A stretch of 32,000 nt of DNA from Candidatus Saccharimonadota bacterium (GTDB lineage: Bacteria > Patescibacteriota > Gracilibacteria > UBA1369 > 2-02-FULL-48-14), in the NCBI GenBank assembly GCA_965230905.1, contig OZ246396.1:570001-602000 (forward strand). The letters are read 5' to 3'. Of this stretch, positions 1 through 32,000 are shown piece after piece. Numbering within the stretch: the stretch's first letter is position 1; each line of letters starts with the position of its first letter. The notes beneath the pieces are model-generated. The model worked only from the letters and a program-made list of their open reading frames with translations, did not search any database and was not told where the DNA came from. The translations under genes and the position numbers were made by a program.

Positions 1-98
1 GTGTACTTAATTTTATTTTTGCCTTTTGCAACGTAAATTTTTTCTTTGGCATATAGGTATTGTTTCCCGCCGATCTTTTTAACTGAAAAGGTAGTCAT
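1..98 (-). CDS. 5' end of an unidentified CDS running off the left edge (partial)
   Basis: Reverse-strand ATG (plus-strand CAT at 96..98) opens the frame MTTFSVKKIGGKQYLYAKEKIYVAKGKNKIKY... with no stop before position 1. It is not in the ORF track because it is truncated. Only 32 codons are visible. Confidence 0.3.
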   Translation of the reverse strand, partial: MTTFSVKKIGGKQYLYAKEKIYVAKGKNKIKY

Positions 99-181
99 AA
101 TGAAGTAGTTTTTAACCCCAATTAATCCAATTATATCAAAATACAGATTAAAAATAAAGCTTTTATTAACTTATTTTACTG

Positions 182-1303
182 CTATTCTCTGGTTAAAATT
201 ACCCCTACTTCTAAAGACTCAGTTCCACTTTCGTAACGCTCTTGTTGAGCTTGGTCGATCTCTTCGAATCTTTGTTCTATGAGGCCTTGATTTTGGCTCA
301 CCACGCTGCCCGCGATTCCGGTGGCGGCGAACCAAAGGACGGTGAAGAATATGATGGCGTTGGTACTCAAGATGCTGCGATTTTTTAGGAAACTGAGACC
401 AATGAAGAAGAGAAGAAGTAGGGGCAAGAGGACGATGAGATAAACAGAAACGATGAAGACGATGTACATGAAATCGGTCGCCACGATGAAGTCTTTGAGG
501 GTGTAAGTGGTGTCGGGAATCACGCCGCCGGAGAGCTGCCAAGTGAGAGCGAAGCTGAGTGCGCCGGCTCCTAAAATACCGCCGACGGCGAAGACAATAC
601 CGAGCAAAATGCGGAGCACATTTAAGAGAGCATGGAAGATTTTGCCGAGCACTTGGAAGAACTGGGTGAGCAGCAGCTTTCCTTTAGCCCCGGCGTCTTT
701 TACGCCACTTAGATCTTTTTTTTTTAAGTTCTCGACGCCTTTTTTCACGGATTTTTCGATCTCATGAAGGGTGAGGCGTTCGCCGCGCATCTCTGCTTTT
801 TGAGCCGTGGTTTCGGCCACGGGCATAATGAGCCACAAGATGACGTAAATCACGATTCCAAAGCCGCCAAATAAAATAGTGATGAAGAAAATGAGGCGTA
901 CGAGCACGGTTTCGATGCCAAAGTAGGCGCCGAGGCCGCTGCAGACTCCGGCAATGATTGCGTCGTCGGGGTCGCGATAGAGTTTTTTCTCGCCAGCTTC
1001 CTTGGGTTCGTCTGGAACTTCATCGTCATCCTCTTCCTCGCTCATTTTTTTGAAATCTTTCAAGGTGCCGATTTGTTCAATAATTCCGTCTACATCTTTT
1101 TCGGTCACGGCTCCGTCCTTGTTCTTCCGCTTGGAAAATTTCTCCGCAATGCTGGCTTCCAGATCTTCCACAATTTCGTCGCCGTCTTTGTCTTTGGAGA
1201 AATATTTCTTAATGGAGTCGAGGTAGGTTGAGAGTTTTTCGAAGGCATCGTCCTCCACATTGAAGACCATGCTGCCGATGGTGATGTTAATGACTTTTTT
1301 CAT
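182..1303 (-). CDS. PspC-domain membrane protein (envelope-stress family)
   Basis: 373-aa track ORF. The central segment KKLYRDPDDAIIAGVCSGLGAYFGIETVLVRLIFFITILFGGFGIVIYVILWLIMP matches the PspC-domain pattern. Several further TM helices follow. Its start overlaps the padR stop (ATGA at 1300..1303). Confidence 0.85.
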   Translation of the reverse strand: MKKVINITIGSMVFNVEDDAFEKLSTYLDSIKKYFSKDKDGDEIVEDLEASIAEKFSKRKNKDGAVTEKDVDGIIEQIGTLKDFKKMSEEEDDDEVPDEPKEAGEKKLYRDPDDAIIAGVCSGLGAYFGIETVLVRLIFFITILFGGFGIVIYVILWLIMPVAETTAQKAEMRGERLTLHEIEKSVKKGVENLKKKDLSGVKDAGAKGKLLLTQFFQVLGKIFHALLNVLRILLGIVFAVGGILGAGALSFALTWQLSGGVIPDTTYTLKDFIVATDFMYIVFIVSVYLIVLLPLLLLFFIGLSFLKNRSILSTNAIIFFTVLWFAATGIAGSVVSQNQGLIEQRFEEIDQAQQERYESGTESLEVGVILTRE

Positions 1304-1626
1304 GAGTTGAGGGAATTAATAGAGGTGTATAGAGATTTCCAGGTGTCTTTGAGGCTTTCGAGTGCGCTGCGGCCTTTGTCCGTGAGCTTGTAGTATTTGC
1401 GGGGCGGACCGGACTTGGATTCTTTCCACGCGTACTCCACCAGTTCCTGCCGTTTTAGGCGGCTGAGTAGGGGGTAGAGCGTGCCTTCCACCACAATCAG
1501 TTCGGTGCCGCGCAGTTTTTTAAGAATGTCTGAAGCGTAGAGTTCCGCACCCTCAATCACCGCCAAAATCGCGAACTCCAAAATACCCTTCCGCATTTGG
1601 GCCTGAATATTTTCTAAGTAGTCCAT
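1300..1626 (-). CDS. PadR-family winged-helix transcriptional regulator
   Basis: 108 aa. GILEFAILAVI...YASDILKKL...VVEGTLYPLLSRLKRQELVEYAWKESKSGPPRKYYKLTDKGR is the canonical PadR wHTH signature. Translationally coupled to the downstream PspC-domain gene. Confidence 0.9.
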   Translation of the reverse strand: MDYLENIQAQMRKGILEFAILAVIEGAELYASDILKKLRGTELIVVEGTLYPLLSRLKRQELVEYAWKESKSGPPRKYYKLTDKGRSALESLKDTWKSLYTSINSLNS

Positions 1627-1634
1627 GGGTGCAG

Positions 1635-1660
1635 TGTATCACTCAGTACTATGCAATACA
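1635..1660. promoter_or_regulatory. Imperfect palindrome upstream of padR, candidate PadR operator
   Basis: TGTATcaCtcAGTACTatGcaATACA: outer TGTAT/ATACA arms and a central AGTACT palindrome, 9-34 nt upstream of the padR ATG (1626). This is a sequence observation only; binding is not demonstrated. Confidence 0.35.
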
Positions 1661-1691
1661 AGGGCTAGTGGTGGGTGCGGAAGGCGGACTT

Positions 1692-2372
1692 TTAAAATAA
1701 AGCAAAGCGGACATCCCAGCCGGCGCGCAGCAGAGTGCTCATCACGGGGCTTTTTATTTCGCCGGGAACAAAGCGGTAGTCGTAGAGTTTGCCGAGGCTG
1801 AAATTTTCACGGATGCCCCAGGCTTTGCCGATGGAAAATTGCATCATGATTCCCCGGAAAAAAGTGAAACTTTGATGAAAGCCCTTTATGCCCAGGCTCC
1901 ATTCTATGCGAGTTTCCATATCGATGAGACGAGCTTCATGTTTTTCTGGACTGAAAATAATGTGGAGGCGATAGTTCCCGCTCATACCTGCCTTTTTGAA
2001 AAGTTCCCACCACACCGCGTCCACATATTTCCAGGTGATAACGAAGTGATTCGGCTTTTTTTCGGTGATCGTTAGGGGGGCATCAAAGTTGTTTATATTG
2101 AGGAATTCTGCCCTGAGTTTTTCATACGGCAGTGGCTCCACGGGATCTGCCTTAAAAAACCAGATTTTTTTAGTGAGCCAAAAGAACCAGGGAAGGTAAA
2201 AGACAAAGGCGCCCACGCCCCAAATGCCCAGGGCAATTCCTTTTGCATCTCCGTCCAGCATTAGGAGCGGGGGCAAAAGAAGGGCATACAGCCCCATGTA
2301 GAGGAGTATGCCCAGGAAGGACAAGACGGCTTTTTTCCCGATGCCCGGAGATTTAGTATCCACTGTAGTCAA
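1692..2372 (-). CDS. Hypothetical membrane protein (2 N-terminal TM helices plus soluble domain)
   Basis: 226-aa track ORF. Hydrophobic stretches AVLSFLGILLYMGLYALLLPPLLML and IALGIWGVGAFVFYLPWFFWL. No family recognised. Its start overlaps the upstream lipoprotein gene by 20 nt. Confidence 0.6.
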   Translation of the reverse strand: MTTVDTKSPGIGKKAVLSFLGILLYMGLYALLLPPLLMLDGDAKGIALGIWGVGAFVFYLPWFFWLTKKIWFFKADPVEPLPYEKLRAEFLNINNFDAPLTITEKKPNHFVITWKYVDAVWWELFKKAGMSGNYRLHIIFSPEKHEARLIDMETRIEWSLGIKGFHQSFTFFRGIMMQFSIGKAWGIRENFSLGKLYDYRFVPGEIKSPVMSTLLRAGWDVRFALF

Positions 2373-3327
2373 GGTAGTAGTTGTAGTCGTCTACCATGTA
2401 GTTGTAAGAATCGAGCAGGTCAGAGTAATCCCAGTCCACGCTGGTCAAGTCGGCGGCTTCAAAGTTACGGATGCTTCGCTTAACGATGGGGAGGAAGGTT
2501 TGATCGATTTCGGTATAGAAGGTGTCGTAGTAGTAAGAAACGCTTTCACCAGGTTCATAGCTGGCGTGCTCCGTAACGGTAAGCTGGAGGGCGTCGTATA
2601 GAGTTTGCACTTGGGCTGCCACTCCGTCGGTGGTTCCTGCAATTAAATTGGTGTCGATCACATCTAGGATTTCATCGGCTTTATCCATGTCTTTGTCCAT
2701 GTTGTCGATGCCCACGCTAATGGGGTCTGAAGGGTCCACTTCCCAGCTGCTGTAGACGCTAAAGGCCTCGTCCACGTCCTCCAAAAGCTCGTTGTGCGCG
2801 GTGTAGTAGCTGTCGATCAAAAGGTAGGCTTCGTCCATTTTTGCGTAGAGGGCAACGAAGTCGTCGTCTTTGTAATCTTGAGCGGTTACGTGACGGTTGA
2901 TGTCTTCACACAAAGTTTTGAGCTGGCTGAGCGTGCTTAGAATCCCAGTGCCTTGAGCACCAAGATTGCTGATTTCTTCCGTGGTCAGACCCACGGGATT
3001 TTCTACATCGTAGGCCAAGGTCGTGTCGTAGCTTTCGTAGTCGAAGTAGCAGTAGAAGGTGGGTTCGTAGACACCTGGATCGTAGTAAAGAATGTCGTCT
3101 TCCAGGTAGTAGAGACTGTCTTCAAGGCTGCTCACGTTGTCGTGACCGGCATTGAGGAGGTCGATGTAGCGGTTCAAGCTGTCGCTGGCGCTGAAACTGT
3201 AGTCATCGTAGACCTCAGTCTCTTCACCACTGAGATTGCTTTTGAGCTCATCCAAAAAAGTACAGGAAGAGAGTAAGAGCAAAGAAGCCAGCACGGTTCC
3301 TTTGACGAGTCGGGATGCGTGGGACAT
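2353..3327 (-). CDS. Acidic Asp/Tyr-rich lipoprotein, unknown function
   Basis: 324 aa. Signal peptide with lipobox LLLLSS-C (MSHASRLVKGTVLASLLLLSSCTF). The mature part is very rich in D/E/Y (e.g. DWDYSDLLDSYNYMVDDYNYYLDYSGY at the C-terminus). Confidence 0.7.
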   Translation of the reverse strand: MSHASRLVKGTVLASLLLLSSCTFLDELKSNLSGEETEVYDDYSFSASDSLNRYIDLLNAGHDNVSSLEDSLYYLEDDILYYDPGVYEPTFYCYFDYESYDTTLAYDVENPVGLTTEEISNLGAQGTGILSTLSQLKTLCEDINRHVTAQDYKDDDFVALYAKMDEAYLLIDSYYTAHNELLEDVDEAFSVYSSWEVDPSDPISVGIDNMDKDMDKADEILDVIDTNLIAGTTDGVAAQVQTLYDALQLTVTEHASYEPGESVSYYYDTFYTEIDQTFLPIVKRSIRNFEAADLTSVDWDYSDLLDSYNYMVDDYNYYLDYSGY

Positions 3328-3368
3328 AGCGTTTATGCTTAAAAAATAGTAGAGTTCATGCGTATTCT

Positions 3369-4073
3369 ATGAAGTTTATGACTGTTCGTCTAATGGAAAT
3401 CGATGCGCTGCGCGGACTTGCGATTCTTTGCATGGTGCTTTTTCATGCGGCCTATGATGCGATGATGCTGGGGATGCTCGATTTTGAACCTTACGGCTGG
3501 CCTCTCATTATTTTTGTGCGCGCGGTGCAGTTTTTATTTTTGGGACTCGTGGGCGTGAGCGTGGCACTTTCGGGGCGCGGGTTTGCGGGGCAGGCGAGGC
3601 GCGGCGCGTGGATTTTTTGCGCGGGAATGCTGGTGACTTTGGCGACGTGGATTTTCTTCCCCACGGAATTTGTGCGCTTTGGAGTTTTGCATTTGATTGG
3701 AGTTTCCGTGCCCATTGTTGCGCTGTTTAAAGAGCGGCGGGTTTTGGCGGTTTGCATGGCGCTGGCGAGTTTTTTTGTGGGGCAGGTTTTGAGTGGCATG
3801 ACGGTGGAAAGGGGCTGGCTGTTTTGGCTGGGGCTGCGAGAGGCGGGTTTTGCGTCGCTGGATTATTTCCCGATTTTCCCGTGGATTGCTGCGCCACTCG
3901 TTGGGCTGGTGGTGGGGGAATGGGTGTATAGGGGAAGGCAGCCAACGCGCTTGGCTGTTTTGGCTAAGCTGCCCGGTTTAACGGCTATGGGAAGGCATTC
4001 TTTGGCAATTTATTTGTTGCATCAGCCCGTGCTTTACTTTACCTTGTGGGGGCTCAAATCTTTTTATAATTGA
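3369..4073 (+). CDS. Polytopic membrane protein, DUF1624 / heparan-alpha-glucosaminide N-acetyltransferase-like acyltransferase family
   Basis: 234 aa. The N-terminal R(x)[18 protein letters not shown] pattern plus about 7 TM helices is typical of that family. The start could also be a downstream Met (3378 or 3393). Confidence 0.65.
4065..4070 (+). promoter_or_regulatory. -10-like hexamer TATAAT upstream of pdxS
   Basis: Perfect TATAAT, 16 nt upstream of the ATG at 4087 and 7 nt upstream of the TTG used by the ORF track. No SD motif lies in between. Confidence 0.3.
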
Positions 4074-4086
4074 CACTTTGTGTCCG

Positions 4087-4950
4087 ATGAACGAAACAGG
4101 ACAAAATTTGGCTCAGATGCTCAAAGGCGGCGTTATTATGGACGTCACCACTGCGGAACAAGCTCGCATCGCGGAGGCGGCGGGGGCGTGTGCGGTGATG
4201 GCGCTTGAACGAGTGCCTTCGGATATTCGCAGAGATGGTGGGGTGGCGCGCATGAGTGACCCAAAGATGATCAAGGAAATTCAAGCGGCCGTGACGATTC
4301 CGGTTATGGCAAAAGTGCGAATCGGGCACACCATGGAGGCGCGTATTTTGGAGGCGCTGGACATTGATTTTATTGATGAGAGTGAGGTGCTGACGCAGGC
4401 GGATCCTTTTATGCACGTGGAAAAAAGTGAGTTCAAAGTGCCGTTTGTGTGTGGGGCGAAGAATTTGGGAGAAGCACTTCGGCGGATTGCGGAGGGCGCT
4501 TCGATGATTCGGACGAAGGGCGAGGCGGGAACGGGAAATATTGTGGAGGCGGTGCGGCACATGCGCACGATTGATGCGGAAATAAATGCACTGAAACGGA
4601 TGACGATTCCGGAACTGATGAAGGCCGCGGAAGAGATGCGTGTTTCCATGCAGCTCGTGGAAGTGGTGCGCGACCTTGGGCGCTTGCCGGTGGTGAATTT
4701 TGCTGCCGGAGGTGTGGCCACGCCCGCGGATGCGGCGCTGTGTATGGAACTGGGATGTGATGGAGTTTTTGTGGGCAGCGGAATTTTTAAAGCAGCGGAC
4801 CCGGCGCGTATGGCGCGGGCGGTGGTGGAAGCGGTGATTCACTGGGACGACCCGGCAAAACTTGCTGCGATTTCCGAAGGGCTTGGCGAAGCGATGCCGG
4901 GACTGGAGATGGGCACCCTGGCAGTGAGGATGCAGGAGAGGGGGAATTGA
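4087..4950 (+). CDS. pdxS: Pyridoxal 5'-phosphate synthase, lyase subunit PdxS
   Basis: [52 protein letters not shown]...AKVRIGH...[11 protein letters not shown]...[13 protein letters not shown]... is unmistakably PdxS/SNZ. The track start at 4078 is a TTG; the ATG at 4087 is preferred. Confidence 0.95.
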
Positions 4951-4952
4951 GC

Positions 4953-4958
4953 TATAAT
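4953..4958 (+). promoter_or_regulatory. -10-like hexamer TATAAT upstream of the 86-aa orphan ORF
   Basis: GCTATAAT lies immediately after the pdxS stop and 27 nt before the ATG at 4986. The same GCTATA(A/C)T octamer recurs before pdxT (5431..5438). Confidence 0.25.
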
Positions 4959-4985
4959 TGAAAGCATTTTTTAACTGAACAAGCT

Positions 4986-5246
4986 ATGTATACGCCCAGA
5001 TTTCAACCCGACGAGATTGAAGAACAGTTAAAAGTAGGGGATCGAGTTGATTGGTGTGGACAGCCTTGCATAGTACGTAAAATTGATAAGAGTCAGGATA
5101 AAGCGATTACCCTTGAGAATCTCTTAAACAAGGGGGACATTTTTTCTGTCGAGTTTGCAGAGATTAATGACATTACTGGCACTGCTGTCGCTAATTCTGC
5201 GCTGTCGAGAGTTATTGATGGGCTCCGTCGGGCGATACTGGGTTAA
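4986..5246 (+). CDS. Orphan 86-aa protein, unknown function
   Basis: Track ORF with an ATG start. About 40% GC by hand count of one line, versus about 55-58% in pdxS/pdxT. No recognisable motif. It sits between pdxS and pdxT. Confidence 0.45.
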   Translation: MYTPRFQPDEIEEQLKVGDRVDWCGQPCIVRKIDKSQDKAITLENLLNKGDIFSVEFAEINDITGTAVANSALSRVIDGLRRAILG

Positions 5247-5272
5247 GGCTCTGAATGCGGGTTAGGCACGAA

Positions 5273-5308
5273 GTTTACAGTAAATCTACGAGTTTGGTTT
5301 ACAGTAAA
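5273..5308. repeat. Two copies of GTTTACAGTAAA, each containing the 11-bp palindrome TTTAC-A-GTAAA
   Basis: Exact 12-mers at 5273..5284 and 5297..5308 (24-nt period). The palindromes have a 1-nt centre, so they look like protein-binding sites rather than RNA hairpins. Confidence 0.5.
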
Positions 5309-5332
5309 CGTTACTGGAGTTTAAAGTGCTTC

Positions 5333-5380
5333 ATTTGTGCCCGGGCACAAATTCTTGAAAGTCTGCGGTCGCAGACTTTT
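5333..5380 (+). terminator. Tandem perfect palindromes/hairpins; the second is terminator-like
   Basis: ATTTGTGCCCGGGCACAAAT (5333..5352) is a perfect 20-bp palindrome. AAAGTCTGCG-GT-CGCAGACTTT (5358..5379) is followed by T, giving a TTTT run. Both lie downstream of the 86-aa ORF. Confidence 0.4.
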
Positions 5381-5432
5381 GGAGTCAAATAATGGCTCAA
5401 GAAAGCCGTTTTGGTTTTAAAAGTTCCTAGGC

Positions 5433-5438
5433 TATACT
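5433..5438 (+). promoter_or_regulatory. -10-like hexamer TATACT 6 nt upstream of the pdxT ATG (possible leaderless transcript)
   Basis: GCTATACTgccaccATG. There is no SD motif, and the spacing would place a transcription start at or next to the A of the ATG at 5445. Confidence 0.3.
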
Positions 5439-5444
5439 GCCACC

Positions 5445-5957
5445 ATGATTGGAATTTTAGCGATTCAAGGAGGCTACATTGAGCACGAGCGGGTTCTGGA
5501 CCAGCTGGGGCTTTTGCATAAACGAGTGCGCTCGCTCGCGGACACGGAAGGTCTCACGGGTTTTATTGTTCCAGGAGGGGAGAGCACCGTGATGGATTTG
5601 TTTATGGAAAAATATGGCTTGGATGCATGGCTGAAAAGTCGGCCGGCGGATTTCCCGATTTATGGGACCTGTGCGGGGATGATTTTGCTGGCGCGGTATG
5701 GTTTGCTTCCGCTGAAAGTGGAACGCAACGCGTATGGGCGGCAGAGCGCGAGTTTCACGGCTACTTTGAAGATGGGCGGCGGCGTGGTGAAAGGACATTT
5801 CATTCGGGCGCCTAAAGTGACGGACAGTGGCGACTGCGAAGTTTTGGCCACGCACGAAGGCACGCCGGTTTTACTGCGGCGGGGGCGCATTTGGGCCAGC
5901 AGCTTTCATCCTGAGCTGGCGAGGGAAACTGCGCTTCACCGGGCTATTTTTTCGTGA
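5445..5957 (+). CDS. pdxT: Pyridoxal 5'-phosphate synthase, glutaminase subunit PdxT
   Basis: IGILAIQGG...VPGGESTVM...YGTCAGMILLA (catalytic Cys)...NAYGRQSASF...FIRAP...SSFHPEL (His/Glu) fits the class I amidotransferase PdxT pattern. 170 aa, slightly short. Confidence 0.93.
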   Translation: MIGILAIQGGYIEHERVLDQLGLLHKRVRSLADTEGLTGFIVPGGESTVMDLFMEKYGLDAWLKSRPADFPIYGTCAGMILLARYGLLPLKVERNAYGRQSASFTATLKMGGGVVKGHFIRAPKVTDSGDCEVLATHEGTPVLLRRGRIWASSFHPELARETALHRAIFS

Positions 5958-5985
5958 TAGGGTGTGGTGGCTTTTAACACACTCT

Positions 5986-7632
5986 ATGAATCTACGCCGA
6001 AATCTATTTATCGCGCTCAGTTTAACCGTGCTGCTCACCGCTTGTGGAAGCAAGGGCGACCAAGCCATTCACTTTAGTAACGAGGGGCTGATTCCCGAGG
6101 CTTATTTGCCCGCTGATGTGGGTTTGTTGGTTTCGTATTCCACTCGCAGCGATGAACAATTCACGGCTATTCAAGCGCTGGAGAGCAGCCTGGGGGACGA
6201 AGACCGTATTTCCGAAACCGCTTCTGAAACTTTGGATAAGGAACTGGGAGCAATGGGCTTGGACTTTGAACGCGATTTGAAGCCGGCGTTTGGAGAACGT
6301 TTCCGTATGATTTACGCCCTGCGTGCGACCGAAGACGATCCTGAAAATTTCACGGTGATCACTTTGGAAGAGCCTTCTAAAATGAGAGACGTATTGCAAA
6401 CTTTGTCCGATGCCGAGCAATTGTCCTATAAAAAACTCAGCGACATTGAAGCCTATATTTCTAAAGATTCTACCGTGTATTTAACGGTTTATGAGGATTT
6501 ACTTTTTGTGACCAGCAACGCAGAAAATTTGGTGGCCATGACCGAGCAAGAGGAGGAAACGAGTTTGTGGGAAGTGGAACTCTACCAAGAAACGGTGGAG
6601 GAAGTGGGCGTGGATTACACGGTGTTTGGGGTGATGTATCCTTCGCTTTACAGCCAGGATTTGTCTTTGCTCGCCGGGTTCTCCGTGAGCGACATTCCTT
6701 CGGTGGTGGACAGGCAAGTGGTGGTGGTCCGGGCGGAAGCGGAGGGACTTCGTTTTGACGCTTGGATGAATGCGAATAAATCCAAAGCCAAAGAGGCCGG
6801 TATTTCTTTCGACAGCGTGCCAAGGGAAGAACCTTATTTGTTTGAAGAAATTCCAGCGGACGGACTTTTGGCCTACTTTGAATCCTACGGACTCGCGCAG
6901 ACTTTTGCTCAAGCGGAAGCGGTGGGCGACGACACGCAGAGCCTGGAACAGTTGAAGGAAGTGGTGCGCAACTATTTTGGAATGGATTTGGAAGACCTCA
7001 TGAGCTTTTTGGACAAAGGGTATTCCATTGCTTTGCATGGAAATGGTGGCAATGCGATTCCTGGAATCACGGTTTTCATCGACACCAGCTCCAATCCAGA
7101 AACGGCGGATGATTTTGTGAACAAACTCGACGGTCAGCTCAGCGGACTCATGGCGCTTGCGGAACAATTCATGCCGGGTGCGCTCACTAAAGATACCGTG
7201 AAACGTGGAGAAGATACTTTCTCACGGCTCACGCTCGACCTTAGCTCCTTGGCTACGGAAGGAAGTGCGGTGCCCACGGCGATCACGGCGGATGCCATTG
7301 AACTGGTTTACGGAATCCAAAACGACCGTCTGGTGATTTCTACTTTGAGCGATTGGAATAGTGAAGGCGAAACCATTGCGGAGAGTACGCTCTATCAAGA
7401 TTTGAACGCGCAGCTTATGGAACAAAATCAGGGTCTGATTCTTATAGATGCCCACGGACTTTCTAGCTACCTCGAACAGCTCCGCTCCATCAGTGGAGAA
7501 TTGGATGCCGAGAGCGAAACTCAGCTCGACAGTGTGGAGGCGTTTTTGGAAGGATTCCTGGGTCTGATGGCGCAAAGCCAAACCGATAAATACGAAAGCC
7601 ACTTTGGAGGATTCCTCATGCTCGCTGAGTAA
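5986..7632 (+). CDS. Large lipoprotein (548 aa), unknown function
   Basis: The track ORF starts at 5827 inside pdxT. The internal ATG at 5986 gives MNLRRNLFIALSLTVLLTACGSKG, a classic lipobox. The rest is acidic and soluble. No family confidently recognised. Confidence 0.7.
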   Translation: MNLRRNLFIALSLTVLLTACGSKGDQAIHFSNEGLIPEAYLPADVGLLVSYSTRSDEQFTAIQALESSLGDEDRISETASETLDKELGAMGLDFERDLKPAFGERFRMIYALRATEDDPENFTVITLEEPSKMRDVLQTLSDAEQLSYKKLSDIEAYISKDSTVYLTVYEDLLFVTSNAENLVAMTEQEEETSLWEVELYQETVEEVGVDYTVFGVMYPSLYSQDLSLLAGFSVSDIPSVVDRQVVVVRAEAEGLRFDAWMNANKSKAKEAGISFDSVPREEPYLFEEIPADGLLAYFESYGLAQTFAQAEAVGDDTQSLEQLKEVVRNYFGMDLEDLMSFLDKGYSIALHGNGGNAIPGITVFIDTSSNPETADDFVNKLDGQLSGLMALAEQFMPGALTKDTVKRGEDTFSRLTLDLSSLATEGSAVPTAITADAIELVYGIQNDRLVISTLSDWNSEGETIAESTLYQDLNAQLMEQNQGLILIDAHGLSSYLEQLRSISGELDAESETQLDSVEAFLEGFLGLMAQSQTDKYESHFGGFLMLAE

Positions 7633-8622
7633 ATGAACAAAGTACTCATTGGTCTCAACACCTACAACGATTTGCCTCTGCTCCGGGAAAGCCTCCCGGC
7701 GCTGGAGGAACTTCGTTTAAATCTGCCAGCGGACGTGGTGATTTTGGACACGGCCCACAACGACGAGGTGCGGGATTTTATTGGGAAGGCGTTTCCGAAG
7801 TTCAGCTACTTGCGCCACAAAGACGGCAATATTGGATATGGTAAAAGCTACAACGAAATTTTACGGGCGAACCCCGGCTACAAGTATTTGATGGTGGTGA
7901 CGAGTGACGTTTTGGTGAACTCCATGGTGGTGAAAACTTTTGTGGAACGAATGGAGGGGGATGCGAGCCTCACGATGTGTGCCGGCAAATTGCACCACTG
8001 GGATTTGAAGAATCACCGCAAGACTGAGCTGATCGATTCACTGGGAATTGTGGCGGAGGGGCGGCATCATTTTTATGACCGCGGGCATGGCGAAGCGGAC
8101 ACGGGGCAGTACGACGACGAGCTTGAGCGGATCTTTGGAATTTCCGGCGCCGTGTTTTTGATTCGCACGAATGTGATTTCCAAACTGCATGGTGAGGACT
8201 GGCAGCTTTTTGATGAAAACATGTGGATGTATAAGGAAGATATAGATCTTGCGTACCGGCTGCGCTGGCTGGGGGAGAACGTGGCGATTTTCCCGGAAGT
8301 CTGGGCGTGGCATGGACGAACGGTGGCGAATAAAGAGGGGAAATCGATGCGCTCGCTTAGCAAGGCGGACTCCAAAAAGCGTGACTATGCGCGTCTGCAT
8401 TCTTACAAAAATCACTTCTTAATGCTCAAAAGTAATTTCACGTGGCGTTATGGAGCGAGCGTGATATTGCGTGTGTTTGCTTATGAGTTTTTGAAAGGCG
8501 CTTATATGCTGCTGCGTCACCCCAAGGTCTTTTTTGCAGGCTTCAAAACCTTGCTTTTCACTCCCGGCAGGCGTAGTTCTAGAAAAGTCAGTGCACGGAA
8601 AATGCTTAGTTACTTTGAATAG
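7633..8622 (+). CDS. Family 2 glycosyltransferase
   Basis: 329 aa. N-terminal Rossmann-like GT-A pattern (VLIGLNTYNDLPLLRESLPAL...VVILDTAHNDE...GYGKSYNEIL...MVVTSDVLV). The ATG directly abuts the upstream TAA. Confidence 0.75.
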   Translation: MNKVLIGLNTYNDLPLLRESLPALEELRLNLPADVVILDTAHNDEVRDFIGKAFPKFSYLRHKDGNIGYGKSYNEILRANPGYKYLMVVTSDVLVNSMVVKTFVERMEGDASLTMCAGKLHHWDLKNHRKTELIDSLGIVAEGRHHFYDRGHGEADTGQYDDELERIFGISGAVFLIRTNVISKLHGEDWQLFDENMWMYKEDIDLAYRLRWLGENVAIFPEVWAWHGRTVANKEGKSMRSLSKADSKKRDYARLHSYKNHFLMLKSNFTWRYGASVILRVFAYEFLKGAYMLLRHPKVFFAGFKTLLFTPGRRSSRKVSARKMLSYFE

Positions 8623-8643
8623 GGCGTTAGCCCCACTTAAAAA

Positions 8644-9447
8644 ATGGATCTCTCAATTGTCATTTTGCACCACGGAAGCCCCAAGGAAGTCACTGCCAAT
8701 TTACAGGCACTGAAGTCCGCTTGGCTCCCCAAAAAAACCGAGGTTTTTGTGATAAATAACGGCGCTAAAAATGCGAACGCACAGATTCCTTTTGATGCTA
8801 ACCTGGCCTTTGACCTACACTATTTTGAGATTAAAAATGAAGGCTATCCGCAGGGAAATAATTTTGGACTCCGCCAGGCCAAGGGCAGATTTTTGTGTAT
8901 TTTGAACCCGGATGTTGAAGTGAAAAAAGATACGTTTAAAGTCTTGATGGACTATATGAAAGCACATCCGCGAGTGGGGATTGCGGCTCCTCGTCTTCGT
9001 TATCCGGACAAGAGCATTCAAGATAACTATCGCACCTTTCCCCGGCCGTTTGATCTTTTTATTAAGCGGACTTTTTTGAGGAATTTTTTCAAGCGGCGCA
9101 TGCGAAAATATTTGATGTGGGACAAAGACCCCACCAAATCCGAAGCGGTGGACTGGCTCACGGGGGCTTTCCAAATTTTTACTCGCAAGGCCTGGGAGGC
9201 TCTGAAGCCCAACGACGAACGCTACTTTTTGTTCATGTCCGATGTGGATATTTGCCGCAAGGCGTGGAACAAAGGTTTTGAAGTGCACTTTGTGGGGGAG
9301 GCGGAGGCCAAGCACAATGAGGGGCGTTTATCTTCCGGTGGTATTTTGGCTTTTTTCCAAAAACGCACCATGCGTGCTCACGTACTCGATGCCATAAGGT
9401 ATTATTGGAAGTTTCTTTTGAAGCCTTTACCCAAGCGGAGAAAATAG
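8644..9447 (+). CDS. Family 2 glycosyltransferase
   Basis: 267 aa. LSIVILHHGSPKEV...VFVINNGAKN...NEGYPQGNNFGLRQAKGRFLCILNPDVEV... is a typical GT2 (rhamnosyltransferase-like) signature. Confidence 0.85.
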   Translation: MDLSIVILHHGSPKEVTANLQALKSAWLPKKTEVFVINNGAKNANAQIPFDANLAFDLHYFEIKNEGYPQGNNFGLRQAKGRFLCILNPDVEVKKDTFKVLMDYMKAHPRVGIAAPRLRYPDKSIQDNYRTFPRPFDLFIKRTFLRNFFKRRMRKYLMWDKDPTKSEAVDWLTGAFQIFTRKAWEALKPNDERYFLFMSDVDICRKAWNKGFEVHFVGEAEAKHNEGRLSSGGILAFFQKRTMRAHVLDAIRYYWKFLLKPLPKRRK

Positions 9448-9465
9448 CTACAATCCTCCAGCGTT

Positions 9466-9539
9466 AGGCCTTTCGTATAGTGGTAGTACAGCGGTCTCCA
9501 AAACCGTTAGCGTGGGTTCGATTCCCTCAGGGCCTGCCA
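9466..9539 (+). tRNA. trnW: tRNA-Trp (anticodon CCA), CCA end encoded
   Basis: Hand-folded cloverleaf. Acceptor AGGCCTT/AGGGCCT; D arm GTAT-AGTGGTA-GTAC; anticodon arm GCGGT-CTCCAAA-ACCGT (CCA at 34-36). T arm GTGGG-TTCGATT-CCCTC has one U-U mismatch. Discriminator G plus CCA, 74 nt in total. Confidence 0.9.
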
Positions 9540-9569
9540 ATTGAAACTCTAGTCTTTCCAGCTTATTCG

Positions 9570-10682
9570 TTAATAGGCAGTTTCAACCACTTGCTGAACT
9601 CTGCTTTGTGCCGATTGGCGCATGTCTTGAACGTAACTGCCATCCAATCTGACTGTTGATGAGAAGAGAGGGTTGCCTTCGTTTGTCTGAGCTTCGCTCG
9701 TTCCGAAAGAGAAGTTGGGGTCGAAATCGATTGCACGGCATATTTTTTCAAAAATCTTGCACTGCTCCACCGCCAGTTCACGGGTGTCGTGAGTGGATAG
9801 GGTCAAAAGATAACGATGACTGCGTTCTTGAGCAGAACCTCTCATGGACAGGCCTAAGATTATAAAATCCCTCAAGACTTGAACGGCCAAGGCAGTTCGT
9901 TCCTGAAAATGCTGATTCGTAGGATCTTCCAGGGTTTGCAAGGCACTCATAACATAAGCTGGGAATTGCAAATCACTACCCCTCTTGCCCCCGACAATGC
10001 CAAATAATTTAGCCATAAAACGGGACACCTCACCTTTAAGGCTCGATTTTGCTGAGCCTGTTTTAACTCCCTCTGCAGATTTTTCACTCAAAAAGCCTTT
10101 TTCGGCTGCCTGCCGAACGAGCGGATAAAAAATATCCATCTGTTGTGGAGACAATTGTCTACTGATCAAATGAAAGTTTAGAGTTGTTCTCGCCTTGTTA
10201 ACATAGTTAGCAGGAATCATAGAACCAGACCAAAAGCCAGTAGCCACAAGAAGCGTCACGAGGTCAAAATGTGGATTGGCATGGGTGAAGTCTTTTAACA
10301 AGTTCACATCGAAACCTTCACCGGGCTTGCCTTCAAAAAGTCCTAGTTCATATAGAACCTGTACCGGTTTTATCGGCAAGGGATAGTGGCCCTGTTTCCA
10401 CTCGCTTGCCGCTTTAAAGCTGCGCGCGTATCCGTTGACGTCAGCAGATCGACCTCCAGAGCGTTCATTCGCATATCTGGAAGGTTCCCACCCCAAGTCA
10501 GCAAGGCAGTGGTAAAGATCCTCGTGTAGCTCCCATCCTCTAGTCCCTTTATCTTCTTCAGGACTATTAAAACTTTCAGCAATGTCCTTGGGGGTTACTT
10601 TGAAGGCCTGGATTTGTGGAATTGCGCTAAGCATATAAATTTGACAGGTAGGGCATTGTACCACATTTCTCTTGTACGGCAA
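9570..10682 (-). CDS. Orphan 370-aa protein, unknown function
   Basis: Long track ORF, about 37-43% GC by hand count of two lines, immediately downstream of tRNA-Trp on the opposite strand. The track start is a TTG; the first ATG is at 10634. No confident family match. Confidence 0.6.
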   Translation of the reverse strand: MPYKRNVVQCPTCQIYMLSAIPQIQAFKVTPKDIAESFNSPEEDKGTRGWELHEDLYHCLADLGWEPSRYANERSGGRSADVNGYARSFKAASEWKQGHYPLPIKPVQVLYELGLFEGKPGEGFDVNLLKDFTHANPHFDLVTLLVATGFWSGSMIPANYVNKARTTLNFHLISRQLSPQQMDIFYPLVRQAAEKGFLSEKSAEGVKTGSAKSSLKGEVSRFMAKLFGIVGGKRGSDLQFPAYVMSALQTLEDPTNQHFQERTALAVQVLRDFIILGLSMRGSAQERSHRYLLTLSTHDTRELAVEQCKIFEKICRAIDFDPNFSFGTSEAQTNEGNPLFSSTVRLDGSYVQDMRQSAQSRVQQVVETAY

Positions 10683-10739
10683 GAGCGTGTCGGTGGATTA
10701 ATACGACAAGAACTTTGTGCTTCTTTGGACTAGTTTTTA

Positions 10740-10931
10740 TCACTCATCTTCACTTTCGGCCTCCATTCCATTGATGGTTGGCTTGAATTCGTCCGTCGCC
10801 TCGGATTCCATCTGGGGTGTTTTAATCTTGTTCTTGAAACGTCCCTGTAAGTCTGAAGAATCTATAAGAAAATACAGGCCGGCGACTGCTAAAATTCCCA
10901 CGGCCAGGGGTATTATGACTGATTTTTTCAT
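10740..10931 (-). CDS. Small single-pass membrane protein with acidic tail (63 aa)
   Basis: MKKSVIIPLAVGILAVAGLYFLI is an N-terminal TM anchor, followed by a charged tail ending ESEDE. ATG start. Short, so coding status is uncertain. Confidence 0.45.
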   Translation of the reverse strand: MKKSVIIPLAVGILAVAGLYFLIDSSDLQGRFKNKIKTPQMESEATDEFKPTINGMEAESEDE

Positions 10932-10991
10932 GTTGGAGGATTATGTGCTCCCAGCTTAACCGAGAGATATTTTTTTGTTAAGCATTTTGTA

Positions 10992-12329
10992 TCACTCACA
11001 ATTCGCCACTTCTGCTAAATCTTGGAAGACCGCTTGGTAGTCTTCATCGCCAAAGGGTGCTTCGGTGTAGGTCCATAGGAAGAGGCCGAGGGAGCCGGGC
11101 ACTTTGAGGAGCTGCTCGCCGTAGTCGCGGATTTCTTCAGGGCTGAGCACGCCGCTGTCTTCGTCGCCATTGGTGATATTGAGGCCCCAAATGGAGTCCA
11201 CGCCTAGCGCGTCCGCCGCTTCGAGGTTGCTTTCAATGTAGTCGTCGAGTTCACCTTTGCGTTCGGTGTACTGGTTGAGCGTCGCGTCTAAATCGCCATA
11301 GTCGCCGCTGGGCATATCGTCCGCATCGTGGCGGAAGAAAGTTTTTATTTTGGGGAAGAGGTCTTTGCTGTATTCAGCCATTTCTGCGAGTTCTTGCGCC
11401 GTCGGGTTTTGGCCGCCAAACTCATTGTCGAAGGTGTCGACGTCGTCCAGCATCATGTGCCACTCAAGCTCCTCTCCCGCAAAGGCGTCTAGGCTGGGGT
11501 CGTCCCACAAACTGACCAGATTTTTCCAAGTGCTGAGGCTAAAGTTCCCGCTGCTGTCCACCAGCACGCCGTTCCCGCCGGACATGCGAAAAGCGGCGCT
11601 GAGACCCGCTTCCTGCACCGCTGGCAGTTGAGTGTTCACGGCGTAGTTGGGAGAGGTGGCGACTATGAATGCATTCATGCCGGTGGAGTCCGCCATGTCT
11701 TCGTAGTCGCTTGTTATGCCCCAAAACCCAAAGAGCTGCTCTTCGCAGGCCTCAAGGATCTCTTCATCTTCGTCTGCCTCTTCTTCGAGAGTGAGATTAT
11801 AAATCAGCTGAGCCATTTCCCCTCGGGTCAGCTCGTGGGAGGGGTCGCGTGAAACGCTGTCGAGCAGGTCTAGATCCTGCGCCGCTTCATAGTAGGGTTC
11901 GTACCAAAGCTCGTAGCAGCTTTTGCAGGTGGAAATCTGGTAGGTTTCGAGCAATACTTTCAGGGCCTCTGCCAAATTGATTGGGTTGGCGGGTTTGAAG
12001 GTGCCGTCACTATAGCCGTCGACAATATTTAGGTCGTGGGCGGTGCACACGTATTTTGCGTACCAATCCGCGCTTACGTCGGGGAAGCAGTGGGAGCCTT
12101 CCGATTCGCCGGGGTATTTTGCTTCCATCAAGACCTTTACAAATTCCGCTCGGTTGATGGACTTAGTGGGTTGAAAAGTTCCGTCGGAATAGCCTTCGAT
12201 GATGCCGGCTTCCTCCAATGCCTCGATGGCCGGTTCGTTTTCGGAATGGGAAACATCGCTGAAAGCCGCAGCTAGCGGAATGCACACAAGACTGGCACAT
12301 AGAAATTCCAGGAATCTAGTGATTTTCAT
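10992..12329 (-). CDS. Secreted SLH-domain protein with uncharacterised C-terminal domain
   Basis: 445 aa with a signal peptide. Two SLH repeats (FSDVSHSENEPAIEALEEAGIIEGYSDGTFQPTKSINRAEFVKVL; FPDVSADWYAKYVCTAHDLNIVDGYSDGTFKPANPINLAEALKVL). An acidic linker and a roughly 250-aa domain of unknown family follow. Confidence 0.85.
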   Translation of the reverse strand: MKITRFLEFLCASLVCIPLAAAFSDVSHSENEPAIEALEEAGIIEGYSDGTFQPTKSINRAEFVKVLMEAKYPGESEGSHCFPDVSADWYAKYVCTAHDLNIVDGYSDGTFKPANPINLAEALKVLLETYQISTCKSCYELWYEPYYEAAQDLDLLDSVSRDPSHELTRGEMAQLIYNLTLEEEADEDEEILEACEEQLFGFWGITSDYEDMADSTGMNAFIVATSPNYAVNTQLPAVQEAGLSAAFRMSGGNGVLVDSSGNFSLSTWKNLVSLWDDPSLDAFAGEELEWHMMLDDVDTFDNEFGGQNPTAQELAEMAEYSKDLFPKIKTFFRHDADDMPSGDYGDLDATLNQYTERKGELDDYIESNLEAADALGVDSIWGLNITNGDEDSGVLSPEEIRDYGEQLLKVPGSLGLFLWTYTEAPFGDEDYQAVFQDLAEVANCE

Positions 12330-12433
12330 TGTTTAATTCTACAAGAATTGAGGGTGGTTTTCCATAAGAGCCAGCGGGATTTTTCCATTTGACTTGCGGC
12401 GTTAATTGTCTTCCTTTATGCTAAGCTCCCCAC

Positions 12434-13894
12434 ATGAAAAGACCTTATCTACTGCTGATTTCCCTGGTGAGTTTTCTGTTTGTGCCTGAGGCCCTTGCCT
12501 TTACGGATGTGGGCTTGCAAGACGATCAAGACGCTATTGAATATTTGTTTGAAGAAGACATTGTGGACGGTTATAGCGATGGCACGTATAGGCCACGGAA
12601 TCCCATCAACCGTGCGGAGCTTTTAAAGATTTTAGTGGAAAGCCGGGTGAACACGGTGCCGAATGACGAGGATTGTTTTAAGGATGTTGCCGAAGATTGG
12701 TTTGCGCCCTATGTTTGCTATGCCAAGGAGGAAGGGTGGGTGGAAGGTTATTCCGACGGAACTTTTAAACCGGGTAATAATATCAACCGGGCGGAGGCCA
12801 TTGCTATGACTTTTAAAGTTTATGCGGACGAGCTGGATTTTTTGGATATTGAAGACGGGGAGGACTCCGTTTATTTGGATGTTTCAAATAAGGCTTGGTA
12901 CGCGGACTATTTATACACCGGAAAAGAAGCGGGGGTGCTTGCAAAAAATACTTATTTTTATCCGGGGAATGAAATCACTCGTGGGGATACTGCTTCGCTG
13001 CTCTACCGTTTGTTGAGCTCGCTGGAAGAAGAGGAGGGAGAGGTGGAAGAGGTGGAAGTGCCTGCGCCGGTGGAGATTGTTTCGGGGCAAAATCCTTTTA
13101 GCGGGGCGACTTTGTACATTGATCCTTATACGCATGCGGCCGAGGCGGGAATAGAAGCCATTGCTGGGCAGCCTATGGCGAGGTGGTTTGGGGATTGGAG
13201 CGGAGACAGTGAAGCGGCGGCGAATAAATATGTGAGCACAGTGACGGCGAGTGGGGCACTGCCGGTGATGGTGATTTACAATATTCCCGGACGGGATTGT
13301 GGAAGTTATTCGGCTGGGGGAACCGAGGATGCGGAGGAATATTTGGATTGGATACAGGGTTTTGCGAATGGGGTGGGAAGCCGCGAGGCGGTGGTGATTT
13401 TGGAACCGGATGCTTTGCCGCTGGATTGTTTGCACGCAAGTAGCGAGAGCTTGATGGGCGACGCGGTGGATATTTTAAAATCGAAGCCGGGCATTGCCGT
13501 TTATTTGGATGCGGGGCATCCCAACTGGACGCCAGTCGATGAAATGGCGGAACGACTGAAGGCCGCGAACATTGAAACGGCCGATGGATTTTCCCTCAAC
13601 GTCTCCAATTTTTATTTCACCGAAGAAAATGTTGAATTTGGTAAAGAACTCTCTGGGCTGGTGGGGAATAAGCATTTTATTGTAGACACGGGCCGGAATG
13701 GAAATGGGTGGAATGGGGAGTGGTGCAATCCTTGGGATATGAGTTTAGGCCAAAACCCCACGGTGAATACTGGCGAGGAATTGGTGGATGCGTATTTATG
13801 GGTGAAGCCGCCGGGAGAATCGGATGGAACTTGCAATGGCGGACCCAGTGCCGGAAGTTGGTGGCTGGAGTATGCGCTTGGGTTACTGAATTAA
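12434..13894 (+). CDS. Secreted SLH-domain glycoside hydrolase family 6 enzyme (cellulase-type)
   Basis: 486 aa: signal peptide, three SLH repeats, a Glu-rich linker, then a GH6 catalytic domain from about 13076. GH6 hallmarks: VIYNIPGRDCGS, VVILEPDALP, YLDAGHPNW, FSLNVSNF, YLWVKPPGESDGTC. Confidence 0.88.
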   Translation: MKRPYLLLISLVSFLFVPEALAFTDVGLQDDQDAIEYLFEEDIVDGYSDGTYRPRNPINRAELLKILVESRVNTVPNDEDCFKDVAEDWFAPYVCYAKEEGWVEGYSDGTFKPGNNINRAEAIAMTFKVYADELDFLDIEDGEDSVYLDVSNKAWYADYLYTGKEAGVLAKNTYFYPGNEITRGDTASLLYRLLSSLEEEEGEVEEVEVPAPVEIVSGQNPFSGATLYIDPYTHAAEAGIEAIAGQPMARWFGDWSGDSEAAANKYVSTVTASGALPVMVIYNIPGRDCGSYSAGGTEDAEEYLDWIQGFANGVGSREAVVILEPDALPLDCLHASSESLMGDAVDILKSKPGIAVYLDAGHPNWTPVDEMAERLKAANIETADGFSLNVSNFYFTEENVEFGKELSGLVGNKHFIVDTGRNGNGWNGEWCNPWDMSLGQNPTVNTGEELVDAYLWVKPPGESDGTCNGGPSAGSWWLEYALGLLN

Positions 13895-13938
13895 GGGCGT
13901 CGCTTGACACTGAACAGGGCAAATTCTATGGTGGACTT

Positions 13939-14949
13939 ATGAATATTCAAAGAAGCTTTGTTTTAGTTGGGATCTTGTTGCTACTGGCGGGATGTGGCGA
14001 AACGGCTCCCGAGGAAACGGCGGAACCTGTGGTGACTGAAGTCGAAGCACTGCCCATTTACATCAGCACAATGACTCACATGGAGGGCATTTTTAAGGAT
14101 GACCAAGTTGAGAATGTTTTTCTAAAACACGTGGAAGATTTGCGCTGGGCCATGGATCTTTTTGACGAATACGGCGCCAAGCTCACCATTGAAAGTGAAC
14201 AGTCTTTTGCGAAGGCCAATACTAAATGGGATCTGAATTTTTTGGCGGAAGTGGTGGAGCGTGGTCATGGCGTTGGCACCCACATGGACGCAGGTTTCAA
14301 TGAAACAAGTCTCAGCGCACTCACGGCGGATTTTAAAGAAAATAAAAAGTTGATTGATGACTTGGTGGGTGCTGAAAACAATCGTGGAATGAGCGGAGGG
14401 TCCAGTGGGGTGGATTGGGTGACGGCCGCCAGGGAAGCGGGGTTTGAATTTATGGATGCGGTGACGGCCCTTGGATATTTATCTATGGATGAGTCGTTGC
14501 GGCCGGAAGGATGGACGGACGCGTATATTAAAAAAATCGTTTACCACGATCCGATTCCGGTGGATTTTGAAGAACGTATTTACCCCCGTGTGTTTGAGGA
14601 TGCGCAGGATTTGGAGAGTGATGAAGAAGGCTTGGTGGTTTTATTTGGAGACGTCGGTGAGTTCTCCAGCTTGGCGGAAGGGCGAAAAACCTGCGGCACG
14701 CAATGTACTTTTGACAGCGATGATGCGAAGGCATTTTTGGCGGCGATTGACGAGGCGGAGGCCGTGCGTGACCCGAGTAAATTTGCTCGACTCAACATGC
14801 ACATCCCTGCAGCTTTATTGGTAAAAGAGAATGAAGCTTTGCTCCGCGAACTCTTGGCTGGCATTCAAGAATACACCGATGCCGGCATAGCTAAATGGGC
14901 GACCCAAGTGGAGGCCTATGAGGCTTTTATGGTACACTTTGACCAATGA
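13939..14949 (+). CDS. Lipoprotein (336 aa), unknown function; weak polysaccharide-deacetylase-like His motif
   Basis: The track ORF starts at 13708 inside the GH6 gene. The internal ATG at 13939 gives MNIQRSFVLVGILLLLAGCGE (lipobox). RGHGVGTHMD loosely resembles a CE4-type GH-x-G-x-H motif, but the first CE4 motif is absent. Confidence 0.7.
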   Translation: MNIQRSFVLVGILLLLAGCGETAPEETAEPVVTEVEALPIYISTMTHMEGIFKDDQVENVFLKHVEDLRWAMDLFDEYGAKLTIESEQSFAKANTKWDLNFLAEVVERGHGVGTHMDAGFNETSLSALTADFKENKKLIDDLVGAENNRGMSGGSSGVDWVTAAREAGFEFMDAVTALGYLSMDESLRPEGWTDAYIKKIVYHDPIPVDFEERIYPRVFEDAQDLESDEEGLVVLFGDVGEFSSLAEGRKTCGTQCTFDSDDAKAFLAAIDEAEAVRDPSKFARLNMHIPAALLVKENEALLRELLAGIQEYTDAGIAKWATQVEAYEAFMVHFDQ

Positions 14950-15596
14950 AAAAACTTTTCTTTTGTTCTGTATTGGCTTTTCTACAGCTAGCAGGGTGCA
15001 GCTTCACTGCTTCGCCCTTGCCGGATGAATTTTGGGCTTATGGGACTTGGCGCTACGACGGGGATGAGACTCATTTGACCGTGGCTCCAAAGGGCACGGC
15101 TCTGATAACCATGCATTTCACGCGTCAGCAGGGTGAACAGTATTTGATCGATGGAACGGTTACGTATGATGCTGAGTCGCTCTCATGCGATGTATTTTAT
15201 CTTTCAGAGGATCTGCCAATATGTGATGAAACCTGTGCGCTCGCTGAAACTATTCCCGGAGAATTAACTGGTGTGGCAGTGGTTCGTGACGATACATTGG
15301 TGATCAGTCCAAATTGGGTCACTAAACCTGATGAACACTATACGTGGACGTGCAGAGATGTGCCCGGTGGTTCGACCACTCAGAGCACATGGGCTGTTTG
15401 GCAGACTATGGGCCCGCTGGGCGCTGGGATTGTGGAAGCCACCTGGGAACTGGACATTGCTGGCGCAGCTTTTATTGACGATCTTCCCGTGAATGAAATC
15501 ACGGATGTAAAAACGATGTCGGTTAATTTTGACGTTGAAGCGAATTTTGTTGCAGCGGAGGGCTTGATTGGTTTTTATCGGGCTTTGCCTGAGTAG
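14946..15596 (+). CDS. Lipoprotein (216 aa), unknown function
   Basis: MKKLFFCSVLAFLQLAGCSF has a lipobox. ATGA overlap with the upstream gene implies translational coupling. Confidence 0.7.
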   Translation: MKKLFFCSVLAFLQLAGCSFTASPLPDEFWAYGTWRYDGDETHLTVAPKGTALITMHFTRQQGEQYLIDGTVTYDAESLSCDVFYLSEDLPICDETCALAETIPGELTGVAVVRDDTLVISPNWVTKPDEHYTWTCRDVPGGSTTQSTWAVWQTMGPLGAGIVEATWELDIAGAAFIDDLPVNEITDVKTMSVNFDVEANFVAAEGLIGFYRALPE

Positions 15597-15630
15597 TTGG
15601 TGGACAGGTCAGATGAATCGAGTACAATGA

Positions 15631-17361
15631 ATGGACAAAACCAATAACCTTTTTCTTATGAACACTTTATCTCGGATAACGGTCTCGCTTTTGGTGCTTG
15701 CTGGTTTGGCTGGCAGTGCTGTGGCGGCTACGACCATTCTTGGTTGGCCAACTACTTCGACCGTGGAAATTGGCTCCGGCGCACGTGCGCTTTATTCTGC
15801 CCTTGAACCCAGCGGGCTTGTTTGGCACAGCGGACGAAATCAGCTCATGCTAGTTGGAGACGAAGGGCAAGTGATTGCTATGGATGACGATGGAAGCAAC
15901 GCAAGCTTGTGGACGGTTTCCGGCGATTTAGAAGACATCACCGTGGTGGATCCGACTTCCAACTACGTTTATTTGGCGGATGAAGATGGTTCGATCAAAA
16001 AATACAATCTATCCACTCGCGCTGTTACGCAGACCTGGAGTGTGACCACGTGGATGCCGGAGCTAACATGTCCAAGTGGAAGTGGAACCTGTGGAATGGA
16101 GGCGCTCACCTATGCGGATGGTTATTTTTACGCGGGTTACCAGTACAACGGGAAAATTTTCAAACTGGATTTGAGTGGCACCACCGCCGTTAAAAAAGCT
16201 GAGTACACGGGATATTCCGCTAGCAGCACTGACATTTCTGGCCTGACTTATAAAGATGGCTACTTGTACGCCCTTTACAGCGACACTTTGGTGATTATGG
16301 ATTTGAGTGGAAATATTAAGACGGCTTACAATGTTCCCAACAGCGACCAGGAGGGAGTGGCGATTGGCGAAGACAGCAATGACGATGGAGATGCTAATAT
16401 CTTTATTGGAGAAGATGGGTCAAAAAAAATTTACAGCTACGACAATTTCCCCATTTATGGATGGACGGCGCCAGTGGTAGTTACCGATCCTGATACCGAT
16501 GGCGATGGAGTAGTGGATTCCTTGGATTGCAGCGACAGCGATGCCAGTGTGCACACGATGGCTACTTTCTATACCGATGCGGACAGCGACGGTCTGGGAT
16601 CTGATGCTGCGGCTTCTTTCTGCGCGGTGAGTGCACCAGCTGGGTATTCTAGCAATTCCAACGACAGCAATGATTCCATTCCCAATGCGGGTGTGGAGAT
16701 TTCCGAAGACGGCGTGGACAACGATGGAGATGGAAAAACGGATGAGGCTAATTTAGGAAGCGAGGGGCTCCACCCTTATTACGGAGCTTTGAACGCCAAT
16801 GTGAATTCAGTCGGAAAAATAACTGGATTCTGGGGGCTTCAGTATGGACAAGTTGGCGTACGCTATGCAGATGGATCGGTGTATCGCTACCGACCTTTTA
16901 GTGTATCGACTCGCACGGTAGCCACTGTGAAGGCCATTTATGGAACCGCGTACTTCACCGTTACTTTGAACGGCAGCACGGTGTACATGAATGGGTACAC
17001 GGGAGCGGTGGGTTCTTATACGCCAAACACCCGTACGGAAATTTATAATGACGGAGTGGATAATGACTTGGATGGACTCGTGGATGAGCACAGCACCACT
17101 CTTTCTAACGGCCTTCACCCCAACTACGGTGTTTTAGATCCTGCGACTTCCGCTAAGAATAAAATCGTCGGATTCTGGGGTCTTAAGAACGGGGCAATTG
17201 GAGTGCGTTATGCCGATGGATCGGTGTACCGCTACGAAGCTTTTGATGTTCAAAGCGAAACCTTTAGCACCGTGACTCAAGTTCCTGGCACGGCTTACCT
17301 CACGGTTACTTTGAACGGTAGCTCGGTGACTATAAATGGTTACAATGGAACGGTTCGTTAA
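15631..17361 (+). CDS. Secreted protein: beta-propeller-like N-domain, Asp-rich metal-binding-type linker, duplicated C-terminal module
   Basis: 576 aa with signal peptide ...LAGLAGSAVA|A. The N-terminal half has the SdiA-regulated/YjiK-like propeller flavour (SGLTYKDGYLYALYSD...DQEGVAIGED). The middle has DTDGDGVVDSLDCSDSD...YTDADSDGLG motifs. The C-terminus is a tandem duplication. Confidence 0.7.
   Translation: MDKTNNLFLMNTLSRITVSLLVLAGLAGSAVAATTILGWPTTSTVEIGSGARALYSALEPSGLVWHSGRNQLMLVGDEGQVIAMDDDGSNASLWTVSGDLEDITVVDPTSNYVYLADEDGSIKKYNLSTRAVTQTWSVTTWMPELTCPSGSGTCGMEALTYADGYFYAGYQYNGKIFKLDLSGTTAVKKAEYTGYSASSTDISGLTYKDGYLYALYSDTLVIMDLSGNIKTAYNVPNSDQEGVAIGEDSNDDGDANIFIGEDGSKKIYSYDNFPIYGWTAPVVVTDPDTDGDGVVDSLDCSDSDASVHTMATFYTDADSDGLGSDAAASFCAVSAPAGYSSNSNDSNDSIPNAGVEISEDGVDNDGDGKTDEANLGSEGLHPYYGALNANVNSVGKITGFWGLQYGQVGVRYADGSVYRYRPFSVSTRTVATVKAIYGTAYFTVTLNGSTVYMNGYTGAVGSYTPNTRTEIYNDGVDNDLDGLVDEHSTTLSNGLHPNYGVLDPATSAKNKIVGFWGLKNGAIGVRYADGSVYRYEAFDVQSETFSTVTQVPGTAYLTVTLNGSSVTINGYNGTVR
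16699..17358 (+). repeat. Intragenic tandem duplication (about 114 aa + 106 aa) in the 576-aa protein
   Basis: Repeat 1 (16699..17040): ISEDGVDNDGDGKTDE...GLHPYYGALN...GFWGLQYGQVGVRYADGSVYRYRPF...GTAYFTVTLNGSTVYMNGYTG. Repeat 2 (17041..17358): IYNDGVDNDLDGLVDE...GLHPNYGVLD...GFWGLKNGAIGVRYADGSVYRYEAF...GTAYLTVTLNGSSVTINGYNG. Confidence 0.85.
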
Positions 17362-17470
17362 ATCTTTTTCGCTCGGAATTCTATTTCTCCTCCTCAGCGG
17401 CTGCGGCCAAAAGGAGGAGATTTCAATTGTGCTACAGAATGATTTGAAGAGGTTCCTGTTTACGCGATAG
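17345..17470 (+). CDS. Candidate 41-aa mini-lipoprotein (below the ORF-track size cut-off)
   Basis: The ATG at 17345 overlaps the end of the upstream gene by 17 nt in another frame. It gives MERFVKSFSLGILFLLLSGCGQKEEISIVLQNDLKRFLFTR*, a textbook lipobox (LLSGC) with only 22 residues after the Cys. It could be a gene remnant. Confidence 0.35.
   Translation: MERFVKSFSLGILFLLLSGCGQKEEISIVLQNDLKRFLFTR
17386..17420 (+). terminator. Hairpin downstream of the 576-aa gene (weak terminator candidate)
   Basis: TCTCCTCCT (17386..17394) pairs with AGGAGGAGA (17412..17420): a 9-bp stem with a 17-nt loop, followed by TTTCAATT, which is only a weak T tract. It lies inside the candidate mini-lipoprotein ORF. 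Confidence 0.25.
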
Positions 17471-17510
17471 CGGATGGTGTGGTGGTGCGGCAGGGTTGGG
17501 TGGATGGAAC

Positions 17511-19511
17511 CTAGTGTTTTTTTGAGTTCCTATTGAAGAACGCGGTGCTGATGAGCAGCGCGCCGATGAGGAAAAAGGTGATGACCTTGGCGCCAATGGC
17601 CATTTCCCAAACGTCCACAAGCAGCAGGCGCGCCACTACACAACCGATGAGTAGGCCTCCGACGATGCGGCTGGCTTTTTCATTCTGTATGGCTCCACGA
17701 ATGTTGAAGTAGAGGCCCGCCAGCGTGTAGATGCCCAGCGATACGGTGATGTGCAGATTGGGATTTTGAATGAGCGCATCTGAGGAAAGCCATACCAGCA
17801 TCATGGCGTAGAGGCCGCTGAGTATGAAATAAGGCAGGGCGAATTCGTCTTTGTAACGGCGCAGGAGTAGGCCGATGCCCAAGGTGACCAGCACGAAGCT
17901 GAGCAAAGCGGCGAAGTGCGTGTGAAGAATGCTGCCATCCGGCCAGCCACTAGAATCCATGTTCATGCTTAGAGCGGGAAGGAGCATGGCAGGCAGCAGG
18001 CGGCTCACGAGTCTATCTTTAAAGAGGTACGCCAGCACGGCCATGAATGGCACTATGATCGCCATGAAAATAAGATTTCTTGCCCCCGCGTCCAAGATAA
18101 ACATTTGCACGGCCAGTAGGGTGAGGGCCACGCTTTGCAGCCCCATGATCACGAAGAAAACAAGATGACGTTTTTTATTGCTGTGGAGGAAATAGCTGAG
18201 GGCTAGGAATACCGCGACTTGCGATACCAGTGATAGGAAGTGTAGGTCCAGGAAAAGATTTCGGTTCCATAGGGAGCTTTCGTAACTGGGACTTCCACAG
18301 AGCAGTGCGGGTAGGAGCAAGGGAGAAAGTTTGAGCGCGAGTTTGGGATCCTTTGTCGCGAAAACCGCCAGAGCCAGCAGGGCCGCCGCGCCCCAGGTGA
18401 GGGCCAGCGTGAGTGGTGCGTTTTGCCACTGAATTAGGGCTGCGCACATGAACACCACTGCGGCGGTCACGTAGTACACATATAGGATTTTTTCTTGTTT
18501 TTTTATGCGGCGGTAAAGCGCGTGAGTGAGCGCTAGCAGCAGGACTCCCATTCCAGCAAAAGTGAGGCTTGCCCAGTCCGTGGGCACCATCTCATACATC
18601 CAAACCAGCAGAAGAAAACCGGTTCCAATAGCGGTGGCCATTTCGGTTCCGGACGAGCGCTTGGCCTTCCAAATGCCCAGAACATTGCTGAGATAAAAAA
18701 GCCCGATGAAGGTGGAGGCAAAGACGAGTCCAATGGTTTTTTCGGAGTCGGTTATGGGGGCGCTGCCGCTGTAAAAAAAGATCACCAGGAAGCTCAGCAG
18801 TGTGAGCACTTTCCAGCCGGACTTGTACGCCACGGTGAGCGTGCCGAGCGTGAGTACGAGCAAGTAGGAAAAGAGTCCGAAGTAATCGGGGGCCGGCGAG
18901 TTGATGAGCAGGGGAGCGAGTGCGCCCATGGCGAGACCCGTGACGGAGAGCGCGAGATTTTTGTGACGAAGGCTGGAGAGGCTCATCCACACGACTGGGA
19001 TGAACATGCCAAGTAGGGCGGTGAGGGGAGTGAAGAAGTTGTATACGTTGCGGGCGGCGAAGAGGGACACCAGCACCGTGGCGGCGCCGAGCGCCAAGAA
19101 AACGGCTCCTTGGCCCGCGTACTTTTTAATGCGCCATTCCCCCAGAATCATGATCAGTGCACCGGTGCCGAGTCCCAGCAGAATGCGGCCCATTGGTCCA
19201 ATCCAGTTATTGACGAAGGCGTAGGAAGTGAGCCATGCAAAGGCCAGTAGAATCAAAAAAGCTCCGAGTTTCATTGGCCAATCTGTGCTCAGCCATTTCC
19301 ATAGGCCGCTTGGTTTTGCAGCTTTGCTGCGACTGCGCAGGGCGGGGGCGCTTTTAGCCAGGCGTGGTTCGCGCGGCAATTGGATGCGCTCTGGTTTGCC
19401 GGACGACTTGCCGGCGGATTTTCCGTCTAAGCGGTTTTGAATTCCGCCAATACGAATATGCGCTGCTACTACAAGAATAAGGAGCAGGAAAATAACGAGA
19501 GAAGAATCCAT
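17511..19511 (-). CDS. Large polytopic membrane protein, DUF2339-like
   Basis: 666 aa with about 20 predicted TM helices. The N-terminal TM, a basic Lys/Arg/Ser linker, then WKWLSTDWPMKLGAFLILLAFAWLTSYAF...GPMGRILLGLGTGALIMILGEW is the pattern I associate with DUF2339. Confidence 0.7.
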   Translation of the reverse strand: MDSSLVIFLLLILVVAAHIRIGGIQNRLDGKSAGKSSGKPERIQLPREPRLAKSAPALRSRSKAAKPSGLWKWLSTDWPMKLGAFLILLAFAWLTSYAFVNNWIGPMGRILLGLGTGALIMILGEWRIKKYAGQGAVFLALGAATVLVSLFAARNVYNFFTPLTALLGMFIPVVWMSLSSLRHKNLALSVTGLAMGALAPLLINSPAPDYFGLFSYLLVLTLGTLTVAYKSGWKVLTLLSFLVIFFYSGSAPITDSEKTIGLVFASTFIGLFYLSNVLGIWKAKRSSGTEMATAIGTGFLLLVWMYEMVPTDWASLTFAGMGVLLLALTHALYRRIKKQEKILYVYYVTAAVVFMCAALIQWQNAPLTLALTWGAAALLALAVFATKDPKLALKLSPLLLPALLCGSPSYESSLWNRNLFLDLHFLSLVSQVAVFLALSYFLHSNKKRHLVFFVIMGLQSVALTLLAVQMFILDAGARNLIFMAIIVPFMAVLAYLFKDRLVSRLLPAMLLPALSMNMDSSGWPDGSILHTHFAALLSFVLVTLGIGLLLRRYKDEFALPYFILSGLYAMMLVWLSSDALIQNPNLHITVSLGIYTLAGLYFNIRGAIQNEKASRIVGGLLIGCVVARLLLVDVWEMAIGAKVITFFLIGALLISTAFFNRNSKKH

Positions 19512-19559
19512 GGAGGTGGCGTGAGAGTACTTAATTTATACGCTGCCATTCTGCAAAGC

Positions 19560-21881
19560 TCAAGTTGTCTCTTTATCGGGTGGAATGCTGTAGTAGTCGA
19601 AAAGGAATTCTATGATTTTGTGGAAGACTTGCCCGGACGTTCCTTCGGCCCACTCGGTGGAACGGGGGCGATCCATTTTCACTAAGATCAGGAATTCAGG
19701 ATCGTCGATGGGACCGTAACCCATGAAAGTGGTCATAGTGGTTCCGGCGCCACTCAGCACTCGATTGCCTTTGTAAGTTTGGGCGGTCCCGGATTTACCG
19801 GCGATGTAGTGCTCGTCCAGGGCGATTTTGGAGGTGTACTGACCCACCACGGAGGTGAGCATGGCCGTGACCGTTTGCGCGGTTTCGGGCTTGAGGGTTT
19901 GTGCTACAACCTGAGGTTCAAATTCCTCCACGGTGCCATCGGCGTACTCGATTTTTTTAACCAGATACGGCTGCATCATGGTTCCGTCGTTGGCCAGGGA
20001 GGTGTAGGCCTGAATGAGTTGCAGCGGGGTCATGGAAATACCTTGTCCGAAGGATTTGGTCACCATTTCGGATTCGCTCCAGCCGTCGTAGTGCTCCACG
20101 TCTCCTTGCACTTCGTCGTCCAGGCCCAGGCCGGTTTTTTGCAAAAGTCCGTAGCCCTTGATGTAGGAATAAAAGAGCGCCGCGCCCAGTTTTTTAGAAA
20201 TGAAGGTCATACCCGTGTTGCAAGAGTGTTCGAGCACTTGGGTCATGGTTTCAAAGCCGTGGTATTGCCTGTTGAAGGTCTCAATGTAGTAGTCGTATTC
20301 TTCGGTGTAGACATTGAAGTCCACTCCAATGGGTCCGCTGTCCATAAAGGTGGTGGACGCGGTGATTTCGCCTGCGTTGATGGCGGCGGCGGCCACGAGG
20401 GGTTTGAATACGGATCCGGGCTCGTACACCTCCTGAATCATTTTGTTCTTGTATACTTCAGGGCCCCACTGATTTTTGTAGGAATAGTATTTGCCGGGCA
20501 CTTCGGGGTCGGGGAAGATCTCGATGCGCAGATCGGGCTCCACGGTGAGGTAGAACCAGTAGCGCGGATTTTCTTCGGTGCCGGTTTTCACCAGGAATTC
20601 TTTTTTGTCGTCGGGAATTTCCAGGGTTACTTTTTCGAGCACGTCTCCAAAGCTGTTGGGGTTGAAAGTGGGGTACTGGGCCATGGCCAAAATGGCGCCG
20701 GTGCTGGGGTTTATCACAATGGCCTGTGCGCTGTCCGGTCGATATTCTTCCACTCCGGCTTGGAGAAATTCTTCCACTTTGGTTTGGATGGCGCGGTCTA
20801 TGGTCAAGGTGATGTCCGCTCCGTCCACTGCGTCTTCAATGATGCTGTCACCCACGGTGATTTGGTTTCCGTTGGCGTCTATTTTGGAGGTGAAAATTCC
20901 ATCCGTTCCTTGGAGGATTTCGTCAAAAGTGCCTTCGATTCCATATTGTCCACCGTCGCCGTTCACGTAGCCCAGCACTTGGGCGGCCAAGTCTTGTTCG
21001 GGGTAGAAACGGTAGTATTCATCCACCAAACGGATTCCCAAAAAAGCGGGATCTATAGGTTTGTCGGTGCTTTGAGAAACGGCTTTGGCGTCGGCCAAAT
21101 CTTGCTTTAGGATTTCTTCAATCTGCACGGAAATGGCCGGGTCGAGTTTGCGGCGCAGCACCACGTAACGGTTGTTTCCTTTCAGCACGGTCTCCAGGTT
21201 TTCCTCGTCCCAATCCAGCGCCGCGCCCAGGATTTGAGCGGTCTCTTTTTTATCGTTGATTTTGGCTGGGTAAGCGTAGATATCTCCGTCGCTGGTCACT
21301 TCAATCCCCTCCAAACGCAGGTCTTTTACTTCAGTTTGTGTGTCTACATCCTGGCCTTCTAAGAGCAACACAATATCGCGGGTTTGATCACCCAAAATAT
21401 TCGTCAGCGTTTCTTTATAGTCGGTAAAAAGTTCCTCATCGGTTTTTAGAGCCAACTTGCTCAGGGCTTCTGCTTTCAGCACTTCACTTTCTATTTTATT
21501 AATGATTTCGAATTCTTCTTCGTGTCGTTTTTGGTCCAGTTCTTTTTCCGTTTCCAGATCAAACAAAAGGGGAGCGAGGGTGTCTGCCACCAGGGTCGGA
21601 TCGCTTTTCTCCACAATAAGTATGGGGTCGGCAAAAACCATTGCGAGGGTGGTGTTGGTCGCCAGGCTGTAGCTTTCGCCGCTGTGGTAGTCCTCAATCA
21701 AAATTTCTCCACGGCGGGAGGGCAGGGTGGTGTATCCGTACTGCTCGTCTTGAGCAATGCCTTCGTAGTAGCCGTGGGCAATCACCTGCAAATAAAACAG
21801 ACGAATAATGATGAGGCCGGTTACTAGGTAAACGGCTAGGAAAAGAGCACTGAGCCGGCTGAGACTGATGCGGGATTCCAT
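19560..21881 (-). CDS. Class B penicillin-binding protein (PBP2/FtsI-type transpeptidase) with insertions
   Basis: 773 aa with an N-terminal TM anchor. Transpeptidase motifs: SxxK (YEPGSVFKP), SxN (HSCNTG), KSG (AGKSGTAQ). Longer than typical PBPs because of acidic insertions. Confidence 0.9.
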   Translation of the reverse strand: MESRISLSRLSALFLAVYLVTGLIIIRLFYLQVIAHGYYEGIAQDEQYGYTTLPSRRGEILIEDYHSGESYSLATNTTLAMVFADPILIVEKSDPTLVADTLAPLLFDLETEKELDQKRHEEEFEIINKIESEVLKAEALSKLALKTDEELFTDYKETLTNILGDQTRDIVLLLEGQDVDTQTEVKDLRLEGIEVTSDGDIYAYPAKINDKKETAQILGAALDWDEENLETVLKGNNRYVVLRRKLDPAISVQIEEILKQDLADAKAVSQSTDKPIDPAFLGIRLVDEYYRFYPEQDLAAQVLGYVNGDGGQYGIEGTFDEILQGTDGIFTSKIDANGNQITVGDSIIEDAVDGADITLTIDRAIQTKVEEFLQAGVEEYRPDSAQAIVINPSTGAILAMAQYPTFNPNSFGDVLEKVTLEIPDDKKEFLVKTGTEENPRYWFYLTVEPDLRIEIFPDPEVPGKYYSYKNQWGPEVYKNKMIQEVYEPGSVFKPLVAAAAINAGEITASTTFMDSGPIGVDFNVYTEEYDYYIETFNRQYHGFETMTQVLEHSCNTGMTFISKKLGAALFYSYIKGYGLLQKTGLGLDDEVQGDVEHYDGWSESEMVTKSFGQGISMTPLQLIQAYTSLANDGTMMQPYLVKKIEYADGTVEEFEPQVVAQTLKPETAQTVTAMLTSVVGQYTSKIALDEHYIAGKSGTAQTYKGNRVLSGAGTTMTTFMGYGPIDDPEFLILVKMDRPRSTEWAEGTSGQVFHKIIEFLFDYYSIPPDKETT

Positions 21882-21984
21882 ATTGAGTCGCTTGCGCGAC
21901 GGCTTTTAATAGGCACTAAAGCGCCTAGACTTCGATCTTACCTTTTGCTAGCATCTCCGCGCAATACTTTTCCTAGGCCAACTT

Positions 21985-23250
21985 ATGCATCGAAAAACAA
22001 CTCTTTCCAATGGCATGCGTGTCATTACGGATCGTATTCAAGGCACCCAAGCGGTGACCGCACTTGTGCTGGTTAAAGCCGGTTCACGTTACGAGCACAA
22101 ACAGATCAACGGGATCTCTCACTTTTTGGAACACATGTTCTTTAAAGGAGCGAATCGCTACAAAAATGCGAAGGCCGTTTCTGAGGCCATCGACAGTGTG
22201 GGCGGCGAATTCAATGCCTTCACTTCTAAAGAATACGCGGGTTACTACGTTAAGACGGCGGCGCAAAATATGCGACTCGCCATGGACGTGCTCTCGGACA
22301 TGATGCTGAACGCGCGCTTCGACCAAGAGGAAATTGAAAAGGAACGCGGTGTGATTATGGAAGAATTCAACATGTATCAAGACACGCCGATGTACCAAGT
22401 GGCCTGGAATTTTGAACGCGGGATGTTCGGGGATCAGCCGATTGGGTGGGACGAGGTGGGGACGAAGGATGTGATCAAGGCACTGCAACGCGATGATTTT
22501 GTTGCTTACAAGGAATCTTTGTACGTGCCGGAGGCTATGGTGATTTCGCTCGCAGGAGCGGTGGATCACGACGAAGTGGTGGCTATGGTGCAGGAACTTT
22601 TCCCCATGGAAGCGCGCAAGGCGACTGGCAAATTCCTTCCTTTCGAAGCAGGGTTGCCGACTCGTCAACGAGTTTCTTTTCAAACCAAAAAAACAGAACA
22701 AGCGCACGTGGTGTGTGGAGTGCCCGGTTACCCAGAAGAACATCCTGATCACTACGTTCTCAAGGTTCTTTCCTCTATTTTAGGAGGCAATATGAGCAGC
22801 CGTATGTTCTTGGCGGTGCGTGAAGAAAAAGGCCTCGCGTACTACATTTCTTCTGGAACGGAAGATTATTTGGATACCGGAACTTTCTACACTCGCGCCG
22901 GGGTGGACGTGACTCGAATCAAAGACGCGATTAAGGCGATTGTGGAAGAATACAAAAAGATCGCTGGGGAAGTGGTGCCGGAGAGCGAACTCAAAAAAGC
23001 CAAGGAATTTTTGAAAGGAAAACTCGTACTTTCTTTGGAAGATAGCGAAAGCGTGGCGCAAATGCACGCCCTCAATGAACTCCTTTACGACAAGATCAAA
23101 ACGCTCGCCGACATTTCTGCCAATATCGATAAAGTGACGGCAGCCGATGTGCAGCGTGTGGCCGAAAATATTCTCAAAGAAGACCTCATTCAACTCGCCG
23201 TGATTGGTCCTTACGAGGACAAGGCGGAGTTTGAAGCTTTACTCAACTAA
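21985..23250 (+). CDS. M16 family (pitrilysin/insulinase-type) zinc peptidase
   Basis: 421 aa. Inverted zinc motif HxxEH in GISHFLEHMFFKG, with the downstream EY/E region (FTSKEYAGYY) and the two-domain M16 length. Confidence 0.9.
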   Translation: MHRKTTLSNGMRVITDRIQGTQAVTALVLVKAGSRYEHKQINGISHFLEHMFFKGANRYKNAKAVSEAIDSVGGEFNAFTSKEYAGYYVKTAAQNMRLAMDVLSDMMLNARFDQEEIEKERGVIMEEFNMYQDTPMYQVAWNFERGMFGDQPIGWDEVGTKDVIKALQRDDFVAYKESLYVPEAMVISLAGAVDHDEVVAMVQELFPMEARKATGKFLPFEAGLPTRQRVSFQTKKTEQAHVVCGVPGYPEEHPDHYVLKVLSSILGGNMSSRMFLAVREEKGLAYYISSGTEDYLDTGTFYTRAGVDVTRIKDAIKAIVEEYKKIAGEVVPESELKKAKEFLKGKLVLSLEDSESVAQMHALNELLYDKIKTLADISANIDKVTAADVQRVAENILKEDLIQLAVIGPYEDKAEFEALLN

Positions 23251-23267
23251 TTCTTAACCAAACTTTT

Positions 23268-23732
23268 ATGATGGAACGCACCCTAGTACTCATCAAACCA
23301 GACGGAATCCAACGTGGACTCGCTGGAAAAATCATCACTCGATTCGAAGAAAAAGGACTTAAAATGATTGGATGCAAAATGATGGCGCTGGATGAAGCGG
23401 TTCTCCGCGAACACTACGCGCACATTGCCGACAAGCCGTTTTTCCCTGGTGTGGCTAAGTTCATGAGCAGTTCACCGGTGCTCGCTATGTGTTGGGAAGG
23501 GGTTGAATGTGTCGAGGCCGTCCGTCTGATCACGGGGGTTACCAAGGCTCGCCAAGCGGACGCCGGAACCATTCGTGGAGACTTTGCTATGAGCGTGTCT
23601 TGCAACGTGATTCACACCTCCGATTCAGTGGAAACCGCTGAAAAAGAAGTGCCTCGTTTCTTCAACCCAGACGATTTATACGACTACAACAAAGGTGAAT
23701 ACGAACACGTCTACAACGACGAGGAACGTTAA
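23268..23732 (+). CDS. ndk: Nucleoside diphosphate kinase
   Basis: ERTLVLIKPDGIQRGLAGKIITRFEEKGLKMIGCKMM...YAHIADKPFFPG...GTIRGDFA...NVIHTSDS (active-site His) is a canonical Ndk. Confidence 0.95.
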   Translation: MMERTLVLIKPDGIQRGLAGKIITRFEEKGLKMIGCKMMALDEAVLREHYAHIADKPFFPGVAKFMSSSPVLAMCWEGVECVEAVRLITGVTKARQADAGTIRGDFAMSVSCNVIHTSDSVETAEKEVPRFFNPDDLYDYNKGEYEHVYNDEER

Positions 23733-23744
23733 AGCTTAAAAGCT

Positions 23745-24503
23745 ATGACGGTTTTCATGGGAGTTCTCAATGTGACGCCGAATAGTTTCTCTGATGGAGG
23801 GCGTTTTAAGGAGCACGGCGGTGCGGATGATGTGGTGAAGGTTGCTTTGGAAATGCTGGCGGACGGCGCGGAGATTTTAGATATTGGGGGGGAGTCCACA
23901 GGGCCGGGGAGCACGGACGTTACGGTGGAAGAAGAGTTGGCGCGGGTGATCCCGGTGATTCAGCGGATTCGGGCGGCGGCGCCGGATGCTATTCTTTCTA
24001 TAGATACCTGGAAAAGTGAGGTGGCGGAGGCGGCTTTGCGCGCGGGTGCGAACTGGGTGAATGATGTGACGGCGGGCCGGGGCGATGAGCGGATTTTTGA
24101 GGTGGCGGCGAAGGCGGGTGCGCCCATGGTTCTGATGTATTCTAAGCAAAATAGCCCGCGCACGGACCGTGAAATGGTGCAGTACGACGATGTGATGAAA
24201 ACCGTGAAGGATTTTTTACGCGAGCGGGTGGCGCTGGCGCTGGCGGCAGGAGTGAAAGAGATTATTGTGGACCCGGGGATGGGAGCTTTTGTGAGCGGGG
24301 AGCCGGCCTATAGCTTTGAGATTTTGGAGCGCATTGAAGAGTTGCGCGAGTTGGGTTGTCCGATTCTGGTTGGAACCTCACGGAAGGGCTTTTTAGGGGA
24401 CGACCGTTTGGGCATGACGCTGCTCACGACTTTGCAGCTGGCTGGACGCGTGGATTATTTGCGTGTGCACGATGTGACGGAGAATGCTACGGCTACTGAC
24501 TAA
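23745..24503 (+). CDS. folP: Dihydropteroate synthase
   Basis: VFMGVLNVTPNSFSDGGRF...ILDIGGESTGPG...ILSIDT...WVNDV...VVLMY...IIVDPGMGAF...ILVGTSRKGF...YLRVHDV is a canonical pterin-binding DHPS. Confidence 0.93.
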   Translation: MTVFMGVLNVTPNSFSDGGRFKEHGGADDVVKVALEMLADGAEILDIGGESTGPGSTDVTVEEELARVIPVIQRIRAAAPDAILSIDTWKSEVAEAALRAGANWVNDVTAGRGDERIFEVAAKAGAPMVLMYSKQNSPRTDREMVQYDDVMKTVKDFLRERVALALAAGVKEIIVDPGMGAFVSGEPAYSFEILERIEELRELGCPILVGTSRKGFLGDDRLGMTLLTTLQLAGRVDYLRVHDVTENATATD

Positions 24504-25045
24504 GATTTTAGATAATCTTTTTCAAGCAGTAAAAACTTTTCTTCGGAAAATTGATAAATGCCAATTACAATTTGTTCCCCAGTTTTTTCTTGTTCGAGTA
24601 GTACCAACTCTTTGCAGTCGAAAAGTATTGTTGGGAAATCGTTCATGTCACACGAGGCAATATACAGGCCTGAATCCCGATAGTGCTTTGCTTCTGCCCA
24701 GATGACACTGTCCACCAGGGAGATTTTCCCTGAATGATTTTTACATTTAGAATAGTAAACTGAAGAAAGGTGACACGCTTCATCGATTAGGTTTTGTCTT
24801 TCAGGAGGAAGCTGAGTTAAATTCGTAAGTCCGTTGAGCAATTCCTCTTTTACTTTTTTGGAATTTTGACTGTTGGCTCCTCGTAGGAATTCAGCTTTGA
24901 TGTAGGCATTGATCGTTAGATTCACTTGTAGTGACTCTAGTCTGTTCAAAAAAACAGTCATACTTTTAAAGTACGACTCCTGTGACATATAAGCCAGAAC
25001 GTTTGTATCTAGTAAGAGACTTTTATTTTCTAAAAAATCGATCAT
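24500..25045 (-). CDS. PIN-domain protein (VapC-like toxin candidate) with C-terminal extension
   Basis: The internal ATG at 25045 gives MIDFLENKSLLLDTNVLAY (first acidic PIN residue). Later residues: IKAEFLRG (Glu), ISLVDSVIWAEAKHY (Asp), IASCDMNDFP (Asp). 181 aa, about 33-37% GC by hand count. The track ORF extends to 25147. Confidence 0.72.
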   Translation of the reverse strand: MIDFLENKSLLLDTNVLAYMSQESYFKSMTVFLNRLESLQVNLTINAYIKAEFLRGANSQNSKKVKEELLNGLTNLTQLPPERQNLIDEACHLSSVYYSKCKNHSGKISLVDSVIWAEAKHYRDSGLYIASCDMNDFPTILFDCKELVLLEQEKTGEQIVIGIYQFSEEKFLLLEKDYLKS

Positions 25046-25178
25046 AGTAAGGTTCTTCTGCCATCTGTTTACTGGCTTTTTTAACGACGCTCTCCATAAG
25101 CTTTGCATCCCAAACCACGCCTTTTTTTTGTCTAAAAAAGTTTTCACTGCGTTCTGCTAGCTTGTCTTTTGTCTGCAT
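25023..25178 (-). CDS. Candidate 51-aa antitoxin-position ORF upstream of the PIN gene
   Basis: Reverse-strand ATG at 25178 gives MQTKDKLAERSENFFRQKKGVVWDAKLMESVVKKASKQMAEEPYYDRFFRK*. It overlaps the PIN start by 23 nt in another frame. No recognisable antitoxin fold motif, and it is below the ORF-track cut-off. Confidence 0.3.
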   Translation of the reverse strand: MQTKDKLAERSENFFRQKKGVVWDAKLMESVVKKASKQMAEEPYYDRFFRK

Positions 25179-25274
25179 TGCTGGAAGATTAATAACACTC
25201 TCATTTTAAGCTAATTTTTCCCAAAAGCCAGCCTTCTATTTTGCTTGAAACTTGTTTGATGGTCTATATCTCCC

Positions 25275-25280
25275 TATAAT
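25275..25280 (+). promoter_or_regulatory. -10 hexamer TATAAT 8 nt upstream of the PTPS ATG (possible leaderless or near-leaderless transcript)
   Basis: TTGTTT (25252..25257), a 17-nt spacer, TATAAT (25275..25280), then gctcgtct-ATG (25289). No SD motif. Confidence 0.35.
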
Positions 25281-25288
25281 GCTCGTCT

Positions 25289-25636
25289 ATGTTCGTTTCC
25301 AAAGACTTCACTTTCGACTCGGCGCACTTCCTGACTAAATATCATGGCAAGTGTGAAAACCTGCACGGGCATACTTATAAGTTGCGTGTGACGGTGGAAG
25401 GGCCGGTGGGCGAGGATGGGATGGTCATCGATTTTAAAGAGCTCAAAGCGCTCGTGAAGGACAAGGTTATTGATCGCTATGATCACCAAAACTTGAACGA
25501 CTTTTTTGAAAATCCCTCTGCAGAACTCGTGGTGATGAAGATTTGGGAAGATTTGGCGCTCGAGCTGCCGGTGAAACTTTATGAGATCACCCTGTGGGAA
25601 ACGGCGGAGAGTTTTGTTACTTACCGCGGCAACTGA
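25289..25636 (+). CDS. 6-pyruvoyl-tetrahydropterin synthase family protein (COG0720; QueD/PTPS-III type)
   Basis: 115 aa. FTFDSAHFLTKYHGKCENLHGHTYKLRVTVEG...VIDFKELK...DHQNLN is the PTPS/QueD fold with Zn-binding His residues. The active-site motif reads C-E-N-L-H-G-H. It sits between folP and folK. Confidence 0.9.
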   Translation: MFVSKDFTFDSAHFLTKYHGKCENLHGHTYKLRVTVEGPVGEDGMVIDFKELKALVKDKVIDRYDHQNLNDFFENPSAELVVMKIWEDLALELPVKLYEITLWETAESFVTYRGN

Positions 25637-26130
25637 TGCACATATTCTTAGGACTTGGAACCAACTTGGGCGACCGTGAAATGAATCTGGTTACGGCCAG
25701 GGATCTTTTGATGAAACACGACGTTTTGGTAGTGGGGCAGAGCAGTGTACTGGAAACGGCGCCGCTGGGTGGGCTGGACCAGCCGATGTATTTGAATCAG
25801 GTGGTGGAGTGCATAACGGAGCTCAGCCCGCAGGATTTATTTGTGGCCTGCAAAACCGTGGAAAGGGAAATGGGCCGCGAGACGAGTGTGCCGATGGGGA
25901 ATGTGGCGTTTGGCAGTGGGCAGAAGACGCCGTCGAAGTGGACGAGTCGAATCATCGACATAGACATTATTTTTTACGGAGAATGGATTGTGAATGAGCC
26001 GCAGCTTACTATTCCGCATGCCCGGCTCACGGAGCGGGATTTTGTGGTCGAAGGGGTTTTGGAACTTTCCCCAGACTTTGTCCATCCGCTTTTGAAAAAG
26101 CCGTTGAAAGCCCTGCGCCCTCAGGCATAA
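25636..26130 (+). CDS. folK: 2-amino-4-hydroxy-6-hydroxymethyldihydropteridine diphosphokinase (HPPK)
   Basis: The internal ATG at 25636 overlaps the PTPS TGA by 1 nt (TGATG). MHIFLGLGTNLGDR...SSVLETAPLGGLDQPMYLNQVV...EREMGRE...RIIDIDIIFYG...LTIPHARLTERDFVVEGVLEL is the HPPK pattern. Confidence 0.9.
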   Translation: MHIFLGLGTNLGDREMNLVTARDLLMKHDVLVVGQSSVLETAPLGGLDQPMYLNQVVECITELSPQDLFVACKTVEREMGRETSVPMGNVAFGSGQKTPSKWTSRIIDIDIIFYGEWIVNEPQLTIPHARLTERDFVVEGVLELSPDFVHPLLKKPLKALRPQA

Positions 26131-26137
26131 TGCGAGT

Positions 26138-26890
26138 ATGAATCCTAGACAACGCGAACTTCGGCTCGAAGCGCTCGAGCTCATTTCAAGAATGGGTGAG
26201 GGGAGTAGTGGACGCATGCTTTCGTCTATTGATTTGATTGAGGGGCTGTATTTTGGCGAAGAAAACGGGCGGCAGATTTTTAAGCACAATCCCAAAATGC
26301 CGCAGTGGGAAGAGCGTGATTATTTTGTCCTGTCTAAGATTGAGGCCTTGCCCGGTCTGCACGCGGTTTTGCAAAAAGCCGGGTACACCCTGCCGGAGGT
26401 TTTGCCGTTTTTCCCGAACCGAAAAGTGCCCGGGGTGGAGGTGACTACGGAGGAGCACGCGTATGGAATTTGCACGGCGGTGGGCATGGCGCAGGCCATA
26501 CAAATCAGCCGCCTGAACCAGCACGTGTTTTGTTTGGTGGGCGATTATGAACTGGATCATGGGCGGGCTTGGGAAGCGATACTGACGGCGGCGGAACGCA
26601 AGCTCGACCGGCTCTGTTTGATTCTTGATGAAAACAATCCCAATGACTATTTGTGGCAAGAACGCTTTGAGTCATTTGGCTGGAAAGTCATTAAGCTGCG
26701 CGACGCACACGACCACGATGAAATTGTCTACGGCTACATGAAAGCACGGCTTACTTTGCGGAAACCAACGTGCATTTGGGCGCCCACCAAAAAGTCCGCC
26801 GGCATTCCATTCGCGGAACGAAAAGGCGAATACGACGATGTGATTTTTTCCGACATGGAAATGCAAGAAATTCGAACCCTACTCGTATGA
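26138..26890 (+). CDS. Transketolase N-terminal-subunit-like protein with degenerate catalytic motifs
   Basis: 250 aa, colinear with split-transketolase N subunits (…ERDYFVLSK…PGVEV…GMAQA…VGDYELDHGRAWEA…LILDENN…FGW…). The conserved His/Gly positions are replaced: GEGSSGRMLS for GSGHPGGSLS, SKIEALP for SKGHAAP, GDY for GDG. It starts 7 nt after folK. Confidence 0.72.
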   Translation: MNPRQRELRLEALELISRMGEGSSGRMLSSIDLIEGLYFGEENGRQIFKHNPKMPQWEERDYFVLSKIEALPGLHAVLQKAGYTLPEVLPFFPNRKVPGVEVTTEEHAYGICTAVGMAQAIQISRLNQHVFCLVGDYELDHGRAWEAILTAAERKLDRLCLILDENNPNDYLWQERFESFGWKVIKLRDAHDHDEIVYGYMKARLTLRKPTCIWAPTKKSAGIPFAERKGEYDDVIFSDMEMQEIRTLLV

Positions 26891-27234
26891 TGCTGGATAT
26901 AAAACTCACTCAGCTCGGACTCAAAATTAAGAACCTCGTGGTACTCGATCTTACATTTCCCGCAGGCAAGTTTCCTGAGTTTAAAAAAGCTTATGATCAG
27001 CGTTACATTCACTTGGCCGGCCGCAAGGAAATGGCACTCGCGTTTGCGGGTGGGCTCAGTGCGTTTGGCAAAATTGTGCTTATTTATGGAATGGATAGCG
27101 ATGAGTGTGAGGTGCCCGACAGGACGTTGAATATTAAGCTCGTGGAAGAGGGCGTGGAGGGGACGTGGGAGATTTTTGAGGAGGAACTCAAGGCCTTTGG
27201 CCCTGCCGTTCTATTGATTCCTGAGGAAGTTTGA
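26887..27234 (+). CDS. Truncated transketolase C-terminal-subunit-like protein (115 aa)
   Basis: The internal ATG at 26887 forms an ATGA overlap with the upstream gene. LGLKIKNLVVLDLTFPAGKFPEFKKAYDQRYIHLAGRKEMALAFAGGLSAFGKIVLIY parallels the Pyr-domain start of split transketolases (…VVLDADL…F…P.RF…GIAEQNM…AAGLA..GK…). The protein is about one third of the normal length. Confidence 0.6.
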   Translation: MMLDIKLTQLGLKIKNLVVLDLTFPAGKFPEFKKAYDQRYIHLAGRKEMALAFAGGLSAFGKIVLIYGMDSDECEVPDRTLNIKLVEEGVEGTWEIFEEELKAFGPAVLLIPEEV

Positions 27235-27341
27235 GCGCGAACTTTTGACTACACCGTAAATAGGGTGTTCGGTCGAGCGGAAGTAGTTCCCTTCCAGGAG
27301 CTTTTTCTGTAGAATTTTCCTGCTTTAATTAAATCCACACA

Positions 27342-30300
27342 ATGAAATTTCTGGCACGCTGCTTTACTCATATACTTTTTGCTCTAGCGCTTTCTTTGTT
27401 CAGCGCAAGCATCGCCTCTGCGGCTGTGCGCACCTGGGATGGTGGGGGTTCTACGAACAACTGGAGTGAAGACGCAAACTGGTCCGATAATACCGAACCA
27501 GGAACCGGCGACGTCGCAACATTTGATGCTACGTCCACAAAGGCTGCAACCATTGATATCACGATTAGCGTTGGAGGGGTTGATATCAATACCGGATACA
27601 GTGGAACCATCACGCAAAGTGCGGCGTTGACGGTGGGTGGATCGAACTACGACCAAGCGGACGGAATTTTTACGGGTGGGAGTGCATCAGTGACATTTAA
27701 TGGAACATTTACACTTACAGGCGGTACCTTTACGCAAACAACGGGAACGACCACATATGCCGGAAGTTTTGCGCATAATACTGGCGGTACGTTTACTCAT
27801 AATTCCGGAACGTCAAAATTTACCGTATTCAGTGGTACGATAAACATCTCAGCAGCTTCTGCGGGTACGGAAACATTTGGGACGTTTACACTCGAAATCG
27901 ACCATAATAACTGTCTTTCCGTTGCCAGCGGTGACACGATTATTATCGCAGGAGACATGACCATTGTGAATGGTAACCTTTGTACGGGCACTGTTGAAAT
28001 TAAGGGAAATATTACCTGGGGAGCTGCCTCTGACGGTGCTGGAACTGATACGAATTTGCGTATTACCGGTACGGGGGATCAGACGATTACTTCCACGAGC
28101 GGTGCGAGCTTTCGTGGAACACACACTATTGATAAGGTGAGTGGAAATGTGTATTTGGGTTCGAACTATAGCCTGACTTCCGGAGCATTTGTGTTAACCA
28201 ATGGAACGTTTTATGCGCGTAATTCTGCAAACACAAATAATTATTCATTAACAAGTATAGGGAGCTATTCCCAGTCAGGTGGTACGTTTAACGGCGGATC
28301 TTCTACAATTTCTCAAGGAGGCTATACCACGTTTACGCTCTCGGGAGGTACGTACAGCCAGTCCAGCGGAACGACAACTTATGGCGGTAGTGGGTGGACA
28401 CATACGGCTGGTGGAACGTTCACTCACAATTCTGGTACAAGTTCATTTATTAACGGAAACGGTACGTTTAACGTTGATAATACGACTGGAGAGACATTTT
28501 ATCACCTCACTCTTTCTGCTTCGGGCGACAACAACGACAATAAAACCATTACTTCTGGCGACAAGCTTATTGCTGAGGGTAACGTCACTATTGATCAGGG
28601 GAGTTTTGATACGGGAACTTTGGAAGTTCGTGGGAACCTCACGTTGGGGTCGGGGGCGGACGATTCAAGCGCTCTCTTTAAGATTAATGGAACAGGCGAT
28701 CAAACCATCACTAAAAGCGGTGGTACGTTGAGTGGAGGCGTGACCGTAGATAAGGCAAGTGGCAGCGTGTATCTTGGTGCAAACTTTTCTTTGTCGAGTG
28801 CTTTTATCCTTACGAGTGGAACGATGTATTTGCGTGATTCCGGTGCAGTGACGAACTACTCGATGACATTGACCAGTACCTACTCTCAAGGAGGTGGAAC
28901 AATGAATACCGGTTCTTCGGCATTTTCTGTATCGGGGGCGTTTTCTCAGACAAGCGGTACGTTTAACGGAGGATCTTCCACGGTTGGGCATACGGGCACA
29001 TTCTCACTTTCTGGTGGCACGTACAGTCAATCCACGGGCACAACAACCTATGGAAGCACCTTTACACATACTGCTGGAGGAACATTTACGCATAATTCCG
29101 GAACAAGTTTGTTTAGCGGTTCGTCGTCGAGCATTGACGTTGGGACAACAGAAACGTTTGGTCATTTAACGATTAGTTTGACGGGGGGCCAAACAAAAAC
29201 GGTTGCTAACAGCACCACATTGATTGTTTCTGGTACCCTCACACTCACTGATGGAAGTGTTTCGCAGACAACGATTCCGACCGCAGGAACCATTTCTGCA
29301 CAAGGGAACGTTGTGGGCGCTTCTACGTATGACGGCGGTACGGGAAAACTCATTTTCTCCGGATCTGCAACGCAGACATTCGACCTTACTGGCGCGGCAG
29401 GCGTGTATAACGGAGATATTGCGGTGAATAAAGCGGGTGGTGCGGTTAACTTGCTTACTGCCCTAACCATGGATGCGAGCGGTCAAGATTTGGTTATTGA
29501 AGAAGGTACGTTTGATGTTTCTGGGTTTACGCTTTCGGTAACTGGCGCAGGAACGGAGACGATCATTGTGGAAACGGGAGGAAATCTCCAATTACAGGGC
29601 GGCGAAACCATTACGGGCGATAGCGCGAGCTACCCACAGTTAAATTCTGGATCAACGGTCACCTATGACGGTACATCTACCCCATACACACTCAAGGACT
29701 ACACCTACCATCACCTCACCATTGCGGGTGGAGCATCATCAGTATTTACGCTTGCCGCGAATGAATCACTTGGTGGAAACCTCACGTTAACCACGGGCAT
29801 TCTCTCGCAAGGTGGTTTCACGCTTGCGGTTACGGGAACGTTCAGCAATGACTCAACACTTCGTCGGTTCCAAAATGAAACGCTCACGGTAACCATGGAC
29901 ATCAACTCGGGTACCATTGAGTATGTGGGTGATGGAGATGGCAGCGCCGAAACGGTAACTCTTGCGGATCTAGGAACAACCGATTACTACAATCTCAAAA
30001 TTAATGACACCAATGTTACAAAAGATATTTTCGCGCTTGGAGCTGCGACGGTGATTGCGGGAACCTTGCAAGTCACCAGCTCAGAATTCCAGCAAGGTTT
30101 ATACGACCTAACAGCAGTGACGCTTCTTGTTGACGGCGGTACGCTTACCGGGAGTTCTTCCAGCTCATTCGTAATAACGGTATCGGGCAATGCGACGATT
30201 TCCTCAGGAACGGCCAATATCGGGGCTGCGGCAATAGATGTTTTTGGAACGCTCACCATTTCGGGCGGTACATATAACGGGAATACGTCTTGGGGACAAA

Positions 30301-32000
30301 TCATCAACCTTGCGCTTTCTTCGGGTGCCTACAATGGGAATACCTCAACGCCGACTCTTATTTTCGTCACGATTTCGGGCGGTACGTTCACGGCATCGTC
30401 TGCTACCACCACTGTGGGTGGAGACTGGACGCACACGGCTGGTGGAACGTTTGTTCATAACTCAGGAACGGTGGCCTTTACGGGAGGGGGCGCAAACATC
30501 AACGTTACAGAAACGGAAACCTTCTCGGGACTCACCATCAGTAAAGATGATAATACTCTAACGATCGCTTCTGGTGACACGCTGGTAGCAGAGGGAACAC
30601 TCACGTTGAGTAATGGCTATTGGCAAACGGGAACACTCGTTGCACAAGGAAACATTGTGGTGGGTGCTAGCTGGGATGCTGCAGGAGCTAGCACATTAAA
30701 CGTGACCGGAAGCGCGACACAAACACTTGACCTTTCCGCAGGTGCAGGACTGCTCGATAATCCTGTTACAGTGAACAAGGCTGGCGGAAGTCTTACTCTT
30801 GCCTCTGCCTACACGCTCGACCATGCGAATGCAGACTTTACGCTCACGCTCGGCACTTTCTCCACGGGCAACTTTACGATGACCACATCATCAGGATCAG
30901 ATATCGCGGTGAATGGCGGTACGTTCAACGCAGGTTCTTCCACCATGACTCTTGCAGGATTGATGACGGTTGCTGGCGGTACCTACAACGGTAACACCTC
31001 TTCCGGGACTACTTCTGGCGCCTTCCTTCTTTCGTCAGGTGCCTACAACGGCAACACTTCAACCCCAACATTCTCGGGAGGTCTCACTATTTCTGGTGGA
31101 GTGTTTACTGCAAGTTCAGGAACCATGACCGTGTCTGCGAATTTTGCTCACACGGCAGGAACCTTCACTCATAACTCAGGAACGGTTGCGTTCAACAACT
31201 CCGGAGTCACTTCTACTATTTCCGGGGACAGCACTTTCTATAATTTCACTTCCACTACGGCAAACAAACCCATCACCTTCACAGCAGGAACCACGCAAAC
31301 CGTTTCTGGATTACTCACGCTCACGGGAACTTCTGGCAATTTGATTGTTCTCCGCAGCACCGTTACGGACAGTGTTTGGAATTTGAATGTTTCCGGGACC
31401 AGTTCAGTGGATTATGTGAACGTTCGTGACTCCAATGCAGCCGGGGGAAATGCAATCACCCATGCGGTCGCCGCATCCAGGTCTGTTAACGTAGCGAACA
31501 ATACTAATTGGAGCTTCAATGCGGCGCCTACGGTGGCCACGGTTACGGCTGTACAAAGCAGCGCTGGAGATGGAGACATTACGATTACTTTCATCATGGA
31601 CGACCCAGACGATGACAACACTCTTCAGGGGAAAGTGGAATACAGTTTGAACGGAGGAAGCAGCTGGGCAGACCCTACTATCAGCACGACTGGCAGTGAA
31701 ACGTCTGCCACTTTTGGCGACCCTTCGGTGAGCAATGCAGCGACCTACCAAGTGGGACAAAGCGGTGCGTATATTTTAAGCTCCAGCGGCGCTAACACGG
31801 TTACTATTGTGTGGGAGTCTGCAACGGACATCGCCAGCTCTACTGATATTTCTAATGCTCGTATTCGTATTACGCCTTACGATGGCGTTGCGGAAGGCAC
31901 CGCCTCCAGCAGTTCCAACTTTACTTTAGATCGCGTTGGGCCAAGCGGACTTGCAAACTTTAGACATACCGATTTCTCAAATAGTCAGGTGGTTTTGTCT
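27342..32000 (+). CDS. Giant secreted Thr/Gly/Ser-rich beta-helix-type repeat protein (Pmp-like GGxF/FxxN motifs), 3'-truncated by the window edge
   Basis: Read codon by codon: ATG at 27342, then 1553 sense codons with no stop to position 32000. This is why it is missing from the ORF track. Signal peptide MKFLARCFTHILFALALSLFSASIASA|A is followed by VRTWDGGGSTNNWSEDANWSDNTEPGTGDVATFD. The motif (F/W)xHxxGGTF(T/V)HNSGT recurs five times. All track ORFs in 27368..31760 are antisense or out-of-frame shadows. Confidence 0.9.
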   Translation, partial: MKFLARCFTHILFALALSLFSASIASAAVRTWDGGGSTNNWSEDANWSDNTEPGTGDVATFDATSTKAATIDITISVGGVDINTGYSGTITQSAALTVGGSNYDQADGIFTGGSASVTFNGTFTLTGGTFTQTTGTTTYAGSFAHNTGGTFTHNSGTSKFTVFSGTINISAASAGTETFGTFTLEIDHNNCLSVASGDTIIIAGDMTIVNGNLCTGTVEIKGNITWGAASDGAGTDTNLRITGTGDQTITSTSGASFRGTHTIDKVSGNVYLGSNYSLTSGAFVLTNGTFYARNSANTNNYSLTSIGSYSQSGGTFNGGSSTISQGGYTTFTLSGGTYSQSSGTTTYGGSGWTHTAGGTFTHNSGTSSFINGNGTFNVDNTTGETFYHLTLSASGDNNDNKTITSGDKLIAEGNVTIDQGSFDTGTLEVRGNLTLGSGADDSSALFKINGTGDQTITKSGGTLSGGVTVDKASGSVYLGANFSLSSAFILTSGTMYLRDSGAVTNYSMTLTSTYSQGGGTMNTGSSAFSVSGAFSQTSGTFNGGSSTVGHTGTFSLSGGTYSQSTGTTTYGSTFTHTAGGTFTHNSGTSLFSGSSSSIDVGTTETFGHLTISLTGGQTKTVANSTTLIVSGTLTLTDGSVSQTTIPTAGTISAQGNVVGASTYDGGTGKLIFSGSATQTFDLTGAAGVYNGDIAVNKAGGAVNLLTALTMDASGQDLVIEEGTFDVSGFTLSVTGAGTETIIVETGGNLQLQGGETITGDSASYPQLNSGSTVTYDGTSTPYTLKDYTYHHLTIAGGASSVFTLAANESLGGNLTLTTGILSQGGFTLAVTGTFSNDSTLRRFQNETLTVTMDINSGTIEYVGDGDGSAETVTLADLGTTDYYNLKINDTNVTKDIFALGAATVIAGTLQVTSSEFQQGLYDLTAVTLLVDGGTLTGSSSSSFVITVSGNATISSGTANIGAAAIDVFGTLTISGGTYNGNTSWGQIINLALSSGAYNGNTSTPTLIFVTISGGTFTASSATTTVGGDWTHTAGGTFVHNSGTVAFTGGGANINVTETETFSGLTISKDDNTLTIASGDTLVAEGTLTLSNGYWQTGTLVAQGNIVVGASWDAAGASTLNVTGSATQTLDLSAGAGLLDNPVTVNKAGGSLTLASAYTLDHANADFTLTLGTFSTGNFTMTTSSGSDIAVNGGTFNAGSSTMTLAGLMTVAGGTYNGNTSSGTTSGAFLLSSGAYNGNTSTPTFSGGLTISGGVFTASSGTMTVSANFAHTAGTFTHNSGTVAFNNSGVTSTISGDSTFYNFTSTTANKPITFTAGTTQTVSGLLTLTGTSGNLIVLRSTVTDSVWNLNVSGTSSVDYVNVRDSNAAGGNAITHAVAASRSVNVANNTNWSFNAAPTVATVTAVQSSAGDGDITITFIMDDPDDDNTLQGKVEYSLNGGSSWADPTISTTGSETSATFGDPSVSNAATYQVGQSGAYILSSSGANTVTIVWESATDIASSTDISNARIRITPYDGVAEGTASSSSNFTLDRVGPSGLANFRHTDFSNSQVVLS
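27768..31184 (+). repeat. Diverged protein-level module repeats inside the giant ORF
   Basis: Anchor motif xxHxxGGTFxHNSGT at 27768..27812, 28395..28439, 29061..29105, 30426..30470 and 31143..31184, giving spacings of 209, 222, 455 and 239 aa. Secondary motifs recur in register: ETF(G/Y/S)xLT(I/L), SGD(T/K)(I/L)IAxG, (R/K)I(T/N)GTGDQTIT at 28056..28091 and 28677..28712, and DKxSGxVYLGxN(Y/F)SL. Copies differ heavily at synonymous sites. Confidence 0.85.

What the first reader, a model, noticed from the sequence alone, without database searches (positions are those of the whole stretch)
26138..27234. Degenerate, miniaturised split transketolase-like pair translationally chained to folK
**Arrangement.** Two coupled ORFs (ATGA overlap) start 7 nt after folK on the same strand. 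They are colinear with the N- and C-terminal subunits of split transketolases.

**N-like protein.** It keeps the spacing of the ThDP motif exactly: GDY-x27-DENN versus the canonical GDG-x27-DRNG, quoted from my memory of the family. The Asp and Asn metal ligands are therefore retained. It has lost the conserved His/Gly positions: GEGSSGRMLS for GSGHPGGSLS, SKIEALP for SKGHAAP, EEHAYGI for GSLGQGL.

**C-like protein.** It is only 115 aa against the usual roughly 310 aa. It retains just the beginning of the Pyr domain and a C-terminal tail, and the GIAEQN glutamate region reads AGRKEM.

**Interpretation.** Intact frames plus translational coupling argue against simple pseudogenes. This may be a pseudoenzyme or a repurposed ThDP or sugar-phosphate binder.

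**Speculative link.** The folate step bypassed here (FolB/PTPS-III) removes a two-carbon glycolaldehyde-type side chain. Transketolase chemistry is the handling of an activated glycolaldehyde unit. Co-transcription with folK could therefore be functional rather than accidental.
Basis: partly seen in the sequence, partly recalled or inferred. Interest (0 to 1): 0.7.

Follow-up and report, generated by a model that had tools for sequence, protein, structure and literature searches.

The report
Dead, miniaturised split transketolase pair
Two small neighbouring genes in a groundwater CPR (Peregrinibacteria-type) bacterium descend from the two halves of a split transketolase; they have lost everything needed for catalysis yet are strongly conserved, so they are a pseudoenzyme of unknown job, and they sit next to folK because of inherited gene order.

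Summary
ORF 26138-26890 (250 aa) is a transketolase PP-domain homologue (Pfam E=2.7e-21; split-TK 6YAK E=6.8e-31; model TM 0.89). ORF 26887-27234 (115 aa, ATGA overlap) is a cut-down Pyr domain (hhalign 96.6%, E=5e-10; Foldseek top hit 6YAJ).

All catalytic histidines, the cofactor-activating Glu, the thiazolium and pyrimidine contacts and the whole TKC domain are lost. These are still not pseudogenes:
- About 80 homologues of the N-like protein and about 27 of the small one keep their length.
- Synonymous sites are saturated, while dN equals that of the neighbouring folK, rpe and prs.
- The Mg-diphosphate anchor (K67, D136, E138, N166, K219) is 95-100% conserved.
- The replacement residues (E69, Y137, D233) are 91-98% conserved.

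The folate link is not supported. In 12/12 loci of this form the pair lies between folK and prs-rpiB-rpe. Near-intact split transketolases in relatives sit in the same slot, some directly after folK. Other relatives have no folate genes there at all.

Related genomes show a graded series from intact, to dead but full-length, to 136/145-aa, to 115-aa forms. In some, a complete single-chain transketolase and a phosphoketolase lie beside the pair.

Best reading: a conserved non-catalytic relic with a remodelled metal/diphosphate pocket. Its role is unknown. JGI and KEGG-style annotation calls it "transketolase", which overstates the pathway.

The parts
26138..26890 (+). N-like gene (250 aa): a PP-domain homologue of the split-transketolase alpha subunit, catalytically degenerate.
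   Evidence: Pfam PF00456 E=2.7e-21. NCBIfam transketolase equivalog scores 113.7 bits against a cut-off of 488, so it fails. PDB 6yak_A E=6.8e-31. AF2 pLDDT 91.1 and Foldseek TM 0.89. 81-sequence family.
26540..26638 (+). Remnant of the ThDP motif, G135-D136-Y137 ... D164-E165-N166-N167 (GDY-x26-DENN). The Asp and Asn metal ligands are kept. The loop carrying the third ligand is deleted just downstream.
   Evidence: Spacing of 26 residues and conservation D136 77/81, Y137 79/81, E138 81/81, N166 79/81. Alignment to 6YAK. Ligand list for ChTK from PMC7661550.
26887..27234 (+). Small gene (115 aa): a minimal Pyr-domain core descended from the split-transketolase beta subunit. The TKC domain is absent and there are three internal deletions.
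   Evidence: Profile against PDB: 6yaj E=3.3e-4. hhalign 96.6%, E=5.4e-10, query 3-114 against template 14-144. AF2 pLDDT 90.3. Foldseek 6yaj TM 0.73. Alignment with full-length, 145-aa and 136-aa forms.
26887..26890 (+). ATGA start/stop overlap between the two ORFs.
   Evidence: Sequence. The same -4 overlap occurs in L009 and L099. Other loci have -1, +5 to +33, +123, and +409/+418 nt.
25636..26130 (+). folK (HPPK), the upstream neighbour, 7 nt before the N-like start.
   Evidence: Pfam HPPK E=1.5e-30 and TIGR01498. folK is upstream in 12/12 loci of the 250/115 form.
25289..25636 (+). PTPS/QueD-family gene (probable PTPS-III, judged from its folP-PTPS-folK context), overlapping folK by 1 nt.
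   Evidence: Pfam PTPS E=8e-36; TIGR03367 101.8 bits.
27342..32000 (+). Start of a 1911-aa SLH-domain protein gene. It is a lineage-specific insertion that separates the pair from prs-rpiB-rpe in this genome.
   Evidence: In L006 the order is small ORF, SLH protein 11205-16940, prs, rpiB, rpe. The insertion is absent in the 93%-identical L009, L095 and L096.

Best explanation
**What it is.** The two ORFs are the orthologues of the alpha (PP domain) and beta (Pyr + TKC domains) subunits of a split transketolase. In this clade of CPR bacteria (Peregrinibacteria and relatives) that enzyme sits in a conserved cluster: ndk-(pab/folP-PTPS-folK)-tktN-tktC-prs-rpiB-rpe.

**What has been lost (shown).** In the window's lineage the pair has lost:
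- the catalytic histidines;
- the cofactor-activating glutamate;
- the residues that hold the thiazolium and aminopyrimidine rings;
- the substrate-phosphate residues;
- the whole TKC domain.

It therefore cannot work as a transketolase or as any ThDP catalyst.

**What is kept (shown).** Both proteins are under strong purifying selection and are predicted to fold as a PP domain and a minimal Pyr-domain core.

**How it most likely works (inferred).**
- They still associate in the PP:Pyr manner.
- They act non-catalytically, through a remodelled but highly conserved pocket.
- That pocket keeps the Mg2+/diphosphate anchor (Lys67, Asp136, Glu138, Asn166, Lys219).
- It replaces the diphosphate- and substrate-contacting His and Gly with conserved Glu69, Tyr137 and Asp233/Asp234.
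- The likely role is a ligand-binding, regulatory or scaffold subunit tied to pentose-phosphate/PRPP supply.
- Transketolase catalysis itself was probably taken over by another enzyme, a single-chain transketolase and/or a phosphoketolase, as seen beside the split genes in related genomes.

**The folK adjacency** is inherited gene order.
For: **Homology and fold.**

**Loss of the catalytic set.** This rests on the alignment to 6YAK/6YAJ and on the ChTK ligand list in PMC7661550:
- His70 becomes Glu69.
- Gly117 and Leu119 become variable.
- Leu180 and Ile182 are deleted.
- The WH motif becomes YD.
- Glu55C aligns with a variable Lys47.
- Phe80C is deleted.
- The TH...GEDG..H segment is deleted.
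- The TKC domain is absent.
- The NCBIfam transketolase cut-off is failed, 113.7 bits against 488.

**Purifying selection.**
- pS is 0.68-0.87 (saturated), against pN of 0.05-0.28.
- dN of the N-like gene is 0.24-0.35, against folK 0.28-0.42, rpe 0.32-0.49 and prs 0.20-0.25.
- dN of the small ORF is 0.40-0.62.
- Lengths are constant over 81 and about 27 homologues.

**The pocket is conserved above background.**
- Mean top-residue frequency is 0.78.
- K67 79/81, E69 74/81, D136 77/81, Y137 79/81, E138 81/81, N166 79/81, K219 81/81, Y232 80/81, D233 79/81.

**Orthology by position.**
- In 12/12 loci, folK is upstream and the small ORF and prs are downstream.
- The window's own genome contig has prs-rpiB-rpe after an inserted SLH gene.

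**Graded series in the same slot.**
- L106: intact.
- L010 and L115: dead but full-length.
- L105: 262+145 aa.
- L089: 279+136 aa.
- Window type: 250+115 aa.

**A replacement enzyme is seen in relatives.** An island carrying an intact single-chain TK is inserted between split tktN and tktC, with an XFP phosphoketolase adjacent (L115, L175, L177). In L115 the split pair is catalytically dead.
Against: - No experiment or complex model was possible. The PP:Pyr association and any ligand binding are inferred only.
- I could not scan the rest of the window's 1.31-Mb genome. A replacement transketolase or phosphoketolase in this organism is therefore unproven.
- If there is none, keeping rpe next to the pair is hard to explain.
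- Replacing His70 and His263 by acidic residues, and losing the third metal ligand, could abolish diphosphate binding altogether.
- D136 and N166 are changed in a few divergent members (P0079, P0082).
- The specific role (regulator, scaffold or binder) has no direct support.
Confidence: 0.6

Rival explanations
1. A folate-linked function: the pair works with FolK/PTPS-III. It might handle the two-carbon fragment released at the FolB-bypass step, or bind or channel hydroxymethyl-dihydropterin diphosphate.
For: folK lies immediately upstream in 12/12 loci of the 250/115 form, often overlapping or within 7-15 nt. The diphosphate anchor of the PP domain is conserved. FolK's product carries a diphosphate.
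Against: The same tight folK-tktN junction occurs with a near-intact transketolase (L106; also L110, L112, L175), so it predates the degeneration. Relatives with truncated or degenerate pairs lack the folate block entirely (L089, L092, L109, L111, L113). All loci come from one clade, so the conserved order may simply be inherited. The glycolaldehyde chemistry would need ThDP catalysis, which is lost.
Confidence: 0.1
2. The pair is still a working, extremely reduced transketolase or other ThDP enzyme that uses non-canonical residues.
For: There is strong purifying selection. The Asp/Asn metal motif is retained. The pair is adjacent to rpiB and rpe, which would need a transketolase partner. JGI and KEGG-style annotation call it transketolase.
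Against: There is no conserved Glu at or next to the activating position. The pi-stacking Phe and the Ile/Leu thiazolium contacts are deleted, all catalytic His are lost or deleted, and the phosphate-binding residues are absent. The score is far below the equivalog cut-offs.
Confidence: 0.05
3. Decaying pseudogenes, or translated spacers with no function of their own.
For: Massive loss of catalytic residues and domains. A graded series of truncations is seen in relatives.
Against: The frames are intact in all loci examined, and lengths are fixed at about 250 and 112-121 aa. pN is far below pS. dN is comparable to essential neighbours. Both AF2 models have pLDDT above 90.
Confidence: 0.03

Closest known systems
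Split-gene transketolase of Carboxydothermus hydrogenoformans (ChTK-N/ChTK-C; PDB 6YAK, 6YAJ; PMC7661550)
   Same: Two adjacent genes encode a PP-domain subunit and a Pyr-domain subunit. It is the best sequence and fold match for both window proteins. The GDx-x26-N spacing is identical, and Lys68, Asp148, Glu150, Asn178 and Lys240 are retained.
   Different: The window N subunit is about 30 aa shorter, through two loop deletions, and lacks His70, Gly117, Leu119, Leu180, Ile182 and the WH histidine. The window C subunit is 115 aa rather than 312 aa. It has no TKC domain, no Glu55, no Phe80 and no THxG..GEDG..H segment. ChTK is an active alpha2beta2 enzyme.
Near-intact and degenerate split transketolases of related CPR genomes (L106, L175; L010 Peregrinibacteria GW2011_GWF2_43_17; L089; L105)
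   Same: They occupy the same chromosomal slot (ndk or folK upstream, prs-rpiB-rpe downstream) and are 36-40% identical. The YH/YQ/YY/YD variants at the WH motif are shared.
   Different: L106 keeps all catalytic residues and a 306-aa C subunit. L010 is full-length but has SDF for GDG and has lost the Glu. L089 and L105 have 136- and 145-aa C subunits. The window form is the most reduced.
Mammalian transketolase-like proteins TKTL1/TKTL2 (from my own knowledge, not tested here)
   Same: They are transketolase paralogues with deletions or substitutions in the cofactor region. Their catalytic competence is disputed, and they are retained alongside an active transketolase.
   Different: They are single-chain, full three-domain eukaryotic proteins with a much milder loss. 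There is no relation by descent to the CPR pair.
E. coli transketolase lacking the TKC domain (Costelloe et al. 2008, cited in PMC7661550; the detail is from my own knowledge)
   Same: It shows that the TKC domain is dispensable for the PP:Pyr core assembly, which makes loss of TKC in the 136-, 145- and 115-aa forms structurally plausible.
   Different: That construct retains the full active site and its activity. The window pair does not retain the active site.

Membership tests
Transketolase (EC 2.2.1.1), split alpha/beta type | PP-domain fold and sequence homology of the N subunit | tested here: met
   Pfam PF00456 E=2.7e-21. 6yak_A E=6.8e-31. Foldseek TM 0.89, rmsd 2.3.
Transketolase (EC 2.2.1.1), split alpha/beta type | ThDP motif with Asp and Asn metal ligands at canonical spacing | tested here: met
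   GDY-x26-DEN has the same spacing as 6YAK. D136 is 77/81 and N166 is 79/81. However, GDG has become GDY, and the loop with the third ligand (Leu180) and Ile182 is deleted.
Transketolase (EC 2.2.1.1), split alpha/beta type | Catalytic and diphosphate-contacting histidines of the PP domain (yeast His30, His69, His103, His263) | tested here: not met
   In the window: Ser23 (His in 61/81 relatives), Glu69, the GHP loop deleted, and Asp233.
Transketolase (EC 2.2.1.1), split alpha/beta type | Cofactor-activating Glu of the Pyr domain (ChTK Glu55C; GIAEQN) | tested here: not met
   It aligns to Lys47, a variable column. The neighbouring Glu48 is not conserved either.
Transketolase (EC 2.2.1.1), split alpha/beta type | Complete Pyr domain with the pyrimidine-stacking Phe and the THxG...GEDG..H substrate/catalytic segment | tested here: not met
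   Both segments fall in internal deletions of the 115-aa protein.
Transketolase (EC 2.2.1.1), split alpha/beta type | TKC (C-terminal) domain | tested here: not met
   The protein ends at the Pyr/TKC boundary. There is no Pfam PF02780 hit.
Transketolase (EC 2.2.1.1), split alpha/beta type | Score above the curated equivalog cut-off | tested here: not met
   Best NCBIfam transketolase model scores 113.7 bits against a cut-off of 488. The small ORF has no hit.
Transketolase (EC 2.2.1.1), split alpha/beta type | Descent from tktN/tktC (positional orthology) | tested here: met
   It occupies the same slot between folK or ndk and prs-rpiB-rpe as intact split transketolases of relatives.
Pseudoenzyme (catalytically dead homologue retained by selection) | Loss of residues essential for the ancestral chemistry | tested here: met
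Pseudoenzyme (catalytically dead homologue retained by selection) | Purifying selection and conserved length | tested here: met
   pN 0.05-0.28 against saturated pS. dN is comparable to folK, rpe and prs. Family sizes and lengths are given.
Pseudoenzyme (catalytically dead homologue retained by selection) | Demonstrated absence of activity, and a demonstrated non-catalytic role | not testable with these tools
   This needs biochemistry.

The most novel reading that the evidence does not exclude
The pair is a neofunctionalised small-molecule receptor. A PP-domain/mini-Pyr heteromer would use its retained Mg-diphosphate anchor, plus the new conserved Glu69/Tyr137/Asp233-234 pocket, to bind a diphosphate-bearing metabolite. 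Candidates are the products of the flanking pyrophosphokinases, PRPP from Prs or hydroxymethyl-dihydropterin diphosphate from FolK. The pair would thereby sense, sequester or channel that metabolite. This would be a ThDP-enzyme scaffold converted to a non-ThDP ligand binder.
Probability: 0.12. Interest if true: 0.75.

Novelty: new variant of a known kind. Interest (0 to 1): 0.5.

Why it matters
**Annotation.** JGI names this protein 'transketolase' (K00615/COG3959), and NCBI names it 'DXP synthase N-terminal domain-containing protein'. Metabolic reconstructions of Peregrinibacteria-type CPR genomes that count it as transketolase would wrongly close the non-oxidative pentose-phosphate pathway. 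That includes the proposed bypass of the missing phosphofructokinase (PMC4736985).

**Evolution.** The clade offers a natural, stepwise series within one syntenic slot: intact, then dead but full-length, then TKC-less, then a 115-aa core. It also includes cases where a horizontally acquired single-chain transketolase sits between the split genes. This is a clean system for studying how an enzyme becomes a pseudoenzyme and how far a ThDP-enzyme fold can be pared down.

**Function.** A dead enzyme that is as constrained as its essential neighbours implies an unknown function in organisms with very small genomes.

Tried and rejected
1. **A second transketolase or phosphoketolase in the window's own genome** (ENA ERZ1292638 NODE_1, 1,307,106 bp). 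No tool gives whole-contig access. My last protein search, with the L115 single-chain TK, returned 8000 capped candidates, and none lay on contigs with the lengths known to carry the mini pair. This stays unresolved.

2. **Genome contigs and metagenome-contig scans.** They returned only 1 and 8 loci of the 250/115 form, the rest being ordinary split transketolases. They were still useful for building the graded series.

3. **Ca. Peribacter riflensis complete genome** (supplement of PMC4736985). It has one 763-aa single-chain transketolase next to transaldolase, no split pair and no folK. It is therefore a different lineage and does not answer the question for the window.

4. **A natural fusion of the two ORFs** (P0166, 369 aa, NCBI). 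I rejected it as probably a table-25 (UGA=Gly) annotation artefact. The residue at the join is Gly at the stop position, JGI calls two genes, and N-like genes end with TAA in 7 of 13 loci.

5. **The extra 138-aa ORF between the two genes in L001 and L101.** It is a hydrophobic membrane protein, not a missing transketolase piece.

6. **Other negative or unavailable checks.**
   - No riboswitch or other Rfam element lies near the pair.
   - Literature searches for truncated or pseudo-transketolases in CPR found nothing.
Full report
**1. What is at the coordinates**

On the + strand the window carries these genes:

| Coordinates | Gene |
|---|---|
| 21985-23250 | M16 peptidase |
| 23268-23732 | ndk |
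| 23745-24503 | folP |
| 24500-25147 (opposite strand) | PIN-like ORF |
| 25289-25636 | PTPS/QueD-family gene |
| 25636-26130 | folK |
| 26138-26890 | 250-aa ORF (N-like) |
| 26887-27234 | 115-aa ORF (small) |

- Downstream, from 27342 to the window end, is the start of a large secreted SLH-domain protein.
- The window's own genome was found in public assemblies: ENA ERZ1292638, a 1,307,106-bp contig from Hainich groundwater. There the SLH gene (1911 aa) is followed by prs, rpiB and rpe.

**2. Identity of the two proteins**

*The 250-aa protein is a transketolase PP-domain homologue.*
- Pfam Transketolase_N E=2.7e-21.
- Best solved relative is the N subunit of the C. hydrogenoformans split transketolase, 6YAK, E=6.8e-31.
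- AF2 pLDDT 91.1 and Foldseek TM 0.89 to 6yak_A.
- It fails every NCBIfam transketolase cut-off, 113.7 bits against 488.

*The 115-aa protein has no Pfam hit, yet it is a cut-down Pyr domain.*
- A family profile hits the C chain of the same split transketolase (6YAJ, E=3.3e-4), then the DXS and human TK Pyr domains.
- hhalign against 25 canonical TK-C subunits gives 96.6% probability, E=5.4e-10, over residues 3-114.
- Its AF2 model (pLDDT 90.3) has 6YAJ, DXS and E1-beta as top fold matches.
- An exhaustive profile search of 1.84 billion representatives found only 39 hits. About 27 are proteins of 110-120 aa. The rest include full-length TK-C proteins of 307-311 aa, matched at their N termini, and two 136-aa intermediates.

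**3. What is lost and what is kept**

I used the ligand list published for ChTK (PMC7661550) and the alignments.

*Lost in the N-like protein:*
- His70 becomes Glu69.
- Gly117 and Leu119 become Glu105 and His107, both variable positions.
- The GHP loop is deleted.
- Leu180 and Ile182 are deleted.
- The His of the WH motif becomes Asp233.

*Lost in the small protein:*
- Glu55C aligns with Lys47, a variable column.
- Ile53C becomes Gly45.
- Phe80C is deleted.
- The THxG..GEDG..H segment is deleted.
- The TKC domain is absent. The protein stops exactly at the Pyr/TKC boundary.

*Kept: the Mg-diphosphate anchor.* This comprises Lys67, Asp136, Glu138, Asn166 and Lys219.

*Conservation across 81 family members.* The mean top-residue frequency is 0.78. 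The kept residues and the replacement residues both stand well above it:

| Residue | Frequency |
|---|---|
| K67 | 79/81 |
| E69 | 74/81 |
| D136 | 77/81 |
| Y137 | 79/81 |
| E138 | 81/81 |
| N166 | 79/81 |
| K219 | 81/81 |
| Y232 | 80/81 |
| D233 | 79/81 |

This pattern fits a remodelled, selected pocket rather than drift. The first-motif His is present in 61/81 relatives.

**4. Not pseudogenes**

- Both ORFs keep frame and length in all homologues.
- Between deep lineages, synonymous sites are saturated (pS 0.68-0.87).
- dN of the N-like gene is 0.24-0.35. That compares with 0.28-0.42 for folK, 0.32-0.49 for rpe and 0.20-0.25 for prs.
- dN of the small ORF is 0.40-0.62.
- The stop between the two ORFs is real. 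The N-like gene ends with TAA in 7 of 13 loci.
- A 369-aa 'fusion' in an NCBI record therefore looks like a table-25 read-through artefact.

**5. Gene context**

*The 250/115 form.* In 12 of 12 loci with enough flanking sequence, folK is upstream, and the small ORF and then prs (with rpiB and rpe where sequence extends) are downstream. The N-to-small junction varies from -4 to +418 nt.

*The same slot in related CPR genomes holds other forms:*
- L106 has a split transketolase with every catalytic residue intact and a 306-aa C subunit, directly after folK.
- L010 (Peregrinibacteria GW2011_GWF2_43_17) and L115 have full-length but dead pairs.
- L105 has a 262+145-aa pair.
- L089 has a 279+136-aa pair.

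*Relatives without the folate block.* In L089, L092, L109, L111 and L113 there is no folate block, and ndk is directly upstream.

So the constant partners are ndk and prs-rpiB-rpe. The folate block is an optional insert, and the tight folK-tktN junction predates the degeneration.

*A possible replacement enzyme.* In L115, L175 and L177 an island carrying an intact, human-type single-chain transketolase is inserted between split tktN and tktC. That enzyme is 64-73% identical to Verrucomicrobia enzymes. An XFP phosphoketolase lies alongside. In L115 the split pair is catalytically dead. This shows that redundancy with a second enzyme does occur in the clade.

**6. Interpretation**

- *Shown:* orthology to tktN/tktC, loss of the ThDP catalytic apparatus, purifying selection, confident folds, and a conserved remodelled metal/diphosphate site.
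- *Inferred:* the two proteins still pair in the PP:Pyr manner; they act non-catalytically as a binder, regulator or scaffold linked to pentose-phosphate/PRPP supply; and transketolase chemistry is provided elsewhere or has been given up.
A weaker version is not excluded, namely binding a diphosphate metabolite such as the FolK or Prs product. I give it about 0.1.
- *Very unlikely:* residual ThDP catalysis, about 0.05.
- *Contradicted:* simple decay.

**7. Comparison with known systems, and novelty**

- The closest characterised system is the ChTK split transketolase.
- The window pair fails the defining catalytic features. It should not be filed as a transketolase, although it descends from one.
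- I found no description of truncated or pseudo-transketolases in CPR.
- It is a new, extreme variant of a known family.

**8. Limits**

- No whole-genome access, no multimer modelling and no biochemistry were available.
- All loci come from one clade, so conserved gene order carries little functional weight.
- The taxonomic labels, 'Ca. Peribacteria', 'Peregrinibacteria' and 'Ca. Gracilibacteria', are those of the public records.

Noticed in passing
window 27342-32000 (continues beyond the window; L006 11205-16940): A 1911-aa SLH-domain secreted protein gene is inserted between the small ORF and prs-rpiB-rpe in this genome only. In the 93%-identical relatives (L009, L095, L096), prs follows the small ORF directly.
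   Followed up: partly
L115 6424-8355; L175 8001-9875; L177 8001-9815: In related 'Ca. Gracilibacteria'-labelled genomes, an island (DUF192, DUF3800, intact human-type single-chain transketolase, HAD hydrolase) sits between the split tktN and tktC genes. An XFP phosphoketolase lies next to it. The transketolase is 64-73% identical to Verrucomicrobia enzymes, which suggests horizontal acquisition.
   Followed up: partly
protein P0166 (NCBI MFA6024109.1), relative of window 26138-27234: NCBI annotates a 369-aa protein that reads through from the N-like ORF into the small ORF, with Gly at the stop position ('HLL-G-PLF-MLLDIK'). JGI calls two genes on a contig of the same length. This is probably an artefact of translating a code-11 organism with table 25.
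   Followed up: partly
window 25289-25636: The PTPS-family gene passes the NCBIfam QueD cut-off (101.8 against 89.25 bits), but it sits in a folP-PTPS-folK arrangement and carries the KCENLHGH motif. It is probably the FolB-replacing PTPS-III and is at risk of being misnamed QueD.
   Followed up: no
window 24500-25147 (- strand): A 215-aa ORF with a weak PIN-domain match (E=0.005, below cut-off) is wedged on the opposite strand between folP and PTPS. It is present in the window's own genome copies (L006-L008) as a 181-aa call.
   Followed up: no
window 4078-4950 and 5445-5957: PdxS (SOR_SNZ, E=9e-104) and PdxT (SNO) form a PLP synthase pair, which consumes ribose 5-phosphate. This is relevant to why rpiB is kept.
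   Followed up: no
window 10992-12329 (-) and 12434-13894 (+): An SLH-domain protein and a glycoside hydrolase family 6 enzyme with three SLH repeats. These are cell-surface-anchored cellulase-like functions in a CPR genome.
   Followed up: no
window 26104-26131 and 27285-27310: A promoter-like match (TTGAAA-16-CATAAT, 10/12) lies inside the 3' end of folK, just before the N-like start. A terminator-like hairpin with a T-run lies about 50 nt after the small ORF. Both are consensus matches only.
   Followed up: no
L001 8759-9175 and L101 (between the N-like and small ORFs): A 138-aa strongly hydrophobic (membrane) ORF is inserted between the two transketolase-derived genes in two lineages. This breaks their coupling without disrupting either gene.
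   Followed up: partly

What the first reader, a model, noticed from the sequence alone, without database searches (positions are those of the whole stretch)
27342..32000. Unlisted 4.66-kb open frame: giant beta-helix-type surface protein hidden from the ORF track
**Open frame.** Translating frame 27342 line by line gives 1553 consecutive sense codons up to the window edge. The track shows only short antisense or off-frame ORFs here, so this gene would be missed by anyone relying on it.

**Protein features.**
- A cleavable signal peptide (…SASIASA|A).
- An entry motif TWDGGGSTNNWSEDANWSDNTEPGTGDVATFD, which is the style that opens autotransporter-associated or PATR-type beta-strand repeat proteins.
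- Five diverged modules, each built around xxHxxGGTFxHNSGT. The GGxF plus FxxN tetrapeptides resemble polymorphic-membrane-protein repeats.
- A longer third module (455 aa).
- A capping segment (…FYNFTSTTANKPITFTAGTTQTVSGLLTLTGTSGNLIVLRS…VDYVNVRDSNA…NTNWSF).
- From about 31.5 kb, the start of Ig/Fn3-like domains.

**Age of the repeats.** Module copies share amino-acid motifs but differ at most synonymous positions (e.g. GGTGGAACGTTCACTCACAATTCTGGTACA vs GGAGGAACATTTACGCATAATTCCGGAACA). This indicates old duplication under selection rather than recent repeat expansion.

**Why it matters.** For what looks like a small-genome organism, this is a very large investment in a surface or adhesion structure, and a candidate host/partner-attachment factor.
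Basis: partly seen in the sequence, partly recalled or inferred. Interest (0 to 1): 0.75.

Follow-up and report, generated by a model that had tools for sequence, protein, structure and literature searches.

The report
Wall-anchored beta-helix surface fibre gene
The open frame is a real gene for a 1911-residue secreted, rod-like surface protein tethered to the cell wall of a tiny-genome groundwater bacterium; it is probably an attachment fibre, belongs to a common but uncharacterised class, and is already in public databases under a generic name.

Summary
Window 27342-32000(+) is 1553 sense codons running off the window edge, which is the only reason the ORF list omits it.

The full gene is 1911 aa on a 99.94%-identical groundwater contig. 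It matches NCBI MEK9159597.1, named 'S-layer homology domain-containing protein', on a 1.307-Mb Patescibacteria (Peregrinibacteria-lineage) contig.

Architecture:
- Sec signal peptide.
- About 1360 aa of parallel beta-solenoid (AlphaFold pLDDT 89), built from five old ~210-aa modules.
- A conserved, mostly single-copy ~210-aa core inside 'module 3'.
- A cap and two FnIII-like domains.
- A disordered Ser/Gly/Glu linker and a C-terminal SLH wall anchor.

Pfam and NCBIfam models for Pmp, PATR, autotransporter, TPS, Beta_helix and fn3 do not match. The module is unmodelled yet occurs in 3553 protein clusters.

Against a close relative, the cell-proximal third is mostly 72-91% identical, like the housekeeping neighbours. 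Most of the distal array is only 30-50% identical, and the gene sits in a different slot of a collinear block.

Most likely it is a wall-anchored adhesin-like fibre. An S-layer lattice subunit is the main rival. It is a new member of a known kind, of moderate interest.

The parts
27342..27422 (+). Sec-type signal peptide, aa 1-27, with predicted cleavage at ASA|A
   Evidence: K2/R6 n-region, hydrophobic core at residues 7-20, and A25-S26-A27. The AlphaFold model shows an N-terminal helix 3-19 with low pLDDT. No SignalP run was possible.
27432..27638 (+). N-terminal entry/cap of the solenoid, aa 31-99, including TWDGGGxxNWxxxxNW...P...D.ATFD
   Evidence: W32, W41, N46, W47, P53, D57 and F61 are at least 90% conserved across 30 homologs. 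pLDDT is about 90 from residue 30 on.
27639..28265 (+). Beta-solenoid module 1 (aa 100-308)
   Evidence: Self-comparison and module alignment; motif at aa 145.
28266..28931 (+). Beta-solenoid module 2 (aa 309-530)
   Evidence: 51% identical to module 1; motif at aa 354.
28932..29408 (+). Beta-solenoid module 3, repeat-like part (aa 531-689)
   Evidence: Aligns with the other modules; motif at aa 576.
29409..30041 (+). Conserved, mostly single-copy core (aa 690-900) embedded in the solenoid. Signature: ...LQLQGGETIT..YP.L.SGSTVTYDG..PYT.KDYTYHHLTI...MD.DSGTVEYVGDGDG...
   Evidence: It is the most conserved stretch across homologs, 50-64% mean identity to the query against 18-32% for most of the repeat modules. 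It is present in 139 of 213 family proteins at 45-81% identity, and 84 of the 95 with a long hit have exactly one copy. It has 17 invariant columns, including D, K, Q, E, N, D and S. It has no Pfam or PDB sequence match.
30042..30296 (+). Remainder of the expanded third interval (aa 901-985); variable solenoid turns
   Evidence: Low conservation and occupancy in A1; all-beta in the model.
30297..31016 (+). Beta-solenoid module 4 (aa 986-1225)
   Evidence: motif at aa 1031.
31017..31520 (+). Beta-solenoid module 5 with C-terminal cap (aa 1226-1393, ending NTNWSF)
   Evidence: Motif at aa 1270. In model mb39dccee918b the beta-solenoid strands run to about model residue 160. This region is 77% identical to P0017.
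31530..31931 (+). FnIII-like domain 1 (aa ~1397-1530), with a long loop insertion
   Evidence: Beta-sandwich in the model. Foldseek matches tandem FnIII structures at E 3e-7 to 1e-5. Pfam fn3 is not matched by sequence.
31953..32000 (+). Start of FnIII-like domain 2 (aa ~1538-1633), cut by the window end. Beyond the window, on L001: acidic Ser/Gly/Glu linker aa 1637-1692, SLH region aa ~1695-1911, stop at L001 9222-9224
   Evidence: SLH PF00395 scores E 2e-23 with its best stretch at aa 1848-1890. The linker has pLDDT below 50.

Best explanation
The frame is the first 81% of a 1911-aa secreted cell-surface protein. The organism is a Peregrinibacteria-lineage Patescibacteria (CPR) bacterium with a genome of about 1.3 Mb.

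**Proposed mechanism**
1. The protein is exported through Sec using a cleavable N-terminal signal peptide.
2. Its C-terminal SLH region (two canonical motifs plus one degenerate motif) binds non-covalently to a secondary cell-wall polymer on the peptidoglycan.
3. A disordered poly-Ser/Gly/poly-Glu linker of about 55 residues and two FnIII-like spacers connect the anchor to the rod.
4. About 1360 residues of parallel beta-solenoid form the rod, at about 21 residues per coil with a GGTF motif in successive coils.
5. If the rod is one straight stack, it projects the N-terminus roughly 30 nm from the wall. That estimate is my inference from a rise of 4.8 A per coil.

The rod is built from five anciently duplicated ~210-aa modules. 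A conserved, mostly single-copy ~210-aa core is embedded in it, and I take this core to be the functional (ligand-binding) site. The repeat modules would set length and surface variability.

The most likely role is an adhesin-like fibre that mediates contact with a partner or host cell, or with a surface.

**Shown:** the gene, the domain architecture, the fold class, the SLH anchor, family membership, and the mosaic pattern of conservation.
**Inferred:** the export route, wall binding, the rod's geometry, and the adhesion function.
For: **Gene and full length.**

**Architecture.**
- The N-terminal 1200-aa model has pLDDT 89.1 and is all-beta with a 7-residue strand period.
- GGTF recurs at profile positions 9, 29 and 50 across 1386 module instances.
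- The only PDB neighbours are beta-helical adhesins and tailspikes such as EtpA, EspP, Hap, Ag43, HxuA and HK620. None is significant (best E 0.19).
- Significant matches (E down to 1.5e-10) go to long parallel-beta-helix fibres in BFVD.
- The C-terminal model shows cap, two FnIII-like domains, a disordered linker and a helical SLH region. SLH scores E 2e-23.

**Organism.** The neighbouring PBP2 is 100% identical to MEK9159607.1 on a 1,307,106-bp Patescibacteria contig. Its relatives are named Gracilibacteria or Peregrinibacteria.

**Use of the module elsewhere.** It occurs in 3553 clusters, combined with SLH, T9SS sorting tails, TPS domains, cadherin-like, Calx-beta and LamG domains. Sources name some of these proteins 'autotransporter adhesin' or 'filamentous hemagglutinin'.

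**Evolutionary pattern typical of exposed interaction proteins.**
- Against the relative's P0017, aa 1300-1911 is 60-91% identical per 100-aa window (72-91% outside the linker), while most of aa 100-1300 is 30-50% (aa 701-800, inside the core, is 78%). The housekeeping neighbours are mostly 77-93% identical.
- The gene occupies a different slot in a collinear block.
- There are at least two paralogs in the same genome.

**Literature.** Peribacteria and related CPR genomes encode large exported proteins and multiple SLH proteins that are proposed to mediate attachment (PMC4736985; PMC13059738).
Against: - There is no experimental or expression evidence, and no ligand is known.
- No curated adhesin family matches by sequence.
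- I could not inspect the model coordinates. Handedness, straightness and whether the modules form one continuous stack are therefore unverified. pTM is only 0.63.
- A conserved anchor with a variable exposed part is equally typical of true S-layer proteins.
- Beta-helix S-layer proteins exist, and S-layer proteins have been predicted in Patescibacteria (bioRxiv 10.1101/2024.05.28.596244).
- I did not check for the pyruvyltransferase CsaB or for the wall polymer.
- The first SLH motif is degenerate; Pfam reports only two stretches.
Confidence: 0.5

Rival explanations
1. It is the structural S-layer protein itself, or one of several. The beta-helical body would tile into the 2-D lattice that covers the cell, held on the wall by the SLH region. 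The variable distal part would reflect antigenic or phage-driven variation of the lattice surface.
For: - It has an SLH anchor.
- Its composition is T/G/S/N-rich with 0.2% Cys, typical of S-layer proteins.
- Beta-helix S-layer proteins are described as a widespread bacterial class with interchangeable anchors, and S-layer proteins of 1131-1264 aa are predicted in Patescibacteria.
- Peribacteria genomes are reported to carry S-layer genes.
- A conserved anchor with a variable body is a classic S-layer pattern (my own knowledge, for example Campylobacter fetus Sap).
Against: - The same module is used with many unrelated anchors and secretion routes across phyla.
- Module number and protein length change between close relatives (1451, 1568 and 1911 aa), which is hard to reconcile with fixed lattice contacts.
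- There are at least two paralogs per genome.
- A flexible 55-residue disordered linker plus two FnIII spacers suggests a tethered projecting element rather than a tightly registered lattice.
- None of this is decisive.
Confidence: 0.25
2. It is a wall-anchored, tailspike-like glycan-binding or glycan-degrading protein. The conserved core in the middle of the solenoid would be a catalytic or carbohydrate-binding groove, used to recognise or digest the envelope polysaccharide of a host or environmental polymers.
For: - The core is far more conserved than the surrounding repeats. It retains invariant D, K, Q, E, N, D and S and near-invariant R, E and Y residues in a protein otherwise poor in charged residues.
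- Fold neighbours include tailspike depolymerases, PL6 alginate lyase and phage pectate-lyase-like fibres.
- A GH6 enzyme with SLH domains lies in the same window.
- SLH plus beta-helix plus Ig-like is the architecture of the surface enzyme ChiW (PMC5132251).
- Giant proteins of predatory bacteria are proposed to combine adhesion with wall digestion.
Against: - No CAZy-type Pfam or NCBIfam family, PHROG or PDB sequence matches the core or the modules.
- The PDB fold matches to enzymes are not significant (E > 3).
- The beta-helix of ChiW itself (CBM54) had no detectable carbohydrate-degrading activity.
- Invariant polar residues may simply be structural or bind Ca2+.
Confidence: 0.15
3. It is a passive spacer or protective coat protein, acting as a hydrophilic Thr-rich 'fur', ice- or mineral-binding surface, or phage decoy, with no specific ligand.
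For: - It is 17.8% Thr and 12.9% Ser, giving flat T-rich solenoid faces.
- There is a weak fold match to the beta-helical region of an antifreeze adhesin, 3p4g.
- The organism lives in groundwater.
Against: - The conserved, mostly single-copy core argues for a specific function.
- The 3p4g match is not significant (E 1.7).
- T/S/G/N richness is generic for beta-helical surface proteins.
Confidence: 0.07

Closest known systems
SLH-anchored multi-modular cell-surface proteins of monoderm bacteria, for example Paenibacillus ChiW (SLH x3, CBM54 right-handed beta-helix, Gly/Ser loop, Ig-like domains; PMC5132251) and Bacillus anthracis S-layer-associated (BSL) proteins
   Same: It is a secreted protein held on the wall by SLH repeats. 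It combines a parallel beta-helix, a flexible Gly/Ser-rich linker and Ig/FnIII-like spacers.
   Different: - The SLH region is C-terminal here, so the order is inverted.
- The beta-helix is about 1360 aa rather than about 235 aa.
- There are no recognisable catalytic domains and no CBM54 match.
- The linker carries a long poly-Glu tract.
Fibrillar beta-helical adhesins of diderm bacteria: two-partner-secretion exoproteins (FHA, EtpA, HMW1) and autotransporter passengers (pertactin, Ag43, Hap, Chlamydia Pmp, PATR proteins)
   Same: It is a long parallel beta-solenoid built from diverged repeats and exposed on the cell surface. These proteins are its only PDB fold neighbours. Some homologs of the module carry a TPS domain or are named autotransporter adhesin or hemagglutinin by their sources.
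   Different: - It has no TPS domain and no beta-barrel translocator.
- There is no match to the Pmp or PATR repeat models.
- Anchoring is by SLH to a wall polymer rather than through an outer membrane.
Beta-helix S-layer proteins (RsaA-type lattice formers with interchangeable anchoring domains; bioRxiv 10.1101/2024.05.28.596244)
   Same: It has a large beta-helical body plus a separate anchoring module. Its composition is low in Cys and rich in Thr/Ser, and S-layers are reported for CPR cells.
   Different: - No sequence relationship was tested or shown.
- The modular repeat number varies between close relatives.
- Tandem FnIII domains and a long disordered tether lie between body and anchor.
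Phage and giant-virus parallel-beta-helix tail fibres and tailspikes (Peptidase S74-domain fibres, HK620 tailspike)
   Same: These give the best fold-level matches, with BFVD E down to 1.5e-10. They share the idea of a rod with a functional site along or at the end of the helix.
   Different: There is no sequence-level match to any PHROG, no S74 chaperone domain, and TM-scores are only 0.1-0.27. The protein is cellular and wall-anchored.

Membership tests
SLH-domain cell-wall-anchored proteins (Pfam PF00395) | One or more (typically three) SLH motifs matching PF00395 above the gathering score | tested here: met
   In full-length P0001, PF00395 scores E 2e-23 and 82.5 bits against a cut-off of 20.8, in 2 stretches, the best at aa 1848-1890. 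There is a weak PDB match to SLH chains 8bz2, 6bt4 and 3pyw. A third, degenerate motif is inferred by eye at aa ~1705-1765. This part lies outside the window.
SLH-domain cell-wall-anchored proteins (Pfam PF00395) | Binding to pyruvylated secondary cell-wall polymer, with CsaB present in the genome | not tested
   Only about 60 kb of the 1.3-Mb genome was read, and no PS_pyruv_trans hit was seen among the window ORFs scanned. The binding itself cannot be tested with these tools.
Secreted (Sec/SPI) proteins | N-terminal signal peptide with n-, h- and c-regions and an AxA cleavage site | tested here: met
   K2/R6, hydrophobic stretch at residues 7-20, and A25-S26-A27|A28. This is a heuristic check only; SignalP was not available.
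Chlamydial polymorphic membrane protein repeats (Pfam PF02415 Chlam_PMP; TIGR01376) | Match to the Pmp repeat model (alternating GGA[ILV] and FxxN motifs) | tested here: not met
   No hit at E <= 1 to 10 in Pfam or NCBIfam. The GGTF-x-HN motif only resembles it superficially.
Autotransporter-associated beta-strand repeat (PATR, Pfam PF12951 / TIGR02601) | Match to the PATR repeat model | tested here: not met
   No hit in Pfam or NCBIfam at permissive thresholds. The N-terminal W..GG...NW....NW motif resembles PATR-protein N-termini only from memory.
Type V secretion: autotransporters and two-partner secretion exoproteins | C-terminal beta-barrel translocator (PF03797), or N-terminal TPS domain (PF05860) | tested here: not met
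   Neither domain is in the full-length protein, and the C-terminus is SLH. Some distant homologs of the module do carry PF05860.
Right-handed parallel beta-helix (pectate-lyase-like) fold | Predicted or solved structure is a parallel beta-solenoid similar to known beta-helix proteins | tested here: met
   The model has pLDDT 89.1 and regular short strands. All 22 PDB matches are beta-solenoid-type or Gly-rich all-beta proteins, mostly beta-helical adhesins and tailspikes, though all have E >= 0.19. There are 14 BFVD matches at E <= 1e-3 to parallel-beta-helix fibres. Handedness was not checked because no coordinates were available. Pfam Beta_helix is not matched by sequence.
Fibronectin type III domains (Pfam PF00041) | Seven-stranded beta-sandwich matching fn3 | tested here: inconclusive
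   There is no PF00041 hit by sequence. The model of aa ~1397-1633 matches tandem FnIII structures at E 3e-7 to 1e-5, and homologs P0010, P0013 and P0042 carry PF00041.
S-layer lattice-forming proteins | Self-assembly into a 2-D paracrystalline lattice, as the dominant envelope protein | not testable with these tools
   This requires cryo-ET, proteomics or multimer modelling with planar symmetry.

The most novel reading that the evidence does not exclude
The conserved, mostly single-copy ~210-aa core (aa 690-900; window 29409-30041) is the 'warhead' of a tailspike-like cellular fibre. It would be a receptor-binding or glycan-cleaving site embedded in a beta-helical rod, and a family of CPR episymbionts would use it to recognise or open the envelope of partner cells. 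The flanking repeat modules and the gene's chromosomal position would turn over rapidly under host or phage pressure. This would define a new, widespread functional domain, present in most of the closest family members and unmodelled in Pfam, NCBIfam and the PDB. It would also give a concrete molecular handle on CPR-host attachment.
Probability: 0.12. Interest if true: 0.7.

Novelty: new member of a known kind. Interest (0 to 1): 0.35.

Why it matters
Most CPR/Patescibacteria are thought to live attached to other cells, yet the molecules that make contact are largely unknown. This gene takes about 0.44% of a 1.3-Mb genome and has the architecture expected of a contact fibre: wall anchor, flexible tether, spacers and a long rod.

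Three results are practically useful:
- The ~210-aa repeat module is widespread (3553 clusters at 50% identity) but absent from Pfam and NCBIfam, so such proteins are systematically under-annotated.
- A conserved core inside the rod is a defined target for expression and binding or activity assays.
- The conserved base, variable rod and slot relocation mark the gene as fast-evolving, making it a candidate determinant of strain-level host range.

None of this is surprising for the field. Large exported and SLH proteins of Peribacteria and related lineages have been noted since 2016.

Tried and rejected
**Sequence libraries.**
- Pfam and NCBIfam scans of the window ORF and of the full-length protein found only SLH. 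The GH95_C, PPP4R2, Myc_N, Nop14 and TIGR00927 hits are sub-threshold noise or poly-Glu low complexity.
- PHROGs gave nothing.
- PDB sequence searches found only weak SLH hits for the whole protein, a short weak match to the beta-helical FwdC subunit for the module profile (E 0.007), and nothing for the core profile.
- A Pfam scan of 18 core sequences returned only scattered noise.

**Fold searches.**
- Foldseek against the PDB with the 1200-aa model gave no significant hit, though all hits were beta-helical.

**Ideas tested and dropped.**
- Syntenic ortholog among the 47 GTDB loci: none shares the flanks. The positional relative was found instead through the PBP2 neighbour.
- Programmed variation or recent repeat expansion: there are no DGR-like repeat pairs and no tandem DNA repeats.
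- RNA elements: only tRNA-Trp.
- A promoter upstream of the gene: none matches the sigma-70 consensus, and the one terminator-like hairpin at 27285-27302 is at chance level.
- The two His residues of the motif as a catalytic or metal site: each is below 60% conserved across 1386 modules.
- Contact-dependent toxin delivery: there is no TPS domain and no C-terminal toxin; the C-terminus is the anchor.
Full report
**1. Observation**

Translating window 27342-32000 on the + strand gives 1553 codons without a stop. An in-frame stop lies at 27330, and the ATG at 27342 is the first start after it. By my own arithmetic, the chance of such a frame in random sequence is about (61/64)^1553, roughly 4e-33. 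The frame is missing from the ORF list only because that tool does not list ORFs that run off an end of the source (and the tool description). Being 'hidden' therefore has no biological meaning.

The motif HxxGGTFxHNSGT occurs at aa 145, 354, 576, 1031 and 1270, and the last copy lacks one G. Self-comparison shows repeats with a period of about 206-239 aa and 32-51% identity between copies. The third interval is expanded to 455 aa.

Between module copies, four-fold degenerate sites under identical amino acids carry the same base in 15-38% of cases. Codon usage alone predicts 28.6%, so synonymous sites are saturated and the duplications are old. No tandem DNA repeats or long near-identical repeats exist in the gene.

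**2. The complete gene and its owner**

A protein 100% identical over the whole query but 1911 aa long (P0001) is encoded on a 13.5-kb contig from Hainich groundwater well H51, 0.2 µm filter fraction. That contig is 99.94% identical to the window over 8147 nt.

The other member of its 90%-identity cluster is NCBI MEK9159597.1, 'S-layer homology domain-containing protein', on a 1,307,106-bp contig labelled Patescibacteria group bacterium. The neighbouring PBP2 in the window is 100% identical to MEK9159607.1 on that same contig. Its next relatives (79-81% identical) are named Gracilibacteria, and more distant ones Peregrinibacteria.

Genomic relatives of the giant protein are mostly Peregrinibacteria, Peribacteria and Gracilibacteria MAGs. 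The ORFs are intact under genetic code 11. The 'small-genome organism' inference is therefore right, and the gene is about 0.44% of the genome.

**3. Architecture**

| Region (aa) | Feature | Evidence |
|---|---|---|
| 1-27 | Sec-type signal peptide: K2/R6, hydrophobic 7-20, A-S-A\|A | (heuristic; SignalP not available) |
| 28-~1393 | All-beta solenoid | AlphaFold2, 30-sequence alignment, aa 1-1200: mean pLDDT 89.1, pTM 0.63, short strands every ~7 residues, no low-confidence linkers between modules |
| ~1226-1390 | Last solenoid module and cap | second model, aa 1226-1911, pLDDT 82.9 |
| ~1397-1530 and ~1538-1633 | Two beta-sandwich domains | match tandem FnIII structures at Foldseek E 3e-7 to 1e-5 |
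| 1637-1692 | Disordered poly-Ser/Gly then poly-Glu segment | pLDDT below 50 |
| ~1695-1911 | Helical SLH region | Pfam SLH E 2e-23, two stretches; by eye, two canonical SLH motifs preceded by a degenerate one |

Across 1386 module instances in 214 homologs, the strongest signature is G-G-T-F at profile positions 9, 29 and 50. That is one motif per ~21-residue coil.

By fold, every PDB neighbour is a beta-solenoid-type protein, mostly beta-helical: EtpA, EspP, IgA1 protease, Hap, Ag43, HxuA, HK620 tailspike and an antifreeze adhesin region. None is significant, with the best at E 0.19. Against predicted viral structures, 14 matches reach E <= 1e-3 (best 1.5e-10). They include S74-domain tail-fibre proteins and a protein annotated 'parallel beta-helix repeat', from phages and giant viruses.

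I could not inspect coordinates. Handedness, straightness and the ~30 nm length (about 63 coils at 4.8 Å rise) are therefore my inferences.

**4. What the sequence libraries say**

- Pfam and NCBIfam contain no model that matches the solenoid. Chlam_PMP, PATR/TIGR02601, Beta_helix, autotransporter, TPS, Big and fn3 all fail at permissive thresholds.
- PHROGs gives nothing.
- PDB sequence searches give only weak SLH matches and a short weak match to the beta-helical FwdC subunit.
- Yet a profile of the five internal modules finds 3553 cluster representatives at E <= 1e-3 (1858 at <= 1e-10, 602 at <= 1e-30) among 1.84 billion. Some proteins have up to 40 matched stretches.
- In homologs the module is combined with SLH, T9SS sorting tails (PF18962), TPS domains (PF05860), cadherin-like, Calx-beta, LamG, FG-GAP and FecR domains. 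Some source names are 'fibronectin-binding autotransporter adhesin' or 'filamentous hemagglutinin family protein'.

The module is thus a generic extracellular building block that curated libraries do not yet cover.

**5. A conserved core inside the 'long third module'**

Conservation along the protein is uneven.
- Most of the repeat modules average 18-32% identity to the query in the 30-sequence alignment.
- Residues ~650-900 average 50-64%.
- The segment aa 690-900 is found in 139 of 213 family proteins at 45-81% identity.
- Of the 95 proteins with a long hit, 84 have exactly one copy.
- An 18-sequence alignment has 17 invariant columns, including D, K, Q, E, N, D and S, plus near-invariant R, E and four Y. 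The protein overall has only 1-2% each of E, K and R.
- The core matches nothing in Pfam or PDB sequences.

I regard it as the best candidate for the functional site, but whether it binds, cleaves or merely stabilises is open.

**6. Evolutionary behaviour**

In a relative whose PBP2 is 84% identical (GCA_040960315.1, locus L049), the housekeeping block DUF2339-PBP2-M16-NDK-folP-PTPS-HPPK-tktN-orf-prs-rpiB-rpe is collinear with the window plus L001. Protein identities there are mostly 77-93%.

That genome's giant SLH gene (P0017, 1451 aa) lies between folP and PTPS. In the window the gene lies between tktN/orf115 and prs, and the folP-PTPS slot holds only an unassigned 215-aa antisense ORF.

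Identity of P0001 to P0017 per 100-aa window:

| Region (aa) | Identity |
|---|---|
| 1-100 | 58% |
| 101-700 | 30-51% |
| 701-800 (core) | 78% |
| 801-1300 | 33-46% |
| 1301-1911 | 60-91% (the lowest value falls on the acidic linker) |

Another relative (L003) has an SLH tail 85% identical to this one, but a ~39%-identical rod and Calx-beta domains in place of FnIII. It sits at a different, conserved locus next to a PilB/PilT-type ATPase, as does L050. The same 1.3-Mb genome carries at least one paralog, P0033 (1347 aa, with SLH and the core), elsewhere.

Overall the pattern is a conserved base, a conserved core, fast-changing or rearranged rod modules, mobile chromosomal position and paralogy. 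This is what is expected of an exposed interaction protein under diversifying pressure. It is equally seen in S-layer proteins.

**7. Mechanism and rivals**

*Best explanation (0.5).* The protein is a Sec-exported fibre whose C-terminal SLH region binds the wall polymer. A flexible acidic tether and two FnIII spacers then carry a long beta-solenoid rod outward. The conserved core, and perhaps the tip, contacts a partner cell or surface.

This agrees with published views. Peribacteria invest in large exported proteins 'that may function in attachment' and carry S-layer genes (PMC4736985). In related episymbiotic Patescibacteria, 8-10 SLH proteins and surface proteins over 1500 aa are considered candidates for host contact (PMC13059738).

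*Rivals.*
- **S-layer lattice subunit (0.25).** Beta-helix S-layer proteins with swappable anchors are common, and S-layer proteins are predicted in Patescibacteria.
- **Tailspike-like glycan-binding or depolymerase protein (0.15).** This is suggested by the conserved polar core, the enzyme-type fold neighbours, the SLH-GH6 neighbour and ChiW-like architecture. No catalytic family matches.
- **Non-specific coat, ice- or mineral-binding surface (0.07).**

**8. Comparison and verdict**

The protein works like the fibrillar beta-helical adhesins of diderm bacteria, but it is not a member of the Pmp, PATR, autotransporter or TPS families, whose defining domains were tested and not met. It is a member of the SLH-anchored surface proteins.

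The closest solved architectural analogue is ChiW: SLH, right-handed beta-helix, Gly/Ser loop and Ig-like domains. Here the order is inverted, the helix is far longer and there are no catalytic domains.

It is a new member of a known kind, already deposited under a generic name. Interest is moderate. Its value lies in the unmodelled widespread module, the conserved core as an experimental target, and the mosaic, relocating evolution. No principle here is new.

Noticed in passing
window 12434-13894 (+) and 10992-12329 (-): Two more SLH proteins are arranged divergently. One is a GH6 (cellulase-family) catalytic domain with three SLH motifs (GH6 E 6.6e-58, SLH E 1.5e-30). The other is a 445-aa protein with N-terminal SLH. 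Their SLH-coding parts appear as inverted repeat 12145-12197 / 12743-12795. A wall-anchored GH6 in a CPR bacterium is worth a look in its own right.
   Followed up: partly
window 29409-30041 (aa 690-900 of the giant protein): This is a conserved, mostly single-copy ~210-aa core embedded in the solenoid. It is the most conserved part of the protein across homologs, present in 139 of 213 family proteins at 45-81% identity, and has no Pfam or PDB sequence match.
   Followed up: yes
window 24504-25288, versus L049 10001-14356: In a close relative the giant SLH gene occupies the folP-PTPS slot instead of the tktN-prs slot, within an otherwise collinear block. In the window that slot holds a 215-aa antisense ORF (24500-25147) with no Pfam hit and no detectable remnant of the giant gene.
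   Followed up: partly
window 15631-17361 (+): This 576-aa ORF has a weak Cys-rich MopE-like motif and an internal 345-nt (115-aa) tandem duplication: 16816-16904 with 17161-17249, and 16941-17014 with 17286-17359, at 75-77% nt identity. It is possibly one of the cysteine-rich exported proteins described for Peribacteria.
   Followed up: no
window 26138-27234 (+): Transketolase appears split. A 250-aa N-terminal (TPP-binding) half is followed by a 115-154-aa ORF with no Pfam hit, and the same arrangement is conserved in the relative L049. Downstream of the giant gene, on L001, lie prs, rpiB and rpe, so the surface-protein gene interrupts a pentose-phosphate/nucleotide cluster.
   Followed up: no
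L003 4075-10698 and L050 3014-9458: In two related genomes a family member with an SLH tail (85% identical to this one in L003) sits immediately downstream of a PilB/PilT-type secretion ATPase and a cNMP-binding protein, and upstream of pyrH-frr-rseP. This is a second, conserved locus for the family. A possible link to type IV pili was not examined.
   Followed up: no
L051 8001-12709 (same 1.3-Mb genome): Paralog P0033 (1347 aa, with SLH and the core at 52% identity) lies between rpsL-rpsG and fusA. It is followed by a MazE-like/PIN toxin-antitoxin pair inserted in the str operon region.
   Followed up: no
window 4078-5957 and 23745-26130: These are cofactor genes that are notable for a CPR genome: PdxS/PdxT (SOR_SNZ, SNO) and a folP-PTPS-HPPK pterin/folate set. 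tRNA-Trp lies at 9466-9539.
   Followed up: no
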